Source: a virus
Lineage: Duplodnaviria; Caudoviricetes
Virus record (IMG/VR): IMGVR_UViG_3300033066_001150
Span: 33,979 to 97,978 of that record
Length of the DNA: 64,000 nt
Reading direction: 5' to 3' (one strand)
The position numbers and the translations under genes are program-made. Positions within the stretch are counted from its first letter, which is position 1. Each line of letters opens with the position of its first letter. Under the pieces are notes generated by a model. It was not told the DNA's origin, made no database searches, and was given only the letters and a program-made list of their open reading frames with translations. Positions 1 through 64,000 of this stretch are shown piece by piece.

Positions 1-28
1 ACCATGTCCCGCAAAGCCAAGGGAAACA

Positions 29-337
29 ATGACCGTCTTTGATGAAGCAACCCACTCCTTCTTGGAGGCCATTACCGAGAAACTTGTAAAGAATCTCCAA
101 AAGAGCACTGTCAATGTTGTAGTTGCTCCAGATGTGGATAAACTCGATGCTAAAATATGCATGGAGGTCGGTGCTTCCGTCTTGCTTGGGAAGCATACCA
201 TTGTCTTCGTTCCTCCGGGAAGGACGTGTTCTGCCCTGTTAAGAAAAATTGCGTTCGAAGTAATAAACAGGGAATCCGAGTTACCTGCGGTGTTGGCACG
301 GTTGGAACACTTTGTGGCATCAGAAAGGGAACAATGA
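29..337 (+). CDS. Hypothetical protein, weak resemblance to nucleoside 2-deoxyribosyltransferase/TIR-like fold
   Basis: 102-aa ORF; segment MEVGASVLLGKHTIVF resembles the E-x-G-x-A-x3-K-x-I pattern of NDT-like proteins; stop overlaps next ATG (ATGA). Confidence 0.4.
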   Translation: MTVFDEATHSFLEAITEKLVKNLQKSTVNVVVAPDVDKLDAKICMEVGASVLLGKHTIVFVPPGRTCSALLRKIAFEVINRESELPAVLARLEHFVASEREQ

Positions 338-537
338 CACTGAAACGCGCGTGCTCCCAACATATACTGATTACCGTGGGTGACTACGATCGGACGGGCG
401 ACTTGTGCGGTAAACCAGCTCGGTACCAAACACCAAGTGGTCGTTATGTGTGCGGAACGCATCGTCGGGTTGTAGATGCTTTTCTGGAGCGTCAAGGTAA
501 AAAAGAACGATGTGTCAGCATCCAGACTGGAGGTTAG
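334..537 (+). CDS. Small Cys/His (Zn-finger-like) hypothetical protein
   Basis: ATG 334 overlaps upstream stop; C..CGKPA..CGTH pattern. Confidence 0.4.
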   Translation: MTLKRACSQHILITVGDYDRTGDLCGKPARYQTPSGRYVCGTHRRVVDAFLERQGKKERCVSIQTGG

Positions 538-715
538 AAATGGGGACGAAAAGACCAGTATTGCCACCACCAAAATCTCAGTGGCCAAAAGACAGGCCGC
601 GACCTGTTAGCCCGCCACCTCCCCCGACTCGGGAGCAACTGATCGCCATTCGACTCATTTCGCAGATAATAAAAGGCGACAAGTAAAAGTAGTGTCTAAC
701 TAGGAAAGACCAGTA

Positions 716-976
716 ATGTATCCGAATTCAGATTGCAGTGAAGGAGAACCTAGCTGGGATAACGGGGAGGATGTGACCACGTGCTACGGACGTCCCCAAC
801 CACGGGTCTACCGGTTTTTCAAGTTTGAGGTCTGGCGGGAACCGGCAGGGGTAATCAGTCGCGACCCGATATGGGTTTGCCTCTATGACGTGTGGCTCCA
901 CACTCATCCGACCTTGTGGGGCCTCCTGTGGGATGTTTTACGAAATCACAAGTCCGACCATAACCTGGTCGCCTAA
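716..976 (+). CDS. Hypothetical protein
   Basis: 86-aa ORF, AGGA upstream, co-oriented with neighbours. Confidence 0.4.
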   Translation: MYPNSDCSEGEPSWDNGEDVTTCYGRPQPRVYRFFKFEVWREPAGVISRDPIWVCLYDVWLHTHPTLWGLLWDVLRNHKSDHNLVA

Positions 977-984
977 GTGAAATT

Positions 985-1254
985 ATGAATAAGCTGTTTC
1001 GTTTTATCAATGGCATTGGTCGTCCGGTCTGGATTTTACCCAGCACCGTGATTGCTATGTATCAAGAAGAATGTGGCGCATGGGTTGTGGTCTGTACCAA
1101 CACAATGTGGACCATGAGCAAAGGGGATTTTGATCGACTGTTGAAAGTGGTGGACCAGTTCCGAGCTTCGTTAGAGGAAGACGAAGGGGACTGGTGGAAG
1201 GGCGTCGGGACAGATACCACGGAAGAAGAGGATGACGATGAAGACGATTATTAG
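985..1254 (+). CDS. Hypothetical protein with acidic C-terminus
   Basis: 89-aa ORF, 8 nt after previous stop. Confidence 0.5.
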   Translation: MNKLFRFINGIGRPVWILPSTVIAMYQEECGAWVVVCTNTMWTMSKGDFDRLLKVVDQFRASLEEDEGDWWKGVGTDTTEEEDDDEDDY

Positions 1255-1468
1255 TCTCTGGCAGCGGTTGCTATTGTGGTGGCGGGGACCTTTGGAACTG
1301 GATGCGGATGAGGACCGGGAAATGATGGTCCCGACCATGCTTCCCATGTCCCCCGATCGGGAGGTCATGTGCTCCCCCGATCCCGACACCTCCCCTTGTG
1401 TGGACCCCCAGTGCCCCTGTCATAAAGTGATCACGCACACCTCAATTGCTGTGAATTGAACCGGACCC

Positions 1469-1497
1469 TTGACAACTAGGGTTCTTGTCTTTACTGT
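1469..1497 (+). promoter_or_regulatory. Sigma70-like promoter upstream of csrA
   Basis: TTGACA (1469-1474), 17-nt spacer, TACTGT (1492-1497), then AAGGAGG RBS. Confidence 0.55.
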
Positions 1498-1523
1498 GTG
1501 ACGGTTTGTTAAGGAGGATGAAC

Positions 1524-1703
1524 ATGTTGGTCTTGTCACGGCGGAAAAACGAACAAGTGATGATCGGAGATGACACGGTGGTCACTGTCGTGGAGGTACT
1601 GGGCGACAAGGTGCGGCTCGGGATCGAAGCCCCAAAGGAAGTCGCCATTCACCGTCGGGAAGTGTGGGTTATTATTCAACAGGAAAAGGCGACCGAGGAG
1701 TAA
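1524..1703 (+). CDS. csrA: Carbon storage regulator CsrA/RsmA
   Basis: MLVLSRRKNEQVMIGDD...VRLGIEAPKEVAIHRREV is the canonical CsrA signature; strong RBS. Confidence 0.95.
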   Translation: MLVLSRRKNEQVMIGDDTVVTVVEVLGDKVRLGIEAPKEVAIHRREVWVIIQQEKATEE

Positions 1704-1867
1704 TGATCACTTCCATTTTCTGTCTGTTGCTTGTGGGTGTGCTGGTGCTGCAGTTGGTATTGCGGTGCCAGCTTCTTCGCCTTCGGGGGGACCTACGTCA
1801 GTTCCACGAAGACCAGAAAAATCAGACCACACTCACTCCCAACAACCAAACAATGTGGGATGACTAA
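1703..1867 (+). CDS. Small membrane protein
   Basis: TAATG coupling to csrA; one hydrophobic N-terminal helix. Confidence 0.5.
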   Translation: MITSIFCLLLVGVLVLQLVLRCQLLRLRGDLRQFHEDQKNQTTLTPNNQTMWDD

Positions 1868-2082
1868 TGCCCTCAGTCTCTTTCCCTGCTCCGCTTCTTC
1901 CCCAGCCGGTTCCCCGGGAACGTCAGTGTCTCCGGTGTAATCGGCTTTTCGTATCTATGGGCCCCAGCAATCGCATCTGTGAGGATTGTCAGGACAAGAA
2001 CAAACGACAAGGTCGCCGGGCCAGCAAAGAGTCCAATTGCGGCTGTTGCACATCATTAGGTCGAACACCTCGCGGAGATTAG
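1867..2082 (+). CDS. Small Zn-finger protein
   Basis: CLRC...NRICEDC; TAATG coupling. Confidence 0.55.
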   Translation: MPSVSFPAPLLPQPVPRERQCLRCNRLFVSMGPSNRICEDCQDKNKRQGRRASKESNCGCCTSLGRTPRGD

Positions 2083-2084
2083 AT

Positions 2085-5000
2085 ATGGCGAAGAAGAAAC
2101 CTCGCCCACGTACTGCTTCCACTCCTGTCAGTAATTTCCGTGAACAGTTGATGGACATGGCCCTCAATGCCCAGTCGACCCGCTGGGGGTATCTGCAGTC
2201 ATTGATGGACCCACGTCGGGATATTGATCAGGAGTGTGGGTACGACGCCTCCCGGGAACACGACCCGCAGCTTTATCGGGAACTGTTTGACCGGAACCCT
2301 ATCGCCTCCCGGGTCAATAAACTGTTCCCGTCCGAGACGTGGGGACTTCCCCCTGAAATCTATGAATCGGAGGACCCCAAGGCCAAGACCCCATTTGAAG
2401 AGGCTTGGTTGGAACTGGGGGCCTCCTTGGGTGGGGAGAGCTGGCACGAGGACTTGACTTGTTCGTCTATTTGGGAAGTGCTCCGTCGGGCGGATATTCT
2501 TTCGGGGATTGGTCACTTTGGTGTGATCCTGCTGGGCCTCAGTGATACGGCTGATTTGTCTGAACCCGTAGAAGAGATTGACAAAGAGGGTAAGAGCGTA
2601 TTCACCGCGAAGAAGAAAAGCGGGAATGTTCGAAACGCCAAGCAGCCACGCCGTCTGTTGTACATGCGGGTCTTCGACGAAACCCAAGCCACCATCCAGA
2701 GCCTCGAGACCGATCCCAGCAACCCCCGCTACGGACAACCAACTCACTACAATATCAATTTCTATAATGTGAATAATCAGTCCGATGGGCAAATTGTGTC
2801 CTCTGTGGGGACCAAGGTTGTTCACTGGACCCGTATTATCCATGTCACGGATAACGTTCTTTCTAATGAACTGATGGGTGTGCCCCGGTGCAAGCCAGTG
2901 TTGCATCGACTGCTGGACCTGAACAAGCTTTACAGCGGGTCCGCGGAGATGTACTGGAAAGGAGCCTTCCCCGGCTTGTCCATTGAAACACAGCCCCAGT
3001 TGCAAGGGGATGTGGAAATCGATGCGGAAGCTATGCGCTCGCAGATGTTCGACTACATGAACAGTCTGCAACGCTATCTGACATTGACCGGGATGTCTGC
3101 CAAGACCTTGTCCCCCACGGTGGTCGACCCCACAACGCAGATCAATGTGCAGTTGGAAGCCATTTGTATTGAGTTGGGTGTACCGGTCCGAATTTTCAAG
3201 GGCAGTGAACGTGGGGAACTGGCTTCCAGTCAGGACGCTGCGGCTTGGTTGGACCGGGTTAAAGATCGCCAGCGGATGATTACAACGCCGCGGCTGGTGG
3301 TCCCCTTAGTCAACCGGCTGATTCAAGTGGGGGTGTTGCCGGTTCCCAAGAAGTACGTGACTCATTGGCCGGATATGGCGTCTCTGAGTGAGGAAGAACA
3401 AGCCCGCGTCGGGACACTGATTGTTGACGTCATGGCGAAGTATATCCAAGGCGGCTTGGAAGTCATGATGACACCGATGGACTTTATGATGCGGCTGTTA
3501 CACTTCTCACAGGAGGAGGCCGAGGGGATTTTGGAAGCCGCTATTGAAGCTGCGGACACACAGCAGCAACTCACAACCGACCCTGCCGCTGGACAAGACC
3601 CCGGACAAGGTGGGGCGCCGCCTTTGGGACCGGATGGACAACCCCTGCCCATCGGGCCGGATGGGAACCCTGTTGGACCTGATGGTAAGCCGGTGGAATT
3701 GGGACCGGATGGACAACCGCCCCAGCAAGTGGATGAGGACGGGAAACCTGTGGAACCCGTGGACGAAGAAGGGAACCCGGTGGCGGGACAACAACCCACC
3801 GGGTTCCCTGTCCCGGGTAAAACACCCCCACACTTGGCAGCCTTTGCCAAACAAGCCGCACGTACAGGACGGCCCATTCCTCCGGGGCAAAAACAAGTGG
3901 CTCCGGGACAAGGGAAGCAGCCCATTCCCAAGAAGAAACCACAAGTCCGTAATAGACTGGCCGGGATTGTGGGACAGGCCGTGGACAAGGCCCGGCGCGT
4001 CTGGAATAACAAAGAGGTATACCCCAAGATCAAGGCAATGGGTCTGTTTCTGCGTGAGACCGGACAAGCCATGCCCGGCTATGGTCAAATCTTCTATAAG
4101 ACTGATGGTTCGGGTCAGTGTTGGTACGTGGGCGGGGATGGGGATGGGGACGGTTTCTACAAACTGGTTCAACGCAAACTGAAGACCATCCCCGGTGTCA
4201 AGTCTGTGACCTACGAAGCCGAAGTTTTCCCACCAAAGAATAATAAGTGGCATCAGGTCTACCCCCAGCAGAGGGCATGGGTGGGCAATGCCTTTTGTCC
4301 GACCGGTCCCGGTGGGGGACAGGACAATAGCTGTGCTCCTAAGGGAGGAACCGGACCCACAGATAGTCAACGAATCAGTGCCACAGTGCTAATCATGAAA
4401 ACAAAGACAAGCACTATGGGAGAGAAAGGTACTATCCGCGAAGAAAAACGCCACACAGTCTCTATCAAAGATAAGGAAATTGGGACTATTGTTGAAAGAC
4501 GGATCGCTAAGTCGGCGACTCAAGGTGGCGGTTACGAAAAGGTGATGGAAGCTGTTTATAAGGATGGGACTGTTCTGGGGCAGGTCAGCAGTCTTGTTCT
4601 AGGCAAGGAACGGTTGGCCCAGCACCGTTTGGAGAGAAGCAAGGCTAAGGCGGGGTCCACATCCAACGTCTTCTGTCCCACGGGACCGGGAGGTGGGGTG
4701 GACCCAACCTGTTCCCCCAAAGGTGGCGGCGGTGGAGGTGTCTCCGGCAAGGGGTCCGGTCGCATTTATAACCCGGACGTTGAGGAACGGGACTCGGCAG
4801 GGGTTACAAAGGCAGCCCGTGTGGGAGTGCCTGCCGAACACGTACCGCCTCCACCTCCCATCGGAAAGCTTCCCAATCTGACAGAACACGAACGCGAGGT
4901 CGAATCTAAGTTCGCAGAAGCCTACGAGGCGGACCCGGATGGGGTGGCTGATAAGTTCCGCGAGCTGGTCAAGGCTTCTGCCAAACCGGGTGAGCCGTTG

Positions 5001-5720
5001 ACCTTTGGAACAGACGACGCCAAGGCCCTGACCGACGTGTGGTCCCACCCCGACCAAGACCAGCGTGCGGAGTACCGGGCCAGTCTCAACACTCCCTTAC
5101 ACCAGACAGCGAACGCGATCGCTAAGCGGGCCTTCGTGCGTGAGTTGGACAACCTGCAGGAAGGGGATGAGATTCTGGTGACCGTGGGTGGCTGTGGGGC
5201 TGGTAAAGGTTATGCCCTCAAGAATGTGCCCGAAGCCTTGGCAATGAAGCAGGGTTCCAAGATTATTTGGGACAGTGCCGGAGACCAGAATGCTACGGAG
5301 AACCCGTGGATTCAGAAGGAAGCGGAAGCTCGTGGACTGAAAGTCAACTATGTCTACGTGCATGCTGACCCTTATAAGGCATGGGCCGACCCGGAACGTG
5401 GGGCGATTCAACGGGCCAAAGATCCCAAGGATGGGCGAATGGTGGACGCCAAGGTGTTCGCCGATAGTTATGCCTTGGGGATTAAAAACCACGCGGCGTT
5501 CTATGAAGCGAACAAAGACAACCCCAGTGCTAAGTTTGCCTTCTTGGATAACCGGACGAAACCCAGCCTTATGGATATGATTCCGGACGAAGGGCTGCAG
5601 TTGGACCGCCACGAGTTGTCCAAGTTTGCCGTGAAAGCTGTGGAACAGGCACAAGCCCCGGATCGTGTGGTTCGTGGGGCCTTGATCGGGCAGCGTATCT
5701 GGGCAGGAGAAAACATCTAA
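2085..5720 (+). CDS. Portal protein (DUF1073-like) with C-terminal polyprotein extension ending in a zeta-toxin-like P-loop kinase
   Basis: GGAG RBS before ATG 2085; N-terminal ~490 aa portal-like (VHWTRIIH, GSAEMYWKGA, GVPVRIFKGSERGELASSQD); Pro-rich linker; two tag motifs; VTVGGCGAGKG, IIWDSAG, VYVHADP..A..RA...GRMV of zeta-like kinases. Confidence 0.85.
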   Translation: MAKKKPRPRTASTPVSNFREQLMDMALNAQSTRWGYLQSLMDPRRDIDQECGYDASREHDPQLYRELFDRNPIASRVNKLFPSETWGLPPEIYESEDPKAKTPFEEAWLELGASLGGESWHEDLTCSSIWEVLRRADILSGIGHFGVILLGLSDTADLSEPVEEIDKEGKSVFTAKKKSGNVRNAKQPRRLLYMRVFDETQATIQSLETDPSNPRYGQPTHYNINFYNVNNQSDGQIVSSVGTKVVHWTRIIHVTDNVLSNELMGVPRCKPVLHRLLDLNKLYSGSAEMYWKGAFPGLSIETQPQLQGDVEIDAEAMRSQMFDYMNSLQRYLTLTGMSAKTLSPTVVDPTTQINVQLEAICIELGVPVRIFKGSERGELASSQDAAAWLDRVKDRQRMITTPRLVVPLVNRLIQVGVLPVPKKYVTHWPDMASLSEEEQARVGTLIVDVMAKYIQGGLEVMMTPMDFMMRLLHFSQEEAEGILEAAIEAADTQQQLTTDPAAGQDPGQGGAPPLGPDGQPLPIGPDGNPVGPDGKPVELGPDGQPPQQVDEDGKPVEPVDEEGNPVAGQQPTGFPVPGKTPPHLAAFAKQAARTGRPIPPGQKQVAPGQGKQPIPKKKPQVRNRLAGIVGQAVDKARRVWNNKEVYPKIKAMGLFLRETGQAMPGYGQIFYKTDGSGQCWYVGGDGDGDGFYKLVQRKLKTIPGVKSVTYEAEVFPPKNNKWHQVYPQQRAWVGNAFCPTGPGGGQDNSCAPKGGTGPTDSQRISATVLIMKTKTSTMGEKGTIREEKRHTVSIKDKEIGTIVERRIAKSATQGGGYEKVMEAVYKDGTVLGQVSSLVLGKERLAQHRLERSKAKAGSTSNVFCPTGPGGGVDPTCSPKGGGGGGVSGKGSGRIYNPDVEERDSAGVTKAARVGVPAEHVPPPPPIGKLPNLTEHEREVESKFAEAYEADPDGVADKFRELVKASAKPGEPLTFGTDDAKALTDVWSHPDQDQRAEYRASLNTPLHQTANAIAKRAFVRELDNLQEGDEILVTVGGCGAGKGYALKNVPEALAMKQGSKIIWDSAGDQNATENPWIQKEAEARGLKVNYVYVHADPYKAWADPERGAIQRAKDPKDGRMVDAKVFADSYALGIKNHAAFYEANKDNPSAKFAFLDNRTKPSLMDMIPDEGLQLDRHELSKFAVKAVEQAQAPDRVVRGALIGQRIWAGENI

Positions 5721-5881
5721 TGGCGATCACTGAGAACGCAGAAGGTCAATGGTGGGACGAAGAGGCTGACCGGGTGAACCGGATGGCGGAACTGGCCCGT
5801 CAAAAGGGAATGGTCATTTCGGTGACCCCCAAGGCAAAAGCAAAGGTCAGCAAAAAGAAACCCACCAAGAAGGAGAAATAA
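5720..5881 (+). CDS. 53-aa protein (MAITENAEGQWWDEEADR...KKEK), not in ORF track
   Basis: TAATG overlap with portal stop and with the next ORF; GGAG RBS. Confidence 0.6.
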   Translation: MAITENAEGQWWDEEADRVNRMAELARQKGMVISVTPKAKAKVSKKKPTKKEK

Positions 5882-6093
5882 TGCGGGACCTCCTCAAGCA
5901 AGAAACAACGTGCCTCAGTTCTGTTTGCAAAGAGTGTGGTCGACCGCTCCGGCACGGCGCCAAGGAACTGGATAAACATGGGACGTTGTGTGATGCTTGT
6001 TGGGCGGACCGTGAGATTCGGATACAGGAACACCAACGCCGTATTCAGCGGGATATCAAACGTCTAGGGCTCCGGGGGAAACGGGAATGTTAG
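5881..6093 (+). CDS. Small Zn-finger protein
   Basis: CKECG...CDAC; AAGGAG RBS. Confidence 0.55.
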   Translation: MRDLLKQETTCLSSVCKECGRPLRHGAKELDKHGTLCDACWADREIRIQEHQRRIQRDIKRLGLRGKREC

Positions 6094-6401
6094 ACAGATT
6101 TACTACAGTCATCGAAAAGCCGTTTCCACTCGAGGCCCACGACCGATCAACCCCTTCGGTGGGGGAGTTCTGGGTCTTTGTGGAAGACGGGAACCCGGTG
6201 GCGGTGGAGTTCGTGTGTCCGTGTGGGTGCGGTCATAACCTCCACACACCGCTCGGACTGTCATCTCCGCATCACTGGGAATACCGGGCTGGGAGTGAGG
6301 GGCCGACTTTGTCCCCTTCTGTTCGTTGGACGAGTGGGTGTAAAGCGCATTTCACGGTGACCAATGGCAAGATTCATTGGTACTCTGATTCTGGGAAGTA
6401 G
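6087..6401 (+). CDS. DUF6527-like Cys/His protein
   Basis: FVCPCGCGH...W...PTLSPSV...C.AHF.VTNGKI.W pattern. Confidence 0.6.
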   Translation: MLDRFTTVIEKPFPLEAHDRSTPSVGEFWVFVEDGNPVAVEFVCPCGCGHNLHTPLGLSSPHHWEYRAGSEGPTLSPSVRWTSGCKAHFTVTNGKIHWYSDSGK

Positions 6402-6403
6402 AC

Positions 6404-9400
6404 ATGCCACGGACCATTCCGCAACCTCGGGGCTTTTATAACCGCCGGCTCGGTCAGGGTCTCACACGTCGGGACCCCACCCGCACGGCGACCTTGCGGA
6501 AGATATTTTCTAATGAACTGCGACGACGGATGAGTCGGTTGTTTGCGGATTCGTGGAAGCTGTTGGAAGATAATGGTCTGACAGAGAACGCCTTCTGTCC
6601 GACAGGTCCGGGCGGTGGAGTTGACCCAACCTGCAGTCCAGATCAAATTAGTATACAGCAGGCTTTCGATAGAATGCCATTCGGAGACAACCCCAAGGGG
6701 TACACATGGGCTTCGTTGTCTCTGACTACCTTGGACTCCCTGTTGAAGACAGGAAAGCTCGGATTGATCCATGATGTTGGGGAGTTGTCCGAGGACAGTG
6801 TATTATCTAAAGTGAATTCTAAGAAACTCAACCCTCTAATTGTTACGAAAATAGGGCAGCGGTTTCTTGTTGTGGATGGAAACCATTCTCTCGAGGCGGC
6901 CCGTCGTCTTCGGGTGGATTCTGTGAAAGCCATTGTTCCTAAGAAGTCCCTCTTGTCCTTGAACGCCTTCTGTCCCACTGGAAAGGGCGGTGGTCAAGAC
7001 AATAGTTGTTCCCCTTCCAACAAAGGCATGTCTGCTCCGTTTGAAGCGGTGATGGGTCATTGGGACGCCATGCGCTCCAAAGACGCCTATAAAACAATGG
7101 GAAAGATCTGGAAATCGGACTACGAGGGCACTCGTTGGTTCGACTACACACCAAAGCCGGGGACCAAGGCTTATAAAGAGTTGGATGCTTCGATTAAGTC
7201 CGGAGAACTTGTCCGGGAGTTTGAGGAGCGGTTCGCCTCGGAAGATAAGGAAGTGATGATGATTATCCATCCTTCCTCAGATGACATGTACAACCGAGAA
7301 ACAGCAAAAGTCTCGGTCTACACTTCTTCTAATCGTAACGAAGTCACTCCACATGACCAACCCTTGTCTGGTCGCATTCTGACTCATAATCATCCAGATG
7401 GGGCTAACCTATCCTTGTCTGATGTAAAAACTGCGGTCCGGAAAGGAGTCCAGGAAATTAGGGCGGTTACTCCAGACGGGACCGTGTACAGCCTCAAAAA
7501 GGCAGAAAGCTACTATAAAAAACCAGATGGGACACAACACAAGGCGGTTCGTGGACCGGGACAAGATGCTATTGATAAGCGATTAGGGGAGGCTATTCGA
7601 AAGCATGTAACTCTCGAAGAAGCTCAACTCCCCTTAGGCCAACAGCAAGCCATCTATGAAAAAGTCTGGAAGGCGTTTACAAAGGAACCGTTCGTATCAG
7701 AGTCCGCTGAAGGGGGCCAACACTACACAAGGTACGAGTACACTGTGTCCCGTCGGACGGAGAACGTCTTCTGCCCGACTGGACCGGGCGGAGGTGTGGA
7801 CCCCACATGCTCTCCTTCCAATAAAGGGACAGCGAATGTACCGCAAACTCCGGAAGAGTGGGAAGAGCATTTCCAACATATCAATTTTCTAGGAACGAAG
7901 CGAGTTGTAGAGGACCGTGCAAAAGAGTGGAAGTATCACGCCCCGGTAAACGTGGAAAACGCCGTTGGTCGAAACTTTGAACGGGGTGGGGTCCAGTGGG
8001 AGGAAGGCGGAAATTGCCAACTGGAAACCGGAGTGGTGACTATTTACTCCCGGTCCGTTGGTAGTTCCGTGGAAAATGTGGAACGGATTACAAACCATGA
8101 ACTGATGCATGGTACGTTCGAAAAGGTCTATGATAAGTACCGACGAGAACTGGGGAAGATTACCATAGATCACATTCATATGGATGGGACGCTGAAAGCG
8201 GAACATTTCAACGAATTCCCCACGTATGGTCGAATTCAGGCTCTGTTGGAAAATCATGGCCAGTTCTCTTTAGGCAAGGCCCTACAAAAAGAGGACGGGA
8301 TTACGGACTATAGCCGGGCTTACTGGAAGGATTACGAAGAAGGAAAAGTCAGTTACCATATAGCGGTTCATGAGACCTTGGCGGAAATCGCAGCTATTCA
8401 TGGAACAACTGGTGTTATCCAAGGGGAAAAGGTGTGGCGGGATCTCTACAAAGGCATTCGGGACGAGTATCGGGTTCTCCAAGGTCATCAGTCCCGTCGA
8501 CGTGGTCCCGGTATCCCTAAGCCGGTCAAGAACTACTCCACGGAAACCGTTTATTTGGATGGGGATTTTCGGCGTGTCCCCCCAGAGCAAGCTGTTTTCA
8601 TTCATTGGTGGGATGACGCTGGTTCCCACTGGGGGACTCGGAAGCCCCCGACAAACAATTTCGCCTCTACGCAATTCAATGTCGACGAAGTGGGGGTGCT
8701 GACCGCGGTCCATGTTATTCAGTCCCATCTGGATTCCCGGGATGTGTTAGAACTGGAAACCCAGCCACATATCACGGTTCGGTATGGTCTCCATGATCAG
8801 GAAGCTTCGGGTGTGCGGGCGTTGTACGACAACCAAGTCCCGGTCCGGGTCAAACTGGGTGGCTTGTCCTTGTTCCAGACACCGAAGGCGGATGTGCTAA
8901 AAATTGACGTGGATTCCCGTAGTCTTCCGGCCATTCACGGGCGATTGGGCCTGCTTCCCCACACGAGCACCTTTCCCACGTATATTCCCCATTTGACAGT
9001 CGCCTATCTGCGACCGGGCACAGGTCATAAATACGTGGGGAAAAGCGGTCTGGAAGGGACCGTGTTGACTTTTGATAAGTTGGTGTTCTCGGATGACAAC
9101 CGTCGGCAGACTACCGTGTCCAACGCTTTCTGTCCGACAGGACCGGGGGGTGGACAGGACAATTCCTGTCCACCTAATAGACAGGCGGAAAGTAGCAGCC
9201 TTGTCGTTCCAGTACGGTACACAGGAAAGAAGGGAACGCCTGTAGAGGTAGTCCACAACCCCACTGAAAAAACACTGAAACGATTAGTGAAAAAGGAAAG
9301 GCTCAAGGGGTTGTTGGACCTCAAAAACGGTACATGGCATTTCTGGTCAGAGGAAGATGGGGAGCATGAAGATGTAGCCAGAGGAATGGGACTTTCCTCC

Positions 9401-10837
9401 GGTAATGTGTTCCGTGATGGGATAGAGTATGTTCGCCTCTATGCTATAAAGGACCCTCTTAGTCTGGAGGCTCGGATAGCCACGGCTTCCCATGTGGACA
9501 CACCACTGCCGCGAACACCGTTTCGGGTACACAACGCCTTCTGTCCGACAGGACCGGGAGGAGGTGTTGATCCGACTTGTAGTCCAAAGGGTGGTTCTAG
9601 TCCTGTGACGAAAGCGATCAGGGAATATGGACCAGTTTTGGCCGAGAGTCGTCAGGGTGGGTACACACTTCGAGTACACGACGAAAATCCAAAGTCGGAG
9701 GGACAACCAGCCCATATAAGTGATGAGGAAAAACCTTTTTCTGGTGCTGGTCGTATGACCATCGAGTCCCCAGATGGAGAACTTGTAATCGCTGGGAAGT
9801 GGATGGATTGGGCGGAAGTACATTACCCATCCGACTACACAAAACTCCCGAAAAAAGACAGAGCTGCTCTAGAAGCACAAGAGCAGCTAAAATACGATTT
9901 ACAGAAGAATTTCCATTTTCATAAGGAACGGGGTGGTCTAGTCGCCAACACCTACGACCCTGTCCGTTATCGAGTCTCCAAGTTCGTAAAAGAGTTCACC
10001 GCCCGTGTCAAGTCCACGGTCAAGGATAAACCGTGGTGGGTTGGCTTTATCAATTCTGGATATCAGACGGGTGTGGGTCGAGCATATGACGATCTGAACA
10101 AACCAGCTCTGATGACACCAGAAGAACGCAAAGCTTATCAGGCCGAACGACGGTCCTTCGTTCGGGGCGTTGTAAAGGCGTCCGGTCCGACTGCTCAGAA
10201 GTTGTATGCCTCTGTGGAAGAGGATATTGACCGGATTACAAGTCAGTTGGGAGACAAGCTGCGGGTACAATTGAAACAGGCCCTTGCCGAGGGGTTGTCC
10301 TTACGCAAAGTTGCTAAGGGGATTCTTGCCAAGGTGGAGGAGGAAGGGTTGCGACGGGCCACAAACGTCGCGAACTATCGCACAGTGGAGGCCCATAACG
10401 AGGGTCAGTTAGCGGCCTTTGAAGACTTGGGTGTGACGGATATCGGTGTGTTGGTAGAATGGACCGTGGCTGGGAACCCGTGCCCACTGTGCAAGCCGAT
10501 GGCCGGTGTGGTGCTTCGGCCCAAGGACGCTCATGGATTGATACCCAGACACGTCCATTGTCAGTGCTGTTTCGAGGTCGTGGGAAGTGGGTTCGGGGCT
10601 GATAAGGAGGACCTGATTGTAGACCGATCGGGGATTCGTAAGGCTATCAAGAAATCCATTTCCCGGGAACGTAAGCAGGGCACGTGGAAAGACAAGTTGG
10701 AAGCCACACAATGGAAAGGCCGGTCGGTGCGGGTGGAAGGGCGGCCCTTGTTCAATGAGGAAGCCTCCCCAGCACTTCGGGCTTTCAGTCAATTCGTGAC
10801 TTCGCACAAAGCCGCACAGGTCGAGGAAACACCATGA
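6404..10837 (+). CDS. MuF/SPP1 gp7-like head morphogenesis protein interrupted by a polyvalent cargo array (ParB-like, JAB, HExxH peptidase, 2H phosphoesterase, unknown domains)
   Basis: N-term RRDPTRTATLRKIF and C-term EW..AGNPCPLC...IPRHVHCQC typical of MuF; internal VVDGNH, THNHP..LSLSD, HELMH, HIT...HLT motifs; five tag copies. Confidence 0.88.
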   Translation: MPRTIPQPRGFYNRRLGQGLTRRDPTRTATLRKIFSNELRRRMSRLFADSWKLLEDNGLTENAFCPTGPGGGVDPTCSPDQISIQQAFDRMPFGDNPKGYTWASLSLTTLDSLLKTGKLGLIHDVGELSEDSVLSKVNSKKLNPLIVTKIGQRFLVVDGNHSLEAARRLRVDSVKAIVPKKSLLSLNAFCPTGKGGGQDNSCSPSNKGMSAPFEAVMGHWDAMRSKDAYKTMGKIWKSDYEGTRWFDYTPKPGTKAYKELDASIKSGELVREFEERFASEDKEVMMIIHPSSDDMYNRETAKVSVYTSSNRNEVTPHDQPLSGRILTHNHPDGANLSLSDVKTAVRKGVQEIRAVTPDGTVYSLKKAESYYKKPDGTQHKAVRGPGQDAIDKRLGEAIRKHVTLEEAQLPLGQQQAIYEKVWKAFTKEPFVSESAEGGQHYTRYEYTVSRRTENVFCPTGPGGGVDPTCSPSNKGTANVPQTPEEWEEHFQHINFLGTKRVVEDRAKEWKYHAPVNVENAVGRNFERGGVQWEEGGNCQLETGVVTIYSRSVGSSVENVERITNHELMHGTFEKVYDKYRRELGKITIDHIHMDGTLKAEHFNEFPTYGRIQALLENHGQFSLGKALQKEDGITDYSRAYWKDYEEGKVSYHIAVHETLAEIAAIHGTTGVIQGEKVWRDLYKGIRDEYRVLQGHQSRRRGPGIPKPVKNYSTETVYLDGDFRRVPPEQAVFIHWWDDAGSHWGTRKPPTNNFASTQFNVDEVGVLTAVHVIQSHLDSRDVLELETQPHITVRYGLHDQEASGVRALYDNQVPVRVKLGGLSLFQTPKADVLKIDVDSRSLPAIHGRLGLLPHTSTFPTYIPHLTVAYLRPGTGHKYVGKSGLEGTVLTFDKLVFSDDNRRQTTVSNAFCPTGPGGGQDNSCPPNRQAESSSLVVPVRYTGKKGTPVEVVHNPTEKTLKRLVKKERLKGLLDLKNGTWHFWSEEDGEHEDVARGMGLSSGNVFRDGIEYVRLYAIKDPLSLEARIATASHVDTPLPRTPFRVHNAFCPTGPGGGVDPTCSPKGGSSPVTKAIREYGPVLAESRQGGYTLRVHDENPKSEGQPAHISDEEKPFSGAGRMTIESPDGELVIAGKWMDWAEVHYPSDYTKLPKKDRAALEAQEQLKYDLQKNFHFHKERGGLVANTYDPVRYRVSKFVKEFTARVKSTVKDKPWWVGFINSGYQTGVGRAYDDLNKPALMTPEERKAYQAERRSFVRGVVKASGPTAQKLYASVEEDIDRITSQLGDKLRVQLKQALAEGLSLRKVAKGILAKVEEEGLRRATNVANYRTVEAHNEGQLAAFEDLGVTDIGVLVEWTVAGNPCPLCKPMAGVVLRPKDAHGLIPRHVHCQCCFEVVGSGFGADKEDLIVDRSGIRKAIKKSISRERKQGTWKDKLEATQWKGRSVRVEGRPLFNEEASPALRAFSQFVTSHKAAQVEETP

Positions 10838-12240
10838 ACTCAGATATGACTGACGAAGAATACAATCTGGCACTTCTCCGGAAGTTCAGTCGGGTCTCCA
10901 CACGAAACGCCTTCTGTCCTACTGGTCCGGGCGGGGGACAGGACAATTCGTGTTCGCCGAAAGGGGATTCTGCCTATCAGGAAATGGGGAAACGGGCTGC
11001 TTTTCTACAACTTGAGACCAATGACAAAAAACTCAAGGACGCCTATCTGGGCAGCCAATCGGCTTCTTACGTGTCGGGTCTTGCGGATAAAACCAATGAA
11101 ATGGAAGACAAGAAGCGATGGAGGGCTTTGCATACAGACGCCGAAACCAGTCACAAAGCGGCATTACGTGCCTTGAAGAAGCTGGACGGAGACAAAGACC
11201 TAATCCAATACCATAAGGAAGCGTCCCAGCATCATAGCAATGTCTTAGGCGGTGCGGGGGCCCTTCGTCACTCTACTTACGTCCGTTCGGATATTGGGAA
11301 AAAGCGCCGGGGCGGATCGACACGGAATGCTTTCTGTCCGACTGGTCCGGGTGGGGGAGTAGACCCAACATGTAGCCCCTCCTCCACCACCAAAGGCGGC
11401 GAGGACCTTTACAGCGCAACCCTCGGGAAGGACAAGGTGTGGCGTGTGGGGAAATTACCGGTCCCAGACCACATTCGCAAGCTGGCTATTCCCCCAGCAT
11501 GGACCAATGTGGAAATCAACCCCAACCCCAACGGGACAGTCCTAGCTAAGGGGTTGGATTCCAAGGGCCGGGTCCAGACACGATATAGTGATACACATAC
11601 GGCCCGTCAGTCGGCTGCCAAGTTTGGTCGGACCCGGGAACTGCTCAAAAAGCGCGAACAGATTTTCAAGGAACTGGATAAGGACGCCAAGGACCCCACA
11701 CTCAAAGAGCATGCGGAGTGTCTGAAAGTCATTATGCAGACAGGAATGCGTCCCGGAAGTGATAAGGACACCAAAGCCGAACACGAGTCCTTCGGGGCCA
11801 CGACTTTGCTGGGTCGCCATGTAATTCCCCAAGCGGACGGCAGTGTGGTTCTCCGGCTGGCAACCGGCAAGAACAAAGGCCGGGAGGTCGACTTTCCCAT
11901 TCAGGACAAGGCCACGGCCGCTATGCTGCGGGCGCGGGCTAAGGAAACTGGCAAGTCGGGTCGTTTGTTTGGAACAACGGCAGCCCAGTTGCGGAATTAT
12001 AGTAAGACGAAAGACGGAGGTGGCTTCAAGACGAAGGACCATCGTACGGCGCTGGGCACGGAGACCGCACTGCGGGCTATCAAAGGGATTAGTAAACCTA
12101 GCACCGAGTCCGAATATAAGTCCCGAGTGAAGGAAGTGGCGACTCGTGTTGCTGCGGTTTTAGGGAACACGCCTCCAATCGCCCTCAAGTCCTACATCGA
12201 CCCGCAGGTCTTTACTGCTTGGAACAAGGGATTGAAATGA
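10834..12240 (+). CDS. Type IB DNA topoisomerase preceded by two tag motifs and a helical unknown domain
   Basis: LAIPPAWTNV, GLDSKGRVQ.RY, GMRPG, KDHRT, LGNTP.IALKSYIDP: R-K-R-N-Y catalytic set of bacterial/viral TopoIB. Confidence 0.92.
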   Translation: MNSDMTDEEYNLALLRKFSRVSTRNAFCPTGPGGGQDNSCSPKGDSAYQEMGKRAAFLQLETNDKKLKDAYLGSQSASYVSGLADKTNEMEDKKRWRALHTDAETSHKAALRALKKLDGDKDLIQYHKEASQHHSNVLGGAGALRHSTYVRSDIGKKRRGGSTRNAFCPTGPGGGVDPTCSPSSTTKGGEDLYSATLGKDKVWRVGKLPVPDHIRKLAIPPAWTNVEINPNPNGTVLAKGLDSKGRVQTRYSDTHTARQSAAKFGRTRELLKKREQIFKELDKDAKDPTLKEHAECLKVIMQTGMRPGSDKDTKAEHESFGATTLLGRHVIPQADGSVVLRLATGKNKGREVDFPIQDKATAAMLRARAKETGKSGRLFGTTAAQLRNYSKTKDGGGFKTKDHRTALGTETALRAIKGISKPSTESEYKSRVKEVATRVAAVLGNTPPIALKSYIDPQVFTAWNKGLK

Positions 12241-12407
12241 CAAACCCTCTTTATGATACAGACGCAGATGCTAAGTGGGATGTCAATCCAGCTGATTGGA
12301 GAAATCTTCCGGATAGCGATCTCACGGACGATGACCAAGACGTCCCCACCCCCAAGCATGTCAAGGATGTGCTGGGCTTCGACCCCGACGAAGAGGATTG
12401 GGAATAA
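12237..12407 (+). CDS. Small acidic protein coupled to TopoIB
   Basis: ATGA overlap; 56 aa, Asp/Glu-rich, DWR...TP...VLGFDP. Confidence 0.65.
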   Translation: MTNPLYDTDADAKWDVNPADWRNLPDSDLTDDDQDVPTPKHVKDVLGFDPDEEDWE

Positions 12408-12409
12408 AT

Positions 12410-12682
12410 ATGACAGATGCCTTGTCTAGTTTGACAAGTTCACGGGACTTGACGTTCACTCAACATCGTATGGTCGAACTCCTCCGGGACGAGAGACCCC
12501 ACACACGGTTTGAACTGCGCCAGTGTCTGCGAGATGATCAGGGCACATTGGAAACAATGCGTGTGCACGTATCCCTGCTTCGGAAGAAACTGGTCCCGCA
12601 AGGGTACACGATTCGCAGTGAAAAGCTGGCGGGCGAGTGCTACTATCGCCTTGTCGCTATCACTCATTTGGGGTCGGAATAA
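12410..12682 (+). CDS. Winged-helix DNA-binding protein (OmpR/PhoB C-terminal-like)
   Basis: LT..Q..MVELL...TRFEL....TMRVHVSLLRKKL...I......YRL. Confidence 0.7.
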   Translation: MTDALSSLTSSRDLTFTQHRMVELLRDERPHTRFELRQCLRDDQGTLETMRVHVSLLRKKLVPQGYTIRSEKLAGECYYRLVAITHLGSE

Positions 12683-12754
12683 CTGGTTTATCCGCTGGTA
12701 AAAAAAATTTAACTCTGTAGAGTGTTCCGGACTCTGTCGTTACTCTCGACAGCC

Positions 12755-15700
12755 ATGGAACACTATACCTTCAACTTCACGGGTCGGGCGCGGCGTGAGA
12801 AGCTTCACGGTCGTGAGTTTCTTGTTGTTCCCCTGACAATGATCGTCCCCGGTGTCCTCAACGGAAGCCAAGGGGCGTTATTCTATCCCCCCAGCGAAAT
12901 TAAGCGGAATTCGCAGGCGTGGAATGGTATCCCGTTGACGGTGGGTCACCCCACACGTAACGGCCAGCAACTCAGTGGTCGGGACCCCTCGGTGTTGAAC
13001 GAGACCGGTGTGGGGTTTGTGTTCCATGTCCGTTCCGAAAGCGGTAAGCTGAAAGGCGAAGGTTGGTTTGACGTTGAGGCGGTTCGGAAAGTTGATAATC
13101 GAATCTACGACGCCATTATCAATGGCCGTAAGATGGAACTGAGTACGGGCCTCTTCACGGACAATCACCCGGCGACCCCCGGTTCCAGTTACAATGGGCG
13201 TCCGTACACCCATGTCGCCCGGAACTATCGTCCGGATCACTTGGCTATTCTTCCTGATCAGGTTGGAGCATGTTCCGTGGAAGATGGGTGTGGGGTCAAT
13301 GTCAACATAGCAGCTGATCAAGAAGAGTGTTCCTGTGGCGGTCAGTGTGATGAATGCAAGGCCGGTTTGGAAGAAAACCAAGCTGAGGGGTGCACCTGTG
13401 ACACGTCAGGCCCCGAGGGGTGTCCGGTTCACGGCGACACCGAGAAGGTTACCAACTCCAAGCAAGTGATCTGGAACGAGATTGGCAAGGTGTTGGGGAT
13501 TCTTGAAGCAGTAGAAAATGGAATTGTCCAACCACACTCCAAGAATACGGGACGATTCAAATCACCTAGTGCGGGCACGGGAAAAGGGCCTGTCCACGAA
13601 GCCGCTCAACGAGGTGCTTTGGCACTAGACCCAGATGATCATGCTAAGGGCGCCTCCGCCAAAGCCGAAGCAGATGTTGGGACCAACCCAGCTAGCTGGG
13701 TGGAGGATGAGGATATTTGGGATCGAGCTAAGAAGGCAGCGGATGCTGGGGAGTACGACGCCGACACTTATTGGGCTGTCGTGTCCCATATCTATAAACG
13801 GATGGGCGGCAAGTCCAAGTCGGAAGGGACTACCGACAACGCAGACGACGACTGCCAGTGGGTGACCGCTAGTGGGACCCCTATCTGTATCAAGGGCGGG
13901 GAAGTCAAGAAGGGCCCTTCTGCTCTCAAAAAAGCAGCCGCCAGTGACGGCAAGAAAAGTTCCCACTTCAAAACCAAGGACCGGGACGAAGTCGCCCAGA
14001 AAGAAGGTTTCCGCAAACATAGTGACAAACAGAAGGCACAGGACAAGGCGTTGGGGAAAGCCAACAAAGACGCCATGGATAAGGACCTTGGAGATCTGAA
14101 AAAAGAGCTCTTTGGCAAACAGGGGAAGGCTCAGGCTGCCGGGGAAGTCCACAAGAGGGACCCCATGTTGACCGTTAAGGGCGCCGCCAAAGTGATTGGC
14201 AAGCATCTCAAGTCGGGTCTGTCTAAGGCCGGCGCTCTTGCGGATATGATTGGAACAAAACTGCTGGGCAAGGACGACTTCGAAGCGATCAAAAACATCC
14301 CAGATGATGTGAAATCCCGGTTCCGGAACTTGTTCAAGAAGGGCAAGTTCACGTCCAATGGGGTTGTAGCAATTCATCCAGTCACATTGGAGTGCCTCGT
14401 GGAAATGGGTCTTGTCTACAACGCTCGTGTGAACAACGCTTTCTGTCCAACCGGTCCCGGTGGCGGTCAGGACAATTCCTGTTCCCGGTACGGTGACGGT
14501 GGTTCCTCTAAAGAAAAGGCCGTGGCCAAAGCTTTAAGCAACTTCAAGATCAAAGAGAACGGGGAATGGTCTTCTGTTAAGGTGGGGTCCCGTGCTTACA
14601 AGATTAGAAAAGTCGGTTCCGGTTACGAAGCTGTCAGTCCTCTTAAAACAAGGACAATTGGGAAAACCGCAGAATCCGCGTTGACCTCTGTTATAGATGT
14701 TCGTGACATCCCAAAGGGAACCGCCACGGACATCGGGGCCAAAGGCCAACAATTCAATAACCCCAAATCCGATGAGGACGCCCAGTTCTTTAAGTCCCGG
14801 GCAAGTGCTGAGGCATTTGTGAAGGAAGCGACGGACAGGGGGTATGATGTAGACTATTCCCACAAGGGAGGCACGTCCCAAGTCCGCATTCAAGGTGTGA
14901 CAGACGACAACAAGAAAGAAATCCGGGCCCTTGGTGATAAGCACGGTCGTGAGAAATCGATCTGGGAACAACCTGTCCCTCCACCACGTGGGACCGCCGC
15001 GAAGGACTTGGAAAAGTCCGCGGTTAGTAAACGCCAACTCGCCAAGGAGTTGAAGGCGGAACGCGCAGCACGGGAAGCCGCCGCAAAGGCCCCTCGAAAA
15101 GATGAGGAGGTGTTTGCACGGTGGAAAGCCAAACAGAAGAAAACGAACAACGCCTTCTGTCCTACTGGTCCTGGTGGGGGTCAAGATAACTCGTGTTCGT
15201 CCAAAGGTGGAGGTGGAGGTGTTAAGGTAGGGGACAAGGATGCGAAAGGCCGCACAGTAATTTCCGACGAGGTCGCATCCATGGGGGCGTCTCTAGCAGA
15301 CAAACTCAACACTGCGGGTCGCAAAAGCGATGCGGCCGTAGAGGTATACTCCAATGCTAAGTATCATCGGCTGAAGAGAGAGCAGAAGAAAGCACCTGAG
15401 CTCGAAAAGAAAATGAAGGAAGTCACAAAGCAGTATTATAAGGCCCGCGACGAAGCAGAGGCTTTTGAAAAGAAACATGGCTTGTCTGTTGTCGACGCAT
15501 GGGAGGCGGATCGCGGTCGAGGTTGGCCTAGCTACAAGGTGGACACAAGAACTGACACACGTCCTAAGTTCGTACGGCAGTCAGATTCTGAGCCACACAA
15601 AACTGAAAATTCGTCGGTGGGGAATCGCTCCCACTCCGCACGACGCCCACGGTTGGGAGCGAATGTTGTAGGAGTTCGAGATATGAAGCGGGGACAGGTC

Positions 15701-16375
15701 ATCGACGCCCTCGTGAGCAACTGTGATTGCTTTGACGAGGAAGATCGGGACACGTTGAACAGCCTCGAAGACGGCAAGCTGGTCCGACTCTATCAGAGTC
15801 TGATTGGCAACGCCACTTATGAGGACGAAGAAGAGGAAGCGCCGGCCGACGACGAAGAGATCATGGAAGACGACGAAGAGATGGAAGATCCGGCTCCGAA
15901 GAAGAAGCCCGGTGGATTCTTTCAGAAGAAGGCCATCGCCAATCGCCGAAATTCGTCGGATGCCATTGCGGCATCCATTCTTCGCAGTCGACGCAAACCC
16001 ATGTCGGCGGATGAGTGGTTTGGTACCGCTCCTCCGGAAATCAAGTCGGCTGTCCAGAACGCCATGAAGCTGGAAGCGGAAACGAAGCGGGGCCTGCTGG
16101 ACCGTCTTACGGCCAACGTCGCCGACGACAAGGTCCAGTCGGTGCTCAATTCCCTCAAGGACAAGTCCATCGAAGAACTCGAAGGACTGCTGTCCCTGTT
16201 GCCGCCGCCGCGGGCCATCAACGCCCCCAGCTTTATTGGGGCCGCGGTGCCGTTCCCGGGTCGCACCACGAACGAACAAGCCATCAGCAATGATGACGAT
16301 GATGTTCTGCCACTGCCCACCATCAACTACGCCGATGAGTTCGGGACTCGGCGCAAGACTGCCACGGTTTCGTAG
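12755..16375 (+). CDS. Prohead protease (DUF2213-like) fused to inserted cargo domains and a C-terminal scaffold
   Basis: VPGVLNG, WNGIPLTVGHP, ELSTGLF, RPDHLAILPDQVGACS..DGCG; charged helical C-terminus; position before decoration/MCP genes; two tag copies. Confidence 0.88.
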   Translation: MEHYTFNFTGRARREKLHGREFLVVPLTMIVPGVLNGSQGALFYPPSEIKRNSQAWNGIPLTVGHPTRNGQQLSGRDPSVLNETGVGFVFHVRSESGKLKGEGWFDVEAVRKVDNRIYDAIINGRKMELSTGLFTDNHPATPGSSYNGRPYTHVARNYRPDHLAILPDQVGACSVEDGCGVNVNIAADQEECSCGGQCDECKAGLEENQAEGCTCDTSGPEGCPVHGDTEKVTNSKQVIWNEIGKVLGILEAVENGIVQPHSKNTGRFKSPSAGTGKGPVHEAAQRGALALDPDDHAKGASAKAEADVGTNPASWVEDEDIWDRAKKAADAGEYDADTYWAVVSHIYKRMGGKSKSEGTTDNADDDCQWVTASGTPICIKGGEVKKGPSALKKAAASDGKKSSHFKTKDRDEVAQKEGFRKHSDKQKAQDKALGKANKDAMDKDLGDLKKELFGKQGKAQAAGEVHKRDPMLTVKGAAKVIGKHLKSGLSKAGALADMIGTKLLGKDDFEAIKNIPDDVKSRFRNLFKKGKFTSNGVVAIHPVTLECLVEMGLVYNARVNNAFCPTGPGGGQDNSCSRYGDGGSSKEKAVAKALSNFKIKENGEWSSVKVGSRAYKIRKVGSGYEAVSPLKTRTIGKTAESALTSVIDVRDIPKGTATDIGAKGQQFNNPKSDEDAQFFKSRASAEAFVKEATDRGYDVDYSHKGGTSQVRIQGVTDDNKKEIRALGDKHGREKSIWEQPVPPPRGTAAKDLEKSAVSKRQLAKELKAERAAREAAAKAPRKDEEVFARWKAKQKKTNNAFCPTGPGGGQDNSCSSKGGGGGVKVGDKDAKGRTVISDEVASMGASLADKLNTAGRKSDAAVEVYSNAKYHRLKREQKKAPELEKKMKEVTKQYYKARDEAEAFEKKHGLSVVDAWEADRGRGWPSYKVDTRTDTRPKFVRQSDSEPHKTENSSVGNRSHSARRPRLGANVVGVRDMKRGQVIDALVSNCDCFDEEDRDTLNSLEDGKLVRLYQSLIGNATYEDEEEEAPADDEEIMEDDEEMEDPAPKKKPGGFFQKKAIANRRNSSDAIAASILRSRRKPMSADEWFGTAPPEIKSAVQNAMKLEAETKRGLLDRLTANVADDKVQSVLNSLKDKSIEELEGLLSLLPPPRAINAPSFIGAAVPFPGRTTNEQAISNDDDDVLPLPTINYADEFGTRRKTATVS

Positions 16376-16429
16376 CCGTATCCCCTCGGCATAAGTTCAC
16401 TCATTTTTCTCGGAGACTGGAGACAGACA

Positions 16430-16975
16430 ATGGCCTTTCCTGATTCGACATCTCGTCCGGCGAACGAGATTGTCCTCAACGCGAACCCGAAGGGGGTGTT
16501 CCTCGAAGGTTACGTTGACGGCACTCCCAAGCCCGGTGTCGCTATGCAGCTCAAGGCTGCCGGCACTGTGACCGGTGGCCGCAATGAGTACGAGGTCTAC
16601 AACCAAGCCTCGGACGGTGTGCGGGGTTTGGTGGCCATCCTGTTGCCGAACTTCCTGCAAGGGACGGCACTGGATACCCAAGATCAGACCTCGTTGACGG
16701 ACGTGGGAGGTGATGACACCGCGTTCGAAGACGGTGATCACATTCACATGTACTGTCCGGTGATGGGCGAAGAGCTCAACATCCGGGTCGCGGTGGCAGG
16801 AACTGGAACCGGTGACGGCATCGCCATCGGGGACAAGTTCATGATCGACGATGGCACGGGTCTCTTCATCGCTGTCGGCGGTTCGGAACAGTCCGCTCCG
16901 TTCCAAGCGGTGGAAGCCGTGGCAGACGTCAAGGCTGGCGGTACGCTGGTCCGCTGTATCTACACCGGCTACTAA
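16430..16975 (+). CDS. Head decoration/cement protein
   Basis: 181 aa, Gly/beta-rich, between scaffold and MCP; GGAG RBS. Confidence 0.7.
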   Translation: MAFPDSTSRPANEIVLNANPKGVFLEGYVDGTPKPGVAMQLKAAGTVTGGRNEYEVYNQASDGVRGLVAILLPNFLQGTALDTQDQTSLTDVGGDDTAFEDGDHIHMYCPVMGEELNIRVAVAGTGTGDGIAIGDKFMIDDGTGLFIAVGGSEQSAPFQAVEAVADVKAGGTLVRCIYTGY

Positions 16976-17031
16976 GCCACTGCGGCCGCGGTCCGGTACT
17001 TTCTGATTCAACTGTTCTTGGGAGAGTAACA

Positions 17032-18192
17032 ATGTTCGTGGATTACGTGCTCAATGGTCAGGGACATGGTCCCGTGGCCGAGCAGCTGATGGGGACTCAC
17101 TTCGATCCCGGTCTTCTCCGACCGTATATCGACAGTCGTGGTCGCAAGGTTGTGATGGTCCACACGGGCCAGTTCGCCACCAACAAAGACACGGGTCGTC
17201 AAGAACCCATCTACAAGAAGCGCCTCGTGAGCGAGCTTGTGGCGGGTGGGATGTACTCCCCGGTCTTCAACGCCACGTCCCTGCGGAAGCAGGAGTGGGT
17301 GCAGCTGGATTCGGTGGTGCTCAAGGCCGCCCGTGCCCGGTTGCGAGCGTGGGGGGATTTGGCCGCGTCGAACACTTATAGCGGTTTCAACGGCATGAGC
17401 CGGACCGTGCTCGAACACGAGCAGATGAGTGATCCCGGCGAGGCGATGGTCGATATGGATGGCCTGACCGAAGGCCGTTCGGACCGTCCCCGGTTCGATC
17501 TGCAGGGTCTCCCCCTGCCGATCACTCACAGTGACTTCTGGTTCAGTTCGCGGCAACTGGCGGTCTCCCGGAATACGGGAACCCCGCTGGACGCCACGAT
17601 GGCCGAAGCCGCTGGACGCCGCGTTGCCGAAATGATTGAGAAGACGACCATCGGCACCATCACGGGGATGCGGACGAGCAAGGTGGGCAGCCTGCTGTCC
17701 GCCGCACCGCAGGTCTACGGGTATACGAACTACCCGCAGCGCATTACCAAGAACGACCTCACTGTTCCAACCGGTTCCAATGCCGGTTCGACGGTGGCTG
17801 ACGTTTTGGAAATGCGGGATATGTTGTACGACGTCAACCGCTTTGGCCCGTTCATGCTGTACCACAGCAAGGACTGGGACCAGTTCATGGACAACGACTA
17901 CGTCCTGACCGGTGGCAACGTTGCAACTCAGACCCTGCGCGAGCGCCTTCGGGCCATTGAAGGGATTCAGGATGTCCGTCGCTTGGACTTCCTGACCGAT
18001 ACCTTCACCCTGTTGATGGTCCAGATGACCCCGGATGTGGCCCGTGCCGTGATCGGGATGGACCTGACGACGGTGCAGTGGGAATCGCAAGGCGGTATGC
18101 GCTTGAACTTCAAGGTCATGTGCATCCACGTGCCCCAACTGCGCAGCGACTTCAACGGTTCGTGCGGGATTCTCCACGCCACCACGGCGTAG
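17032..18192 (+). CDS. Major capsid protein (HK97 fold, linocin/encapsulin-like group)
   Basis: 386 aa; NATSLRKQEWVQLD, LPLPITHSDF, YGYTNYP, FKVMCIHVPQLRSD; strong codon bias; position. Confidence 0.9.
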   Translation: MFVDYVLNGQGHGPVAEQLMGTHFDPGLLRPYIDSRGRKVVMVHTGQFATNKDTGRQEPIYKKRLVSELVAGGMYSPVFNATSLRKQEWVQLDSVVLKAARARLRAWGDLAASNTYSGFNGMSRTVLEHEQMSDPGEAMVDMDGLTEGRSDRPRFDLQGLPLPITHSDFWFSSRQLAVSRNTGTPLDATMAEAAGRRVAEMIEKTTIGTITGMRTSKVGSLLSAAPQVYGYTNYPQRITKNDLTVPTGSNAGSTVADVLEMRDMLYDVNRFGPFMLYHSKDWDQFMDNDYVLTGGNVATQTLRERLRAIEGIQDVRRLDFLTDTFTLLMVQMTPDVARAVIGMDLTTVQWESQGGMRLNFKVMCIHVPQLRSDFNGSCGILHATTA

Positions 18193-18275
18193 TCCAGTCC
18201 AGAATGCTAGCCTAGGCGTTTAGGCCAGAGGGGTGTGAAGCCCCCTTCCCTCTCACTCTTTTCAGGATCGCTATT

Positions 18276-18755
18276 ATGGTCAAGACACAGAAGCCCCCCA
18301 AACAAAAGATGCGTTTCCGATTGCTGCAAGGCCTGCACACCACGGGGCGTCAACAAGACACCACGAAGATGACGGTTCTCCAGCAGCAGTTGGACGAGGG
18401 CATGATCACACAAGCCCAGTTCGACGAACAGACCAAGGACCTCCAACCCCGGCGTATTTTCCACGCCGGTGAAATTGTGGAAAGTCGGACGGACCTGCTT
18501 CGCCTCAACGGTCCCCATCCGATGGTCCCCAAGTTCGCACGGGCGGACGAGGACGTGGCCTCGATGGTCCCACAACCGTATCAGTCCCCGGAAACCCGAC
18601 CGGCCCCGGTGGATGTGGACGACACGTTGACTGGGATGACGTTGGAGCAACTGAAGAAGATGGCCCGAGCCGAAGCCATTGATATCAAGGGCCTGACGAC
18701 TGTGGAAGAGATCGCCGACCGGATTCGACAGTCCATGGAAGAACTGGACGCCTAA
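18276..18755 (+). CDS. Hypothetical head-associated protein with C-terminal Rho-N-like helical motif
   Basis: LTGMTLEQLKKMARAEAIDIKG; follows MCP. Confidence 0.6.
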   Translation: MVKTQKPPKQKMRFRLLQGLHTTGRQQDTTKMTVLQQQLDEGMITQAQFDEQTKDLQPRRIFHAGEIVESRTDLLRLNGPHPMVPKFARADEDVASMVPQPYQSPETRPAPVDVDDTLTGMTLEQLKKMARAEAIDIKGLTTVEEIADRIRQSMEELDA

Positions 18756-18796
18756 GGGTTTCGTTTCCTCCACGTATCGTTTATCGAGAACCCCTG

Positions 18797-19216
18797 ATGG
18801 CCATTCGCACGACTGATTCCGTCGTACAAAAGATTCTGGGTCCCAACTATGACGGGACCACGGATCTGGAAGAAGTCATGACGACGGCCTCGGTGTTCAT
18901 CGACCTTGTGGTCCAGTGTGCGGCTCGTAAGTCTGTGACCCTTACGAGCACGCAACTGGAACGCATGGAAGCCTATGTGGCGGCCCATCTCTACGGGCAC
19001 GGGGACCAGTTCTATCAGTCCCGAAGCACACAAGGCGCCAGCGGGTCCTTCCAAGGCTCTACGTCGCAAATTGGACTGGAAGGTAGTCAGTATGGTCAAA
19101 CGGCATTGCGGTTGGACACTAGTGGCTGCTTGAACGCGCTCCACAACAAAGCTCGGGTCGGGATGACGTGGTTGGGCACCAAGGCCACGAACGTAACCCG
19201 CATCGGGGGCGAGTAG
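18797..19216 (+). CDS. Head-tail adaptor
   Basis: 139 aa; E.YVAAHL, S.YGQ.A..LD.SG.L; position. Confidence 0.7.
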   Translation: MAIRTTDSVVQKILGPNYDGTTDLEEVMTTASVFIDLVVQCAARKSVTLTSTQLERMEAYVAAHLYGHGDQFYQSRSTQGASGSFQGSTSQIGLEGSQYGQTALRLDTSGCLNALHNKARVGMTWLGTKATNVTRIGGE

Positions 19217-19218
19217 TC

Positions 19219-19596
19219 ATGCCGGCTGTGGAAGTCGTTGATTTTATTCACTATGCCGTTCTCTGGAGGAAAGCCGGTTCTGATAGGTTTGGGAAACCGA
19301 TCACATCTAACCCAGTTGAAATCCGTTGTCGATGGATTGAGACTCGCAAAGAAAAGACCGATGCCCAAGGCAACACAGTCACCATAGATGCTCAAGTTTA
19401 CATCAATACGGATATCACTGTGGGTAGTTTAATGTGGAAGGGTCGATTGTCCGAACTGCTGGGGACCGCCAGCCCCATGTCTGGGAATATTATGCAGGTC
19501 ATTTCGTTCAACAGGACCCCAGATCTCAAAGGTCGCAATCATCGTTCTATGGCTAGTGTGTCCCGTTATATGGACACACTGCCCGAAACCGTATAG
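19219..19596 (+). CDS. Head closure protein
   Basis: W...G.DRFGKP....PVEI.CRW pattern; position. Confidence 0.7.
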   Translation: MPAVEVVDFIHYAVLWRKAGSDRFGKPITSNPVEIRCRWIETRKEKTDAQGNTVTIDAQVYINTDITVGSLMWKGRLSELLGTASPMSGNIMQVISFNRTPDLKGRNHRSMASVSRYMDTLPETV

Positions 19597-19659
19597 CCAC
19601 TGGTGGAGAAATGCCCTAGTTGTCCGGGGGCCATTCACGGAACGATGCCCACCAGTGGC
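19596..19659. repeat. Perfect 11-bp inverted repeat GCCACTGGTGG/CCACCAGTGGC upstream of holin-like gene
   Basis: Arms at 19596-19606 and 19649-19659. Confidence 0.7.
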
Positions 19660-19672
19660 CTTGAGGAATTCC

Positions 19673-20326
19673 ATGTTCGACAAATTCCCCGCAAAAGCGT
19701 TCCGTAACTGGCTGTCGTTGGGTTCGCCCCATCGACGGACAAGGTCTGTGAACGCGAAACGTCAGCATTTTTCGGAAACAACAGCTTCTGGAAAATTCAC
19801 GGAAGGGGCCTCAGTGACTAATAAGAAGAACGTGTTGATTGTGTTGATATTTTTTGCGACGACAGCCGTCACGAATTGTGTGCTTTTGCTGGCCGCTAAC
19901 TTGACGGACGAACCTCAAGTTGTGGCGGAGGCGATGCCGCAGATTTTCGAGTCTGTACGGTTGACATCCATGTGTGTGCTGGGCGCTACGGCCGGGACAC
20001 TGTTGCGGCTGTGCTGGGCGCCAACCAAGGAATTGGTAACAGTAGAACCGCGGGGGCTCATTGTCCTGTTAGCGCGGAAAGCAATGGTCTCTATGGTGTG
20101 TGGGGTCTTTGTGACACCTGCCATTTTTCGGTTCACGCCACTAATTCCGGAACCGGACTTGCTCGTGCTTGTGAGTGGTCTTGTGGCCTTCTGTGGGGAT
20201 GTGGTCGTCATGCCCATCCTTATCAATCTACAAACAAGAGTTGCTTCTCGCGGTGAGAAGATTGTGGATAGTGTGCTCGGTGACGAATCAAATCACAAAA
20301 AAGGAAAACGGAATGTCCCTGATTGA
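19673..20326 (+). CDS. Multi-pass membrane protein, holin-like (alternative start GTG 19814)
   Basis: About four hydrophobic segments and a basic C-terminus; two in-frame starts each with an RBS-like purine run. Confidence 0.55.
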   Translation: MFDKFPAKAFRNWLSLGSPHRRTRSVNAKRQHFSETTASGKFTEGASVTNKKNVLIVLIFFATTAVTNCVLLLAANLTDEPQVVAEAMPQIFESVRLTSMCVLGATAGTLLRLCWAPTKELVTVEPRGLIVLLARKAMVSMVCGVFVTPAIFRFTPLIPEPDLLVLVSGLVAFCGDVVVMPILINLQTRVASRGEKIVDSVLGDESNHKKGKRNVPD

Positions 20327-20543
20327 GCTGCTCTCCTTGGTCAAAAAGTACGGTCCTCTGTTCCAGCAACTGGGACCATACATCACTCAGCTGGTCTCCC
20401 TGATCCGGGAAATCATCGCCATCCTGAAGTCCGATGTCCCGCCCACCGTCGGAACCAGTACGGATATCACTCTGGACGAGTTCTGTGCACAAAGCGGTCT
20501 GTCGGAAGAACAGGCCAAGGAACTCGCCGCGGCTTTCGAGTAA
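20313..20543 (+). CDS. Small amphipathic protein
   Basis: AAGGA RBS; MSLIELLSLVKKYGP... Confidence 0.6.
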   Translation: MSLIELLSLVKKYGPLFQQLGPYITQLVSLIREIIAILKSDVPPTVGTSTDITLDEFCAQSGLSEEQAKELAAAFE

Positions 20544-20592
20544 TACGTCCAGACTTTCCCCCTTTCCTTCCCCCAGCAATGCAGGTGTGACA

Positions 20593-21393
20593 ATGAAATG
20601 GTTCCTCGCCTTACTGCTTGTTCCCCTTTCCCTTCCTCCAACCTTGGCGCAAGAGAATACCGCCGTCGCGAAAGCGGTGATCACCAGTCGTTCGGGGGAA
20701 GACGTGCCGGTGACGTTGCCTCGCGGCGGCGGTTACTTTTTCTCCGCCAAGAAGTCCGTATATGGGACCAACCCGTTGTCCGTGCAGTGGGAAGTGGAAC
20801 CCGAGCTACTGGGACAGCGGAGTGAGGAGTTGGTGATTCTGGATAAGGACGGAACTCCCAATCCTTGTCTCTACGTGCCCTACGGCAACGAGTTTGATAC
20901 GATTGTTGTGCGGTTATACGTCTCGCTGAATGATCAGGGAGCTCGCACCAAGATCAATGTCAAGATCGGGAATGGTCCCCGTCCGGGACCCCCCGACCCG
21001 CCGGGACCTACGCCTCCCGACCCGCCGGGACCTACGCCTCCCGATCCCACACCGACTCCGGGCGCCTTCCGGGTTATCTTTGTTCATGAGTCCGGTGAGT
21101 TGTTGCCTCCGGGACAGGCCTCGGCTACGGCAGCCGCCTCGATCCGGGAATACCTCAACACCAAGGCCACCAAAGAGCAAGGGCAACCGAGTTGGCGGTT
21201 GTATGATAAGGACACGGAAGCCGGAAATGATTATTCTGGCATGAACGAACTGTGGACGGCCGTCAGACCAAAAATCTCCCAAGTCCCTTGTATCGTCATC
21301 CTGTCACCCAAGGATGGCAAAGCCCACATCGAAACATGGCCCGCCACGGTGGCGGACGTCCTCAAGTTGCTCAAGACGTATGGAGGGGAATGA
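20593..21393 (+). CDS. Exported protein: signal peptide, beta domain, Pro-rich linker, thioredoxin-like C-domain
   Basis: MKWFLALLLVPLSLPPTLA-QE; (PPDPPGPT) repeats encoded by a near-perfect 24-nt tandem repeat at ~20990-21050. Confidence 0.7.
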   Translation: MKWFLALLLVPLSLPPTLAQENTAVAKAVITSRSGEDVPVTLPRGGGYFFSAKKSVYGTNPLSVQWEVEPELLGQRSEELVILDKDGTPNPCLYVPYGNEFDTIVVRLYVSLNDQGARTKINVKIGNGPRPGPPDPPGPTPPDPPGPTPPDPTPTPGAFRVIFVHESGELLPPGQASATAAASIREYLNTKATKEQGQPSWRLYDKDTEAGNDYSGMNELWTAVRPKISQVPCIVILSPKDGKAHIETWPATVADVLKLLKTYGGE

Positions 21394-21394
21394 T

Positions 21395-22237
21395 ATGGAT
21401 TTCTACAAGACCAACATCCCCATCATCGATTTGGAAAACACCACACCAGAAGGGGACGCCATGTTGCGTCCGGGTGGGGTGGAGTTTGGGGCGGTCCCCC
21501 GGGACTACTCGGTCCAACCGCAGGAAATGTTCGCTTCCCCCACGGAGATGAAACAAATCCCAGAATCGGACTGGGACGCTTATTACGACGAACAGGAAGC
21601 CCAGAAGTCGTCCCTCGAGCACTTATACCTGAGTGGACCTGACGGGGGTCCGGTCTTTCCCAATTTGGACCAGAATGGGGATGGGTACTGCTGGGCTTAC
21701 TCCACAGCCCATGCCGTTATGATGGACCGGTTACGGCGGAACTTGCCGTATCGGCGTCTCAATCCGCACAGTGTGGCCGCCATTATCAAGAAGGGCGAGA
21801 ACGAGGGCGGTTGGTGTGGGTTGTCCGCCCAATTCATGAAAGAGAACGGGTGCGCATTGGAAGGTTCCACAGCGGGGACATGGCCACTACACTCCCGGGA
21901 TTTGAAGTACAACACACCGGAACTCCGGGCTGTCATGAAACAGTACCGGATTGACGAGGACTGGTATGACTTGACCAAGCAGGTCTACAATCAGTCTCTG
22001 ACACAACAGCAAGTCGCCACGTGCTTGTTCCAGAACACGCCGGTTCCCTCGGACTTCAATTGGTGGGGTCACTCCGTGTGCTCCATCCGTAAGGTGCGTC
22101 TGGAGCGGGGGTCCTGGGGCTTGATGATCCTCAACTCTTGGAAGAACTGGGGCCGTCACGGTCTGGCTGTCCTGCGGGGAAGTCAAGCTATCCCCAATGG
22201 GGCCGTCGCCATTCGTTCTACGACGAGTCACAACTAA
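21395..22237 (+). CDS. Papain-like (C1 family) cysteine peptidase
   Basis: DQNGDGYCWAYS (Q/C), WWGHSVC (H), ILNSWKNWG (N). Confidence 0.88.
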   Translation: MDFYKTNIPIIDLENTTPEGDAMLRPGGVEFGAVPRDYSVQPQEMFASPTEMKQIPESDWDAYYDEQEAQKSSLEHLYLSGPDGGPVFPNLDQNGDGYCWAYSTAHAVMMDRLRRNLPYRRLNPHSVAAIIKKGENEGGWCGLSAQFMKENGCALEGSTAGTWPLHSRDLKYNTPELRAVMKQYRIDEDWYDLTKQVYNQSLTQQQVATCLFQNTPVPSDFNWWGHSVCSIRKVRLERGSWGLMILNSWKNWGRHGLAVLRGSQAIPNGAVAIRSTTSHN

Positions 22238-22692
22238 TGCACACCCTGTTGCTTTCCTTAGCTTTGGTTACGGGCCTCGAGGTTGTGGACCACACATCCC
22301 AATCCCCCGGGATGACGGTGCAGGACCACTGTGTCCCCCGTCGTTCTTTGGAAGTGGTGGTCCACACCCTCCCCGTCCCCAAAGCTAAGAGGAATGTGGG
22401 GTACACAACGCGGTCGGCGGTGAAATTTTGGTATCACGGAGGTTACTGGCCCCAAGCCAAACATCTCAACGAAGGGGAACATACGGGGCTGTTCGACACA
22501 CGTTGGTTGTCCACTCTTTCTCCCCAAGATTTGTTGAACCTGCATAGCGACGCCCACGAGGGTCGGGTGAACTGGGAATATGCTTTCCGTCCCGGAGAAT
22601 TTGTAGTACCTGAAAAAGTGACTGTCCCGACTCCAGCCCGACGGATGGTCCAACGTTGCATCAATGGTCGTTGCTACTTGATTTGGGAATAA
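22237..22692 (+). CDS. Exported His/Cys protein
   Basis: Signal-like N-terminus; HL...EH...LH.DAH; terminal CINGRC. Confidence 0.6.
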
Positions 22693-22696
22693 AGAC

Positions 22697-23470
22697 GTGC
22701 CAACGTTGTTTGATGCACAACCCAAGAATGCTAACTTGACTGCTCTGGCGGGATTGACGTCAGCAGCAGATCGTCTTCCTTATTTTACGGGTTCGGGAAC
22801 CGCTGCGCTCGCAACGTTTACTTCAGCGGCTAGAAACCTCCTGGATGATACTACCGCTGCGGCGATGGCGACCACTTTAGGCCTAGGAACGGGAGACTCT
22901 GTAACCCATAACAATCTCACCCTAGGAGACGGAACCGGCCAGCACCGTATCAATCTGGATTCGGCAGCAGGGCAAACGCCCGGTATTGCCTGGAAGGTTG
23001 GAGGACTCTTCCGCTGGCTGTTTTACACGACGAACGCGGAGACAGGGAGTGATGCGGGGTCTGATCTTGTATTTGGTCGCGCATTTGATGATACGGGTAC
23101 AGGAATCGACAACCCGATTACGATCACTAGAGCGGCGGGCGGGCTGATTACTATTGCCCGCCCAATGTCTTGTAATAGTACGCTGACGATTGGTAGCGGG
23201 ATCACGTTCAACGACAACAAACACATTACTGCCAATACCACTACTGGAACAAAGATAGCGACCGCGACCACACAGAAGCTAGGCTTCTGGAACGCCACTC
23301 CAGTCGTTCAACCTTCTGGAGCTGCTCAAGCTGCTGTAGCGACTACTGCTGCTACCAACTCTACACCTTGGGGATTCACTACTCAAGCTCAGGCAGATGC
23401 GATCGTGACTTTAGTCAACGCACTTCGTTCCGCGCTGGTGTCGGCGGGTATTATCAAGGGCAGCGCGTAA
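22697..23470 (+). CDS. Fibre-like structural protein
   Basis: [38 protein letters not shown] is a recurrent phage fibre segment; [13 protein letters not shown]. Confidence 0.7.
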
Positions 23471-23700
23471 TGGCCACGACGGCAGAAATTCAAGCAGCGG
23501 TGGAGCGGGATAAGCGTATTTACGCGGATGATTTGCACCGTGACGCAGTGGTCCGTGCTATCACGGCCGAACAGCGCGTGCAGGTACTAACCGCAGAGGT
23601 CGAGGAGCTGCGCCGTAAACTTGCAGAACTCGTGCCGGCTGCCGAGCCGGACGACACAAGTGACGGCATTGTTGTTGAAACCGAACAGGATGCAGAGTAA
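23470..23700 (+). CDS. Small coiled-coil protein (possible fibre chaperone)
   Basis: TAATG coupling on both sides. Confidence 0.55.
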   Translation: MATTAEIQAAVERDKRIYADDLHRDAVVRAITAEQRVQVLTAEVEELRRKLAELVPAAEPDDTSDGIVVETEQDAE

Positions 23701-26525
23701 TGGCGACGTCTCCGGTCGTGTTCTGGCAGCCTGCTGGTTTGACACTAACCGCCCGTGTGTTTGCGGTTGGTAGCGACACGCAGGTCGGAACGGACTATAG
23801 CCCGACAGAGTCTACGAACCGGAAGGGGCGTTATTCGTTTAACGTGACCTCGGGTATTGCCGGGGCTCACGACGTCCATGTCTTTGAAGGTGCTACATTA
23901 CGAGCTGCGTTTCGTGTAATCATGGTGGATGACACGACAGAAAAAGAGTGCCGCGACCCCGCGTTCATTGTTAGTGGAACGGGAGCCGGACAGCTTTCTG
24001 TCACAAGTGGCGTAGCAGCGGTCAACGTTACTCAATTCGGTGGTTTCGCCGGCACATTTGCCAGTGGCCGACCCGAGGTCAATACAACACATTGGGGTGG
24101 AATAGCAGTTGCCTCCGCCAATGTGTTGATTGATGGGGCGATTACTGCGGCTAAGATCGCCGCCGACGCGATCACGGATGCCAAAGTGGCGTCGGACGTG
24201 ACGATTGCCAGCGTGACGGGAGCAGTGGGGTCCGTCGCAGGGTCTGTCACGGGGTCTGTGGGTTCAGTTGTGGGAAATGTTGGCGGCAACGTGCTCGGCA
24301 ATGTGCTTGGATCAGTGGATAGTGTTATTGGTTGGATCGGTGGCAGTGTGGCGGGGGGCGTGGTTGGGTCTGTGGGTTCAGTTGTGGGAAATGTTGGCGG
24401 CAATGTGGTTGGGTCTGTTGGCTCAATCAGCGGAATTACGTTCCCGACAAATTTTGCAGCATTGGGTATCAACGTCAGTGGTCATGTCTCACGTGTAACG
24501 TTAGTCGACACGACGACCACTAACACGGATATGCGTGGGACCAACAATGCAGCGCTGGCGGTCGATCTGGCGACAGTTGCCGGATATCTTGATACTGAGA
24601 TTGCGGCTATTCTGGCCGATACCAACGAACTCCAAACTGACTGGACAAACGGTGGACGCCTTGACCTAATTCTGGATGCTCGGGCATCCCAAACGAGTGT
24701 CGACGATCTTCCCACCAATGCAGAACTCGCAACGGCTCTTGCGGCAGCTGATGATGCCACACTGGCGGCCATTGGGGCACTTAATAACCTGAGCGTCGCC
24801 CAAGTCAATGCGGAAGTTGATACCGCACTGGCGGACGTTGGACTGACTACAACGCGAACAGGATACCTTGACAATTTGAGCGCGGGTGCGGCGGCGCTGG
24901 AATCTACAGCACAGAGCATTCTGACCGATACCGCAGAAATCGGGGCGGCTGGTGTTGGTCTGACGGCATTGGCGACGCAGGCCAGCGTAGACACGATCGA
25001 CGCGAATGTGGACGCGATTCTTGTGGATACTGGGACTACAATTCCAGACCAGTTGACCGCGATGTCTGGGGCTACGTTTGATACGGCTACCGATTCGTTG
25101 GAAGCGATACGCAACCGGGGAGACTCTTCTTGGGTGACTGGGGCTTCCGCTCCTACAGCGGTAGATATTCGTACAGAAATCGATAACAATAGCACACAGC
25201 TGGCCGCTATTGTTTCCGACACCAACGAGTTGCAGACGGACTGGGCCAATGGGGGGCGTCTGGATTTGATTCTGGATGCACGGGCCTCGCAGGCTAGTGT
25301 GGACGACCTCCCCACCAACGCCGAACTCACGACCGCCCTTGCAGGTGCAGATGACGCTACGTTGGCTGCGATTGGTTCCTTGAATAATCTCAGTGCGGCC
25401 CAAGTCAACGCAGAGGTTGATACGGCGCTGGCGGATGTGGGACTGACGGTGACACGGACGGGTTATATTGATAACCTAAGTGCTGGTCCTGCTGCCTTGG
25501 AATCCACGGCACAGGCCGTTTTGACAGATACGGCGGAAATTGGTGTGGCGGGGGCGGGGCTCACGGCGCTCGCCAGTGCATCAAACTTGGCGACATTGGC
25601 AGGCTATGTGGACACAGAAGTTGCCGCGATTAAGGCCAAGACAGATAACCTGCCAACAGACCCCGCAGACCAGTCCGCAGTGGAGGCGGCCATTACTGTA
25701 GCCGTTGCTGGACTGAGTACCTTGGACGCCTCCGGTGTTCGGGCGGCTGTTGGTTTGTCCGCGGCGAACCTTGATACTCAATTGGGGGACCTGCCGACGA
25801 ATGCCGAACTGGCGACAGCGCTTGCCAGTGCCGACGATGCCACACTGGCCGCCATTTCCACATTGACCACAAGAGTCGGTGTTCCGGCGGACCTTGGTAC
25901 CGGAGCTACAGTTGCGGCAAACCTCACCGACATCTATAGTGAGGTCTCTGGTAGTGGGGCTGCTTCGACGGGTGCTCGTGTAGTGAATATTACTGTCACA
26001 GACGGGAACAGTGATCCTCTGGAAAATGCCCTTGTGCGGGTTACTCAGGGAATGGAGTCTTACGTCTTAGAATCCGGGGCGGATGGTACGTTGTCCTTTT
26101 CGCTGGACGACGCGACATGGACGGTCTCCATCACGAAGCCCGGTTATCGTTTTGTCCCGATAACATTGGTTGTTGACGGTAACAAAACGATTTCGTATAG
26201 TATATCCCAAGTCTCTATCACACCCTCCGATCCCGGACTGATCACAGGGTACCTCGTGTGTTATGATAATGAAGGAGCGGTGGAGAGCGGGGTCTCTGTT
26301 TATCTCCAACAGATCGAACCGGTAACAGGTTCCGGCATTGCTTACGATGGGGATGTTCGGTCCGCGATTTCTAACGGAGAGGGTGTGGCCGAGTTCACCG
26401 GCTTGTTCTTGGGGGGCCGTTATTACGTGTACCGTGATCAAACGGATGGTCGACCAGTGATGTTCACCATTGACGCGGACCAGACAGACCCCATGGAATT
26501 GCCATCAGTTATTAGTAGGACGTAG
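23700..26525 (+). CDS. Long fibre-like virion protein with GSV/GNV repeats, 200-aa-period duplication and C-terminal Ig/CarboxypepD_reg-like domains
   Basis: Ala/Thr/Asp-rich; DTNELQTDW.NGGRLDLILDARASQ at 24618 and 25218; VNITVTDGNSDPLENALVRV. Confidence 0.75.
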   Translation: MATSPVVFWQPAGLTLTARVFAVGSDTQVGTDYSPTESTNRKGRYSFNVTSGIAGAHDVHVFEGATLRAAFRVIMVDDTTEKECRDPAFIVSGTGAGQLSVTSGVAAVNVTQFGGFAGTFASGRPEVNTTHWGGIAVASANVLIDGAITAAKIAADAITDAKVASDVTIASVTGAVGSVAGSVTGSVGSVVGNVGGNVLGNVLGSVDSVIGWIGGSVAGGVVGSVGSVVGNVGGNVVGSVGSISGITFPTNFAALGINVSGHVSRVTLVDTTTTNTDMRGTNNAALAVDLATVAGYLDTEIAAILADTNELQTDWTNGGRLDLILDARASQTSVDDLPTNAELATALAAADDATLAAIGALNNLSVAQVNAEVDTALADVGLTTTRTGYLDNLSAGAAALESTAQSILTDTAEIGAAGVGLTALATQASVDTIDANVDAILVDTGTTIPDQLTAMSGATFDTATDSLEAIRNRGDSSWVTGASAPTAVDIRTEIDNNSTQLAAIVSDTNELQTDWANGGRLDLILDARASQASVDDLPTNAELTTALAGADDATLAAIGSLNNLSAAQVNAEVDTALADVGLTVTRTGYIDNLSAGPAALESTAQAVLTDTAEIGVAGAGLTALASASNLATLAGYVDTEVAAIKAKTDNLPTDPADQSAVEAAITVAVAGLSTLDASGVRAAVGLSAANLDTQLGDLPTNAELATALASADDATLAAISTLTTRVGVPADLGTGATVAANLTDIYSEVSGSGAASTGARVVNITVTDGNSDPLENALVRVTQGMESYVLESGADGTLSFSLDDATWTVSITKPGYRFVPITLVVDGNKTISYSISQVSITPSDPGLITGYLVCYDNEGAVESGVSVYLQQIEPVTGSGIAYDGDVRSAISNGEGVAEFTGLFLGGRYYVYRDQTDGRPVMFTIDADQTDPMELPSVISRT

Positions 26526-26526
26526 C

Positions 26527-26940
26527 ATGCACGTTGGGGCGCGAGTTTACAAAGCCAAAAAGCTGGAGACGATTTTGCTCGTCAAAGGCCGTAAAACGAG
26601 TCAGTCTGCCAAAGGCCGGATTCGGGTGGGGTATGCCGCTCCCTATGCCAAATATGTGCATGAATTGGTTGGGATGGTACTAGCCGGTCTTCCCCGCCCC
26701 TCGGGTAACGGGACCTATTGGAGTCCCAAAGGCGCCCAAGCCAAGTTTCTGGAACAGCCCTCCCGAATGTTCGCCAAGGACATCGGGTCTTTCATTACAG
26801 CACAAGTGAAACAGAAGATCCCGGTCCTCAAAGCGATGGCTAAAGCTGGATTGATTCTTCTGCGCGAAAGCAAGCGGCTGGTGCCTGTAGACACTGGACG
26901 ACTGATCTCCAGCGGCTATGTCAAAGTCGAGGAGTCATAA
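26527..26940 (+). CDS. HK97 gp10-like tail completion protein
   Basis: VGYAAPYAKYVHE, QAKFLEQP, VPVDTGRL..SG. Confidence 0.75.
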   Translation: MHVGARVYKAKKLETILLVKGRKTSQSAKGRIRVGYAAPYAKYVHELVGMVLAGLPRPSGNGTYWSPKGAQAKFLEQPSRMFAKDIGSFITAQVKQKIPVLKAMAKAGLILLRESKRLVPVDTGRLISSGYVKVEES

Positions 26941-26942
26941 TT

Positions 26943-27392
26943 ATGTCTGGTGCGATGACACATGGTCCCTGTGATATTGTGGGCCAGCTAATGATCGACC
27001 AATTGGTTGTGACAGACCCTACGGATGACGCGGTGTGGCCTTTGGGGGTTTCGGAAGAGTTATCTTCCCCAGACGAAGCGGTCTGTATTTTTGATTCCGA
27101 AGGCCGACAACAGGGGTTTGATCAAACACAAGGGGAAATGCAGGAGCAAGAGGGTCTTGTGGTCCGGGTCCGGGCCAAAGATTACCGTAGAGGCTACTTA
27201 AAAGCCAAGGCCCTTGCTACACTCTTTGACACAACAATTTCCAATAATTTGGTCACACTGGAGAGTTCCACTTATCTTGTTCACTCGGTGAATCGAACAA
27301 GCGGTGTGATTCATATGGGGAAAGAAACGGGCGCCAGCAAACGACATCTTTTCAGTATCAACTTCACTGTTGCAGTAACGCAACGCAGCTAA
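26943..27392 (+). CDS. Tail terminator
   Basis: 149 aa; PD.AV.I.D..G, V.VR..DY..GY, R..FS.NF; before tube gene. Confidence 0.7.
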   Translation: MSGAMTHGPCDIVGQLMIDQLVVTDPTDDAVWPLGVSEELSSPDEAVCIFDSEGRQQGFDQTQGEMQEQEGLVVRVRAKDYRRGYLKAKALATLFDTTISNNLVTLESSTYLVHSVNRTSGVIHMGKETGASKRHLFSINFTVAVTQRS

Positions 27393-27404
27393 GCAGGAGG
27401 ACTC

Positions 27405-27881
27405 ATGGCCGCTCCCACACCAACAGCACGAGTGACCCCGACGGGGATCAAGCTGAAAGACGGGTATCCCGTCAAGATCACCTTCTCCCTCGATACCAAC
27501 ATCGAAATCTGGGAAAAGAGTGTACAACCCCCCGGGATTGTTATCGGGGACAAGATCGACCAGACAACCCAGCACAATGAAGATTATGAGACGTTCGCCC
27601 CGCCGGCCCTGAAAAGCCTGACGGATGGCGGCGGTACATGCGCCTATGACCCGGCGGTACTGGCGTCCATGGAAGCCATTATTGGTCTGGAACAGACCAT
27701 CACGTACACGTTCCCCGACGGGACAACGTGGGCCATCTACGGCTATGTGGCAGAGTGGACGCCCGACGCCTTGGAACGTGGTTCCCAGCCGGAAGCCAAC
27801 TTCAAAGTCGTGTTCACGAACTGGGACAACACGAACAAGGTCGAAGCCGGTCCGGCTGTGGCGTCTGTCGCCGGTACCTGA
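27405..27881 (+). CDS. Tail tube (major tail) protein
   Basis: AGGAGG RBS; PPGI..GD.ID.T, TF.P..LK.L, FPDG....IYGYV. Confidence 0.8.
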   Translation: MAAPTPTARVTPTGIKLKDGYPVKITFSLDTNIEIWEKSVQPPGIVIGDKIDQTTQHNEDYETFAPPALKSLTDGGGTCAYDPAVLASMEAIIGLEQTITYTFPDGTTWAIYGYVAEWTPDALERGSQPEANFKVVFTNWDNTNKVEAGPAVASVAGT

Positions 27882-27947
27882 TCAATGAACTAGGATGTGA
27901 TGGGGCAAGGAAGCCCATTTCCCCCCTTCTATATGGAAAGTAGAACG

Positions 27948-28364
27948 ATGAGCGAAATACCAGAAGCCCCCAAGACCCCACCGAAAGACCCCTTCGATTT
28001 CAGTGATTTGAGGATCATTGAAATTCCCGTGAAAATCGGGAGCGCCTGCTACACGTTGGTTGAGTGTAGTGCGGATGCGGCGGCCCGCTACGAAGAAATG
28101 AAACTGCAGTGCGCCAAGGACTACATGGACGGGAAACCCACACGTATCGAGGGGGCCGGGATTCTCCCCATTAAGCTCTTATCAATGTGTGTTCTGGACG
28201 CGAACAATAAATTCGTTTCCGAGGAAGTGGTCAAGTCGTGGCCGAATCGGGTTGTCCAGTCCTTGGAGGCCAAAGCCAAAGAGATCAGTGAACTGGGGAG
28301 CAAGAAGTCGGCTTTGGACGCACTAAAAAACGTGCCGCCCGCTACGACGGACAGCTCCGCGTAG
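27948..28364 (+). CDS. Tail assembly chaperone G
   Basis: Between tube and tape measure; slippery heptamer near 3' end. Confidence 0.75.
   Translation: MSEIPEAPKTPPKDPFDFSDLRIIEIPVKIGSACYTLVECSADAAARYEEMKLQCAKDYMDGKPTRIEGAGILPIKLLSMCVLDANNKFVSEEVVKSWPNRVVQSLEAKAKEISELGSKKSALDALKNVPPATTDSSA
28325..28331 (+). promoter_or_regulatory. -1 programmed ribosomal frameshift site A AAA AAC
   Basis: X XXY YYZ heptamer in frame; -1 frame is open from 28331 to stop at 28696. Confidence 0.85.
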
Positions 28365-28696
28365 CCAGTCACCTTCAACGAACTCTTGGTGAGTACCTTG
28401 GTTGGAACCAACCTGTGACTCACCGAGAGCATTTGACTTGGTTGTATTGGTTGCGGGAAGAAAAGAATAATCCCGGAATCAATGAACACTACTTGATGAT
28501 GGTCGGGGCAGAAATCCGGCGGTCGCGGACCAAGAACCCCAAAGAAGTCAAATTGGAAGACATGCGGTTGGAGTTCTCGTTTGCGGGACCAGAAGAACAG
28601 GAGGGGATGACCTTAGAAGAACAGAAAACATATTCTGACTGGTTAAAACAAGCCTACCTCGCCCGATGGAAAACCAAGCCCCCCGGTGTTAAATGA
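28331..28696 (+). CDS. Tail assembly chaperone GT extension (frameshift product)
   Basis: RAARYDGQLRVASHLQRTLGEYLGW...THREHLTW continuous in -1 frame. Confidence 0.8.
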   Translation, partial: RAARYDGQLRVASHLQRTLGEYLGWNQPVTHREHLTWLYWLREEKNNPGINEHYLMMVGAEIRRSRTKNPKEVKLEDMRLEFSFAGPEEQEGMTLEEQKTYSDWLKQAYLARWKTKPPGVK

Positions 28697-30588
28697 ACGA
28701 AGAAGAAATCGCCAATCTTGTGACAGTCCTCTCTGCCGAGGCGGGAGAGTACACCAAGACTATGGAAGAAGCTTCTACGACGGCCCGTAAGACAGCGGAA
28801 GACGTCGAAGGTTCGTTTAGCAAAGTCAGTGTCGGGTCCATCGCGGCCGGTCAGCTAATCGCCACATCTATCACTGCAATCGCGTCCAAGGCTTATGAGA
28901 TTGGCACGGCGGCCGTCGCCAACTTCGCAGACGCCGAAGCGGGGGCTATTAAACTCAAAGCTGCCATCGGGGCTCGTGGCGGGGATGTGGCGGCGACGTT
29001 TGCTGACTATGATAAGTTCGCGGGGGTTATCCAGAAACTCACAGTGGTGGACGATGACGCTGTGAAAGGTCTGTTGCAACAGTCGGAAGCTTTGGGGGTT
29101 ACAGGCGACGCGGCTAAACGGGCCGCCAAGAACGCCGTCGCCTTGCAAGCCGCCCGTGGGATCAGTGCCCAGTCCGCCATTCGAATGACCGCGGCGTTGG
29201 AGCAGGGCAACGCCACCATGCTGACACGTATGATTCCCTCGCTTCGCAACGCCAAGACAGACACCGAAAAGGTCGCGATGGCACAGGACATGCTCGCCAA
29301 GATGTTCAAGGTCGCCGAGGCTGAGGCAGGTTCTATCAAGGGTGCCTATGCTCAAATGAGTAACGCGATCAGTGACACCTATGAAATGGTGGGGACTTTT
29401 ATCGCGGAGAACCTGCAACTTGTAGACGTGATGCAGTTTGTCCGGGACGGGTTCGGCAAGGTCCAGATGATCTTACCGGCAGTCTTCGAAGCCGTGACTC
29501 CTATTATCAATCGGGTCAAAGAAAGCGGCACGGCTCTGTTCACTACTATTATGGAAAAGGGGACCGAGTTTCTTGTGTGGGCGGGTCCCTTGTTTCTGGA
29601 GTTTGGAAACATCGCCGTCACATCCATCGATGGCTTGGTGACCATTTGGATGAAGTCGTGGGACATCATTGTTGGTGCGGTTTCCGCGGCGTGGAGTTTT
29701 ATTTCCGGGTCTACGGAAACAACATTCACGGACGTCAAAACGTTCCTGCTGGACGCCATGATTTCGGCCGAATTCGCCTTCCAGCATTTTGACGAGGTGG
29801 CGGCTCTCACGTGGGTGAATATCCAATTGGGGTTCGTGGGGCTGGTGGAAGACATGAAACACTTCTTCCTCAGAACAATCCCAGAACTGCTGACATGGTT
29901 CGGGGAGAACTGGGAAAAGGTGTTCTTCACGGTTCTGGACTTGACAATGACGGTGTTTATCAATTTGGGACAGAACATCCGCAACGCCATGACGGCTATC
30001 TGGGACTACATCAAGTCCGGTGGGACCAAGTCCCTGTCCCTCTCGTGGATTTCCTTGGAAGAGGGCTTTGTCAACACCATTGATAAGCTTCCCGAGTTGT
30101 CCGAACGGGGAATGACCGAGGTTGAGAAGTCTTTGCGGAAAGAGTCCGAAACCCTCGCGAACACAATGGGTGAGGAGTTCGCGGACTTCTACAATGAACG
30201 CATGGGGGAAATTAACAGCAATGGGCTCGTCCAAAGCTTGGTCGACTCCACCAACGGGATGGACGACGTCGCTCTAGATATTGGGACAACCGCGGGACAG
30301 GCCCTTGGGAAGGGTATGAAAGACGGGGTTAAGTTGGAAGGGGCGGCGGTGGGGAGCGCCGAGGCTCTGTCCCGTATTCTGGCCACACAAGAAGCGTTGC
30401 GGGCTGGCAAGGTTTCCGCTGTGGCTTCGGGCGCTGCTGGTGGGGTAGCAAAGCAAGCCACTTCGGGCGTAGCGGTTGGTCGGGGACAAGAGAGCAAAAT
30501 CGAGACGTACCTCAAAGAACTGGTCGAACTGGCCCGAGCCGCGGCTGGTGGGGAAACCGTGGAAGTCAAACCAGCGGGGTTATTGTAA
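28693..30588 (+). CDS. Tape measure protein
   Basis: 631 aa helical, Ala-rich with periodic W/F; follows G/GT. Confidence 0.88.
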   Translation: MNEEEIANLVTVLSAEAGEYTKTMEEASTTARKTAEDVEGSFSKVSVGSIAAGQLIATSITAIASKAYEIGTAAVANFADAEAGAIKLKAAIGARGGDVAATFADYDKFAGVIQKLTVVDDDAVKGLLQQSEALGVTGDAAKRAAKNAVALQAARGISAQSAIRMTAALEQGNATMLTRMIPSLRNAKTDTEKVAMAQDMLAKMFKVAEAEAGSIKGAYAQMSNAISDTYEMVGTFIAENLQLVDVMQFVRDGFGKVQMILPAVFEAVTPIINRVKESGTALFTTIMEKGTEFLVWAGPLFLEFGNIAVTSIDGLVTIWMKSWDIIVGAVSAAWSFISGSTETTFTDVKTFLLDAMISAEFAFQHFDEVAALTWVNIQLGFVGLVEDMKHFFLRTIPELLTWFGENWEKVFFTVLDLTMTVFINLGQNIRNAMTAIWDYIKSGGTKSLSLSWISLEEGFVNTIDKLPELSERGMTEVEKSLRKESETLANTMGEEFADFYNERMGEINSNGLVQSLVDSTNGMDDVALDIGTTAGQALGKGMKDGVKLEGAAVGSAEALSRILATQEALRAGKVSAVASGAAGGVAKQATSGVAVGRGQESKIETYLKELVELARAAAGGETVEVKPAGLL

Positions 30589-31595
30589 TGGTCGCGGAGT
30601 TAATTCTTGGCGGGCGGTATGTTTGGGGTGGCGAGCGGGACGACGAAGGACACCGCACGTTCACCATCGGGCACCGTGTTCGCACAACATCCTTTGATGA
30701 TGGACCAGCCGTCGTCATGCAGTGCCCCGGTCTCCCCACACCGGGCATTGCATGGGGTTTCGGCAACGATGTTGATATTTGGGCTTTCTGCTATCCCGGC
30801 ATGAAAGTCGATATGTACAAGAACAAGCCGGGACACAAGCATCTGCACTGGTTGGTGACGCAAAAGTTTGGGACCAAGCCTCTCAAACGCTGCCAAGACA
30901 CCAGCATCGAAGATCCTTTGATGGAGCCACAAAAGGTTTCCGGATCTTTTGTCAAGTACACCAAAGAAGTTACAGTGGACCGGTTCGGGGCTTATATCAA
31001 GAGTAGCAGCCACGAAATGATTCGTGGTCCACAAGTTGAGTTCGACGCCAACCGAATGCAGGTCAACATTTCCCAGAATGTGGCCTCGTTGGAGTTGGGG
31101 CTGTTGGCATCCATGGTGGACACTGTCAATGATAGTGTTCTCTGGGGACTGCCCGCCCGAACTGTGAAACTCAGTGAAGCGTCTTGGGAGAAAAAGTACA
31201 ACGGTTCCTGCTACGTGTATTTCACTCGTAACCTTGGATTTGATATTGATTTTAACGGTTGGGACCGCCACATTGTGGACGAGGGGACCAAGGCCCTCAA
31301 CGGAGAAATGCGTGAAGGGGAGTGGGTTGTCAAAAACTTCCTGGATGGGGACGGCAATCCCACAATTGAACCGGATAGCAGTAACCCTCAACACTTCGTA
31401 CGTCTGCAGGACGAGAAAGGAAACGTCATGCGGATGATTCTCAACGGATACGGTATCCCAATCAGTGCAGGGGACCAAACGGGAACCGGTACAGGGACCA
31501 CGAGCAGTCCAGTCCCCGGTCAGGTTCCTGTGGAATATTACGGGGAGTCGAATATGCTCCTATTGTCGATTCCTTCTGACTTGGAAGCAGCATGA
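30588..31595 (+). CDS. Distal tail/hub-like protein
   Basis: Immediately after TMP (TAATG); contains TGTGTGT. Confidence 0.6.
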   Translation: MVAELILGGRYVWGGERDDEGHRTFTIGHRVRTTSFDDGPAVVMQCPGLPTPGIAWGFGNDVDIWAFCYPGMKVDMYKNKPGHKHLHWLVTQKFGTKPLKRCQDTSIEDPLMEPQKVSGSFVKYTKEVTVDRFGAYIKSSSHEMIRGPQVEFDANRMQVNISQNVASLELGLLASMVDTVNDSVLWGLPARTVKLSEASWEKKYNGSCYVYFTRNLGFDIDFNGWDRHIVDEGTKALNGEMREGEWVVKNFLDGDGNPTIEPDSSNPQHFVRLQDEKGNVMRMILNGYGIPISAGDQTGTGTGTTSSPVPGQVPVEYYGESNMLLLSIPSDLEAA

Positions 31596-31996
31596 GTAAC
31601 GAAGCCCGCGTGAATACCCAACTGCAGATCACCAAAGGGAATCTGCAGTATCGTTCTAGTCCTACAGCTTTCCTCGGGGACGTGACAGGTGCAGTGGGAC
31701 CGACTCCCGGCGCCATCGAAGTCCCTATCACTGGCGTGGATGTGGACTTTTCGGTTCTCACGACTCCGGGCTATTGTCGCATCTACAATTTCGACGACAC
31801 AAACTTCATCATCTGGGGAGCACATGATGGGACTGACTTCTATCCCCTCGGAGAAGTTCGTCCCGGCGAGTCCTATGTTCTCCGACTTTATAGGTACCTC
31901 GGCGGTCTTGGTACGGGGACAGGTACGACAGTGAAACTCCACCTTATGGCTGACACGGCGACCTGCTATGTGGCAGTGGAAGCCTTCGAAGCCTAA
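31592..31996 (+). CDS. Putative tail protein
   Basis: 134-aa beta-rich ORF, ATGA coupling; GTGTGT. Confidence 0.6.
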   Translation: MSNEARVNTQLQITKGNLQYRSSPTAFLGDVTGAVGPTPGAIEVPITGVDVDFSVLTTPGYCRIYNFDDTNFIIWGAHDGTDFYPLGEVRPGESYVLRLYRYLGGLGTGTGTTVKLHLMADTATCYVAVEAFEA

Positions 31997-32013
31997 TCAA
32001 CAGAAATATCCCC

Positions 32014-32538
32014 ATGAGTGAAGAATTCCCCGAAGACGATGAGTTTGAAATCGACAAGGCCTTCAATGGAAGCGGGGGTATTGTCCGGGTTGCTATTCCC
32101 CGGAACACCCTACCCAACAAACCCAGCCCCATTCAGTACGACCGATTGACTGTTGTGGAAACGATGGCGTTCATGGCCCACAAGGGGACACGGGTTCCCC
32201 CAGTGGAATCCAAGTATTGCCGTGTTCTGTCCCACTCAGACCGCCCCTACCAACGGACGTATAAGGTGGGGGAGACTCCCGGTCCTCTGGACCTTGGTTG
32301 GGCCCGGGAATGGCCTGCAGTTGGGCTGATTCACGTCTCCAATGACGAAGGGAAATATAACTCTTTCATTCCCACCCCCAAGGAAGTACAAGAGCGAGCG
32401 CTGAAGATCGTGGAGTTGGGAGACTGGTTGATTTATCCCGGGGAATCCATGCGTGGGGTTCATAAGGATATTCAGACACTGCTGGTTCGTTGTCGTTCTG
32501 GTTTCGCGGAAATCACCATTACCATTTTTCCGGCGTAG
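32014..32538 (+). CDS. Putative tail-associated protein
   Basis: 174-aa ORF in tail operon. Confidence 0.55.
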   Translation: MSEEFPEDDEFEIDKAFNGSGGIVRVAIPRNTLPNKPSPIQYDRLTVVETMAFMAHKGTRVPPVESKYCRVLSHSDRPYQRTYKVGETPGPLDLGWAREWPAVGLIHVSNDEGKYNSFIPTPKEVQERALKIVELGDWLIYPGESMRGVHKDIQTLLVRCRSGFAEITITIFPA

Positions 32539-32540
32539 AC

Positions 32541-33470
32541 ATGGCACTTCGGGACTTTTCAGACGAAGAAATGCGGATGTTGTCCCGTGTCATTCAACGG
32601 GAACGGCAGTCCGTCCAGAACCCACGGTCCCGCCCCGGACAGGACCGGAGCTACGACGAGAATCAAGACTGGCTGGCCCCAGAAGTCTACATTGCTAAAC
32701 CAACAGCGTCTATTAGCGCCTTGCAAGTGGGAGTGGGCACCGGAACGGGGATGCTCGACCAGCCGGGTTACGGAACGGCTGACATCTACCGTATCTCTGG
32801 AGGTTCCTTAGGGGAGCCCCGTCTGCTTAAAGCCTTCGAAACAAATCGAAGAGTCTGTAATATCACAGGAGGGGTGCTGTCTACCAGTGATTGGACAATT
32901 GCGATTCGCGACAAATATGGGTCTTGGCTTCTTGTCAATCCATCTCAGAATAGTCGCAAGGCCGTCTACATTTTACAAGAATCCGGTTCGGGGTTGCCGA
33001 TTCCTATCTGTCGGCAAGGTACCATCGAATACTTCGGGGACGAGACGGAAGAGTTGATATTAGTCTCGGAATATTCCGACGGGTCTAGTCCGTTTTACGC
33101 CAACCCCTCCATGCTCAAGGGTATTCTGTTCACTGGACAGCGTGTCACTCTTTCGCTCATTGATGGAGTGTGGTACATAGCGTCTGACAGTGAGTGGGAT
33201 TGGATCGGTACGGTGGGTTCTTCGTTTGTTCTTCCCGGAACCGGAAGTGGGACAGGGAGCTCCATTTACTTTGCAAATGGGTCGGTTTATTTGCCATATT
33301 GGGGAGGGTCCGACGAGTATCCGGGACTGCAGGAGGCCCTTGTGTCCATGTATTGCCCCTTGTCTTTGGCCGCTACTCTTACAGAAGGAACTAAAGTTTT
33401 CGTGACTTGGGATAATGCACGCCTCCGATTCAACGTGTTAATTTCTGGCTGTCCTTCTTATACGGTATAA
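32541..33470 (+). CDS. Putative tail tip protein
   Basis: Tail operon position; GTGTG and GTGSGTGS. Confidence 0.55.
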   Translation: MALRDFSDEEMRMLSRVIQRERQSVQNPRSRPGQDRSYDENQDWLAPEVYIAKPTASISALQVGVGTGTGMLDQPGYGTADIYRISGGSLGEPRLLKAFETNRRVCNITGGVLSTSDWTIAIRDKYGSWLLVNPSQNSRKAVYILQESGSGLPIPICRQGTIEYFGDETEELILVSEYSDGSSPFYANPSMLKGILFTGQRVTLSLIDGVWYIASDSEWDWIGTVGSSFVLPGTGSGTGSSIYFANGSVYLPYWGGSDEYPGLQEALVSMYCPLSLAATLTEGTKVFVTWDNARLRFNVLISGCPSYTV

Positions 33471-33472
33471 GC

Positions 33473-35086
33473 ATGTCTAGTCTGGGTTCCCCCGTTAGTC
33501 CAGTCCGTTGTGAAGGATGCGATTGTCGTAATGAGACAGTCGACGCTGATCCGTATTACCCGGATCAGTATGGTATTACTGGGACAGGGCTGTCGGAAAA
33601 GGACTGGCCTTGCTGCAACGAGGAAGCCGCTCCTTGTTCTTACGCTGTGATCGCAGAATGCGAGCACGAATACCCCGCCACGGAATTTCTCGGCAGCGCT
33701 TCTTACGGTGGCTTGTTGAAGCCCACGGGCTTTCCATCTGGAGAAGACCCGAAATTACTCTACCCCATTTTCGAATTAAAGAAGGAATGCATTACAGGTT
33801 GTCGGTATTCGTGGAACTACAATCTTATCACCGACCCCAGAATGTACCCTGTTGATACGTCAGGTGTCACTTTAACCGAAGGGTTCCCAACATATCGGAC
33901 GGTTGATGGGGAGATACAACACGTCAAGCCGCGGTGGCGTCCTGGAAATAACATTGGCTGTCTCGTGGGGGAAGAGCCAGATTATCGACTTTGGAGTCTT
34001 GTTGATATCACTGCAAACCCTGTGCAGTTGACATGGGATTTTCATGGGTTGCCGGGGGAGAACGACCCTCTCACACAATTGGGAGTGAGCGCCCCGGTCT
34101 ACGAATCTGTTAGTGGGTGGATTCGTTGGGGCCGCAATCGTATGCGTCTGACCGAAGCATCCCAAAGGGAATGGCCATCCCTACGACCGGAAGTTTGTGT
34201 TGTTGCTGTAGACTACCCGTACCTTCCTAATCCATGCGAGACACTTCTCGACCGCTGTAACTGCATGGATCCCGGAACAGCACAGACTTCGTTTGACGTC
34301 ACGATCGCCGGGTGCAGTAATTTTTCCGGCACGTACACGGTTCTATTCAGTCGTTATCGACAAGACTTAGGGGACACGCTACCTTGCGGGGTGAGCTATC
34401 CTGCTTCAGCACCTTGCGGTGTTTTCTGGTCGGACAATCCGATTGGTACCGGAGAAGAAATCTGTGTCAACGAAGGGGTCAACTGGACTGGGTCGGCACT
34501 CGGTTTTCTGAACTGGTGCGATGGTGCGAACTATCACGTTGAGTTGTTCTGCTACAACCTTGATACAGAGTGCTGGGTCTCTCAAGGAGAGGCTACGATC
34601 ACCGTCCAAGAACCTCGATGCCAAGGAATGTACTTAGAATTTACGTTGCCCCCGATCAACTGCTGTTGTACCGCTTCTACTCCTTGCACTTGCGGAGACA
34701 TAAACTACTCTGACTCACTAACCATTGAGATCGTAGCTCCAGACTGTCCTGCCATCGATGGGCTTACCGCCAATTTGACTGCTTCTAGTAATCCGGCTTG
34801 CGACCACGTGGGTCAGACAAGATGTGCTTCTCAAGATGCTTATATTGTCTTTTGGCTTACTTGTGATGCTGGAGTTTTTCGTCTTCGCGTTACTGTAGAT
34901 ACTATCGGAATCACATCGAGTAACATCATTGGATCCGGAGCGTACAGCTATAACGAAGTTGCATCTACAGTATCTTCTTCTCCGTTCATGATCGAGTTTC
35001 CAGCTGCTAGTGTTGGAGCCTCTTCTATTGCTCTTTGCGAAGGAGGGTGTACAAATCCATTTGATATTGCCTTCGTGATTACTTAA
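33473..35086 (+). CDS. Cysteine-rich putative tail tip/receptor-binding protein
   Basis: About 33 Cys in 537 aa by manual count; last gene of tail block. Confidence 0.6.
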   Translation: MSSLGSPVSPVRCEGCDCRNETVDADPYYPDQYGITGTGLSEKDWPCCNEEAAPCSYAVIAECEHEYPATEFLGSASYGGLLKPTGFPSGEDPKLLYPIFELKKECITGCRYSWNYNLITDPRMYPVDTSGVTLTEGFPTYRTVDGEIQHVKPRWRPGNNIGCLVGEEPDYRLWSLVDITANPVQLTWDFHGLPGENDPLTQLGVSAPVYESVSGWIRWGRNRMRLTEASQREWPSLRPEVCVVAVDYPYLPNPCETLLDRCNCMDPGTAQTSFDVTIAGCSNFSGTYTVLFSRYRQDLGDTLPCGVSYPASAPCGVFWSDNPIGTGEEICVNEGVNWTGSALGFLNWCDGANYHVELFCYNLDTECWVSQGEATITVQEPRCQGMYLEFTLPPINCCCTASTPCTCGDINYSDSLTIEIVAPDCPAIDGLTANLTASSNPACDHVGQTRCASQDAYIVFWLTCDAGVFRLRVTVDTIGITSSNIIGSGAYSYNEVASTVSSSPFMIEFPAASVGASSIALCEGGCTNPFDIAFVIT

Positions 35087-35345
35087 CAACTGGCTGGAGG
35101 TTACGGTTCACGATAAACCGACACGAACAGTCTTCGCATTCGTAGCAACCGTAGGTCCAGTCCCCTTGCCAAAAAGCAGTAGCTTCGCACTTTGGACACG
35201 TCCAACGAGTCCCCCAGTAACCGTCCATAGGCTCCCCTCCGTACCTTGTGTGTACCGTTTTATCAATAGCAGGGTAGATGACCCCAAATCCAAAACCAGC
35301 GGCAATAGCGATAATAACTAACCACTCAAGGCGAAACTTACTCAT
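35079..35345 (-). CDS. Small membrane-anchored Zn-ribbon protein on the opposite strand
   Basis: One TM helix then CPKC...CEDC; purine-rich RBS; fills the gap between two + genes. Confidence 0.55.
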   Translation of the reverse strand: MSKFRLEWLVIIAIAAGFGFGVIYPAIDKTVHTRYGGEPMDGYWGTRWTCPKCEATAFWQGDWTYGCYECEDCSCRFIVNRNLQPVVK

Positions 35346-36597
35346 GCGACCGTCCCTTTCAGAATGGATTGAAGGCAAAACTAAAACTGGCAAATCCCTT
35401 CCTTTAGAAGAAGTCAACAAGTACCGTACTTTGAAAGGACTCCCTCCTTTTCCTTACGGTGTAGAACGTAACACGGCCCCCTCCGGTTTACAAGAAAATA
35501 GAGGAATTCCTAAAAATCTACAACTTCTTCCCGGGAACGTGTTAAAGCAGTTGCTTGATCAGTTGGGGCTCTCCTCCCAGTGGTGTGCGGGTTGTCAGGG
35601 CCGCGCCGCCCAGATGAATGCTTGGGGCCATGAGGGTTGTCGGGGGCATTTTGATGTAATTGTGGGCTGGATGGAAGAAGGGTATGCCCGGCTCAACTGG
35701 TTGAAATGGACTAGGACCGTTGCCAAGTGTGCCCGGACGGGGCTGGTGTTCCAGTTGAATCCGTTTCACCCCTGTCGCAGTATTGTCGAGGAAGTGTTGC
35801 GACGGTGCTCCCCGGAATCGTCCCCCATTGAACAGGAAGTGCCAAGGACGGAATCAGCGCCTCCCGTTGTTGTCCCCTTAACGCTTCTCCCTGTTGTAAA
35901 GCCCACGGAAATGATCTGGTCTTACGGTGTCACTACAGTCCCGGCGCGACGTGCTACCCTGCTCCCCACAACGCTCGCCAGTTTGGCGGCTGCGGGTTTT
36001 GATAAACCCCGGCTGTTTGTGGATGGGTGTGACGAGTTGCAAAACTGGCGCCGGGATTTCGATTTAGAAGTCACGTGTCGCTACCCCAAGGTAGGGGTCG
36101 CTGCCAATTGGATTTTGACGTTGCACGAATTGATTTTACGGGAGCCCAACGCCCATAGGTATGCCGTCTTCCAAGATGACTGCATTACCTATAAGAACCT
36201 CCGACAGTATCTGGAGAAGGTTCCGTACCCGGACAAAAGCTACTTGAATTTGATCACGGAACTGGAAAACGAAGGCAAAGCCCGAACGCATTCGGGCTGG
36301 TTCCCGGCCGCTCAGTTGGGACGTGGGGCTGTGGCCCTTGTGTTCAGCCGGGAGGCTGCCACAGTTCTCATGTCCCACCGAAGTTTTATCGAGAGGGCCC
36401 AAGACACCAAACGGGGGCACATTGCAATTGACGGGGGGATTCTTTACGCCATGCAGAACTGCGGGTGGAAGGAATACTGTCACAACCCCAGTCTAGTGCA
36501 ACACATCGGTCACAAGTCCAGCACAATGGGCCACGGCCAAATCCCTCAAACGAAATTATTCCGTGGAGAAGGTTACGACGCCCTGAACCTGTTATAA
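35344..36597 (+). CDS. Glycosyltransferase (GT-A fold) with N-terminal Cys-rich domain
   Basis: YGVTTVPAR, VFQDD, HNPSLVQHIG; N-term CAGCQGRAAQMNAWG..C. Confidence 0.8.
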   Translation: MRPSLSEWIEGKTKTGKSLPLEEVNKYRTLKGLPPFPYGVERNTAPSGLQENRGIPKNLQLLPGNVLKQLLDQLGLSSQWCAGCQGRAAQMNAWGHEGCRGHFDVIVGWMEEGYARLNWLKWTRTVAKCARTGLVFQLNPFHPCRSIVEEVLRRCSPESSPIEQEVPRTESAPPVVVPLTLLPVVKPTEMIWSYGVTTVPARRATLLPTTLASLAAAGFDKPRLFVDGCDELQNWRRDFDLEVTCRYPKVGVAANWILTLHELILREPNAHRYAVFQDDCITYKNLRQYLEKVPYPDKSYLNLITELENEGKARTHSGWFPAAQLGRGAVALVFSREAATVLMSHRSFIERAQDTKRGHIAIDGGILYAMQNCGWKEYCHNPSLVQHIGHKSSTMGHGQIPQTKLFRGEGYDALNLL

Positions 36598-36606
36598 GGG
36601 ACGACC

Positions 36607-36837
36607 GTGTGTCAAGAAACTGGACTCGGGGACCTTGTGGCCCGGGCGTTGTCCTTGGTGGGTTTGACAGAAGAACGTGTGTCGGCTTGGATTGGAGATT
36701 GTTCCTGTAAAGAACGCATCAAAAAACTCAATCAACTAGGGCACTGGGCGTCCCGCGTACTTTCCGGTCAACATGCTAACGCAAGGAAATATCTCAATGC
36801 ACTCCTACACGACGAGAACGACATGTCGGGTCTGTGA
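36607..36837 (+). CDS. Small Cys protein (GLGD..CSCKER...LN type)
   Basis: GLGDLVARAL...DCSCKERIKKLN; similar pattern to the N-domain of the preceding ORF. Confidence 0.6.
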   Translation: MCQETGLGDLVARALSLVGLTEERVSAWIGDCSCKERIKKLNQLGHWASRVLSGQHANARKYLNALLHDENDMSGL

Positions 36838-38029
36838 TTGTTCCCAGTTGTGGCCCTTGTTCAGTCTGGGAGAGCAGTACGTTAGCAACTTCTTGAACCC
36901 CGGCGAGCTCCCCGGTTTGAAGTGCCCGATCGAGTTAGAGTTGTGCCAGCGGTGCTCCCTCGTGCAGGCCAAGCACACCGCCCCGCAGGAGCTGCTGTAC
37001 GCCCGCAAGTATTGGTACCGTTCGGGCGTCACCGAAACCATGCGGACGGCCCTACGCAATGTCACCAAAGACGTTGAAACTTTGATGGAACTGTTGCCGA
37101 GGGACATCGTGTTGGATATTGGGTCCAACGATGGTACACTCCTTCGCACTTACACAGAAGACGTTCAACGGGTGGGATGTGAACCGGCCGACAACCTCCA
37201 AGAGGAAGGGCGGAAGGGTGTAGACATCCTGATTCATGACTTTTGGAGTTACGCAGCCTATCAACGGGTCTGTAGCGAGCCCGCCAAAGTCATCACGGCG
37301 TTGGGGATGTTTTACGATTTGGAGAACCCGAACCAGTTCGTGGCGGATGTGAGTCGGGCACTGGCGCCGGATGGGATTTTTGTGTCCCAACTGATGTGCC
37401 TGAAAAACATGATTAACATGCACGACGTCGGGAACTTGGCGCACGAACACTTGCTCTTCTACAGTCTTCGTTCCTTGCGGTATCTGTTCGGCAAGCATGG
37501 TCTGGAGATTATCGACATCCAGACCAACCGTGTGAACGGGGAAAGTTATCGCATCTACGCCCGGCACTTTGGGGCGTCTGTGTTCCCGTATGGGGGCGCC
37601 GAATCCCGTATCCTGCAACGTGAGCACGAGGAACGGGGTTTGGACAACCCCCTGTTCTACGCCAAGTTCTTCGAAGCTATGGAACAGAACCGGGAAGAGG
37701 TCGTGGACTTGGTCAAAAACGCCAAGCTTCTCGGAAAATCCGTGTGGGTCTATGGGGCATCCACCAAAGGCAATGTCCTGCTGCAATACTACGGCTTGGA
37801 CCACACCTTGATTCAAGGGGCTGCTGACCGGTCCCCGGAGAAGTGGGGCAAGGTCACCGTCGGGACCAATATCCCTATCGTTTCCAATGAAGAGGCACGT
37901 GCCCAAAACCCCGACTATTTCCTCGTACTGCCGGTCGCCTTTCGTTCCGAGTTTATGGGACTGGAGAAAGCTTGGCGGGAACGCGGTGGTCGGTTCATCT
38001 TCCCCTTACCGAAGTGTGAAATTGTATGA
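36797..38029 (+). CDS. NDP-sugar C-methyltransferase (TylC3-like)
   Basis: CRVC..C..C Zn site, LDIGSNDGTLL, HEHL, YGASTKGNVLLQ, GGRFIFPLP. Confidence 0.9.
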   Translation: MHSYTTRTTCRVCDCSQLWPLFSLGEQYVSNFLNPGELPGLKCPIELELCQRCSLVQAKHTAPQELLYARKYWYRSGVTETMRTALRNVTKDVETLMELLPRDIVLDIGSNDGTLLRTYTEDVQRVGCEPADNLQEEGRKGVDILIHDFWSYAAYQRVCSEPAKVITALGMFYDLENPNQFVADVSRALAPDGIFVSQLMCLKNMINMHDVGNLAHEHLLFYSLRSLRYLFGKHGLEIIDIQTNRVNGESYRIYARHFGASVFPYGGAESRILQREHEERGLDNPLFYAKFFEAMEQNREEVVDLVKNAKLLGKSVWVYGASTKGNVLLQYYGLDHTLIQGAADRSPEKWGKVTVGTNIPIVSNEEARAQNPDYFLVLPVAFRSEFMGLEKAWRERGGRFIFPLPKCEIV

Positions 38030-39009
38030 CAAAGCGGGTGTTGATTCTGGGCATTACGGGACAGGATGGTTCCTATTTGGCGGAGCAGTTGCTGGAACAG
38101 GGTTGTGAAGTCCATGGGATGGTCCGACACACGAGCGGGAACAACCTCTTTCGGTTGCAGAGTCTGTCGTCCTACAACAAACTGATCTTGCACTCTGGGG
38201 ATATGCTGGACGCGGTCTCGGTGGAACGGTTGGTGCGGGAAATTCGTCCTCATGACCTTTACAATGAAGCGGATCAGGACAACGTAGACTTCAGTTTCCG
38301 CACGCCATCGTTCTCCGCTCAGATCACATTCGGGGCAGTTGTCAACCTCCTCGAAGCCATCAAACACCACGCCCCACAAACTCGTCTTTTCCAACCTATC
38401 AGTGCTACGGTGTTCGGACCAAACGCAGCCCCTCAAACAGAACAAACCCCACTGGCTCCACAAAGCCCGTATGCCTGCGCCAAGGCCGCCACATGGCTGA
38501 CCTGTCAGCACTACCGACGAGAGTATGGTCTGCATATTGTGGGCGGGGTTCTTTACAATCACGACAGCCCCCGGCGTTCTGGGCAATACCTGTTGCACCG
38601 CATCGCCAAGCAAGTCGTTCTCTTCACTCGTGGTTTGATCTCTTCGATTGTGGTTCCTCCGTTAGAAATTCTCGTAGACATTGGACATGCCCGGGAGTTC
38701 ATGAGAAACGCCATCCTTGCGATGGGTGTCGAAGAGCCCCGGGACTATGTGATGGCTACGGGGTTCCCCTTTTCTATTCACTCTCTTGTATCGATCCTTC
38801 TTCGAGAAGCTGGGTTTCCCGACACTGTGATAGAGAAATGTGTGCAAGTCCATAACAGCATGACCCGGCCCGGCAGTCCCGCTTGCCTCGTGGGGGATAC
38901 GACTTTGGCCCAGACTACCTTTGGCTTCAACGTGGAGACGGACGCCCTTTGTATGTCCCGCATTTTGTACAATCACTACCGAAACCTCCCCTCTAAGGAA
39001 TGCATGTAA
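38026..39009 (+). CDS. gmd: GDP-mannose 4,6-dehydratase-like SDR (catalytic Glu apparently substituted)
   Basis: GITGQDGSYLAE, PQSPYACAK, YNHDSPRR. Confidence 0.8.
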   Translation: MTKRVLILGITGQDGSYLAEQLLEQGCEVHGMVRHTSGNNLFRLQSLSSYNKLILHSGDMLDAVSVERLVREIRPHDLYNEADQDNVDFSFRTPSFSAQITFGAVVNLLEAIKHHAPQTRLFQPISATVFGPNAAPQTEQTPLAPQSPYACAKAATWLTCQHYRREYGLHIVGGVLYNHDSPRRSGQYLLHRIAKQVVLFTRGLISSIVVPPLEILVDIGHAREFMRNAILAMGVEEPRDYVMATGFPFSIHSLVSILLREAGFPDTVIEKCVQVHNSMTRPGSPACLVGDTTLAQTTFGFNVETDALCMSRILYNHYRNLPSKECM

Positions 39010-40025
39010 TGCGAGTCGGTACTGTCTGCTACGCTACAACTCAGGGCCTTGGGGTACTGGCTAAGCAGTTTTACGATGCAGGTATTATCCAAGAGGTGTT
39101 GATTTACATACACCCCGATGGACGTCCAACCCGCACGGATTGGTACCCGGAAGGGACCCCACTCTTGCCTCCACGCCATCCGTTCCAAGGTGCCGCGGTG
39201 GGTCGGTTCTTGGACAGTGTGGATGTTGTGTTGTTCTTTGAAACTCCTTTTGATTGGGGGTTTGTCAACAAGTGCCGGGCCCACGGTGTGAAAACTGTTT
39301 TGATGCCTATGTATGAATGGCATTTGGAACGTCCACCGGCAAAGTTTGATTTCTACATCAATCCTTCCGAACTAGACCAGCAGTATTTTCCGCATGGGAA
39401 GTTCCTGCCGGTCCCGGCGGTTTCCGGGATTTGGAAAGAACGGAACACAGCTTTAAGGTTCTTGCATAACAGCGGGCACATCGGGTCCCGGAACCACAAG
39501 GGAACAGAGGAACTGTTGCAGGCGATTCCTCTGATCAAAAGCCCGATCGAACTGACCCTCACTTCACAAGAGTCATGTCTCCAGCAATTACTGAACAAGT
39601 ACCCGGAGGCTTGTAACGACCCACGGGTCTCCGTTCGTGTTGTGGACCATTTTGATTATGAGTCCTTGTTCGGGGCGTGGGATGTCTACATTGCCCCGGA
39701 AAAGTACAACGGTCTCTCGTTACCGTTGCAGGAGGCCTACGCTTCCGGTCTCGCGGTGATGACTACAAATCGGTTCCCGATGAATACATGGCTGCCTCCG
39801 GAAATTCTTATTCCGGTAACACGTTTTGACAAAGCCCGGACACAAGGGGGTCACCTTGCCTTTGATGAAGCCATTGTGGACCCCCGCGATATCGCCCGGT
39901 GTGTGGACCAGTTGTACGGACAGGATATTACGACATTATCCCGCAGGGGTCGGGACTGGGCGGAAGCCAATTCGTGGGAAGTTCTCCGTCCCAAGTATTT
40001 AGAAGTCTTGGAGAGCGTTCTGTGA
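39009..40025 (+). CDS. Glycosyltransferase family 4-like (GT-B)
   Basis: HKGTEELL, DVYIAPEKYNGLSLPLQEAYASG..VMTT. Confidence 0.85.
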   Translation: MRVGTVCYATTQGLGVLAKQFYDAGIIQEVLIYIHPDGRPTRTDWYPEGTPLLPPRHPFQGAAVGRFLDSVDVVLFFETPFDWGFVNKCRAHGVKTVLMPMYEWHLERPPAKFDFYINPSELDQQYFPHGKFLPVPAVSGIWKERNTALRFLHNSGHIGSRNHKGTEELLQAIPLIKSPIELTLTSQESCLQQLLNKYPEACNDPRVSVRVVDHFDYESLFGAWDVYIAPEKYNGLSLPLQEAYASGLAVMTTNRFPMNTWLPPEILIPVTRFDKARTQGGHLAFDEAIVDPRDIARCVDQLYGQDITTLSRRGRDWAEANSWEVLRPKYLEVLESVL

Positions 40026-40825
40026 AACGTGTCATTGTTTCTGGTGGGTTCGACCCGCTCCATGTCGGTCACTTGGCTTTACTGGAAAAGGCTTCCGAGT
40101 TAGGAGCCGTGGTGGTCATTGTGGACTCGGACGAATATGTTCGGTCCAAGCACCCACTTATGATGCCCCAGTCGGAGCGGGAGAAGTTGGTAGGGTCGTT
40201 GGCTTGTGTCCGGACAACCGTTCGAAACAATACGGAGAACGGGGATTGCTCCGGTCTATTGCGGATTCTTCGCCCCGACTATTTCGTGGTCGGTCCCGAC
40301 AAGCAACCCAAGCAACTTCCAGAATATGCAACTTGTGTGGCTTGTAGAATTCCTATCATCGTTATAGACTCGTTGAAAAAGGACCACAGCAGCCGACAGT
40401 ACCAAGTCCAGCCTCCGTCCTATAACAATCCTCCAGTGTGTTGTTCCGTGGCTGTGTGCGACAGCGAGGGCCGGGTGTTGGTGGGCCTGCGGACAGACAA
40501 CCGGTTACACGACCTTCCGGGAGGGTTCCTTGAACCGGGGGAGACTCTGGAACAATGCACCCACCGGGAATTAAAAGAGGAGTTCGGGACGTGTGTGGAC
40601 GACCTCTCCTACCGCAAGTCTGCTGTCACCACATATCAGGACGGAAGAGTCGTTACTTCTGTTTTCTTTCTGGCGGATGTGCAAGGTGGGGACATCACCG
40701 CAGGTCCAGAAATGGCGGCATACCGTTGGATTGAAGCGGATGACCCAACCCTAGAGGTCCCTGACAATTGGAACAACAAACAGGACCTCCAGTTTCTTAG
40801 AGAGTTCTTTGGGTATAAATCATGA
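40022..40825 (+). CDS. Cytidylyltransferase-family nucleotidyltransferase fused to Nudix hydrolase
   Basis: SGGFDPLHVGH; LPGGFLEPGETLEQCTHRELKEEFG Nudix box. Confidence 0.88.
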   Translation: MKRVIVSGGFDPLHVGHLALLEKASELGAVVVIVDSDEYVRSKHPLMMPQSEREKLVGSLACVRTTVRNNTENGDCSGLLRILRPDYFVVGPDKQPKQLPEYATCVACRIPIIVIDSLKKDHSSRQYQVQPPSYNNPPVCCSVAVCDSEGRVLVGLRTDNRLHDLPGGFLEPGETLEQCTHRELKEEFGTCVDDLSYRKSAVTTYQDGRVVTSVFFLADVQGGDITAGPEMAAYRWIEADDPTLEVPDNWNNKQDLQFLREFFGYKS

Positions 40826-41691
40826 CTGTCGCTCTTTGTACTCTAGTCCTTAACGAAATGCAGTGGCTTCCCCATCTTTACGAACAGCATAAGGACTGGC
40901 CGGGACTCCTGAAATGGGTCTTTGTGGAGTCAGCTGACCGGGTGTATGCGGAAACGAACCCCACACTGGTTTCCAAAGATGGTTTGTCCGTTGATGGAAC
41001 TACATCTTTTCTGGAAGCATTGGTGAATCAGGACCCTCGTGTTGTTCATATTAAACACGGGTTCAGTTCGGCAACGGACCCCGCTCAAGGAAAATGTCAA
41101 GCTCGGTCTCGTTATTTGGAAGAGGTGGATTCTGTTAAGCCTTCTTATCTTGTCGTGTTGGACGCCGATGAGTTCTACATGCGTCAGTTCCAGACAGAAA
41201 TCCCACAACTGATGGACCGGTACCCCACACGGAATGCCTTTATTTTTCGGCATCGTGAAATTTGGCGTCCGGAGTCCCTAAAAGACAAGTCACTCTTCCG
41301 CTACGAGGTGACCGGGGGCTTTTGGGACATCCCATATTGCCGCTGCTGGCGGTGGTTCCCGGGGCTGTCCTACAGTAAGAATCACAACACCCCGCAAATG
41401 CCCAATGGCATACTACTGGATGCAAGAATGCGGCGGTGCGACGCTTATAAGACGCCATTCTTCCTTCACATGGGATTTGCGTCCCGTCTCTTGTTTCGGG
41501 CTGCCAAGAACAACTATTATATTGCCAGAGGAGAAGGTGTGAACGACCGCCGTCTTTGGTACACCGAAAGCCGAGCCGCTTGGGAGACGTGGAAGCTGGG
41601 GGACCCGCTCCCCCGTGGGGCGCAGGTTCAGTTCTACGATGGACCGATTCCCGAAGCATTCAGCATCAACACGAAAGAAATCCATGAGTGA
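40822..41691 (+). CDS. Glycosyltransferase family 2-like
   Basis: LVLNE, SVDGT, VVLDADEFY. Confidence 0.82.
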   Translation: MTVALCTLVLNEMQWLPHLYEQHKDWPGLLKWVFVESADRVYAETNPTLVSKDGLSVDGTTSFLEALVNQDPRVVHIKHGFSSATDPAQGKCQARSRYLEEVDSVKPSYLVVLDADEFYMRQFQTEIPQLMDRYPTRNAFIFRHREIWRPESLKDKSLFRYEVTGGFWDIPYCRCWRWFPGLSYSKNHNTPQMPNGILLDARMRRCDAYKTPFFLHMGFASRLLFRAAKNNYYIARGEGVNDRRLWYTESRAAWETWKLGDPLPRGAQVQFYDGPIPEAFSINTKEIHE

Positions 41692-42196
41692 GATCACTCC
41701 AAAACTGCCAGTCAATACACGAGATTTCTGGCGGACTCGTATCAATACAACATTGGCTCTGGAAAAGCCGTTGCACACGGTTATCTTCGACACAGACGAC
41801 GCCAACTGGAGTCGGCAACAACAACAGACCAACGTAATTCTGCACAAGTGCATTCAGCCTAATCAAACCGTATTGGATGCCGGGTGTGGTCTGGGAGCCA
41901 CGTGGCCTTGCTTTCCGGGGCGAGCGATATACCGCGGCGTGGATATTTCTCCGGATTTAATCGAAATCGCTCGCTTACGGTACCCGCATGTGGCTTTCGA
42001 TGTTGGGGACCTGACACAGCTTTCCTATGAGGACAAGCAGTTCGATATTGTGGTATGCCGCTCCTTGCGGGAAATGTTCTACGACAATTTCGGGAAGGAG
42101 GCATGGGACCCCATCCTTTCCGAACTGCGTCGCGTGGGACGTCGTGTGTTGTTGCTGGAGTACGGGGACCCGATGTCCTATGAATTCGTGGAGTGA
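41684..42196 (+). CDS. Class I SAM-dependent methyltransferase
   Basis: VLDAGCGLG, GVDIS, FDIVVC. Confidence 0.88.
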   Translation: MSEITPKLPVNTRDFWRTRINTTLALEKPLHTVIFDTDDANWSRQQQQTNVILHKCIQPNQTVLDAGCGLGATWPCFPGRAIYRGVDISPDLIEIARLRYPHVAFDVGDLTQLSYEDKQFDIVVCRSLREMFYDNFGKEAWDPILSELRRVGRRVLLLEYGDPMSYEFVE

Positions 42197-42807
42197 CCAT
42201 GTCTATTCTCTTCCCCCGCAGTTGCTTTGTCCACATCCCTCGCACGGGAGGCACTTGGTTACAGAACGCGGCAACACGGGCCGAAATTTTCTGTAATATC
42301 CTCAAAGGGGATATTGACAGTCATCTGCCGTATAACGAACTGCCTCCTGTCTGGCACACACGGATTTCCTTCTCGTTTGTGCGGGACCCCTTGTCTTGGA
42401 TTCGTAGTCGGTGGTCCCACCTGATGGAGCACCGGATGTTGGATGATTACCGGCACTATGGGGTCCATCGCTTATTCGATGTTCAGGCTGTAGACACGTT
42501 CGAAGGGACGGTTCGGAATATTGTGGAAAACAACTCCGGTCTCGTGTCCCGGACATACGCGGAGATGACCGAAGGGGTCCACTGTCTTTACAAACTGGAG
42601 TCCCTTTCTACGGTGTTCTTGGAAGACTTCGCAAAGACAGAAAAGCTGACAGCCGAGCAGTGGAGTCTGATGCGACAAGAACCCACGTGCAACGAAACAT
42701 CCCAGCTGGACCACTGGAAGAGCCGCTTGGCGTTACCGGAGTCCCTGATCAAAGAATTTCTTCGTTCGGAAGAGTCGGCAACTCGTATCTGGAAAAAGGC
42801 GAAATAG
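42193..42807 (+). CDS. Sulfotransferase-family protein
   Basis: FVHIPRTGGT (5'-PSB) and FSFVRDPLSWIRS (3'-PB). Confidence 0.8.
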   Translation: MTMSILFPRSCFVHIPRTGGTWLQNAATRAEIFCNILKGDIDSHLPYNELPPVWHTRISFSFVRDPLSWIRSRWSHLMEHRMLDDYRHYGVHRLFDVQAVDTFEGTVRNIVENNSGLVSRTYAEMTEGVHCLYKLESLSTVFLEDFAKTEKLTAEQWSLMRQEPTCNETSQLDHWKSRLALPESLIKEFLRSEESATRIWKKAK

Positions 42808-42810
42808 ACT

Positions 42811-43803
42811 ATGAGCTCACGTTCAATCTACAACTGTTCCGTCTGTGTGGTCGGTGGGGCGGGGTTCCTCGGCAGTCACTTGGTGAACCATCTCATTCAG
42901 GAACGGGATTGTTCCGTGCTGGTGGTGGATAACCTCATTTCCGGACGTCGGGAGTTTCTGCACCCCAAGTCGAAATTCGAGTACGCCGATATCACAGGGT
43001 CGGAAAGTTATCTCCGACGTCTGTTCGAGCATCACCGTGTGGAATATGTGTTCAACTACGCCGCCGAACCGTACATTCCGGTCTCGTTTTCCCGGCCGGC
43101 ACATGTGTTCGATATCAACGCTTTTGGGGCTATGAACGTCTTGAATGCCGCCCAAGAAGCCGGATGTCGGGGAATCCTGCAGGTCTCCAGTGCGGAAATC
43201 TATGGAGACTGTCGGGAAGGGAAGATTAACGAAGACTACCCTGTCAAACCGCACTCCACGTATGGGGTTGCCAAGGCCGCTATCGACTTTCTTATCCAAG
43301 CCCGATGGAAGGAAGCGTTTCTGCCAGCCATCGCTCTTCGTCAATTCAATTGCATTGGGGAACGGGAAACGCATCCTTATGTGGTGACGACAATTATCTC
43401 CCAAATCTACCAACAACAACTCGGGGGTGTGCCTGTACCGAGCATTGACCTCGGGAACAATAGCTTCCGGGACTTTCAGTATGCCGGGGACGCCGTGCGT
43501 ATGGCGGTGGAGTTGCTGGAAAAGGGGGAGTTCGGACAGGTCTACAATGCTGGTTCACAGGAAGGTACAAAGATCTACGATCTGGCCCGGATGATCGGTA
43601 CGTTGATGGGTTGTGAGAAGGGTATTAACATCAACATCGACCCACGTCGGGTCCGTCCGTGGGAAATTTGGCACCTGCAGTCGTCCAATCAAAAGCTCCA
43701 CTCCACCATCGAGTACCGACCGCAAGTCACGTTCCGGGAAGCCTTGAAACTGACAATTGATTACTTCCTGAGTAATGGAGGGCGTTGGGTATGGGATCGG
43801 TAA
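42811..43803 (+). CDS. NAD-dependent nucleotide-sugar 4,6-dehydratase/epimerase
   Basis: GGAGFLGSH, QVSSAEIYG, YGVAK, RDFQY. Confidence 0.9.
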   Translation: MSSRSIYNCSVCVVGGAGFLGSHLVNHLIQERDCSVLVVDNLISGRREFLHPKSKFEYADITGSESYLRRLFEHHRVEYVFNYAAEPYIPVSFSRPAHVFDINAFGAMNVLNAAQEAGCRGILQVSSAEIYGDCREGKINEDYPVKPHSTYGVAKAAIDFLIQARWKEAFLPAIALRQFNCIGERETHPYVVTTIISQIYQQQLGGVPVPSIDLGNNSFRDFQYAGDAVRMAVELLEKGEFGQVYNAGSQEGTKIYDLARMIGTLMGCEKGININIDPRRVRPWEIWHLQSSNQKLHSTIEYRPQVTFREALKLTIDYFLSNGGRWVWDR

Positions 43804-44309
43804 CACCTGCACATCCCAAATTGATGTGGTCTGGTCCCAAAGTGTCTCCTCCGGAATCTCGTTTTTGGGTTCTGGTGGATAAACAAGGTTTCGATGGGTG
43901 TTGGATTTTTCGGAAAGGACCGCCGCTTACGAATTACCGCACTCTTCGTGTTTTCCAAAAGAAAATTCTCGCTCATAGGTACTCTTGGGAGCTGCATCGT
44001 GGTCCTATTCCTTCCGGCTTGTTCGTACTCCATCATTGTGATGTCCCTGCTTGTGTAAATCCAGATCACTTGTTTTTAGGAACCAAGAAGGATAATGCAA
44101 TAGACAGAGAAGGGAAAGGGAGAGGGGTACATTACCAAGGGGCTTCCCACGGACGTGCCGTTCTTACAGAGAAACAGGTAAGATTCATTCGGAGGAGACA
44201 CATCCCGCAGGACCGTCGATATGGAACAGAAGCATTGGCCCGTCGTTACGGTGTAAGTTCCTTCACTATTTACGCCATTTTGAAACGTCTCACGTGGAAG
44301 AGTGTTTAA
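43785..44309 (+). CDS. HNH homing endonuclease
   Basis: CWIF, AHRYSWELH.GPIP.G..VLHHCDVPACVNPDHLFLGT..DN; C-terminal HTH; start uncertain. Confidence 0.9.
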   Translation: MGMGSVTPAHPKLMWSGPKVSPPESRFWVLVDKQGFDGCWIFRKGPPLTNYRTLRVFQKKILAHRYSWELHRGPIPSGLFVLHHCDVPACVNPDHLFLGTKKDNAIDREGKGRGVHYQGASHGRAVLTEKQVRFIRRRHIPQDRRYGTEALARRYGVSSFTIYAILKRLTWKSV

Positions 44310-44326
44310 CGAAAAGAAAGTTGGAC

Positions 44327-45322
44327 ATGGGAACGCTAGAACCGTATCAGGAACTAGAGTCGCGCTACAGTAAAATCCTGCAGGACAGCCACCCTTACAC
44401 GGTGGCTTGTTCTAGTGGGACCGCCGCCCTGCATCTCGCCATGGAAACCCTCCAGCTCCCACTCGGGGCTGTTGTGGGGGTCCCTGAGTTCACGATGGTG
44501 GCTTGTGCTCGGGCCGTTACGATGGCCGGACTTCAACCGACATTTATCGATTGCACGTCCAATCTGCTTTTAGACTTGGATAAGTTACATCACTGGTCGT
44601 TCTCGGCAATGATGGCGGTCCACATCTATGGGCGCCTCTGTCCCATGAACGACATTCACAACATCGTGACGGTGCCTGTTGTAGAAGACATGGCCGAAGC
44701 CCACGGGTGCCTCCCACACCCAACAACAGCGGCGGTGTGCTGGTCGTTCTACAGGAACAAGATTGTTGCCGGAGAAGAGGGGGGTTTGGTCGCCTTCAAA
44801 ACCAAGGCCCATGCCGATTTTGCTCGGTCTCTACGGTCTTTGGGGTTCACGGAAAGTCACAACTTCATCCATATCCCACGGGGTCACAATTACCGGATGA
44901 GCAATCTCCATGCGCGGACTGTGTTGGATAGTTTGGAATTGCAGGAGTCCAACATCGCCGCCCGGAATCAAGTCATCGCCATGTATGATCAGGTGATCCC
45001 GGAAGAGTGGAAAATGCCCCCACGGCAAGCCCCGTGGGTTTACGACGTCTGCCTGCCAGAAGATGTGGACGTGGAACGTGCCGTACAGGGACTGCAGGAC
45101 TTGGGGGTTCGGGGCGCCCGCTGTGGGTTCAAGTGCATGAGTGAACAGCCAGAATATCAATTCCCATTCTACATGATGGGGAATCCGTATTATCAGAAAT
45201 CCATGGCGTACAAAATGAGCCGCCGGGTGCTGTACCTCCCGGTCAATCCACAAATCACGGCCACGGAAGTTTCAGAAACAGTGTCGGTTCTGAAGTCTGT
45301 AGTGGCTTTCTTTTCTCGTTAG
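44327..45322 (+). CDS. DegT/DnrJ/EryC1/StrS sugar aminotransferase (perosamine synthase-like)
   Basis: SSGTAALHLA, VHIYG, VEDMAEAHG, SFYRNKIVAGEEGG, GHNYRMS. Confidence 0.92.
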   Translation: MGTLEPYQELESRYSKILQDSHPYTVACSSGTAALHLAMETLQLPLGAVVGVPEFTMVACARAVTMAGLQPTFIDCTSNLLLDLDKLHHWSFSAMMAVHIYGRLCPMNDIHNIVTVPVVEDMAEAHGCLPHPTTAAVCWSFYRNKIVAGEEGGLVAFKTKAHADFARSLRSLGFTESHNFIHIPRGHNYRMSNLHARTVLDSLELQESNIAARNQVIAMYDQVIPEEWKMPPRQAPWVYDVCLPEDVDVERAVQGLQDLGVRGARCGFKCMSEQPEYQFPFYMMGNPYYQKSMAYKMSRRVLYLPVNPQITATEVSETVSVLKSVVAFFSR

Positions 45323-45334
45323 AAAGGTCCAACT

Positions 45335-46534
45335 ATGTGGCGGTCGTTGGTGTTCTTTTTGTGCTTTGTGGGAGTGTCCCTTTCGGCTTGGGCCCAAGAC
45401 CCTTCGTTGTTGGGTGTTTACGCCACTCACTCCACAACGGCCCAATGCTACAAGTTCGAAGGGAGTTGGTCAAAGGCTGTAGACCGTCGTCTCGACTCCA
45501 TCGCGTCCACACACGTTCGCTGCGTGTGGTGGTCCAGTTTACCCGATGACGCACCACTGCTTCAGTTGTACTTTTCTGGTCATCGAATACGAGGAATGAA
45601 GGCTGTGGCTGGTTCGGGGGCGTGGTATATCACCGCTGCCAATTACCAGACACCGAACATTGTTGACATACAATTCAGCAACTTAAAAAATATCTACGAC
45701 ACCTTACCGGAAGCCGATCGTCCGTGGATGTGGTCATTGGGGGACGAGCCTACTCCGGCGGCTTTACCAAAGTTGCGGGAACTGGCATTGCGATGTCAAG
45801 CGGCTGGTATTCCTGTGACGTTGACCAACGTGCCGGAATTTTCAACGGAGACGACGAACGTAGTGGGGACGTCCGTGGGTTCTCAGTGCATGGATTTCTA
45901 TCCTTTTTTTGTGCCCGGCTTGTCGTCAAATCCTCCTTATGGGCAAGCCGCTCTCACGATGGCTTTCTCCCATCAACTAGGACACGTCCAACGAACCAGC
46001 CCTCTCGGTATTCGTCCCCAAAGTATGACGCAAGGTTACGGGGACAAGGTTCTTTATGCGGTACCAACCACGGCTCAGACAGAGTGGCAGGTGTGGTCGT
46101 CGTTAATCGCAGGGAACCGGGATGTTTTCGTATTCATCCATGGCATGCCGTCCGACGATGGTGTGGTCCCTCCTGCGCCGTCCCTTGTGGACTGGAACAA
46201 GCCCACGGAGACCTTAACACCACAAGGACAAGCCGTAGCTAGGGTGTTCCAAAGGCTAAACCCACACGCTAGCACAATGGGGACTTGGACGTTGGAGTCC
46301 CGTCCAGTGTTCGCTATGGCGGCGGCGGGTGACAGAGCCGCGATTTATAAGAATGGGTCAAAACGATACTTGATCGCGGTGGCGGACCCTGAGAAGCCAC
46401 AACGAACACTCTTCGTGACATTACCGTTCTGGTCCTGCTCCTCCATCGCTGGCGGTCCGAACGGTTTCAACTGGTTCGGAAATTTTTGGGTCACTCTGCC
46501 ACCGGGTTCCGGGAACATTTGGGAACTTCGGTAG
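45335..46534 (+). CDS. Exported glycoside-hydrolase-like (TIM barrel) protein
   Basis: Signal peptide; WSLGDEP, MDFYP, PT..Q...QVW..LIAG pattern resembling clan GH-A. Confidence 0.55.
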   Translation: MWRSLVFFLCFVGVSLSAWAQDPSLLGVYATHSTTAQCYKFEGSWSKAVDRRLDSIASTHVRCVWWSSLPDDAPLLQLYFSGHRIRGMKAVAGSGAWYITAANYQTPNIVDIQFSNLKNIYDTLPEADRPWMWSLGDEPTPAALPKLRELALRCQAAGIPVTLTNVPEFSTETTNVVGTSVGSQCMDFYPFFVPGLSSNPPYGQAALTMAFSHQLGHVQRTSPLGIRPQSMTQGYGDKVLYAVPTTAQTEWQVWSSLIAGNRDVFVFIHGMPSDDGVVPPAPSLVDWNKPTETLTPQGQAVARVFQRLNPHASTMGTWTLESRPVFAMAAAGDRAAIYKNGSKRYLIAVADPEKPQRTLFVTLPFWSCSSIAGGPNGFNWFGNFWVTLPPGSGNIWELR

Positions 46535-46671
46535 TCTAATCTAACACAGTCACAGGACGCGGGACTTGCACAGTTGGACAACTGGACTGTTTGAGAATCC
46601 GTGTTTCCATTTCGGTTATGATTCCACAAGCTGCCGGACTTTCCCCAGTTCTTGAGGAAGCTCCTCATTCG

Positions 46672-48299
46672 TCATCGCGGCGGCTCCTGAATCGGGATCG
46701 TCCACCATTCTCGCCTCGGCCCGAAGTACGTCCCACCGTAGATGCGTCTCACGTTCAGCGATCCGCATCGGCACCCACACTCGCCAGAGCACCTAGACCA
46801 GTACCACCCCGGCACAGTCGGCGGCTCGGGCGTCCATCGGCCTGCGGTTGCTGGCTCGGTCATCGTCAGTTGCTCCCATGTTCGATCACTTTGCGGACGT
46901 ACCCGGTCCCCATACAGGCGGGACAATTCGGCATAGACACAGCACCCAGAACGCGACACGGACACCGACTCACGATCGTTGTTCGCAGCCCTGTCGCCTC
47001 GATGCGTCCGCCGACTATTTCGAGACGGTCAGCCAGATCATTCAGACCAGTAATCGTGAGTTCGGCGATGCGTTTTTTGTCGTCATCAGTCACAGCAAAT
47101 CTCCCCGATGGTCACCTTGCGGTCCTGGATGTGCTCGTCGGCTGGGATCAGCACATACTCGCGGCACTCGCCGGGTGGGACCGGACTGTATTGCACGACC
47201 AATGCCATATCATCACTGTACCACACCCCCGATGATTCCGTTGGCTTAGACAGACGCAGTAGACTCCTGCCATTTGCGTCGGTCGACACCCACGCCCGCA
47301 CAGGTTCACTTGCCATCGTTCGCATCCCTCGTTGCGGCCACCGCTTCGAGCACGGCGGCACGAGTCTTGAGCGGAATCGGGTTGTTGTATGGCCCGATCC
47401 GAAACTCATCGTAGACGTGACACCACGAGTATTTACTTCCCCACCACGAGACAGCTTCGCCTGGTTTGTCAGGCTTGCCGATGAAGCTCACAACGTACTC
47501 GTAAGTCGGCGGCTGTTGCAGCAGATCTGCCCGCAGCCGGTCGCATTCTCGCTCCATGAGCCGACGCTGTTCGTGGGCAATCTCGGCGTCGTGACGTATC
47601 CTCCCAATCTCTTTTGTTGCGTCGGCAAGTTGTTGACGGAGTGACGCGACCGTCACCGGCTCGTCATCGTCGGCGGGGACGGTCGCGAGGATGTGCGACA
47701 CCATCATCCGCACGGCATCAAGGTCGATTTCTTCTCGCGGGTAAATGTCCCGCAGTTCGGCGTCAGCCTGTTCCGCCGCCGCCCTCAGTTCCGCGTTCGT
47801 TGCCATCACAGTTCCCCCGTCAAATGCTTGTGGATGCGGTCGACCAGCGACGGGAATCCCCACCCAGCACCTGCCACACCGGCGTACTCCAGCGCCAACC
47901 TGTCAGCTAGCGGCCCGTTGCGGCGTTCGGTCATCAGGTCGCGTGCAATCTTTTCCGCCAGAACGCGAGCCGCGACACTCCGCAGGTCTGGTGTCTGCTT
48001 TGGTTGCTTCCTTGCCATCACTGCCCCGTTTTCTGTTGTTGCCAGCCATCCGCCCGGAGTTGCTGCCGGGTCGATCAATCAATCACGTCATCGTTCTCAA
48101 TCCCGGTCCCGTTGCACGCCCCGCAGATCAGCCCGGCGGCTTCACCGGATGGCGTGCCGAGTCCGCCGCATGATTCGCACCAGTGGATTGTTCCGCTGCC
48201 GTTGCAGTGCGGACACGCTCGTAAACGTCGCCGATTTCTGGTTCTGTTGGGACCATGACTTGGTCTCGGGTAATGTGGATCAGTCAAACAAGTCCACAT
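46672..48299 (-). CDS. Run of six small coupled hypothetical ORFs (48075-48299, 47806-48018, 47306-47806, 47086-47316, 46866-47093, 46672-46863)
   Basis: Abutting or overlapping ORFs; DnaJ-like CxxCxGxG fingers in two; WTPEPPTVPGWYW in the last. Confidence 0.55.
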
Positions 48300-48654
48300 A
48301 ATTTTGGATAGAGAACTGAAGACAGTGTCTTAACGTATTTTGAAGTGTGGTCCCGTACTGCCGGGCCCGATATCGTATCCTGTCGGGTTCTTCTGGTCGC
48401 AACGAGATTTGAATAGTATGTCGTGCGGTCCCCGGCTGTTGGACCATAGAGGATTCATTGTACTTCGGGAGTGGTTTCTCTAACAGCAAGGGCTCCAGAA
48501 ATTCACGACAGACTTCTTTCAATGGAATCCGTCGGGTTGCCGCGATTGTGCGGATTTTTAGGTACTCGTCACGGGACATTCCGACCTGATAAGGAACAGT
48601 CCTGTCGGGATGTCTACCGGCGTTTGGCGGTTTCAGTGGCTCAAGGGAGTCCAT
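48280..48654 (-). CDS. Putative DNA-binding protein (tandem ribbon-helix-helix-like)
   Basis: Two strand-helix-helix-like segments; AGGA RBS. Confidence 0.45.
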   Translation of the reverse strand: MDSLEPLKPPNAGRHPDRTVPYQVGMSRDEYLKIRTIAATRRIPLKEVCREFLEPLLLEKPLPKYNESSMVQQPGTARHTIQISLRPEEPDRIRYRARQYGTTLQNTLRHCLQFSIQNYVDLFD

Positions 48655-48669
48655 AGGCTTCCTAGCGGG

Positions 48670-49173
48670 TCACTTGTTTTCCATGTCCAGTTCTTCGTCT
48701 TCGTCGTCCTCTTCGTACCCATTATCGTCGAATTCCGGGTCAGGGGTTCCTGCTTTTTTTGGTGAAGTGGTGGGAATTTGTTCCTCCAACACCCCACACG
48801 GGTCCCCGTTGTCGAACATGTACTTTCGTAGAAAAAGCGGAGGCGTATATGTCGCACTGTCCCCACCGACTTGGATGTAGGTGTTTCCATTTTTTGTAAA
48901 AACAGCAACGACAAGACGGAGGTTGAAGGTACTCAAGGCTTTCACCCGTACCGTCTTCCCCAGCAGTCCCTCAAAGTGTTCCGGTTTGAAAAAGGGAACC
49001 CATACGGGCTCTGGTTTGATACGATAGGTAAAGTTCTGGTCGAACTGGTCCGTAGGTCCCATGTCCTCCCACGAGGACTCGACGGCACCAAAGTTTTGCC
49101 GTCGCTGAATAATAAATCCTCGCGCCGCAGCTTGGATATAGGGGGCGTAGGTCGACAACTGTTCAAGATTCAT
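48670..49173 (-). CDS. Hypothetical protein
   Basis: 167 aa, YRIKPEP motif seen in phage hypotheticals; acidic tail. Confidence 0.6.
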   Translation of the reverse strand: MNLEQLSTYAPYIQAAARGFIIQRRQNFGAVESSWEDMGPTDQFDQNFTYRIKPEPVWVPFFKPEHFEGLLGKTVRVKALSTFNLRLVVAVFTKNGNTYIQVGGDSATYTPPLFLRKYMFDNGDPCGVLEEQIPTTSPKKAGTPDPEFDDNGYEEDDEDEELDMENK

Positions 49174-49331
49174 TGGTCACCTTTTCTAATTCTTTTTGAA
49201 TAGCCACAAGGACCTTCCCACATCCACTACATCCCGACTCCAAGACCCGTAACCAGACGGGTTCACGTTTCCGATAGAAACGCTGGACTCCTGTAATATC
49301 GTCTGGAACAGTTCGAGGACCTCTTTTTTCG

Positions 49332-49901
49332 TCATAGTTCCACCACGGTTCCTAGCTGCAGGGCGGGGATGTGTGTCACAAGGACCAGCTGGACATCCAG
49401 CTCTTCCGCCAATGTGTTGAGCATTGTGTGGATACGTGTATGATGATCTGTACTCACGAATTTCATGGGTTCGTCCAGTACAATGGTCCGGCGCCGTGGG
49501 GGTCGTCCCAGTATCAACGCCGCCAACCGGAGGGCAAATGAGGCTACATCGACCACCCCGAGTCCACTGTCCTCCAAAGGGTCCAGTTCGTTCCCATTCC
49601 GGGAGAACGCCAAACGGGCTTCGGTCTTGCCCCGCTTTTGTTCGAAGTGGATTTGGAACACATAGGGTTCTTCGAACACAAGAGCCAAGCACTTGGAAAC
49701 GATACCGGCGATTTTTTGATGGGCCTGTTGTTGGACGGCAGAGGCCACGGCTTGCGTAATTTCTTGGGCGACCAGCACCGATTCCAGTTCTTCCCGGGCT
49801 GCTTGGATTTCCGTTTTTATACGAAGTAGGGCTTGGGCTGCGGTGGCGTGCTGCTGTGACAGTTGTTCAATCTTCGATTTGTGAAAGACGAAGTCGTTCA
49901 T
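49332..49901 (-). CDS. SbcC/Rad50 ATPase, C-terminal half
   Basis: Signature-like SGLG..DVASFALR, Walker B IVLDEP, LVTH switch. Confidence 0.85.
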   Translation of the reverse strand: MNDFVFHKSKIEQLSQQHATAAQALLRIKTEIQAAREELESVLVAQEITQAVASAVQQQAHQKIAGIVSKCLALVFEEPYVFQIHFEQKRGKTEARLAFSRNGNELDPLEDSGLGVVDVASFALRLAALILGRPPRRRTIVLDEPMKFVSTDHHTRIHTMLNTLAEELDVQLVLVTHIPALQLGTVVEL

Positions 49902-50130
49902 CCCATCTCTCTTGAAATTGATGTGCCTTGGTTGCGATTTTCTTGTCTAATTTTTCCAGTTCGGTTTCCAGTTTACCGAGTAGCTTTTTTGCTTCAGCGA
50001 CTGTCGAGCAATTGAACTCTTTTTTCAGTTGCCGGAGAAGTTGTTCGTGGGCGCCCTCCGCCCGGGACACGTCCGCTTGTAATTGACGAACCCTCTTCTG
50101 CATCGCCAGATATTGGGACAGATCGACCAC
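49867..50130 (-). CDS. Coiled-coil protein (likely Rad50 arm segment)
   Basis: Heptad pattern; overlaps the C-half gene. Confidence 0.6.
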   Translation of the reverse strand: MVDLSQYLAMQKRVRQLQADVSRAEGAHEQLLRQLKKEFNCSTVAEAKKLLGKLETELEKLDKKIATKAHQFQERWDERLRLSQIED

Positions 50131-50133
50131 GGG

Positions 50134-50481
50134 TTACCCTTTGAGAAATTTTCGGAGTCGCCGCTTGGTTTCCGGAATCCCATGAATGTCAGCAAGGCGA
50201 CGGACAGTCTCCATGACAGGACAGTCCTGTATCATAATAGAGTCTTGGAGTTCGTCGGAGAAGTTGTGGTGCTTCAACCACGCTAAGTCTTCCAAGCGTT
50301 GTTGGAGTTCGTCCGGGTCCGGGATATAAGCCCCAGCGTCCTCTCCGTTGTTTGGACCAAGTTCCTGTTTACGTCGGGCTTGTCGGTACTCCGCCCACTT
50401 GGTCTCTGTTGAGGGTCCCTCCACTCTAAACCCCTTCCATGGCTTGTGTGATAATACGACGAATGGATTTGGGGACCCCAT
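50134..50481 (-). CDS. Hypothetical protein
   Basis: ORF between sbcD and coiled-coil gene; start uncertain. Confidence 0.45.
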   Translation of the reverse strand: MGSPNPFVVLSHKPWKGFRVEGPSTETKWAEYRQARRKQELGPNNGEDAGAYIPDPDELQQRLEDLAWLKHHNFSDELQDSIMIQDCPVMETVRRLADIHGIPETKRRLRKFLKG

Positions 50482-51355
50482 TCTTAGCGAAGTAGCGTTT
50501 CACGGCCTCGACGAAATCCAACGCCCCGTCTCCAAGGTCTTTGAGGTCCATCACAAGCTCTGTCAGATCCATTCCCTTCTCCAGAAGGCCCAAGCCCTCG
50601 TCCACGTTGATAAACTTATCTTCATGGCATTTCAGGTAGTGGGGTGTGATTCCGTTGCGGTGCAGGAGACCTACAACCGGACGGTGACTCATTTCGTCAA
50701 TTCGACGACGGAAAAAAGACCCGCAATTCATAACTCCAAAAAACTGATCATTCCAGTACCAAGACTTATGGTTATCCCCGAACACCACAGCGTTATAGTC
50801 CCGAAGAACTTTCAAGGTGGGAGTGGAGTGGTTCTGTTGTGGGGCCCCTTCGTAGCAACTGTCTTTGTGATGCCAGCAGTACCGATGCACGACCGCCAGT
50901 TTGTGACGTGTGTCTTTTTGGTCCACCTTGTCCACACGGGTCAGTTCTTGTTCCCAACCAAACCCATAGAGAATTAAATCATCTAAGCCGTATTTCCCGT
51001 CGATGTGCTGGACCCTTCCGGCTTGCACGAGGGTCCAATAGGCACTACGGTGAATTTCTTCCATGTTGTGGTTGGGCAGATCGTGTTGCCCCGGGACCGC
51101 ATACATATCTTCTGGAAGGTGTTGTAACGCAAAATTGATTAGTTCTGGGGAGCTGTTCCATTTATCAAAAATGTCCCCCGCACACACAACGGGGGCCCGG
51201 TGTTGTTCAGAGAGGTGTCGTAATTGGGACAACTGCCGTTCCATAGCTTGGAACCAGTCAGGTTCCGTGGATCGAGCAATTGGGGGCCGGGAAGATAAAT
51301 GGATGTCCGAACACAGAATGGCTAGGACTCGATTGGCCTTTGACATACGGGACAT
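50426..51355 (-). CDS. sbcD: SbcD/Mre11 metallophosphoesterase nuclease
   Basis: SDIH, AGDIFD, PGQHD, VVH, GDNH motifs. Confidence 0.88.
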   Translation of the reverse strand: MSRMSKANRVLAILCSDIHLSSRPPIARSTEPDWFQAMERQLSQLRHLSEQHRAPVVCAGDIFDKWNSSPELINFALQHLPEDMYAVPGQHDLPNHNMEEIHRSAYWTLVQAGRVQHIDGKYGLDDLILYGFGWEQELTRVDKVDQKDTRHKLAVVHRYCWHHKDSCYEGAPQQNHSTPTLKVLRDYNAVVFGDNHKSWYWNDQFFGVMNCGSFFRRRIDEMSHRPVVGLLHRNGITPHYLKCHEDKFINVDEGLGLLEKGMDLTELVMDLKDLGDGALDFVEAVKRYFAKNGVPKSIRRIITQAMEGV

Positions 51356-52209
51356 TCCTTAACCTGACCGAGTTTGTCCTGTTCGGTTTCCAGTTCTTGT
51401 CGTAGTTCCTCAATTTGGGCGGTCGCCCGCGCCAGTCGCTGGAGGCACCGTTTAATATCGTCTGCCCGTTGTTGAAGTTGGGTTCCCTGTTCCCAGTAGG
51501 CAACGGCAGACAACCCCACTTCCAGACATTCCTTGGTCTGTTGTCGTTGCTTCTTGTGTTCCCGGGCTTCCCGTAGGCTTTGGCGCAGGAATGCGACGTC
51601 GGAGGCTAGTGTTTTCCGTTGCTTTTGCAGTTGTTCCAAAGCTATGAAATCGGTCCGGCACTCTGTAATCCATGCAAGCTGTTCTACCTCTATTTTCAGC
51701 TTGGTTTGGACGGACGTAAGTGATGTGACTTTGGACTGGGCTTCCCGTTTCCGACGGGCGACATTCTCCATCGTCAGGTCAATAATATCCAAGTTCACAA
51801 TACGGTTCAGTTCCCGCCCCACCTGCGCCGGAGACGAAGCCAGCCACAAGGGCGGGTCGATTTGTCGTTGGAAGTTTTCTTCCGACATGTTCAGCAGATT
51901 GGCGATCGGTTCCGGTACTGTAGTTCCGAAAGATTTGAAGTCCTGTCCGTCCAGACTATAGAGGTTGTGCTTGCCCCGCTTTCGTTTAATAACGTGCCCG
52001 TCGACATGTAGTGTCACACTCGTAAACTCGGACCACCAGCTGATATACCGTTTACTGCCGATACGGTTAAGACAAAGCCATCGCAGGGCCCTTAAAATGG
52101 CGGACTTCCCCGTGTCCGTGGGACCGACAATGCTGGTCACTCGTTTGTCGAACTTAATCGTCAACTTTCGGTGGGGTTGGAAGTGACGAAGGGTTAGTTT
52201 TTCGAGCAT
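51322..52209 (-). CDS. SbcC/Rad50 ATPase, N-terminal half ending in zinc hook
   Basis: L.LRHFQPH, GPTDTGKSAILRAL Walker A, Q-loop, coiled coil, terminal CPVC. Confidence 0.88.
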   Translation of the reverse strand: MLEKLTLRHFQPHRKLTIKFDKRVTSIVGPTDTGKSAILRALRWLCLNRIGSKRYISWWSEFTSVTLHVDGHVIKRKRGKHNLYSLDGQDFKSFGTTVPEPIANLLNMSEENFQRQIDPPLWLASSPAQVGRELNRIVNLDIIDLTMENVARRKREAQSKVTSLTSVQTKLKIEVEQLAWITECRTDFIALEQLQKQRKTLASDVAFLRQSLREAREHKKQRQQTKECLEVGLSAVAYWEQGTQLQQRADDIKRCLQRLARATAQIEELRQELETEQDKLGQVKECPVCQRPIES

Positions 52210-52216
52210 AGGTACC

Positions 52217-52777
52217 CTACAAATAACGGCGAAACGTATCGGGACTGACCACACGGCAGAACTCTTCAAACTGCATGCCGTAGATCCACTGTTTCTTGTA
52301 ATAAAGACGAATTGGAAGTTTATCGAGAAAGGACCCGTGACGACTTAGGGCTTCTCGAATGTTTCCCGGCATCCAGAGAAGTGCCTTGCGTCTAGTCCGA
52401 CCAGTGATAAGCAACCAACCGATCGCAGTTGGGGAGGCGTCGGACGCGGCTTGGGCCTGTTGGACCCACTCCCAGAAGACCGGGGGTTTCTGTTTCGGCA
52501 GATGGTCTAATAAGTCATGAACCGAAACTTTCGGGTACCCCTTTTTGAGTTCCAATGGGGTTAAACGAATCAACGCGCTCCCAGAGGGGTTAATGGCCGC
52601 TACGTCCCCATACTGTCCCGAGGTCGTCTTGCCCCGCTTAGCGCGGTTGGTGGCCCGTCCACCGCTGGCGTCGGACCGCCAAAAGACATCGTCGTCTTTC
52701 CCGTTGGTCCACCAGAGGGAAAGACTGACACAGATATCCCGTTCGAACTGCATTCCTTTGTTACGTCCGGACGTCAT
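52217..52777 (-). CDS. PD-(D/E)xK Holliday junction resolvase-like nuclease
   Basis: KG.QFER.IC..LS, GDV, ELKKGY. Confidence 0.75.
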   Translation of the reverse strand: MTSGRNKGMQFERDICVSLSLWWTNGKDDDVFWRSDASGGRATNRAKRGKTTSGQYGDVAAINPSGSALIRLTPLELKKGYPKVSVHDLLDHLPKQKPPVFWEWVQQAQAASDASPTAIGWLLITGRTRRKALLWMPGNIREALSRHGSFLDKLPIRLYYKKQWIYGMQFEEFCRVVSPDTFRRYL

Positions 52778-53604
52778 GTACGATCCCTCAACGAGCTTAG
52801 TCCAAATTGTTTGGTTAGGTCTTTCCACGCTTTGTGATCAAATTTGTCCCGCACCAATGTCATTGGCTTTACTCCCGGGAACGGAAGGCGGGTCAGTTGA
52901 ATATTTGTGTTGTGGACTGCCAGACTTCCACTGATTTTCTGGTAGGCTTTGTGATGGGACTTAACCCGACCACGGAGCCAGTTGCAGGCGGTAATTTCGC
53001 CAATGCCCGGGACCCCCACAACATCATCCGACGAGCAGCCGGCAATGGCTTTGACTTGGGACCATTGAACCGGGTCCACCCCGTACTTCTTATAGAAAGA
53101 TGATGCTGTGATCATTTTGGATTTGAGTGGGTTCCAAATGGAGACACGGTCTGTCAGGCATTGAAGTAGGTCTCCGTCCCCCGAAACGATGACGGCATTG
53201 TGTCGGCTATCAAGGGATAAGCAGAGCGCCGCGATTAAGTCGTCCGCTTCGTACCCTTTTTGACAGAAGACGTTCCTGTACCCCAAGGATGGTAGATATT
53301 CCCGTCGGAGTCGTTGAATTTGCTCCCGGAACTCCTCCCATGTTTTTTTATCCTCGCCGGTCATTGCGGCGTACTTTTTGGCGCGTGATTCCTTGTATCC
53401 GGGATAAATAGCTTTGCGCTTGCTGGTCTGGCTATCAAAGCAGAACGCAAGACGATTGGTACAGTGGAGTTCCTGTAGGTTCAAGATGTCCCGGAGCACC
53501 CCGTAGATTACGCCGGTGCGGATCTCTTTATACGTCAAATGCCCTGTCGAGTAGAAAGCTCGATGGGCGAGATAGTTGACATCCAGAAACAACCACTTAC
53601 GCAT
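52774..53604 (-). CDS. 5'-3' exonuclease/flap endonuclease
   Basis: FLDVNYL, YPGYKESR, YEADDLIA, SGDGDLLQ, G..SDDV.GVPGIGE.TA. Confidence 0.92.
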   Translation of the reverse strand: MRKWLFLDVNYLAHRAFYSTGHLTYKEIRTGVIYGVLRDILNLQELHCTNRLAFCFDSQTSKRKAIYPGYKESRAKKYAAMTGEDKKTWEEFREQIQRLRREYLPSLGYRNVFCQKGYEADDLIAALCLSLDSRHNAVIVSGDGDLLQCLTDRVSIWNPLKSKMITASSFYKKYGVDPVQWSQVKAIAGCSSDDVVGVPGIGEITACNWLRGRVKSHHKAYQKISGSLAVHNTNIQLTRLPFPGVKPMTLVRDKFDHKAWKDLTKQFGLSSLRDRT

Positions 53605-53944
53605 GTGGCTCCCCTTTGGCCCGGTGGACGTCCCACTCCCAAGGGAATCGTTTTTCCCTGATTAGTCGACTGCAATGTACGTGTGCCGCGTGTTCACACC
53701 ACGTAAGGGACAGCTCCTCCCCGGACATGTAGTGGGCCACCCAGAGGTAGTCTCCATGGATGTCCGGTTGGGACCAGCGAACCCGATATCCAACCACGTC
53801 CCCGGCGTCGGTAGCAGGGACGACTTCCCAGTGTGGGTCGACTTCGTTGTTTTCTTTTGGTCGTTCGTGGAACTGAACAACCACCGACCACACGATGGAA
53901 CCCGACAGACACGCCAAGAAAAGAAGGAGAAGAAAACTAGCCAT
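53597..53944 (-). CDS. Membrane-anchored hypothetical protein
   Basis: N-terminal hydrophobic helix. Confidence 0.55.
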   Translation of the reverse strand: MASFLLLLFLACLSGSIVWSVVVQFHERPKENNEVDPHWEVVPATDAGDVVGYRVRWSQPDIHGDYLWVAHYMSGEELSLTWCEHAAHVHCSRLIREKRFPWEWDVHRAKGEPHA

Positions 53945-54357
53945 TAGAGAAAGCCTTCCGTTACCGGACGTTTCTGGACCACGTATTGCTCCACAACGGA
54001 AACAGGACGCCCCAGTATAGACGCCATGCGTTCCTTTGTCATAGCCTGTTCTCGGTCTTTCCCCGCTTTTTGCCCGTCCCCATATAACCCCATCTCGAGC
54101 ACTTCCTTTTCCCGTTTGCTGAGTGGGGTCTCGTGTTGTCTGGCTGGAAGTTGCCGTGGGATTTGGGAGAAGTCGTAGGTTCCTTCCTTACGGTACCCGG
54201 TGGCGATTTTCCACACCTTGTTTCTTAATGTGGACAAGGGACGTTGTAGTTTCTCAGCCATAGCGTGGAGACCCCGACCGCTCAGGTACATGTCGAGAAG
54301 CAGACCCACTTCTTCTGGCGTCCAGACTTCCTTGCGGCGGCTGTGCTCCCGCACCAT
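53944..54357 (-). CDS. HTH/Myb-like DNA-binding protein
   Basis: WTPEE..LL..MY..G.....MAEKLQR; second HTH-like segment. Confidence 0.6.
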   Translation of the reverse strand: MVREHSRRKEVWTPEEVGLLLDMYLSGRGLHAMAEKLQRPLSTLRNKVWKIATGYRKEGTYDFSQIPRQLPARQHETPLSKREKEVLEMGLYGDGQKAGKDREQAMTKERMASILGRPVSVVEQYVVQKRPVTEGFL

Positions 54358-54358
54358 G

Positions 54359-54571
54359 TTATGTCCCTTCCTCTTTCAGTTCTTCCAGTCGGTCCCGAAG
54401 GGCTGCGCAGATGCTTTCCAGCACAGGAACGGCGACTTCCAAGGCCTCTTTTTCGGTCAGGTGTTCCGCAGTCCCCGCGATGAGTGTGGGATAGACTTTG
54501 TTCAAGTTCTCCCGCAGCTCCTTCCGAATGTCCGGCGGTTGTGTTTTTTTCTTGGGTTTATCACTTGGCAT
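54359..54571 (-). CDS. Hypothetical protein
   Basis: AAGGA RBS before ATG 54571. Confidence 0.55.
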   Translation of the reverse strand: MPSDKPKKKTQPPDIRKELRENLNKVYPTLIAGTAEHLTEKEALEVAVPVLESICAALRDRLEELKEEGT

Positions 54572-54587
54572 GTTTTTCCTTCTTAAA

Positions 54588-54744
54588 CTACCTCGGAGGG
54601 ATTCGAACCCACACACCCTACCGACATCCCCAGATGGTAGGATAGGCTTGCTTGCTTTCTCGTAACAAACTACGACGGAGTGGGTACCGTTGGTTCCCAG
54701 TTAAGGGTGGGGGATAACCCATGTCTACATTTCATCATGAGGTC
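54588..54744 (-). ncRNA. tRNA-like element with expanded anticodon region and long variable arm
   Basis: Minus strand: GACCTCA-TG-ATGAAATGTAGACAT (acceptor + D arm), GGGTT..~67 nt..AGCCT, ATCCTACC/GGTAGGGT arm, GTGGGTTCGAATCCCTC T arm, CGAGGTAG; intergenic. Confidence 0.5.
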
Positions 54745-54792
54745 TCGTCTAAGGGCAGCTCGTGGATTATAGGTCCACTTTTGATTCATCTT

Positions 54793-54832
54793 AAAACTAA
54801 AGGCCGGCCGGTTTGTAGTCCCGACCGGCCTT
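54793..54832 (-). terminator. Rho-independent terminator
   Basis: 12-bp GC stem AAGGCCGGTCGG/CCGGCCGGCCTT followed by TAGTTTT on minus strand. Confidence 0.7.
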
Positions 54833-54886
54833 GTTCGCACTACCGAGAACGAAGCGCGTTACGAAAACAATCCTGGCAGTTTGACC

Positions 54887-55246
<360 letters not shown>

Positions 55247-55321
55247 TCTGCATCTCCTGTTCGGGGTTCTAACAAACCCGTGGACCCGGACCCCATCCGT
55301 CCCACGTTCAGTCTTGTGCCC

Positions 55322-56416
55322 TTAATATCGGAACTTCCGTTTGATGGCACAACCTTGCTTGATTTCTTCCCACACGTCCGTGACAAGAATTCGGAGTTCC
55401 TTCTCCAGTCCGTTCTTTTCAATATGACGGATTAGTGTTTCCCGCTTCCCGGAGAAGTCGAATTCTGTAGCATTGATGACTTTCATTCGTTCGGTCCAAT
55501 GTCCTTCCTCGATTAGGAAGTCCACACAGGCCCCCACGTCATCAATACCGAAAGACGTGTAGATTGGAATTTCTACTGTCGCCTCTTCTCCGGTTAGTCG
55601 GTTCTTTTTCACATCACAACGACAGATGATCCCAATCTTGCGGTCTTTCCCGTTGACTTTCCTTTTGATCCTCATTTTGATAGAGGACCAAATTTCATGA
55701 GAAGCGTAGAACTTGAGTGCCTTACCGCCCCCACGTGTTTTCGGTTCGAACCGGGAAGTGAAACCAATGTTGTCCCGGGTCTGGCTAATAATAATAAGGA
55801 TGGACCCCGTGTCCTTCAGACGGTTGACGACACGACGAATATTCTGGGAGTTCTTTTTGGCTTTCCCATCCCCATAGGAACCAGCGACCTTTTCCTCTTT
55901 GTCCGTCCCCGGTGTTCGTTTTCGTCGACTGGCGTTTTTCTGTTGCAGGAACTTTTTCTCGGCGTCTTCGCTGTCAAGGGCATCCATGCTGTCGAGAATG
56001 TAGATGAACGGACGACCATCCCGGAGGGCGTCATCAATGTTGTAGTAGAAGTCCTCCACTGTTTGACTGGACCGTCCCCCTTTCATGGGGGCTTCAACAC
56101 GCTCCGCCACACGTTCTCCGAAGAACTTTTTAATGCTCATTAACGATCCACCTTCTACATCGTCCATGATGAAACGGTAGTCGTCGAAAGCGGAGTTGAT
56201 GCTGGCTTCTGCGAGACACGTCCACGTCAAGAAAGTTTTGCCCGAAGCACTATCCCCTACGATGTAGAAATAGTGCCCTTTGACGAAGCCCCCGTTGTGT
56301 CGTCCACTGCAGGCGATGTTGAGCAGTGTGGAACCCGTACTCAGCAGGTCCTTCTGGGAAATACCGGATTTTCTTCGGGTGGACAGGGCTTCCCGGGCAG
56401 CGTCTACTTTTTTCAT
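55322..56416 (-). CDS. recA: RecA/UvsX-like recombinase
   Basis: STGSTLLNIA.SG, GDSASGKT, ILDSMDAL, ISQTR, GGKALKFYAS, KKNR. Confidence 0.9.
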   Translation of the reverse strand: MKKVDAAREALSTRRKSGISQKDLLSTGSTLLNIACSGRHNGGFVKGHYFYIVGDSASGKTFLTWTCLAEASINSAFDDYRFIMDDVEGGSLMSIKKFFGERVAERVEAPMKGGRSSQTVEDFYYNIDDALRDGRPFIYILDSMDALDSEDAEKKFLQQKNASRRKRTPGTDKEEKVAGSYGDGKAKKNSQNIRRVVNRLKDTGSILIIISQTRDNIGFTSRFEPKTRGGGKALKFYASHEIWSSIKMRIKRKVNGKDRKIGIICRCDVKKNRLTGEEATVEIPIYTSFGIDDVGACVDFLIEEGHWTERMKVINATEFDFSGKRETLIRHIEKNGLEKELRILVTDVWEEIKQGCAIKRKFRY

Positions 56417-56678
56417 GTGGCACCCATAAAACACAAGCGGGGAGAGGCGACGGGCCGCCAAGCTAGTCGTAACCGCAGTCGGGAATGCTGGAAGTCATTT
56501 CCGAACAGAGATAACCTCTCCCCGCTTGTTTGATAAAGCACACAGACAAGGACTGTTTCAGAACGCATCTTCGTTACCGGCCGTTCGTTTGTTGTCTTGG
56601 GTATCAGGGACTTCGAAAAGTGTGATAGAAGAGCCCCCTCACTTGGTTCAAGACCAAGGTCCTTGTCTGTGTGTTGTC

Positions 56679-57557
56679 CTAGAACGGAATATCGTCGTCT
56701 TCGTTGGCGGGGGACCGCCGCTTCTTTTTCTTCTTTGGGGCCTTGTCCTCCTCATCGTCTTCGTAACGGGAACGACGGGACTTTTTCTTCTTAGGAGCTT
56801 CGTCCTCATCGTCTTCATCCTCATCGTCGTCCTCATCGGGCGACTGACTGACGACCTTTTTCACGTCCGCGTATTTCGGCACGATCAACAGGTTGTCCAG
56901 ACACTGGGCCCCTTCCAACACTTCTTCGGACAGCGGCTTGTCCCGCTTTTTGAAGTCAATGGCGGCCACCTTGTAGGTCGGACGTCCTTTGTAGGACTCC
57001 TCCGAAATGGTCAGCTTGAGGATCTTGCCTTCTTCTGGGTCGGCAAACGAAGAGATATCTTCGTCCTCGTCTTCGTTCTCGACACGTTCCCGGAGCAGCT
57101 TGCCGAATGAGAACTGGGCAATTTCCCAGATCTGAACGCCCTTTTCCGGCTCGTTCATGTCCAAGACGTTCCACAGTTGACGCTGCTTGGGTTTCAGGGC
57201 ATCCAGCGTGGCCCGGGGGGTGTCCGGGTCCTGTGCCAGCTCCGCCCGCAGTTCACAGACGGCGCACTTTTTCCCGAGCGACCCTTTCATGCAGAGAAAA
57301 GACTCGTTGTTCGGACCGACCCGTGGGTGTGAGAAGTACGTCCGTTCCCAGTGGAGTTCTCCGGGATCGGCGTATGGGTTTCCTTCTCCGGCCACGTAGG
57401 GGACGATGACAATACGACGCACCCCGGCCTTCTTCAGTTCAAACCGTTCCACACCTTCGGGAATGGAGTACGCGAACCCACCGGTCCCCGACTTGTAATC
57501 CTTTGCCCACTTCTTGGCAGAGAGCTTTTTACGTCTCTCTTTCGTTTTCTTCGCCAT
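56679..57557 (-). CDS. T4 gp32-like single-stranded DNA-binding protein
   Basis: H...C...C..C Zn site, charged tail ending DDDIPF; replication-module context. Confidence 0.8.
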   Translation of the reverse strand: MAKKTKERRKKLSAKKWAKDYKSGTGGFAYSIPEGVERFELKKAGVRRIVIVPYVAGEGNPYADPGELHWERTYFSHPRVGPNNESFLCMKGSLGKKCAVCELRAELAQDPDTPRATLDALKPKQRQLWNVLDMNEPEKGVQIWEIAQFSFGKLLRERVENEDEDEDISSFADPEEGKILKLTISEESYKGRPTYKVAAIDFKKRDKPLSEEVLEGAQCLDNLLIVPKYADVKKVVSQSPDEDDDEDEDDEDEAPKKKKSRRSRYEDDEEDKAPKKKKKRRSPANEDDDIPF

Positions 57558-57700
57558 AGGAAACCCTTGCTTGAGGATGTCGTTGCCGGTAGATATCCCG
57601 GGCTCGGAGATTGGCGTATGTCCCGAGCTTGACTGTGTAGTACCCTATAATCGGAATCAACACCATGAAGAACAGGACACACAGAAGGATTGACAGAAGA

Positions 57701-58189
57701 TTACTCATCGTCTTTTTTCCTTCTGGTCTTCTCGATCATTCTTCGTGTTCGGGCTTGATCCAGTGAGGCGTTGGCTTCCTCGCCACGCACACGGGGGGAG
57801 GAAAAATATTCCTGTCCGTGCAAATCTACAAGCTTTTCCAAAGCCCGTTTTCGATGGTCCAAGGCTGTCACCACACCTTGCATTAACTGTACGGCGTGAC
57901 GACAACTGTTAACGTTTCTTTGAGCTGCTTGATAACGCTCCTGCATGATCGTAGCAGCAGCGATAGCCCCTTCGGTGACCTTTTCTCCAAGGCCGAATTT
58001 CCCGGGAAAGTCCCGAATGCTGAGGGAGAGGTCCGCTTTGGTTAGATCGAACTCCCGTTCCGCTTCGTCCAGTTTCATCTTGGCGTCTGCCAACCGCCGG
58101 GAGTGCTTGAAGAACAACGTAGGTTGTTCGACCAGTGCTTTGTCAAGGGCGGTTTCGTCGATGTCAAGAAAGGATGGTTTGTCTTTCAT
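57701..58189 (-). CDS. UvsY-like recombination mediator
   Basis: L.IDE..LD....QP, long helices, ALDHRKRALE.LV.L....YFS.P; adjacent to SSB and RecA. Confidence 0.6.
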   Translation of the reverse strand: MKDKPSFLDIDETALDKALVEQPTLFFKHSRRLADAKMKLDEAEREFDLTKADLSLSIRDFPGKFGLGEKVTEGAIAAATIMQERYQAAQRNVNSCRHAVQLMQGVVTALDHRKRALEKLVDLHGQEYFSSPRVRGEEANASLDQARTRRMIEKTRRKKDDE

Positions 58190-58239
58190 TGGTTGTCTCC
58201 TACCTTATTATCGGGTTCCCGGGGAGTGATATAAGGAAG

Positions 58240-59160
58240 TTACCCGTGAATGACTTCCCAGCATGCCGCGGTCAACCCAGCCCGCTTCGTGTTGTAGAAC
58301 GGTTCCGAAAAAGCCGTGATGACTTGGAAGCCACGTGGTGCCAGTTTCCCTCCACCGAGTATCACTTTTTCCATGTAGGACAGGACCATCCAGCGCAAGG
58401 ACTCCGCGTCTTCCTCCACGGCTTTAATAATCTTCGCCATGTCCGTCCATTTGGTACGGGTATCCAACAAAGCCCGAGCGATTTCAATGGCTTGGTGTTG
58501 AACATCCGACTTCTGGATGGTTTGGATCTGTTCTTCTTCGTCTGTGATGTCGATGATCGAATTTAGTAGGACAAGGGCCTTACGGGCACTGCCATCCGAG
58601 TGCTCGCAAATCTTGTCGACCACTTCCTCTGTCAGTTTCTTCTTTTCTTTCTTGGCGACCGACAGCACCAACGTAGACATATCTTTGGCGTTGAGGGCTT
58701 TGACAACAACGTCGGTGCACCGGGTCCGGATGGTGTTCTTGAGTTTTTGGGGGTCCGTTGTGGACAGAATGAAATAGACCCAGTTGGGGGTATCTTCCAA
58801 CTCTTTAAGAAACGCGTCTTGGGCCGGCGCAGTCAATTGGTGGGCTTCGTCGATGAGCCAGATACGGGAGTCCCCGTCCATAGGCGCGAGGGAGACCCGA
58901 CGTTTGATCTCCCGGACAAGGTCAATCCCCCGGTCTTCGGCCGCGTTGATTTCATGGAAATCGGACTTTCCACAATTCAACAAGGTCCGAAAGATGCGGG
59001 CGATTGTGGTCTTTCCACACCCCGAGGGACCGGACAGGAGAACCGTATGGGGGAACCGTCCGCCCTGTTGCATGGCTTGCAGTTTGCGAACGGCTTCGGG
59101 TTGTCCCACCAAGTCGGCCAAAGACTGGGGACGATGCTTCTTATAGAGTTCCGACGTCAT
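58240..59160 (-). CDS. Clamp loader AAA+ subunit (DnaX/RFC-like)
   Basis: LYKKHRP, GPSGCGKTT, IDEAH, TIRTRC, GSARKA. Confidence 0.9.
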   Translation of the reverse strand: MTSELYKKHRPQSLADLVGQPEAVRKLQAMQQGGRFPHTVLLSGPSGCGKTTIARIFRTLLNCGKSDFHEINAAEDRGIDLVREIKRRVSLAPMDGDSRIWLIDEAHQLTAPAQDAFLKELEDTPNWVYFILSTTDPQKLKNTIRTRCTDVVVKALNAKDMSTLVLSVAKKEKKKLTEEVVDKICEHSDGSARKALVLLNSIIDITDEEEQIQTIQKSDVQHQAIEIARALLDTRTKWTDMAKIIKAVEEDAESLRWMVLSYMEKVILGGGKLAPRGFQVITAFSEPFYNTKRAGLTAACWEVIHG

Positions 59161-59171
59161 TTTCGTGCTTT

Positions 59172-60569
59172 CTAAGCCGCGAGCTCCACGGCTTTCTTTT
59201 CGTACCAAGAACCTCCGGGGGGAGTGACTTCCATCTCCACTTCTACCGGAACAATAATCCACTTCCAATGCTTGAGAAGGGCCTCGGTCATAACCCAGTG
59301 AGCCATCTTCAAGTAGTCGTCCAACTCGTCAAGGTGCACGTCCGCCAGAATGCTATCGTGGATCTGTCCTACGAGTTTGGACCGTTTACGGGACTTGACT
59401 AAGTAGTCATTGATCTCTGTTAAGGACCACAACAGACAGTGAAAGGCGGAGCCCTGTACGGGGTGATTGATTACGTCGTTTCGTTTGAGATAACTGTCTT
59501 CCGTGAACCCGGTTAGGGTGTGGAACCCACCGTTGCGAAGGTAGCGGTCATACCAAGAACGTTTCCATTTGGAATAGACCTGAAACCGGTTATTCCAAAA
59601 GTCTTCTTCTACGTCCTTGATGTGTTTGACAAAGGTCCCGGGCCGGAGTGGTGTTTTGGACTTGAAATCTGTGTTGCCGAGACTTTTGATACCGTGTTGT
59701 TTCAGCCACTCCAGCATCGGGGTCTCCCCCACGGTCAATTTATGCTTGGTACAAGCGGCCCATAAGTTCGGGGCGCATTGCTGGGCAATGGACCCATAAA
59801 ACTCCGGAAAGACGAACATGTTCTTCGCACAATAGCGAGACATCTTGTCGACTTGTTCGGGTTTCATCTTATAGCACTGGGCGGCCATGTCCCGGTGCAT
59901 GTCTTTTGTCTTGTCTTGAATGTAGGAGATCAGCACGGGGTCTCTGTTGTAGCACGCCGCAATACGAACTTCGATACCGGAGAAGTCAATCTCCACAAGA
60001 ACCCGGTCGGGACTACGGGGGATAAAGCAACGGCGAATCAGTTTGCCGGCTTTGGGGTCCCGGATAGGAATATTCTGGAAGTTAATAAGACTGGAACTGG
60101 ACCGGAAGGTTTTGACCAAGTGCAGATGAAAGAAGTTGTACAGAAAACCGTTACAGACTTCCCGGCGGATGCCGCTTAGGTAAGTCCCTTGAATTTTCTG
60201 TAGCTTCTTCCATTTGAAGTACCGACGGACGAACGGTTCGTTGATGTGTTCGAACGCGGCTTCGTCCGTACTGGGTTGCCCCTTGTCGGTCCGGTGTAGG
60301 ACCTCGTGCCCCAGTTCCTCAAAGACAATGGTGGCGAGCTGCTGTTGCTTGGCAAAACCCGCATTGCGGCCAAACCGTCGGGTCCACAACCGCCAGACCT
60401 TGTCGGCCTGTAGCTTCATCTCCATCTTTTGGATTTGCCGACCGACCTTGGCAATGGTCTTGTCGAGATACTCTACATCAATGCGAATACCGTTTCGCTC
60501 AACATTGGCCAACGCCAACGTTCCCCGGTGAAGTAGATCATAAGCCGCTTCCGTAGCAGGTTTAAGCAC
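59172..60569 (-). CDS. polA: Family A DNA polymerase, polymerase domain only
   Basis: GGAGG RBS before GTG 60569; NFQNIP, DFSGIEVR (motif A), R..AK....F...YG (B), QIHDS (C). Confidence 0.92.
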   Translation of the reverse strand: MLKPATEAAYDLLHRGTLALANVERNGIRIDVEYLDKTIAKVGRQIQKMEMKLQADKVWRLWTRRFGRNAGFAKQQQLATIVFEELGHEVLHRTDKGQPSTDEAAFEHINEPFVRRYFKWKKLQKIQGTYLSGIRREVCNGFLYNFFHLHLVKTFRSSSSLINFQNIPIRDPKAGKLIRRCFIPRSPDRVLVEIDFSGIEVRIAACYNRDPVLISYIQDKTKDMHRDMAAQCYKMKPEQVDKMSRYCAKNMFVFPEFYGSIAQQCAPNLWAACTKHKLTVGETPMLEWLKQHGIKSLGNTDFKSKTPLRPGTFVKHIKDVEEDFWNNRFQVYSKWKRSWYDRYLRNGGFHTLTGFTEDSYLKRNDVINHPVQGSAFHCLLWSLTEINDYLVKSRKRSKLVGQIHDSILADVHLDELDDYLKMAHWVMTEALLKHWKWIIVPVEVEMEVTPPGGSWYEKKAVELAA

Positions 60570-60954
60570 GTGTCCTCCACAGACTGGCAAAGCCGTACCG
60601 ACGATAAAGCATGCCCCTATAAAGTCGTTGAATGTCTGGTGGGGCATCTTTTACGAGCACGGTATACTCTATCCAAAGATAGGGACTGCCGGGAGGTGCT
60701 GGTTCCACGTGATATTCTAGGTAGTTCCATAGTCTGTCGAAAGGACTGTTCCCACAAGACGTGAAACGGGGAAGTCTGTTATCCTCTCCGTGGCGGTACT
60801 TTCTGAGAATTTCTCGTTGGGACATCCCGCAGCCGGCACACGTCTGGCTCATTAGGTCGAGTGTCGTGTGCTGACACCTTGGCGAGAACACGAGCAACGA
60901 GAGGGAACCCACCACTAGAAGCAGGGAAGCCGCGATCGCGATGATGTCGTTCAT
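60562..60954 (-). CDS. Membrane-anchored hypothetical protein
   Basis: N-terminal TM, C.H...C..CG. Confidence 0.5.
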   Translation of the reverse strand: MNDIIAIAASLLLVVGSLSLLVFSPRCQHTTLDLMSQTCAGCGMSQREILRKYRHGEDNRLPRFTSCGNSPFDRLWNYLEYHVEPAPPGSPYLWIEYTVLVKDAPPDIQRLYRGMLYRRYGFASLWRTRA

Positions 60955-61190
60955 TCTAACACAAGCCAGTCATTGCTAAGAATATCTGTCTGACTAGCGA
61001 GCCACGGTACCAAGTCCCCCGAGGCTGTGCTCATGTAAATGTAAGGCAGGGTCATCTTGGAGTGTTCGTCCGGGACCTGTAACCGAAGCCACATGCCCTT
61101 CCCATTCCACCCTACACGGCACACGGATCTCCCAGCCCTCAGGGCGACAAGGGCAACGCCGAAGTCAGTTGCAGGCATGTTCTGTACCAT
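60951..61190 (-). CDS. DUF2829 / Tad2-like protein
   Basis: FG.AL.AL.AG..V.R.GWNGKGMWL...PYI......VPWLASQTDIL.NDW. Confidence 0.88.
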   Translation of the reverse strand: MVQNMPATDFGVALVALRAGRSVCRVGWNGKGMWLRLQVPDEHSKMTLPYIYMSTASGDLVPWLASQTDILSNDWLVLE

Positions 61191-61204
61191 TTTGGGTTCC
61201 TTTA

Positions 61205-61474
61205 TTACGCCAACAATTCGTCCACACGGGACCACAAAAAGTCCATTTTTTCCGGAGGGTCAAACCGAAGGCGGGCCATGAACAAGCCGACCTTCAGTTG
61301 GGGCAATTGCAGCGGCACCTTTGTTTTTTCTTGCCCTCGTGTCACGTGCAAAATCCAACGGTAAGTGCCACTGGTATTTCTGCGACCTTCTACAGACCAT
61401 TCCACAAGCACAGACTGTTCGTCAATCCTTACAATTTTACGCAGATTGACATCACAGCGTGGGACTCGTGGCAT
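61205..61474 (-). CDS. Hypothetical protein
   Basis: 89-aa ORF with AGGA RBS. Confidence 0.5.
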   Translation of the reverse strand: MPRVPRCDVNLRKIVRIDEQSVLVEWSVEGRRNTSGTYRWILHVTRGQEKTKVPLQLPQLKVGLFMARLRFDPPEKMDFLWSRVDELLA

Positions 61475-61497
61475 GGGACTTCCTGTGTTTTCGCTGG

Positions 61498-61803
61498 TTA
61501 GAAATTCTGGACGAAGCGTGGAGTGCTTGTGGCGGATTTTTTAAGAAGAAAACCCGTGGCGGTCCCCAATTTGTCCAGACAGGGTTGTTCCAAAGAAATG
61601 CCACAACTCAAGGAACGAAGTCGATGGTACGTGCGGACATGCATTCCCAAGGACGTCAAGTATTTCTTCGTCGCACTGGGGGAACCACACTCCTCATCTA
61701 GAACAGCAAAGCAGAGAAGAATGTAGGACTCCACCTCTAAAGCGAGTTCCTGTTTCTCTTGATCAGACAACTGCTCTTTTAGAGTAGGTTCCCGCCGCGT
61801 CAT
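61498..61803 (-). CDS. Hypothetical protein
   Basis: 101-aa ORF. Confidence 0.5.
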   Translation of the reverse strand: MTRREPTLKEQLSDQEKQELALEVESYILLCFAVLDEECGSPSATKKYLTSLGMHVRTYHRLRSLSCGISLEQPCLDKLGTATGFLLKKSATSTPRFVQNF

Positions 61804-61876
61804 TGTTCCAATCCTTCTAAACAGAAAGAAGAACCCGGCGCCATCCGTGCCACCGGGTTCTCTGTTGTTGGGCGGT

Positions 61877-62086
61877 CTACGGGGATTGCCGTTCCGGGAA
61901 GTTCGCTTCGTCCGTCGTCAGCAGTGTGTCGGCCACTTGTTTCAACTTGATTGCCAGTTCCCGCAGTTGAAGGGGACGGTTCTTGTTGTCCTTCTTCCAC
62001 CACGCGTTCGCGATGGCATGGTCCAGCAACCCGGAGAGGTCCCGGGGGACACGTTCCATCAATTTGTCGAAGCGATTCTTTTTCAT
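61877..62086 (-). CDS. Hypothetical protein
   Basis: AAGGA RBS; follows a promoter-like motif. Confidence 0.55.
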   Translation of the reverse strand: MKKNRFDKLMERVPRDLSGLLDHAIANAWWKKDNKNRPLQLRELAIKLKQVADTLLTTDEANFPERQSP

Positions 62087-62127
62087 GGCTTTCCTTTGTC
62101 CGTGGTTGTGATATCCGTCACACCTTA

Positions 62128-63324
62128 CTATCGGAAGACCTTCCCGATTTTCTGCATTTGAATGGTGGCAACCCGGTGTTCCACAAGGGAGTCTACCCCG
62201 CAGTATAAAAGCAGGTCCGCCAAGTCAATTTCACTGAGAATCTTGTTCATTCCCTGACCACCCTTGCCTTGCAGATATGTCCCAATGTGGTCGTCATAGG
62301 ACTCGAACCCCAGTTGCACAAGGGCTTGGAATTTTACACTTGTCACGGACTGACGATGGTCCAAGACGTGAGCACCGGTCATGGTACACCACACCCAGTT
62401 CCGGACTCTCGTTTTTAACAGACGACGTGTCCACCGCTCTTCGAACTTCATGTTGCTGGCGATTTTAGGGATTGGAGAGCGAATAAACTCCCGCGAGGCC
62501 CCAATGGCATCCCCACCCCACGGATACGCGATCGTGCGTTTCCCGTTGGAAATAGAACAACAGACAATCTGACTATCTTCCCGTTCGGGTTTGAGACGGT
62601 TGGTCTCGTAGTCAAAAGCAGACGGCAGTCCCTCCTTAGTTATAGACCGAATTGCCTTTGCCGCTTTTGTGGGCGAAAGAATAACCTCGACTTCCTTGCG
62701 GTAATTTGGCGGGCCGTCCGGCCACGGGTAGTCCGTGTGAGACAGAGCCTCCTTGAGATGTCTGTTGTAGATAACACTGAGGGCAGGATTATCCTCCTGC
62801 ACAACGTAGGACGGGGAGTACAGAGGGCAAATCCACGTATTCAGCCGTTGATGGGGAATGTTCCACCCTACCCAGCGGCTAATGGGCCCCACGTTTTCCT
62901 TCCACGCCCACCCCACCAAGGACTCCACGGCCGCGGCCCCCAACAACAGGACCACGACAGGTTTGACCTCCTGCAGTGTCTTAAGCAGGTTAGGACGACA
63001 ATACCCGATTTGTTTGGCGTTGGGTTTCCCCGATGGACGACAGATGAGTGCATTTGTTTTGACGCAGTCCCGGTCCGGGTCGAACCCATACTTCCGAAGT
63101 AGGTTCCGAAAGTATTGGCCCGACTTACCGGCAAGGTGCTTCCCAGTTCGGTCTTCCTCCTCACCGGGGGCTTCCCCCACAATTAGCACCTTGCCGCGAC
63201 CTTTGGCCGCCATCTTGGGGGCTTGGCAGGACTTATACAGCCCACACGCCCCACACTTAGCCACCAAGGACGGGGGCGGTTTGCTTTGGGCCAGTGTAGA
63301 CCCTAGGAAAAAGCCTTCGGGCAT
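62128..63324 (-). CDS. Family 4 uracil-DNA glycosylase domain fused to 3'-5' exonuclease (N-terminal half of SPO1-type PolA)
   Basis: C..C, IVGEAPG.EED, TNALICRP, C...L; then AFDYET (ExoI), N.KFE (ExoII), YCGVD (ExoIII). Confidence 0.88.
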   Translation of the reverse strand: MPEGFFLGSTLAQSKPPPSLVAKCGACGLYKSCQAPKMAAKGRGKVLIVGEAPGEEEDRTGKHLAGKSGQYFRNLLRKYGFDPDRDCVKTNALICRPSGKPNAKQIGYCRPNLLKTLQEVKPVVVLLLGAAAVESLVGWAWKENVGPISRWVGWNIPHQRLNTWICPLYSPSYVVQEDNPALSVIYNRHLKEALSHTDYPWPDGPPNYRKEVEVILSPTKAAKAIRSITKEGLPSAFDYETNRLKPEREDSQIVCCSISNGKRTIAYPWGGDAIGASREFIRSPIPKIASNMKFEERWTRRLLKTRVRNWVWCTMTGAHVLDHRQSVTSVKFQALVQLGFESYDDHIGTYLQGKGGQGMNKILSEIDLADLLLYCGVDSLVEHRVATIQMQKIGKVFR

Positions 63325-63340
63325 GCTGTGTCCTTAACGC

Positions 63341-63964
63341 CTACGACTCAACACCGGTACGGGGCCACGTCTTCCATTGTCGTTTGGACACCACGGTCTC
63401 CCACGTGTGGTTTGCGATGACCAGTAGATCGCAGACCTCGGGCTTGTCGTTGGCGTACTGGAATTGCATGTAGGCCTGCAGATGGGACACAAGACTGATC
63501 ATGGCTTCCGACACAGCGGTCTGATAGACGGCGTTGTTCGGCATCGCCCGAATACCTTGGCAGCGTTTGAGTTTCGCGTGGTAGAGTTTCCCGCAGGCGA
63601 TACCCAATTGCTTCAGGTGTTTTTCTGGGGACTGCTGGAGAATGGATTGGATTTCTGGGAACGAAAAACTCTCCCGGTAACACCAGTCCGCCAGATAAAT
63701 CAGAATGTCCCCCACGGCGTCTTCCACGGCTTCCATATCGCCCGCGGTGTCCGCCTCCAGTAATTCCCCAATCTCCTCAGTCATTCCCATCAGTGGGGCC
63801 ACACTGCCAAGACCGGCAATAACTTCGGCGTCCGGATCTGTTTGTTCCTTGTCGTCCTGTTTTTTCAGGTGAATCCAACGAACGGGGAGTTCCCGGCAGT
63901 AGGTCTCTTCGAAGTTGGCTTTGGACCAGCGGCCGACGTCTTGTGTCAATTGTTGGAAATTCAT
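63341..63964 (-). CDS. MazG-like nucleotide pyrophosphatase
   Basis: GMTEEIGEL...EDAVGDILIYL.D; second degenerate helical repeat. Confidence 0.75.
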   Translation of the reverse strand: MNFQQLTQDVGRWSKANFEETYCRELPVRWIHLKKQDDKEQTDPDAEVIAGLGSVAPLMGMTEEIGELLEADTAGDMEAVEDAVGDILIYLADWCYRESFSFPEIQSILQQSPEKHLKQLGIACGKLYHAKLKRCQGIRAMPNNAVYQTAVSEAMISLVSHLQAYMQFQYANDKPEVCDLLVIANHTWETVVSKRQWKTWPRTGVES

Positions 63965-64000
63965 AACGGATCTTCCTCTTCCTCGGTTTCGTCAGGCGTA

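Follow-up and report, generated by a model that had tools for sequence, protein, structure and literature searches.

Eleven copies of a short, cysteine-bearing peptide in the head genes of an uncultured tailed phage (Caudoviricetes) are best explained, in our judgment, as a prohead-protease site joined to a portable handle. On the comparative sequence evidence set out below we consider it likely that this repeat marks polyproteins that are split into separate cargo units, and the cargo enzymes would then probably be separated within the capsid and be injected alongside the DNA. We infer cleavage of the polyproteins, presence of the units in the virion and their ejection.

A repeated cysteine loop in four head genes

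The window, which is the whole stretch of DNA that was analyzed, comprises 64,000 nt (positions 33,979-97,978) of the 97,978-bp contig IMGVR_UViG_3300033066_001150. A 16-residue loop, N-[AV]-F-C-P-T-G-x-G-G-G-x-D-x-x-C, occurs 11 times on this contig and is confined to four head genes. A degenerate DNA pattern for the loop gave 11 matches, compared to 0.00 expected from 100 shuffles. The first-pass annotation had placed these copies, hereafter tags, in the portal, MuF, TopoIB and protease-scaffold ORFs and nowhere else in the window. We confirmed all 11 at the positions given below, and no further copy was found in any of the six frames of the entire 97,978-bp contig.

All features discussed here lie on the + strand, and the genes run in the order portal, MuF, TopoIB ORF, protease-scaffold, a 181-aa protein and the capsid protein; a slash marks the bond following the residue that precedes each loop. 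The portal polyprotein (1986..5720, with a likely start Met near nt 2085) consists of a portal domain (Phage_portal_3, aa 161-483), a Pro/Gly-rich extension, tag 1 (WVGN/AFCPTGPGGGQDNSC, 4287..4334), a 126-aa unit, tag 2 (STSN/VFCPTGPGGGVDPTC, 4665..4712) and a 350-aa P-loop/Zeta-toxin-like unit. The MuF polyvalent protein (6404..10837) begins with a conserved N-terminal MuF leader (DPTRT..LR), followed by five units delimited by tag 3 (LTEN/AFC...VDPTC, 6587..6634), tag 4 (LSLN/AFCPTGKGGGQDNSC, 6962..7009), tag 5 (RTEN/VFC...VDPTC, 7763..7810), tag 6 (TVSN/AFC...QDNSC, 9122..9169) and tag 7 (RVHN/AFC...VDPTC, 9533..9580). Its Phage_Mu_F core lies at aa 1285-1389, and a 2H/Acb1-like phosphoesterase is among the tag-delimited units; others bear JAB-like HNHPDG and zincin-like HELMH motifs, which were read by eye and had no family match. 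The stand-alone TopoIB ORF (10834..12240) shares 4 nt with the MuF ORF, its start overlying the MuF stop, and encodes a 24-aa leader, tag 8 (STRN/AFC...QDNSC, 10906..10953), a 140-aa unit, tag 9 (STRN/AFC...VDPTC, 11326..11373) and a TopoIB domain (aa 213-448). Finally, the protease-scaffold polyprotein (12722..16375) is made up of an N-terminal DUF2213 domain, a Cys-rich stretch, a long charged region, tag 10 (RVNN/AFC...QDNSC, 14435..14482), a 238-aa unit, tag 11 (KTNN/AFC...QDNSC, 15149..15196) and a 407-aa acidic/helical C-terminal part.

Pfam confirmed the four carriers as Phage_portal_3, Phage_Mu_F with 2H phosphoesterase, TopoIB and DUF2213, with the full-length matches to Phage_Mu_F, 2H and DUF2213 falling below the curated cut-offs and the isolated DUF2213 domain exceeding its own. 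The MuF ORF combines the 2H and MuF domains with at least 3 other units, and the portal ORF combines the portal with the Zeta-like P-loop unit; both thus contain the 2 or more unrelated effector or enzyme domains by which polyvalent proteins are recognized. A flexible Gly/Ser-rich linker follows the loop. Domain-sized units lie between tags, and no tag falls within a Pfam domain envelope, in line with the earlier view that the tags stand at domain boundaries.

The 11 tags share 74% identity at the DNA level and 87% at the protein level. The same codon was used in just 49% of tag codon pairs encoding one residue, and Ser codons were drawn from both the AGY and TCN families. Since synonymous codons vary among the copies, selection acts on the tag peptide, as the first-pass annotation had argued from silent differences. 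This silent-site variation also rules out recent DNA-level copying of the tag.

A profile search of 1.84 billion protein representatives found the loop in 1,474 clusters at E<=1e-3 and in 408 at E<=1e-10, superseding the 14 proteins obtained with a word-index homologue search. The majority of these clusters were MuF or portal "polyvalent" proteins, and up to 10 profile matches occurred in one protein. The constant core across matches was F-C-P-T-G-x-G-G-G-x-D-x-x-C. Because D, [PN], [ST] and the second Cys remained conserved though absent from the retrieval DNA pattern, and because the profile matches so many proteins, the loop represents a widespread, selected peptide. Tags were spaced 107-1455 aa apart (median 246), and at least 92 aa always followed the last one. 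The expectation that the loop would be restricted to DUF2213 phages failed: we also encountered it in phages that have Peptidase_S78 proteases, HK97-type capsids and portals of other families. Among close DUF2213 relatives, 63 of 80 loci were tagless. No tag was detected in 50,697 records of isolated phages by tblastn, a weak test with the low-complexity filter on; Pfam held no match to a tag family, and full-text literature searches with the loop motif strings returned unrelated papers only, with no description of the motif found. The QDNS and VDPT loop subtypes alternate in the MuF of the window. As obligate alternating pairs they were rejected, with 52 different versus 274 same neighbors and 164 of 2000 within-protein shuffles reaching the observed value.

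The residue before the loop and the predicted capsid maturation site

The residue three positions before the first Cys (P1) differs by phage lineage, being N, R, K or L, and also F or H. In the loop-bearing phages outside the DUF2213 group, N is replaced by K, R or L, with the R- and K-type phages being HK97-like. The first-pass annotation had described an invariant Asn following a small/hydrophobic-x pair; this held within the lineage of the window phage, where the Asn is constant, but not beyond it. In the window, ten of the 11 tags have T or V at P3 (two residues before the Asn), and the remaining one has S. P1 was uniform within the protein in 95% of 156 multi-tag proteins, a value reached by 0 of 1000 shuffles, and it was uniform across different genes of one genome as well, with only 1 mixed-P1 locus among the tag-bearing loci tabulated. 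Because our retrieval patterns specified P1 in one or more tags of each locus, counts per dialect are ascertained while uniformity within loci is not.

Residues further upstream also followed the dialect. N-type tags have T/V at P3, R-type tags have E at P3 (207 of 272) and L-type tags display G-L-x-L. The protease family tracks the dialect in turn: N-type loci contained 38 DUF2213 and 0 S78 proteases, and K-type loci 7 Peptidase_S78 and 0 DUF2213. Across 102 DUF2213 loci taken together, three unrelated tag types occurred and Asn preceded every copy, whether of the Cys loop (75/75), GGPGSG (9/9) or W-S-D-x-A-R (15/15), and P3 before all three was mostly V/T/L. Some ORFs begin with a leader of only ~4-25 aa that ends in the P3-P1 consensus of the lineage ahead of the first tag, which suggests that the putative cleavage site matters even where there is no large part to remove. 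Searches of the R-type loci found no protease, and neither the protease nor the capsid protein of the L-type phage L066 was identified. A papain-like protease beside the L066 head genes was set aside as a candidate tag processor, as BLAST detected no significant similarity between it and two ORFs from a stretch of the window noted for a protease of this kind.

These dialects bear directly on whether the tag could be a self-cleaving module, acting either by Asn cyclization, as in an asparagine peptide lyase or an intein-like element, or by an N-to-S acyl shift at the F-C bond. The invariance of Asn at the putative scissile bond in the window phage and the nucleophilic Cys three residues downstream of it are what such chemistry would call for. 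However, R, K, L, F or H stands before the same loop elsewhere, and since those lineages lack Asn at P1, Asn chemistry is not the general mechanism. A 13-residue loop is furthermore without precedent as a catalytic scaffold, and we regard self-cleavage as highly improbable.

The major capsid protein (17032..18192; DUF6260) bears weak similarity to encapsulin shells and contains a predicted maturation site, V78-F79-N80/A81 (17263..17274), that matches the conserved pattern [VTI]-x-N-A-[TS]. This pattern was present in 13 of the 13 full capsid homologues first aligned, which came from the first tag loci, and in many close capsid relatives, tag-bearing or tagless. The capsid protein begins to resemble encapsulins, and its counterparts in isolated phages, at about residue 80. 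In the window phage and its relatives the HK97-fold part has a conserved start, at which [VT]-x-N/A is found. The corresponding predicted site reads [ED]-x-R in 27 of 27 R-type capsid proteins, followed by A in 26, and x-x-K-[AT] in 6 of 6 K-type capsid proteins. Both the R- and K-type sites align column for column with K103/S104 of HK97 gp5, the scaffolding domain of which spans 103 residues (PMC10275583). Thus in three lineages (N, R and K) the tag P1 is the residue found at the predicted capsid maturation site, these sites being predictions except through the alignment to HK97.

We considered whether the loop might instead be an uncleaved inter-domain staple or linker, serving as a metal- or disulfide-stabilized hinge or forming a Cys bridge between copies, with the upstream residue reflecting lineage drift. 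Both Cys and the Asp of the loop never vary, the linker after the loop is flexible, and the protease domain itself ends in another conserved Cys pair (see below). Iyer et al. (PMC5512222) also report full-length transfer or encapsidation of some polyvalent proteins. Drift nevertheless fails to explain a P1 that is uniform per genome, lineage-specific and equal to the capsid-site residue in three lineages, and it fails likewise to explain Asn before three unrelated tag types in one lineage. Two Cys and one Asp are moreover too few ligands for a classical single-copy zinc site. We therefore consider a staple unlikely. A zinc knuckle or ribbon was rejected, as each copy offers two Cys and no conserved His against the four ligands needed, with no Pfam or fold match.

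The resemblance of the capsid protein to encapsulin shells from about residue 80 raises a further alternative, namely that targeting or loading is the sole function of the loop, which would recruit units to the shell interior in an encapsulin- or scaffold-binding-like manner, with its neighbors forming a binding epitope and no scissile site. The layout of tag, linker and domain mirrors that of cargo-loading peptides, the TopoIB ORF stands alone, with no structural protein to carry it, and cellular genomes hardly ever contain tags (185,579 species genomes yielded 5 MAG contigs). Against this, the loop is identical across different capsid, portal and protease families while the upstream residues track lineage, which fits a protease site better, and most tags belong to portal, MuF or scaffold fusions, which reach the head in any case. 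We find recruitment without cleavage quite improbable.

The DUF2213 protease and a proposed model for cargo release

The DUF2213 domain (12755..13366) was modeled by AF2 with a pLDDT of 87 and adopts a gp21/assemblin fold. The best Foldseek match was T4 gp21 (5jbl; prob 1.00, E 1.2e-3, TM 0.58 on target), followed by the EBV, KSHV, HSV and HCMV proteases, with marginal E-values and 9-19% sequence identity. A PDB sequence search with the protease profile gave nothing significant. Residues H76, S141 (in ELSTGL) and D172-H173 were invariant in 22 homologues and are putatively catalytic, and a conserved GACSxxDGCGV tail closes the domain. The protein therefore combines the features expected of a prohead protease: an assemblin-like fold, the order His...Ser...(His/Asp), and a scaffold-fused location between the portal/MuF genes and the capsid gene. 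The earlier proposal that the prohead protease cuts after Asn gained comparative support from this fold and from the same [VT]-x-N/A at the capsid site, but it does not hold as a general rule, since P1 differs elsewhere.

Another enzyme might perform the cut, either the HELMH zincin-like unit of MuF or a host protease acting after injection. The HELMH motif does lie in MuF unit 3, and the study of Iyer et al. (PMC5512222) proposes that MPTase domains process polyvalent proteins. Pfam detected no metallopeptidase family in this unit, however, and cleavage by a zincin or host protease would leave both the match of P1 to the capsid site and the tracking of protease family unaccounted for, making this a very unlikely source of the cut.

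Under our preferred explanation the tag would have two parts. The first, phi-x-P1 ([TV]-x-N, then A or V in this phage), would be the recognition site of the phage's own DUF2213 prohead protease, and the second, the constant loop together with its Gly/Ser-rich linker, would be a portable handle kept on the N-terminus of the downstream unit. The portal, MuF and protease-scaffold proteins would bring their fused enzymes into the procapsid, with the TopoIB ORF entering through its leader or tag. The activated protease would then cut before each loop and also at V-F-N/A in the capsid protein, so that roughly twelve free units would remain in the head, to be delivered together with the DNA. Delivered units would include TopoIB, the 2H/Acb1-like phosphoesterase, the Zeta-like kinase, the units with JAB-like and zincin-like motifs, and several without known function.

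Some points count against this explanation. An invariant loop of 13 residues greatly exceeds what a protease subsite requires, and cutting at all tags would, oddly, part the N-terminal MuF leader from its core. Our preferred guess is that the loop serves as a handle for docking, be it in loading, in anchoring to the shell or in presentation to the protease, with its Cys pair joined by a metal or disulfide. AF2 modeled the tag alone as coil only (pLDDT 76), and Foldseek found no fold match for a 35-aa tag model. More speculatively, interchangeable handles (the Cys loop, GGPGSG-His, N-P-x-x-D-x-x-G-R-[FW] and W-S-D-x-A-R) may be common to tailed phages, each working in any HK97-fold head and always directly after the local prohead protease site, such that loading, release and delivery would follow for any enzyme behind site and handle. 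The handle would bind a conserved element, either of the protease or of the procapsid interior; the Cys pair, serving as a metal or redox switch, would release the cargo on maturation or host entry. We offer this extension tentatively, as a possibility we doubt more than we credit.

Relation to known systems and significance

The proposed arrangement has partial precedents. In SPN3US, a single motif, AXE, directs gp245 cleavage of capsid protein, portal and ejection proteins alike (PMC10052503), and a capsid targeting sequence is present on the internal proteins of T4 (PMC3012670). In T4, as in phiKZ/SPN3US (gp175/gp245), one gp21/assemblin-fold protease acts on the same phi-x-P1 motif in capsid protein, portal and cargo, as we propose here, and the T4 internal proteins and Alt, with gp21, resemble the tagged units as diverse head-packed enzymes with a short shared N-terminal signal (PMC3012670). 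However, cleavage in T4 removes the signal, which precedes the cut, whereas the loop follows the cut and would stay on the product. The two share no sequence similarity, T4 cargo is encoded by separate small genes rather than in polyproteins chained on portal, MuF and protease, and the loop, unlike the T4 signal, is common to lineages whose proteases differ in P1 preference.

HK97 gp5 is cut by gp4 (Peptidase_S78) at K103/S104, where the capsid proteins of the K- and R-type tag lineages have K/A and R/A, identical to the residues that precede their tags. HK97 has no tagged cargo, while the window phage has a DUF2213 protease, an encapsulin-like capsid protein and Asn at P1. Encapsulin cargo-loading peptides are likewise short peptides attached by flexible linkers to unrelated enzymes bound for the interior of an HK97-fold shell, but they are usually C-terminal and have neither a Cys loop nor a paired protease site.

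The polyvalent proteins described by Iyer, Burroughs, Anand, de Souza and Aravind in 2017 (PMC5512222) are multi-enzyme MuF and portal fusions like those of the window, with cargo families in common (ART, 2H phosphoesterase, GNAT, ParB, Zeta and RadC-like). A search of that paper for "linker", "cysteine" and "zinc ribbon" gave no match, and its passages on processing put forward zincin-like MPTase domains; a junction peptide with a prohead-protease-like site at every boundary, as in the window, distinguishes our phage from the description given there.

If correct, our explanation would give polyvalent proteins a processing step, which their original description left open. It would make the P1/P3 specificity of an uncharacterized prohead protease, and the mature N-terminus of the capsid protein, readable from sequence alone, and it would set exact boundaries for thousands of injected-effector domains in metagenomic phages. 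Many of the domains so bounded have no known family and would be candidates for anti-defense functions; in the window, the injected effectors would include TopoIB, an Acb1-like 2H phosphoesterase and a Zeta-like kinase. Site and handle together would also constitute a natural, portable format for loading foreign proteins into phage capsids.

Anatomy and distribution of the loop

Six-frame translation of the window yielded 11 copies of the peptide N-[AV]-F-C-P-T-G-[PK]-G-G-G-(QDNS or VDPT)-C, exclusively on the + strand, and a degenerate DNA pattern recovered the same 11 sites, with shuffles expecting 0.00. The 11 copies described in the first-pass annotation were borne out position for position, and a search of the full 97,978-bp contig (54% G+C) in all frames found no tag copies beyond them. 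Pfam and PHROGs identified the four carriers as a Phage_portal_3 portal (1986..5720), a MuF protein with a 2H phosphoesterase (6404..10837), a TopoIB protein (10834..12240) and a DUF2213 protein, the protease-scaffold (12722..16375); the MuF, 2H and DUF2213 matches fell below the Pfam curated cut-offs on the full-length protein, and the isolated DUF2213 domain scored above. Identity among the tags was 74% for DNA and 87% for protein. The same codon was used in just 49% of same-residue pairs, with Ser drawn from both codon families, and this silent-site variation indicates that selection acts on the peptide, not the DNA.

Two further features adjoin the portal-MuF boundary. A small ORF in the interval (6087-6401) matched DUF6527 (E 2e-18). 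The N-terminal leader of MuF (6404-6586; ...DPTRT..LR...) was kept across many tagged MuFs in our alignment of these proteins (A3), always before the first tag, indicating that the cargo array regularly splits MuF.

An IMG/VR scan with the DNA pattern for N-x-F-C-P-T-G-x-G-G-G returned 61 stretches with 137 copies within large ORFs. A logo drawn from 133 unique contexts showed conservation of the D, [PN], [ST] and second Cys, though these were absent from the retrieval pattern. The loop was followed by a Gly/Ser-rich linker of ~8 residues, and P3, five residues ahead of the first Cys, was one of T, V, L and I. We built a profile from 135 copies (A1) and ran it on 1.84 billion representative proteins; 1,474 of them matched at E<=1e-3, of which 408 reached E<=1e-10, and single proteins had as many as 10 copies. 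Some profile matches (among P0018-P0163) carried a divergent loop, [DE]-N-C-G-[TI]-G-[AP]-G-G-F-x-P-G-N-T-C, which may define a sister family.

The tags behave as domain delimiters. Pfam envelopes were located between tags and none spanned one; tag-to-tag spacing was 107-1455 aa (median 246), the exceptions being two tandem pairs 30 aa apart, and at least 92 aa lay downstream of the last tag in every case. MuF was found in 36 of 55 multi-tag proteins scanned for domains, and the other domains included ADP-ribosyltransferases, GNAT, 2H, TopoIB, Zeta toxin, sigma factor, HNH and ParB. The loop is essentially confined to phage contigs, being present on just 5 MAG contigs from 185,579 species-representative genomes. 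We found no Pfam model for it, and a literature search returned no description.

P1 dialects and the predicted capsid maturation site

Among the best 150 profile matches, the core F-C-P-T-G-x-G-G-G-x-D-x-x-C was constant and P1, the residue before the putative cut (marked by a slash hereafter) and three before the first Cys, was N, R, K, L/F or H. P1 was uniform inside 95% of 156 multi-tag proteins, a level reached by 0 of 1000 shuffles. It was also uniform between different genes of one genome: K throughout five genes of locus L149, R in both genes of each of L064 and L148, and L in two genes of L066, there inside a longer consensus, LPxGLxL/AFC. Only one of the tag loci tabulated had mixed P1 residues. 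Upstream logos likewise differed by dialect, reading [TV]-x-N/[AV], E-[SR]-R/[AG], x-x-K/[AV] and G-L-x-L/A. Scans returned 21 K-type and at least 120 R-type stretches, counts that are biased by the retrieval patterns.

In L149, adjacent ORFs (6135-6740 and 6743-7903) shared the leader MIDVLETM[EN]K; in one of them the canonical loop came next, and in the other a degenerate version, C-G-G-P-G-G-T-M-G-P-C. In the L-type phage L066 (NCBI assembly GCA_900217895.1), a cassette adjoining the portal (19755-23200) encoded a membrane/Pro-rich protein, an exported protein, a papain-like protein and a 480-aa Cys-rich thioredoxin-fold protein. It resembled the cassette that the first-pass annotation had placed at 19673-22692 of the window; BLAST of the L066 papain-like protein against two ORFs from that interval gave no significant similarity.

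The P1 dialect equals the residue at the predicted maturation site of the capsid protein in the N-, R- and K-types. The window capsid protein (17032..18192) has the predicted site V78-F79-N80/A81-T-S-L-R-K-Q-E-W. Its resemblance to encapsulin shells and to the capsid proteins of phage isolates started at about residue 80, indicating that the first 79 residues form an N-terminal extension. In Brevundimonas phage StAshley, the capsid protein has a 41-aa extension followed by R-T-N/A-T. Among N-type loci, [VTI]-x-N-A-[TS] occupied the capsid site in 13 of 13 full homologues, and the same motif occurred in many of the 80 closest protease-relative loci, tagged or tagless. For the R-type, [ED]-x-R was present in 27 of 27 HK97-type capsid proteins, followed by A in 26, ~ten residues ahead of an N-S-x-G-G motif. 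K-type capsid proteins had x-x-K-[AT] at the corresponding place, in a small sample (n=6). MAFFT placed the R-type R/A and K-type K/A in the same columns as K103/S104 of HK97 gp5, which has a scaffolding domain of 103 residues (PMC10275583).

The window capsid protein (Pfam DUF6260) also resembled type 1 encapsulin shells (E 2e-4 to 8e-3), with the similarity setting in where the encapsulin chains begin or slightly ahead of that point.

The DUF2213 protease

Where the protease family was visible, it followed the dialect: N-type loci contained 38 DUF2213 and no S78, and K-type loci 7 Peptidase_S78 and no DUF2213. Within the DUF2213 domain, H76, S141 (in ELSTGL) and D172-H173 were invariant across 22 homologues, and the GACSxxDGCGV tail was conserved. 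The best match to its AF2 model (pLDDT 87) was T4 gp21, followed by herpesvirus assemblins. These proteases recognize sites of the form phi-x-P1, [LI]-x-E for gp21 and [VL]-x-A/S for assemblin. The recognition motif of SPN3US gp245 is AXE (PMC10052503). The putative site [TV]-x-N/A has the same phi-x-P1 form.

The nearly invariant GACSxxDGCGV at the domain end (13262-13294) constitutes a second Cys pair, and a Cys-rich stretch, CSCGGQCDECK...CTCD, follows the domain (~13310-13420); the S78 protease of L149 (17335-18912) is likewise trailed by a double zinc-ribbon stretch. Protease ORFs opened with a conserved M-E-x-phi-x-phi-N (MEHYTFN at 12755-12775 in the window; homologues in alignment A2), disordered in the AF2 model (pLDDT below 50). 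This opening may be a further Asn site, at the N-terminus of the protease itself.

Tagless relatives and a proposed role for the loop

Close relatives of the window protease were encoded on at least 592 viral contigs, and the loop was present in 17 of the best 80 protease-relative loci. Median ORF lengths at tagged versus tagless loci were 955 versus 575 aa for the portal, 1181 versus 594 aa for MuF and 651 versus 510 aa for the protease. Long polyproteins of tagless relatives carried different junction peptides immediately after phi-x-N: N/GGPGSG running into a His/Gly/basic stretch, N/[AS]-W-[ST]-[DE]-x-A-R, or N/A-x-N-P..D..G-R-[FW] (in DUF2213 relatives L074, L081, L092, L097, L101, L105 and L131). 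Across 102 DUF2213 loci, Asn preceded every copy of the Cys loop (75 of 75), GGPGSG (9 of 9) and [AS]W[ST][DE]xAR (15 of 15), although the search patterns did not demand it. Asn before three different tag types indicates that the site belongs to the lineage and that the handle, a portable part, is separate from it. Judged from these sequences, tags appear to be optional and interchangeable.

A protease subsite would not need a loop this long or this conserved, and the loop was the same across lineages that differ in protease, portal and capsid protein. Many ORFs had a leader of only ~4-25 aa, with the site still present, ahead of their first tag, which suggests that being recognized or cut is important in its own right. 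Our preferred guess, held with low confidence, is that the loop serves as a handle for docking or loading and that its Cys pair holds it.

We propose that the prohead protease would cut ahead of each handle, and also in the capsid protein, and that the cuts before handles would release separate units inside the head. On the basis of sequence, such a system would work in the manner of T4, with its capsid-targeting sequence and gp21, and of the ejection proteins of phiKZ and SPN3US, and by the definition of Iyer et al. the tagged proteins are polyvalent. What differs from all of these is the conserved handle downstream of the site, the cargo chained to the portal, MuF and protease proteins, and the pairing of one handle with several protease dialects.

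What the first reader, a model, noticed from the sequence alone, without database searches (positions are those of the whole stretch)
10834..12240. Stand-alone tagged TopoIB: cargo with no structural carrier
Seen: this ORF has no portal, MuF or protease part, only a 24-aa leader, tag, ~125-aa helical domain, tag, and an intact TopoIB (Tyr at 12193). Inference: the best evidence that the tag or leader is itself a targeting signal and not just a linker. A virion-delivered topoisomerase could relax DNA during packaging, ejection or early transcription.
Basis: partly seen in the sequence, partly recalled or inferred. Interest (0 to 1): 0.75.

Follow-up and report, generated by a model that had tools for sequence, protein, structure and literature searches.

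The report
Tagged topoisomerase cargo in phage head operon
An uncultured 98-kb phage encodes, between its head-assembly genes, an apparently active DNA-relaxing enzyme (type IB topoisomerase) that carries two copies of an undescribed 18-residue peptide tag; in the two closest relatives found the same enzyme is the last module of the MuF head protein, so it is probably cargo loaded into the capsid and injected with the DNA.

Summary
ORF 10834-12240 (468 aa) reads 24-aa leader, tag, 124-aa helical module, tag, then an intact type IB topoisomerase (R306, K346, R404, N445, Y454; Tyr codon at 12193). It has its own Shine-Dalgarno site and overlaps the MuF stop as ATGA.

The tag, [TV]xN[AV]FCxTGxGGGxD[PN][ST]C, occurs 11 times in the 98-kb genome. 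All copies lie in the portal, MuF, TopoIB and protease ORFs. A profile of it finds 1,468 protein clusters, and I found no paper describing it.

"No carrier" needs qualifying. In the two closest relatives found (74-78% identity) the same cassette continues the MuF polyprotein in frame. Here about 98 extra bases supply a stop, SD and ATG, so this looks like a recent gene fission, not a frameshift.

More distant phages (L009, L054, L055, L056) keep TopoIB as a separate ORF with an unconserved leader plus the tag. L055 has six such coupled ORFs in a row. So the tag is more than a linker.

My best reading (about 0.45) is a capsid-loading and processing signal read by the gp21/assemblin-fold head protease, as with the T4 capsid targeting sequence. 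No cleavage or packaging has been shown.

Earlier notes of this scan report portal- or MuF-fused TopoIB on other DNA.

The parts
10823..10827 (+). Shine-Dalgarno-like GAGGA, 6 nt before the ATG
   Evidence: Read directly from the sequence.
10834..12240 (+). Tagged TopoIB ORF, 468 aa (P0001). Its ATG overlaps the MuF stop as ATGA.
10834..10905 (+). 24-aa leader. It is not conserved in relatives. Its end, LALLRKFSRVSTR, resembles the MuF tail PALRAFSQFVTS.
   Evidence: AF2 gives a low-confidence helix at aa 7-21.
10906..10953 (+). Tag copy 1, NAFCPTGPGGGQDNSC (aa 25-40)
   Evidence: Block-mean pLDDT about 35-43, coil.
10954..11325 (+). Orphan basic helical module (aa 41-164, pI 9.7), found only in the closest relative P0002
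11326..11373 (+). Tag copy 2, NAFCPTGPGGGVDPTC (aa 165-180), directly before the TopoIB N-domain
11374..12237 (+). Type IB topoisomerase, N- and C-domains. Catalytic codons start at 11749 (R306), 11869 (K346), 12043 (R404), 12166 (N445) and 12193 (Y454).
12237..12407 (+). Translationally coupled 56-aa acidic ORF (18 D+E, 4 K+R, pI about 4). It is conserved just downstream of TopoIB in relatives (immediately after it in four of five) and is fused as the leader of the next tagged cargo in L009 and L055.
6404..10837 (+). MuF polyprotein (1,477 aa) with 5 tags. It is the ancestral carrier of the TopoIB cassette. Its tail PALRAFSQFVTS (10769-10804) is a second copy of the pre-tag segment.
12722..16375 (+). 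Head maturation protease (DUF2213 domain, gp21/assemblin fold) followed by two tags and C-terminal modules. The likely true start is ATG 12755.
1986..5720 (+). Portal protein with a C-terminal extension carrying 2 tags

Best explanation
The ORF encodes an intact bacterial/poxvirus-type topoisomerase IB that belongs to the phage's set of capsid-carried, host-injected enzymes. It is the terminal module of the MuF cargo array. In this genome it has become a separate, translationally coupled gene.

The conserved peptide [TV]xN[AV]FCxTGxGGGxD[PN][ST]C is a disordered short linear motif. I propose it is the address label and cut mark of this phage group. A prohead-core component binds it, most economically the gp21/assemblin-fold DUF2213 maturation protease encoded 0.5 kb downstream. 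Binding would draw tagged proteins into the assembling prohead. On maturation the protease would cut at or near the tag. For this ORF that would remove the leader and the helical module and release a TopoIB of about 290 aa, which stays in the head and enters the cell with the DNA.

Shown: gene structure, an intact enzyme, the tag's distribution and conservation, the fused and split relatives, and the protease fold.

Inferred: binding, cleavage, packaging, ejection, and what the enzyme does after entry. Relaxation of phage or host DNA early in infection is a guess by analogy with the virion-packaged poxvirus enzyme (my own knowledge).
For: - Intact TopoIB: Pfam hits above cut-off, the full pentad, pLDDT above 90 for aa 183-468, and best fold matches 3m4a, 2f4q and variola 2h7f.
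- Head cargo: the gene lies between MuF and the protease. Two close relatives have it in frame at the MuF C-terminus. Most of the 120 listed long homologues are fused to portal, MuF or DUF2213.
- Tag as signal: all 11 copies in the genome lie in four head ORFs. Selection is on the peptide. In 103 tags from related loci, N(-2), D(+10) and C(+13) are invariant or nearly so, although the search pattern did not require them. A tag profile finds 1,468 clusters at E<=1e-3, with up to 10 copies per protein.
- The tag is kept behind unconserved leaders whose pre-tag part is 10-90 aa, on separately translated cargo ORFs.
- Both AF2 models leave the tag as coil (block-mean pLDDT about 32-49), followed by a Gly/Ser-rich stretch.
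- A protease is at hand: the DUF2213 domain has invariant His, Ser and Asp-His positions, and its best fold match is T4 gp21, then herpesvirus proteases. It is present in 8 of 10 tag-bearing records, including all 5 that are at least 82% complete. In 16 of 120 DUF2213 homologues a tag is present, in about half of them just after the protease domain (aa 184-250), where protease-scaffold fusions would be expected to self-cut.
- Precedent: the T4 CTS propeptide is both a targeting element and a gp21 substrate (PMC9026906, PMC7411985).
Against: - There are no proteomic or biochemical data. No cultured phage in INPHARED carries the tag.
- An 18-residue motif with two invariant cysteines is far longer and more rigid than known prohead-protease sites, which are about 3 residues. 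This points to something beyond plain substrate recognition.
- AF2 did not dock the tag onto the protease domain in cis.
- DUF2213 proteases are common in cultured phages, none of which matched the tag. Co-occurrence in tag-bearing records may only reflect shared ancestry.
- L054 has tagged cargo but no tag on its MuF or protease proteins.
- Portal, MuF and protease already have their own routes into the prohead, so their tags need a function other than targeting.
Confidence: 0.45

Rival explanations
1. The tag is a pure docking peptide and is never cut. It binds the inner capsid surface, the scaffold or MuF, in the way encapsulin cargo-loading peptides bind an HK97-fold shell. Several tags per protein would give multivalent tethering.
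For: The motif is short, conserved and disordered, and is followed by a flexible Gly/Ser linker. It is retained on separately encoded cargo behind leaders that share no sequence. Its length and invariance suit a binding epitope better than a cleavage site.
Against: Tags sit at successive module boundaries inside polyproteins that are already anchored through portal, MuF or protease domains. Docking does not explain that placement. No receptor has been identified. Encapsulin peptides are terminal (own knowledge), whereas most of these tags are internal.
Confidence: 0.2
2. The tag is only a cut mark that separates modules. The cutter could be the head protease or a peptidase carried as cargo (the HELMH zincin or the RadC-like JAB module of the MuF protein, as Iyer et al. 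proposed for polyvalent proteins). The stand-alone TopoIB would reach the head by other means, or its tags would be leftovers of the recent fission.
For: Tags lie at domain boundaries. The split from MuF is recent, because P0393 and L010 are fused. An HExxH motif and an HNHPDG...SLSD motif lie in MuF segments 4 and 3. A tagged reprolysin-like peptidase occurs in L028. Iyer et al. propose metallopeptidase processing of polyvalent proteins (PMC5512222).
Against: Separately translated cargo ORFs in distant phages keep the tag under strong constraint (L009, L054, L055, L056). A separator would be useless there. Leaders are too variable to be the shared signal.
Confidence: 0.15
3. The two invariant cysteines, with the Asp, form half of a metal site or a disulfide. 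This would bridge tags to each other, or to Cys/His pairs in the MuF core (HVHCQCC) or at the protease domain end (GACSxxDGCG). Cargo would be tethered to carriers like a zinc hook.
For: C(+1) is fixed by the search pattern, but C(+13) is 102/103 and D(+10) is 101/103 without being required. Conserved Cys pairs lie at the end of the DUF2213 domain and in the MuF core. One mechanism would explain both internal and N-proximal tags.
Against: The idea is purely speculative. AF2 gives the tag no structure. DUF2213 proteins of phages without tags appear to share the same Cys pair. No metal data exist.
Confidence: 0.08
4. TopoIB is not packaged. It would be a late-expressed helper for replication, recombination or DNA packaging that happens to sit in the head operon, with tags that are neutral relics.
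For: Some large phages encode TopoI-type enzymes among their DNA-metabolism genes (PMC7824862). Many homologues are short stand-alone proteins.
Against: This TopoIB clade is repeatedly fused covalently to portal C-termini, MuF and the head protease. The tags are under peptide-level selection. Gene order next to head genes is conserved in L009, L054, L055 and L056.
Confidence: 0.09
5. In this phage MuF and TopoIB are still made as one protein, by a programmed -1 frameshift or because of a sequencing error at the ATGA overlap.
For: The TopoIB frame is open for 24 codons upstream of the ATG. Close relatives are fused in frame.
Against: The difference from L010 is about 98 nt in three blocks, not a 1-nt indel, and it brings a stop, GAGGA and ATG. 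I saw no X_XXY_YYZ slippery heptamer in the MuF frame between 10762 and 10834 (read by eye).
Confidence: 0.03

Closest known systems
T4 capsid targeting sequence (CTS) and gp21 processing of IPI-III and Alt; SPN3US ejection-protein propeptides (PMC9026906, PMC7411985)
   Same: Enzymes encoded separately from structural proteins carry a short N-terminal element that takes them into the prohead core. A gp21-type protease then removes it, and the enzymes are injected with the DNA. The protease here has the gp21/assemblin fold.
   Different: The T4 CTS is a weakly conserved 10-20-aa leader ending in a 3-residue L/I-x-E site. Here the leader is unconserved, and the shared element is an invariant 18-residue Cys/Gly motif. 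It also recurs inside portal, MuF and protease polyproteins. No [LI]xE lies in the first 60 residues. Cleavage is not shown.
Phage-type polyvalent proteins and MuF- or portal-fused effectors (Iyer et al. 2017, PMC5512222); MuF polymorphic toxins (Jamet et al. 2017, own knowledge)
   Same: Effector domains are attached to MuF or portal in the late operon and are presumed to be injected. Relatives P0393 and L010 carry this TopoIB at the MuF C-terminus. Neighbouring modules (a weak ParB-like match, a 2H/Acb1-like domain, JAB- and zincin-like motifs, a weak zeta-like P-loop match) are typical of such proteins.
   Different: In that paper 'topoisomerase' occurs only in the reference list, and my term search found no conserved inter-module motif. 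Here the cargo is a separate ORF. Processing was proposed there to depend on a zincin peptidase domain, not on a shared peptide tag.
Bacterial and poxvirus type IB topoisomerases (D. radiodurans TopIB 2f4q/3m4a; variola 2h7f)
   Same: Two-domain fold and the R-K-R-N-Y pentad. The poxvirus enzyme is also carried in the virion (own knowledge).
   Different: Sequence identity to solved structures is about 20-25%. This protein has an N-terminal extension of about 180 aa with two tags, and it sits in a phage head operon.
Encapsulin cargo-loading peptides (own knowledge)
   Same: A short, conserved, disordered peptide on a flexible linker addresses unrelated enzymes to the lumen of an HK97-fold shell.
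   Different: The sequence motif is different. Encapsulin peptides are terminal and are not cut, while these tags are mostly internal. Binding to the capsid protein was not tested.

Membership tests
Type IB topoisomerase (bacterial/poxvirus TopIB) | Matches to the catalytic-core and N-terminal-domain profiles above curated cut-offs | tested here: met
   PF01028 scores 47 bits (cut-off 23.7) and PF21338 scores 36.1 bits (cut-off 27).
Type IB topoisomerase (bacterial/poxvirus TopIB) | Catalytic pentad Arg-Lys-Arg-His/Asn-Tyr | tested here: met
   R306, K346, R404, N445 and Y454 align with R137, K174, R239, N280 and Y289 of 2f4q. R306, R404, N445 and Y454 are invariant in 62 homologues. K346 is invariant in the 9-sequence alignment.
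Type IB topoisomerase (bacterial/poxvirus TopIB) | Two-domain clamp fold | tested here: met
   The AF2 model has pLDDT above 90 for aa 183-468. The top Foldseek matches are 3m4a, 2f4q, 3igc and 2h7f, all with probability 1.0.
Type IB topoisomerase (bacterial/poxvirus TopIB) | ATP-independent relaxation of supercoiled DNA through a 3'-phosphotyrosyl intermediate | not testable with these tools
   This needs a relaxation assay on recombinant protein.
Phage polyvalent protein (Iyer et al. 2017) | Two or more effector domains in one polypeptide | tested here: not met
   This ORF has one recognisable enzyme plus an orphan helical module. The fused relative P0393 does meet the criterion.
Phage polyvalent protein (Iyer et al. 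2017) | Linkage to MuF or portal in the late (head) operon | tested here: met
   The ORF is ATGA-coupled to the MuF ORF. Orthologues are fused to MuF or portal.
T4-type CTS cargo | Short N-terminal propeptide ending in the protease site L/I-x-E | tested here: not met
   There is no [LI]xE in residues 1-60. The conserved element is a different, 18-residue motif.
T4-type CTS cargo | A gp21/assemblin-type prohead protease in the same head module | tested here: met
   The DUF2213 domain's best fold match is T4 gp21 5jbl (TM by target 0.64, probability 1.0, E 0.011), followed by herpesvirus proteases. PHROG 530 'head maturation protease' matches at E 1e-6.
T4-type CTS cargo | Incorporation into proheads and removal of the propeptide | not testable with these tools
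   This needs virion or prohead proteomics. No cultured phage with the tag was found.
Encapsulin-type cargo-loading peptide | Terminal peptide that binds the lumen of an HK97-fold shell protein | not tested
   No complex prediction was possible with these tools. Most tags here are internal.

The most novel reading that the evidence does not exclude
The 18-residue Cys/Gly peptide is a portable, self-sufficient capsid-addressing and processing code. A large group of uncultured phages (at least 1,468 protein clusters) would use it to load arbitrary enzymes into the head, and a type IB topoisomerase would be one of its most conserved passengers. Its recognition would involve chemistry beyond ordinary protease-substrate binding, such as metal bridging or Cys-dependent self-cleavage.
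Probability: 0.3. Interest if true: 0.8.

Novelty: new variant of a known kind. Interest (0 to 1): 0.6.

Why it matters
How phages choose which proteins travel inside the capsid is understood in mechanistic detail mainly for T4 and its relatives. A conserved peptide that marks portal-, MuF- and protease-linked modules as well as free-standing enzymes in over a thousand protein clusters would be a second, sequence-defined loading and processing code. It could be tested directly with tag-GFP fusions and might be useful for loading proteins into phage heads.

I found no paper describing a type IB topoisomerase as injected phage cargo. It suggests that some phages relax DNA at the moment of entry, which parallels the virion topoisomerase of poxviruses.

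The natural fused and split pairs (P0393 and L010 against this genome) amount to a ready-made experiment on whether covalent attachment to MuF matters.

Tried and rejected
1. A shared "tag-module-tag" domain in the portal and TopoIB ORFs. The 40% match comes only from the tags and their equal spacing. With tags removed, no inter-tag modules resemble each other (BLAST E>0.01; shuffle z<1.6).
2. Naming the helical module. Pfam and PHROGs give nothing credible. The protein atlas returns only generic helical bundles.
3. A programmed frameshift at the ATGA. I saw no slippery heptamer, and the junction differs from L010 by about 98 nt.
4. The tag as a known family. Pfam shows nothing at E<=10. The only literature hits for the motif string are in unrelated parechovirus papers. 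It is not in Iyer et al. 2017.
5. Cultured phages with the tag, to find proteomics. tblastn at E<=10 gave only two spurious hits. A scan of 185,579 species genomes gave one MAG contig.
6. AF2 docking of the tag onto the DUF2213 protease in cis (P0384). The tag stayed at pLDDT about 32-37 and undocked, so the result is uninformative.
7. Promoter and terminator scan of 5600-13000. Counts were no higher than in shuffles.
8. DNA-level repeat or recombination signal as an explanation for the tag. Synonymous spelling differences argue against it.
9. Literature on DUF2213 and on phage virion TopoIB. I found nothing relevant.
Full report
**What is there**

The window is bases 33979-97978 of a 97,978-bp IMG/VR virus record estimated 90% complete. 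Bases 1986-16375 hold four long + strand ORFs:
- a portal (Phage_portal_3, E 4.5e-21);
- a 1,477-aa MuF protein;
- the 468-aa ORF of the finding;
- after two small ORFs, a 1,217-aa protein that begins with a DUF2213 domain.

The finding's ORF is as described:
- ATG 10834 is the first start codon in its frame. GAGGA lies 6 nt upstream, and the ATG overlaps the MuF stop as ATGA.
- It reads 24-aa leader, tag, 124-aa module, tag, TopoIB.
- Pfam finds only the two TopoIB families, both above cut-off.
- The pentad R306/K346/R404/N445/Y454 aligns with that of D. radiodurans TopIB. Tyr454 is encoded at 12193.
- An AF2 model built with 62 sequences gives pLDDT above 90 for aa 183-468. Its best fold matches are bacterial and variola TopIB.
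- Both tags and the leader are low-confidence coil or helix. The module forms four helices of moderate confidence.

**The tag**

NAFCPTGxGGG[QV]D[NP][ST]C occurs 11 times in the whole genome, always in the four head ORFs. The shuffle expectation for the DNA pattern is 0.66. The copies are 87% identical as peptide and 74% as DNA, and half of the codons for identical residues are spelled differently.

In 103 distinct tags from related loci, several positions that my search pattern did not require are invariant or nearly so: N(-2) 103/103, D(+10) 101/103, C(+13) 102/103. Position -4 is T or V in 71/103. A Gly/Ser-rich stretch follows the tag.

A 36-column profile finds 1,468 representative proteins at E<=1e-3 among 1.84 billion. 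Of these, 409 score at E<=1e-10, and single proteins carry up to 10 copies.

The strict DNA pattern gave 35 matching stretches in about 28 IMG/VR contigs and one contig among 185,579 species genomes, a Moraxellaceae MAG. tblastn found the tag in no cultured phage of INPHARED. Pfam has no model for it. I found no paper with the motif, and Iyer et al. 2017 does not mention it.

**"Stand-alone" is a recent state**

The two closest TopoIB relatives found are fused to MuF.
- P0393 (1,252 aa; TopoIB part 74.6% identical) is a single ORF: MuF N-terminus, tag, 2H domain, tag, MuF core, tag, module, tag, TopoIB.
- In L010 (P0002, 78% identical) the MuF C-terminal tail runs in frame into the leader and tag. 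That contig is rearranged further upstream, so P0393 is the cleaner witness.

Relative to L010, this genome has about 98 extra bases at the junction. They supply the end of MuF, a stop, the SD and the ATG. The MuF tail (PALRAFSQFVTS) and the TopoIB leader (LALLRKFSRVSTR) both resemble the single pre-tag segment of L010 (SELKQFNLFTTV). This suggests a fission by local duplication; the direction of change is an inference. I saw no slippery heptamer, so a programmed frameshift is unlikely.

**The tag is nevertheless more than a linker**

More distant phages keep TopoIB as its own ORF behind an unconserved leader and a tag.
- L009: 39% identity, the same leader-tag-module-tag-TopoIB plan, and 13 tags in its head module.
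- L054: MuF without a tag, then an ADP-ribosyltransferase with tags, then tagged TopoIB.
- L056.
- L055: six consecutive ORFs (884, 312, 352, 391, 345 [TopoIB] and 495 aa), most overlapping by 4 nt. Each starts with a different 30-85-aa leader followed by the tag.

Elsewhere, the part of the leader before the tag is as short as 10-13 aa, in front of a MuF-HNH protein and a reprolysin-like peptidase. Tagged stand-alone zeta-toxin and ADP-ribosyltransferase ORFs also occur.

The helical module is shared only with P0002, and inter-tag modules are unrelated to one another. The tag is therefore the only element common to all these proteins.

**TopoIB as cargo**

Among homologues of 257-819 aa, at least 14 of 120 are fused to portal or MuF. 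Others are fused to NUDIX, ART, InPase or Acb1 domains, and TopoIB is always the C-terminal part in the fusions I scanned.

Among homologues of 820-2,340 aa, 132 score at E<=1e-20. Of the 120 listed, about 71 carry a portal family, 13 MuF and 4 DUF2213 (my count from the table).

Other lineages place different short motifs before TopoIB: W-x-E-S-x-H-P-R...G-x-F, or N-C-G...G-F-Q-x-G-N-x-C. Tags of this general kind therefore seem to be lineage-specific.

**The likely reader of the tag**

- The DUF2213 domain has invariant His, Ser and Asp-His positions in 60 homologues. Its model is high-confidence.
- T4 gp21 is its best fold match (TM by target 0.64, probability 1.0, E 0.011), followed by herpesvirus proteases. 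PHROGs calls a matching family "head maturation protease".
- A close homologue is present in 8 of 10 tag-bearing IMG/VR records, including all 5 that are at least 82% complete. These phages are kin, so this is weak evidence.
- In 16 of 120 DUF2213 homologues a tag is present, in about half of them just after the protease domain (aa 184-250).
- AF2 did not dock the tag on the domain.

**Reading**

The T4 CTS, a targeting propeptide that gp21 removes, is the nearest established mechanism (PMC9026906, PMC7411985). I propose that the tag serves both as address and cut mark. This would explain why it sits at successive module boundaries in anchored polyproteins and also survives on free-standing cargo.

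The motif's length and its two invariant cysteines do not fit a simple cleavage site. They keep docking-only, metal-bridging and self-cleavage readings open.

What the injected TopoIB does is unknown. Relaxing incoming phage DNA or host DNA early in infection is inference.

**Comparison and novelty**

This resembles polyvalent or MuF-fused effectors and CTS cargo, but differs in the conserved 18-residue tag and in the TopoIB passenger. I found neither described in the literature I could search.

Earlier notes of this scan describe portal- or MuF-fused TopoIB, with a tag and an acidic partner, on other genomes. My results agree. I saw the portal and MuF fusions myself, and the acidic ORF.

Noticed in passing
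window 12237-12407: A 56-aa very acidic ORF (18 D+E, 4 K+R) is ATGA-coupled to the TopoIB stop. It has conserved W-R and LGFDPDEE motifs. It lies just downstream of TopoIB in L010, L054 and L056. In L009 and L055 it is fused as the leader in front of a tag and a cargo of about 400 aa. It may be a leader module or a TopoIB partner or inhibitor.
   Followed up: partly
window 12410-12682: A 90-aa basic ORF follows the acidic ORF. It is conserved in L010 (69% identity). An 85-aa ORF holds the same position in L054, but I did not compare the two. It lies just before the protease gene and its function is unknown.
   Followed up: no
window 4287-15205 (all 11 tags): The two tag variants (..GGGQDNSC and ..GGGVDPTC) almost alternate along the genome: Q V | V Q V Q V | Q V | Q Q. 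That is 8 changes in 10 steps, about 5% by chance. It might limit recombination between neighbouring copies, or it may mean nothing.
   Followed up: no
window 6404-6586 and 9581-10834: The MuF N-terminal 61 aa (RRDPTRT motif) is separated from the MuF core by about 1,000 aa of tag-delimited cargo. The same N-terminal piece followed by a tag recurs in L021, L032, L047 and P0393.
   Followed up: partly
window 7010-9121: MuF segment 3 contains a RadC/JAB-like HNHPDGANLSLSD motif. Segment 4 contains HELMH (zincin-like) ahead of a 2H/Acb1-like phosphoesterase (Pfam E 6e-6 and 1.7e-3). Neither peptidase motif reached a Pfam hit.
   Followed up: partly
window 12722-13420: The protease ORF probably starts at ATG 12755 (MEHYTFNF...), not at GTG 12722. 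Its DUF2213 domain ends in an invariant GACSxxDGCG motif, followed here by a Cys-rich stretch (CSCGGQCDEC...GCTC).
   Followed up: partly
window 4713-5717: The last portal module, after tag 2, has weak P-loop/zeta-toxin-like matches (Pfam E 0.004-0.015). A tagged stand-alone zeta-toxin ORF occurs in L026.
   Followed up: no
L010 1-1477: In this 11.6-kb contig the MuF core lies on the opposite strand to the MuF tail and TopoIB. This is either an inversion or an assembly fold-back, so the first 182 aa of P0002 may be spurious.
   Followed up: partly
proteins P0006, P0016, P0021, P0023, P0060, P0077 and others: TopoIB homologues of other lineages carry other short conserved motifs just upstream of the enzyme: W-x-E-S-x-H-P-R...G-x-F, or N-C-G...G-F-Q-x-G-N-x-C. 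Both are followed by Gly-rich linkers. They may be analogous tags.
   Followed up: no
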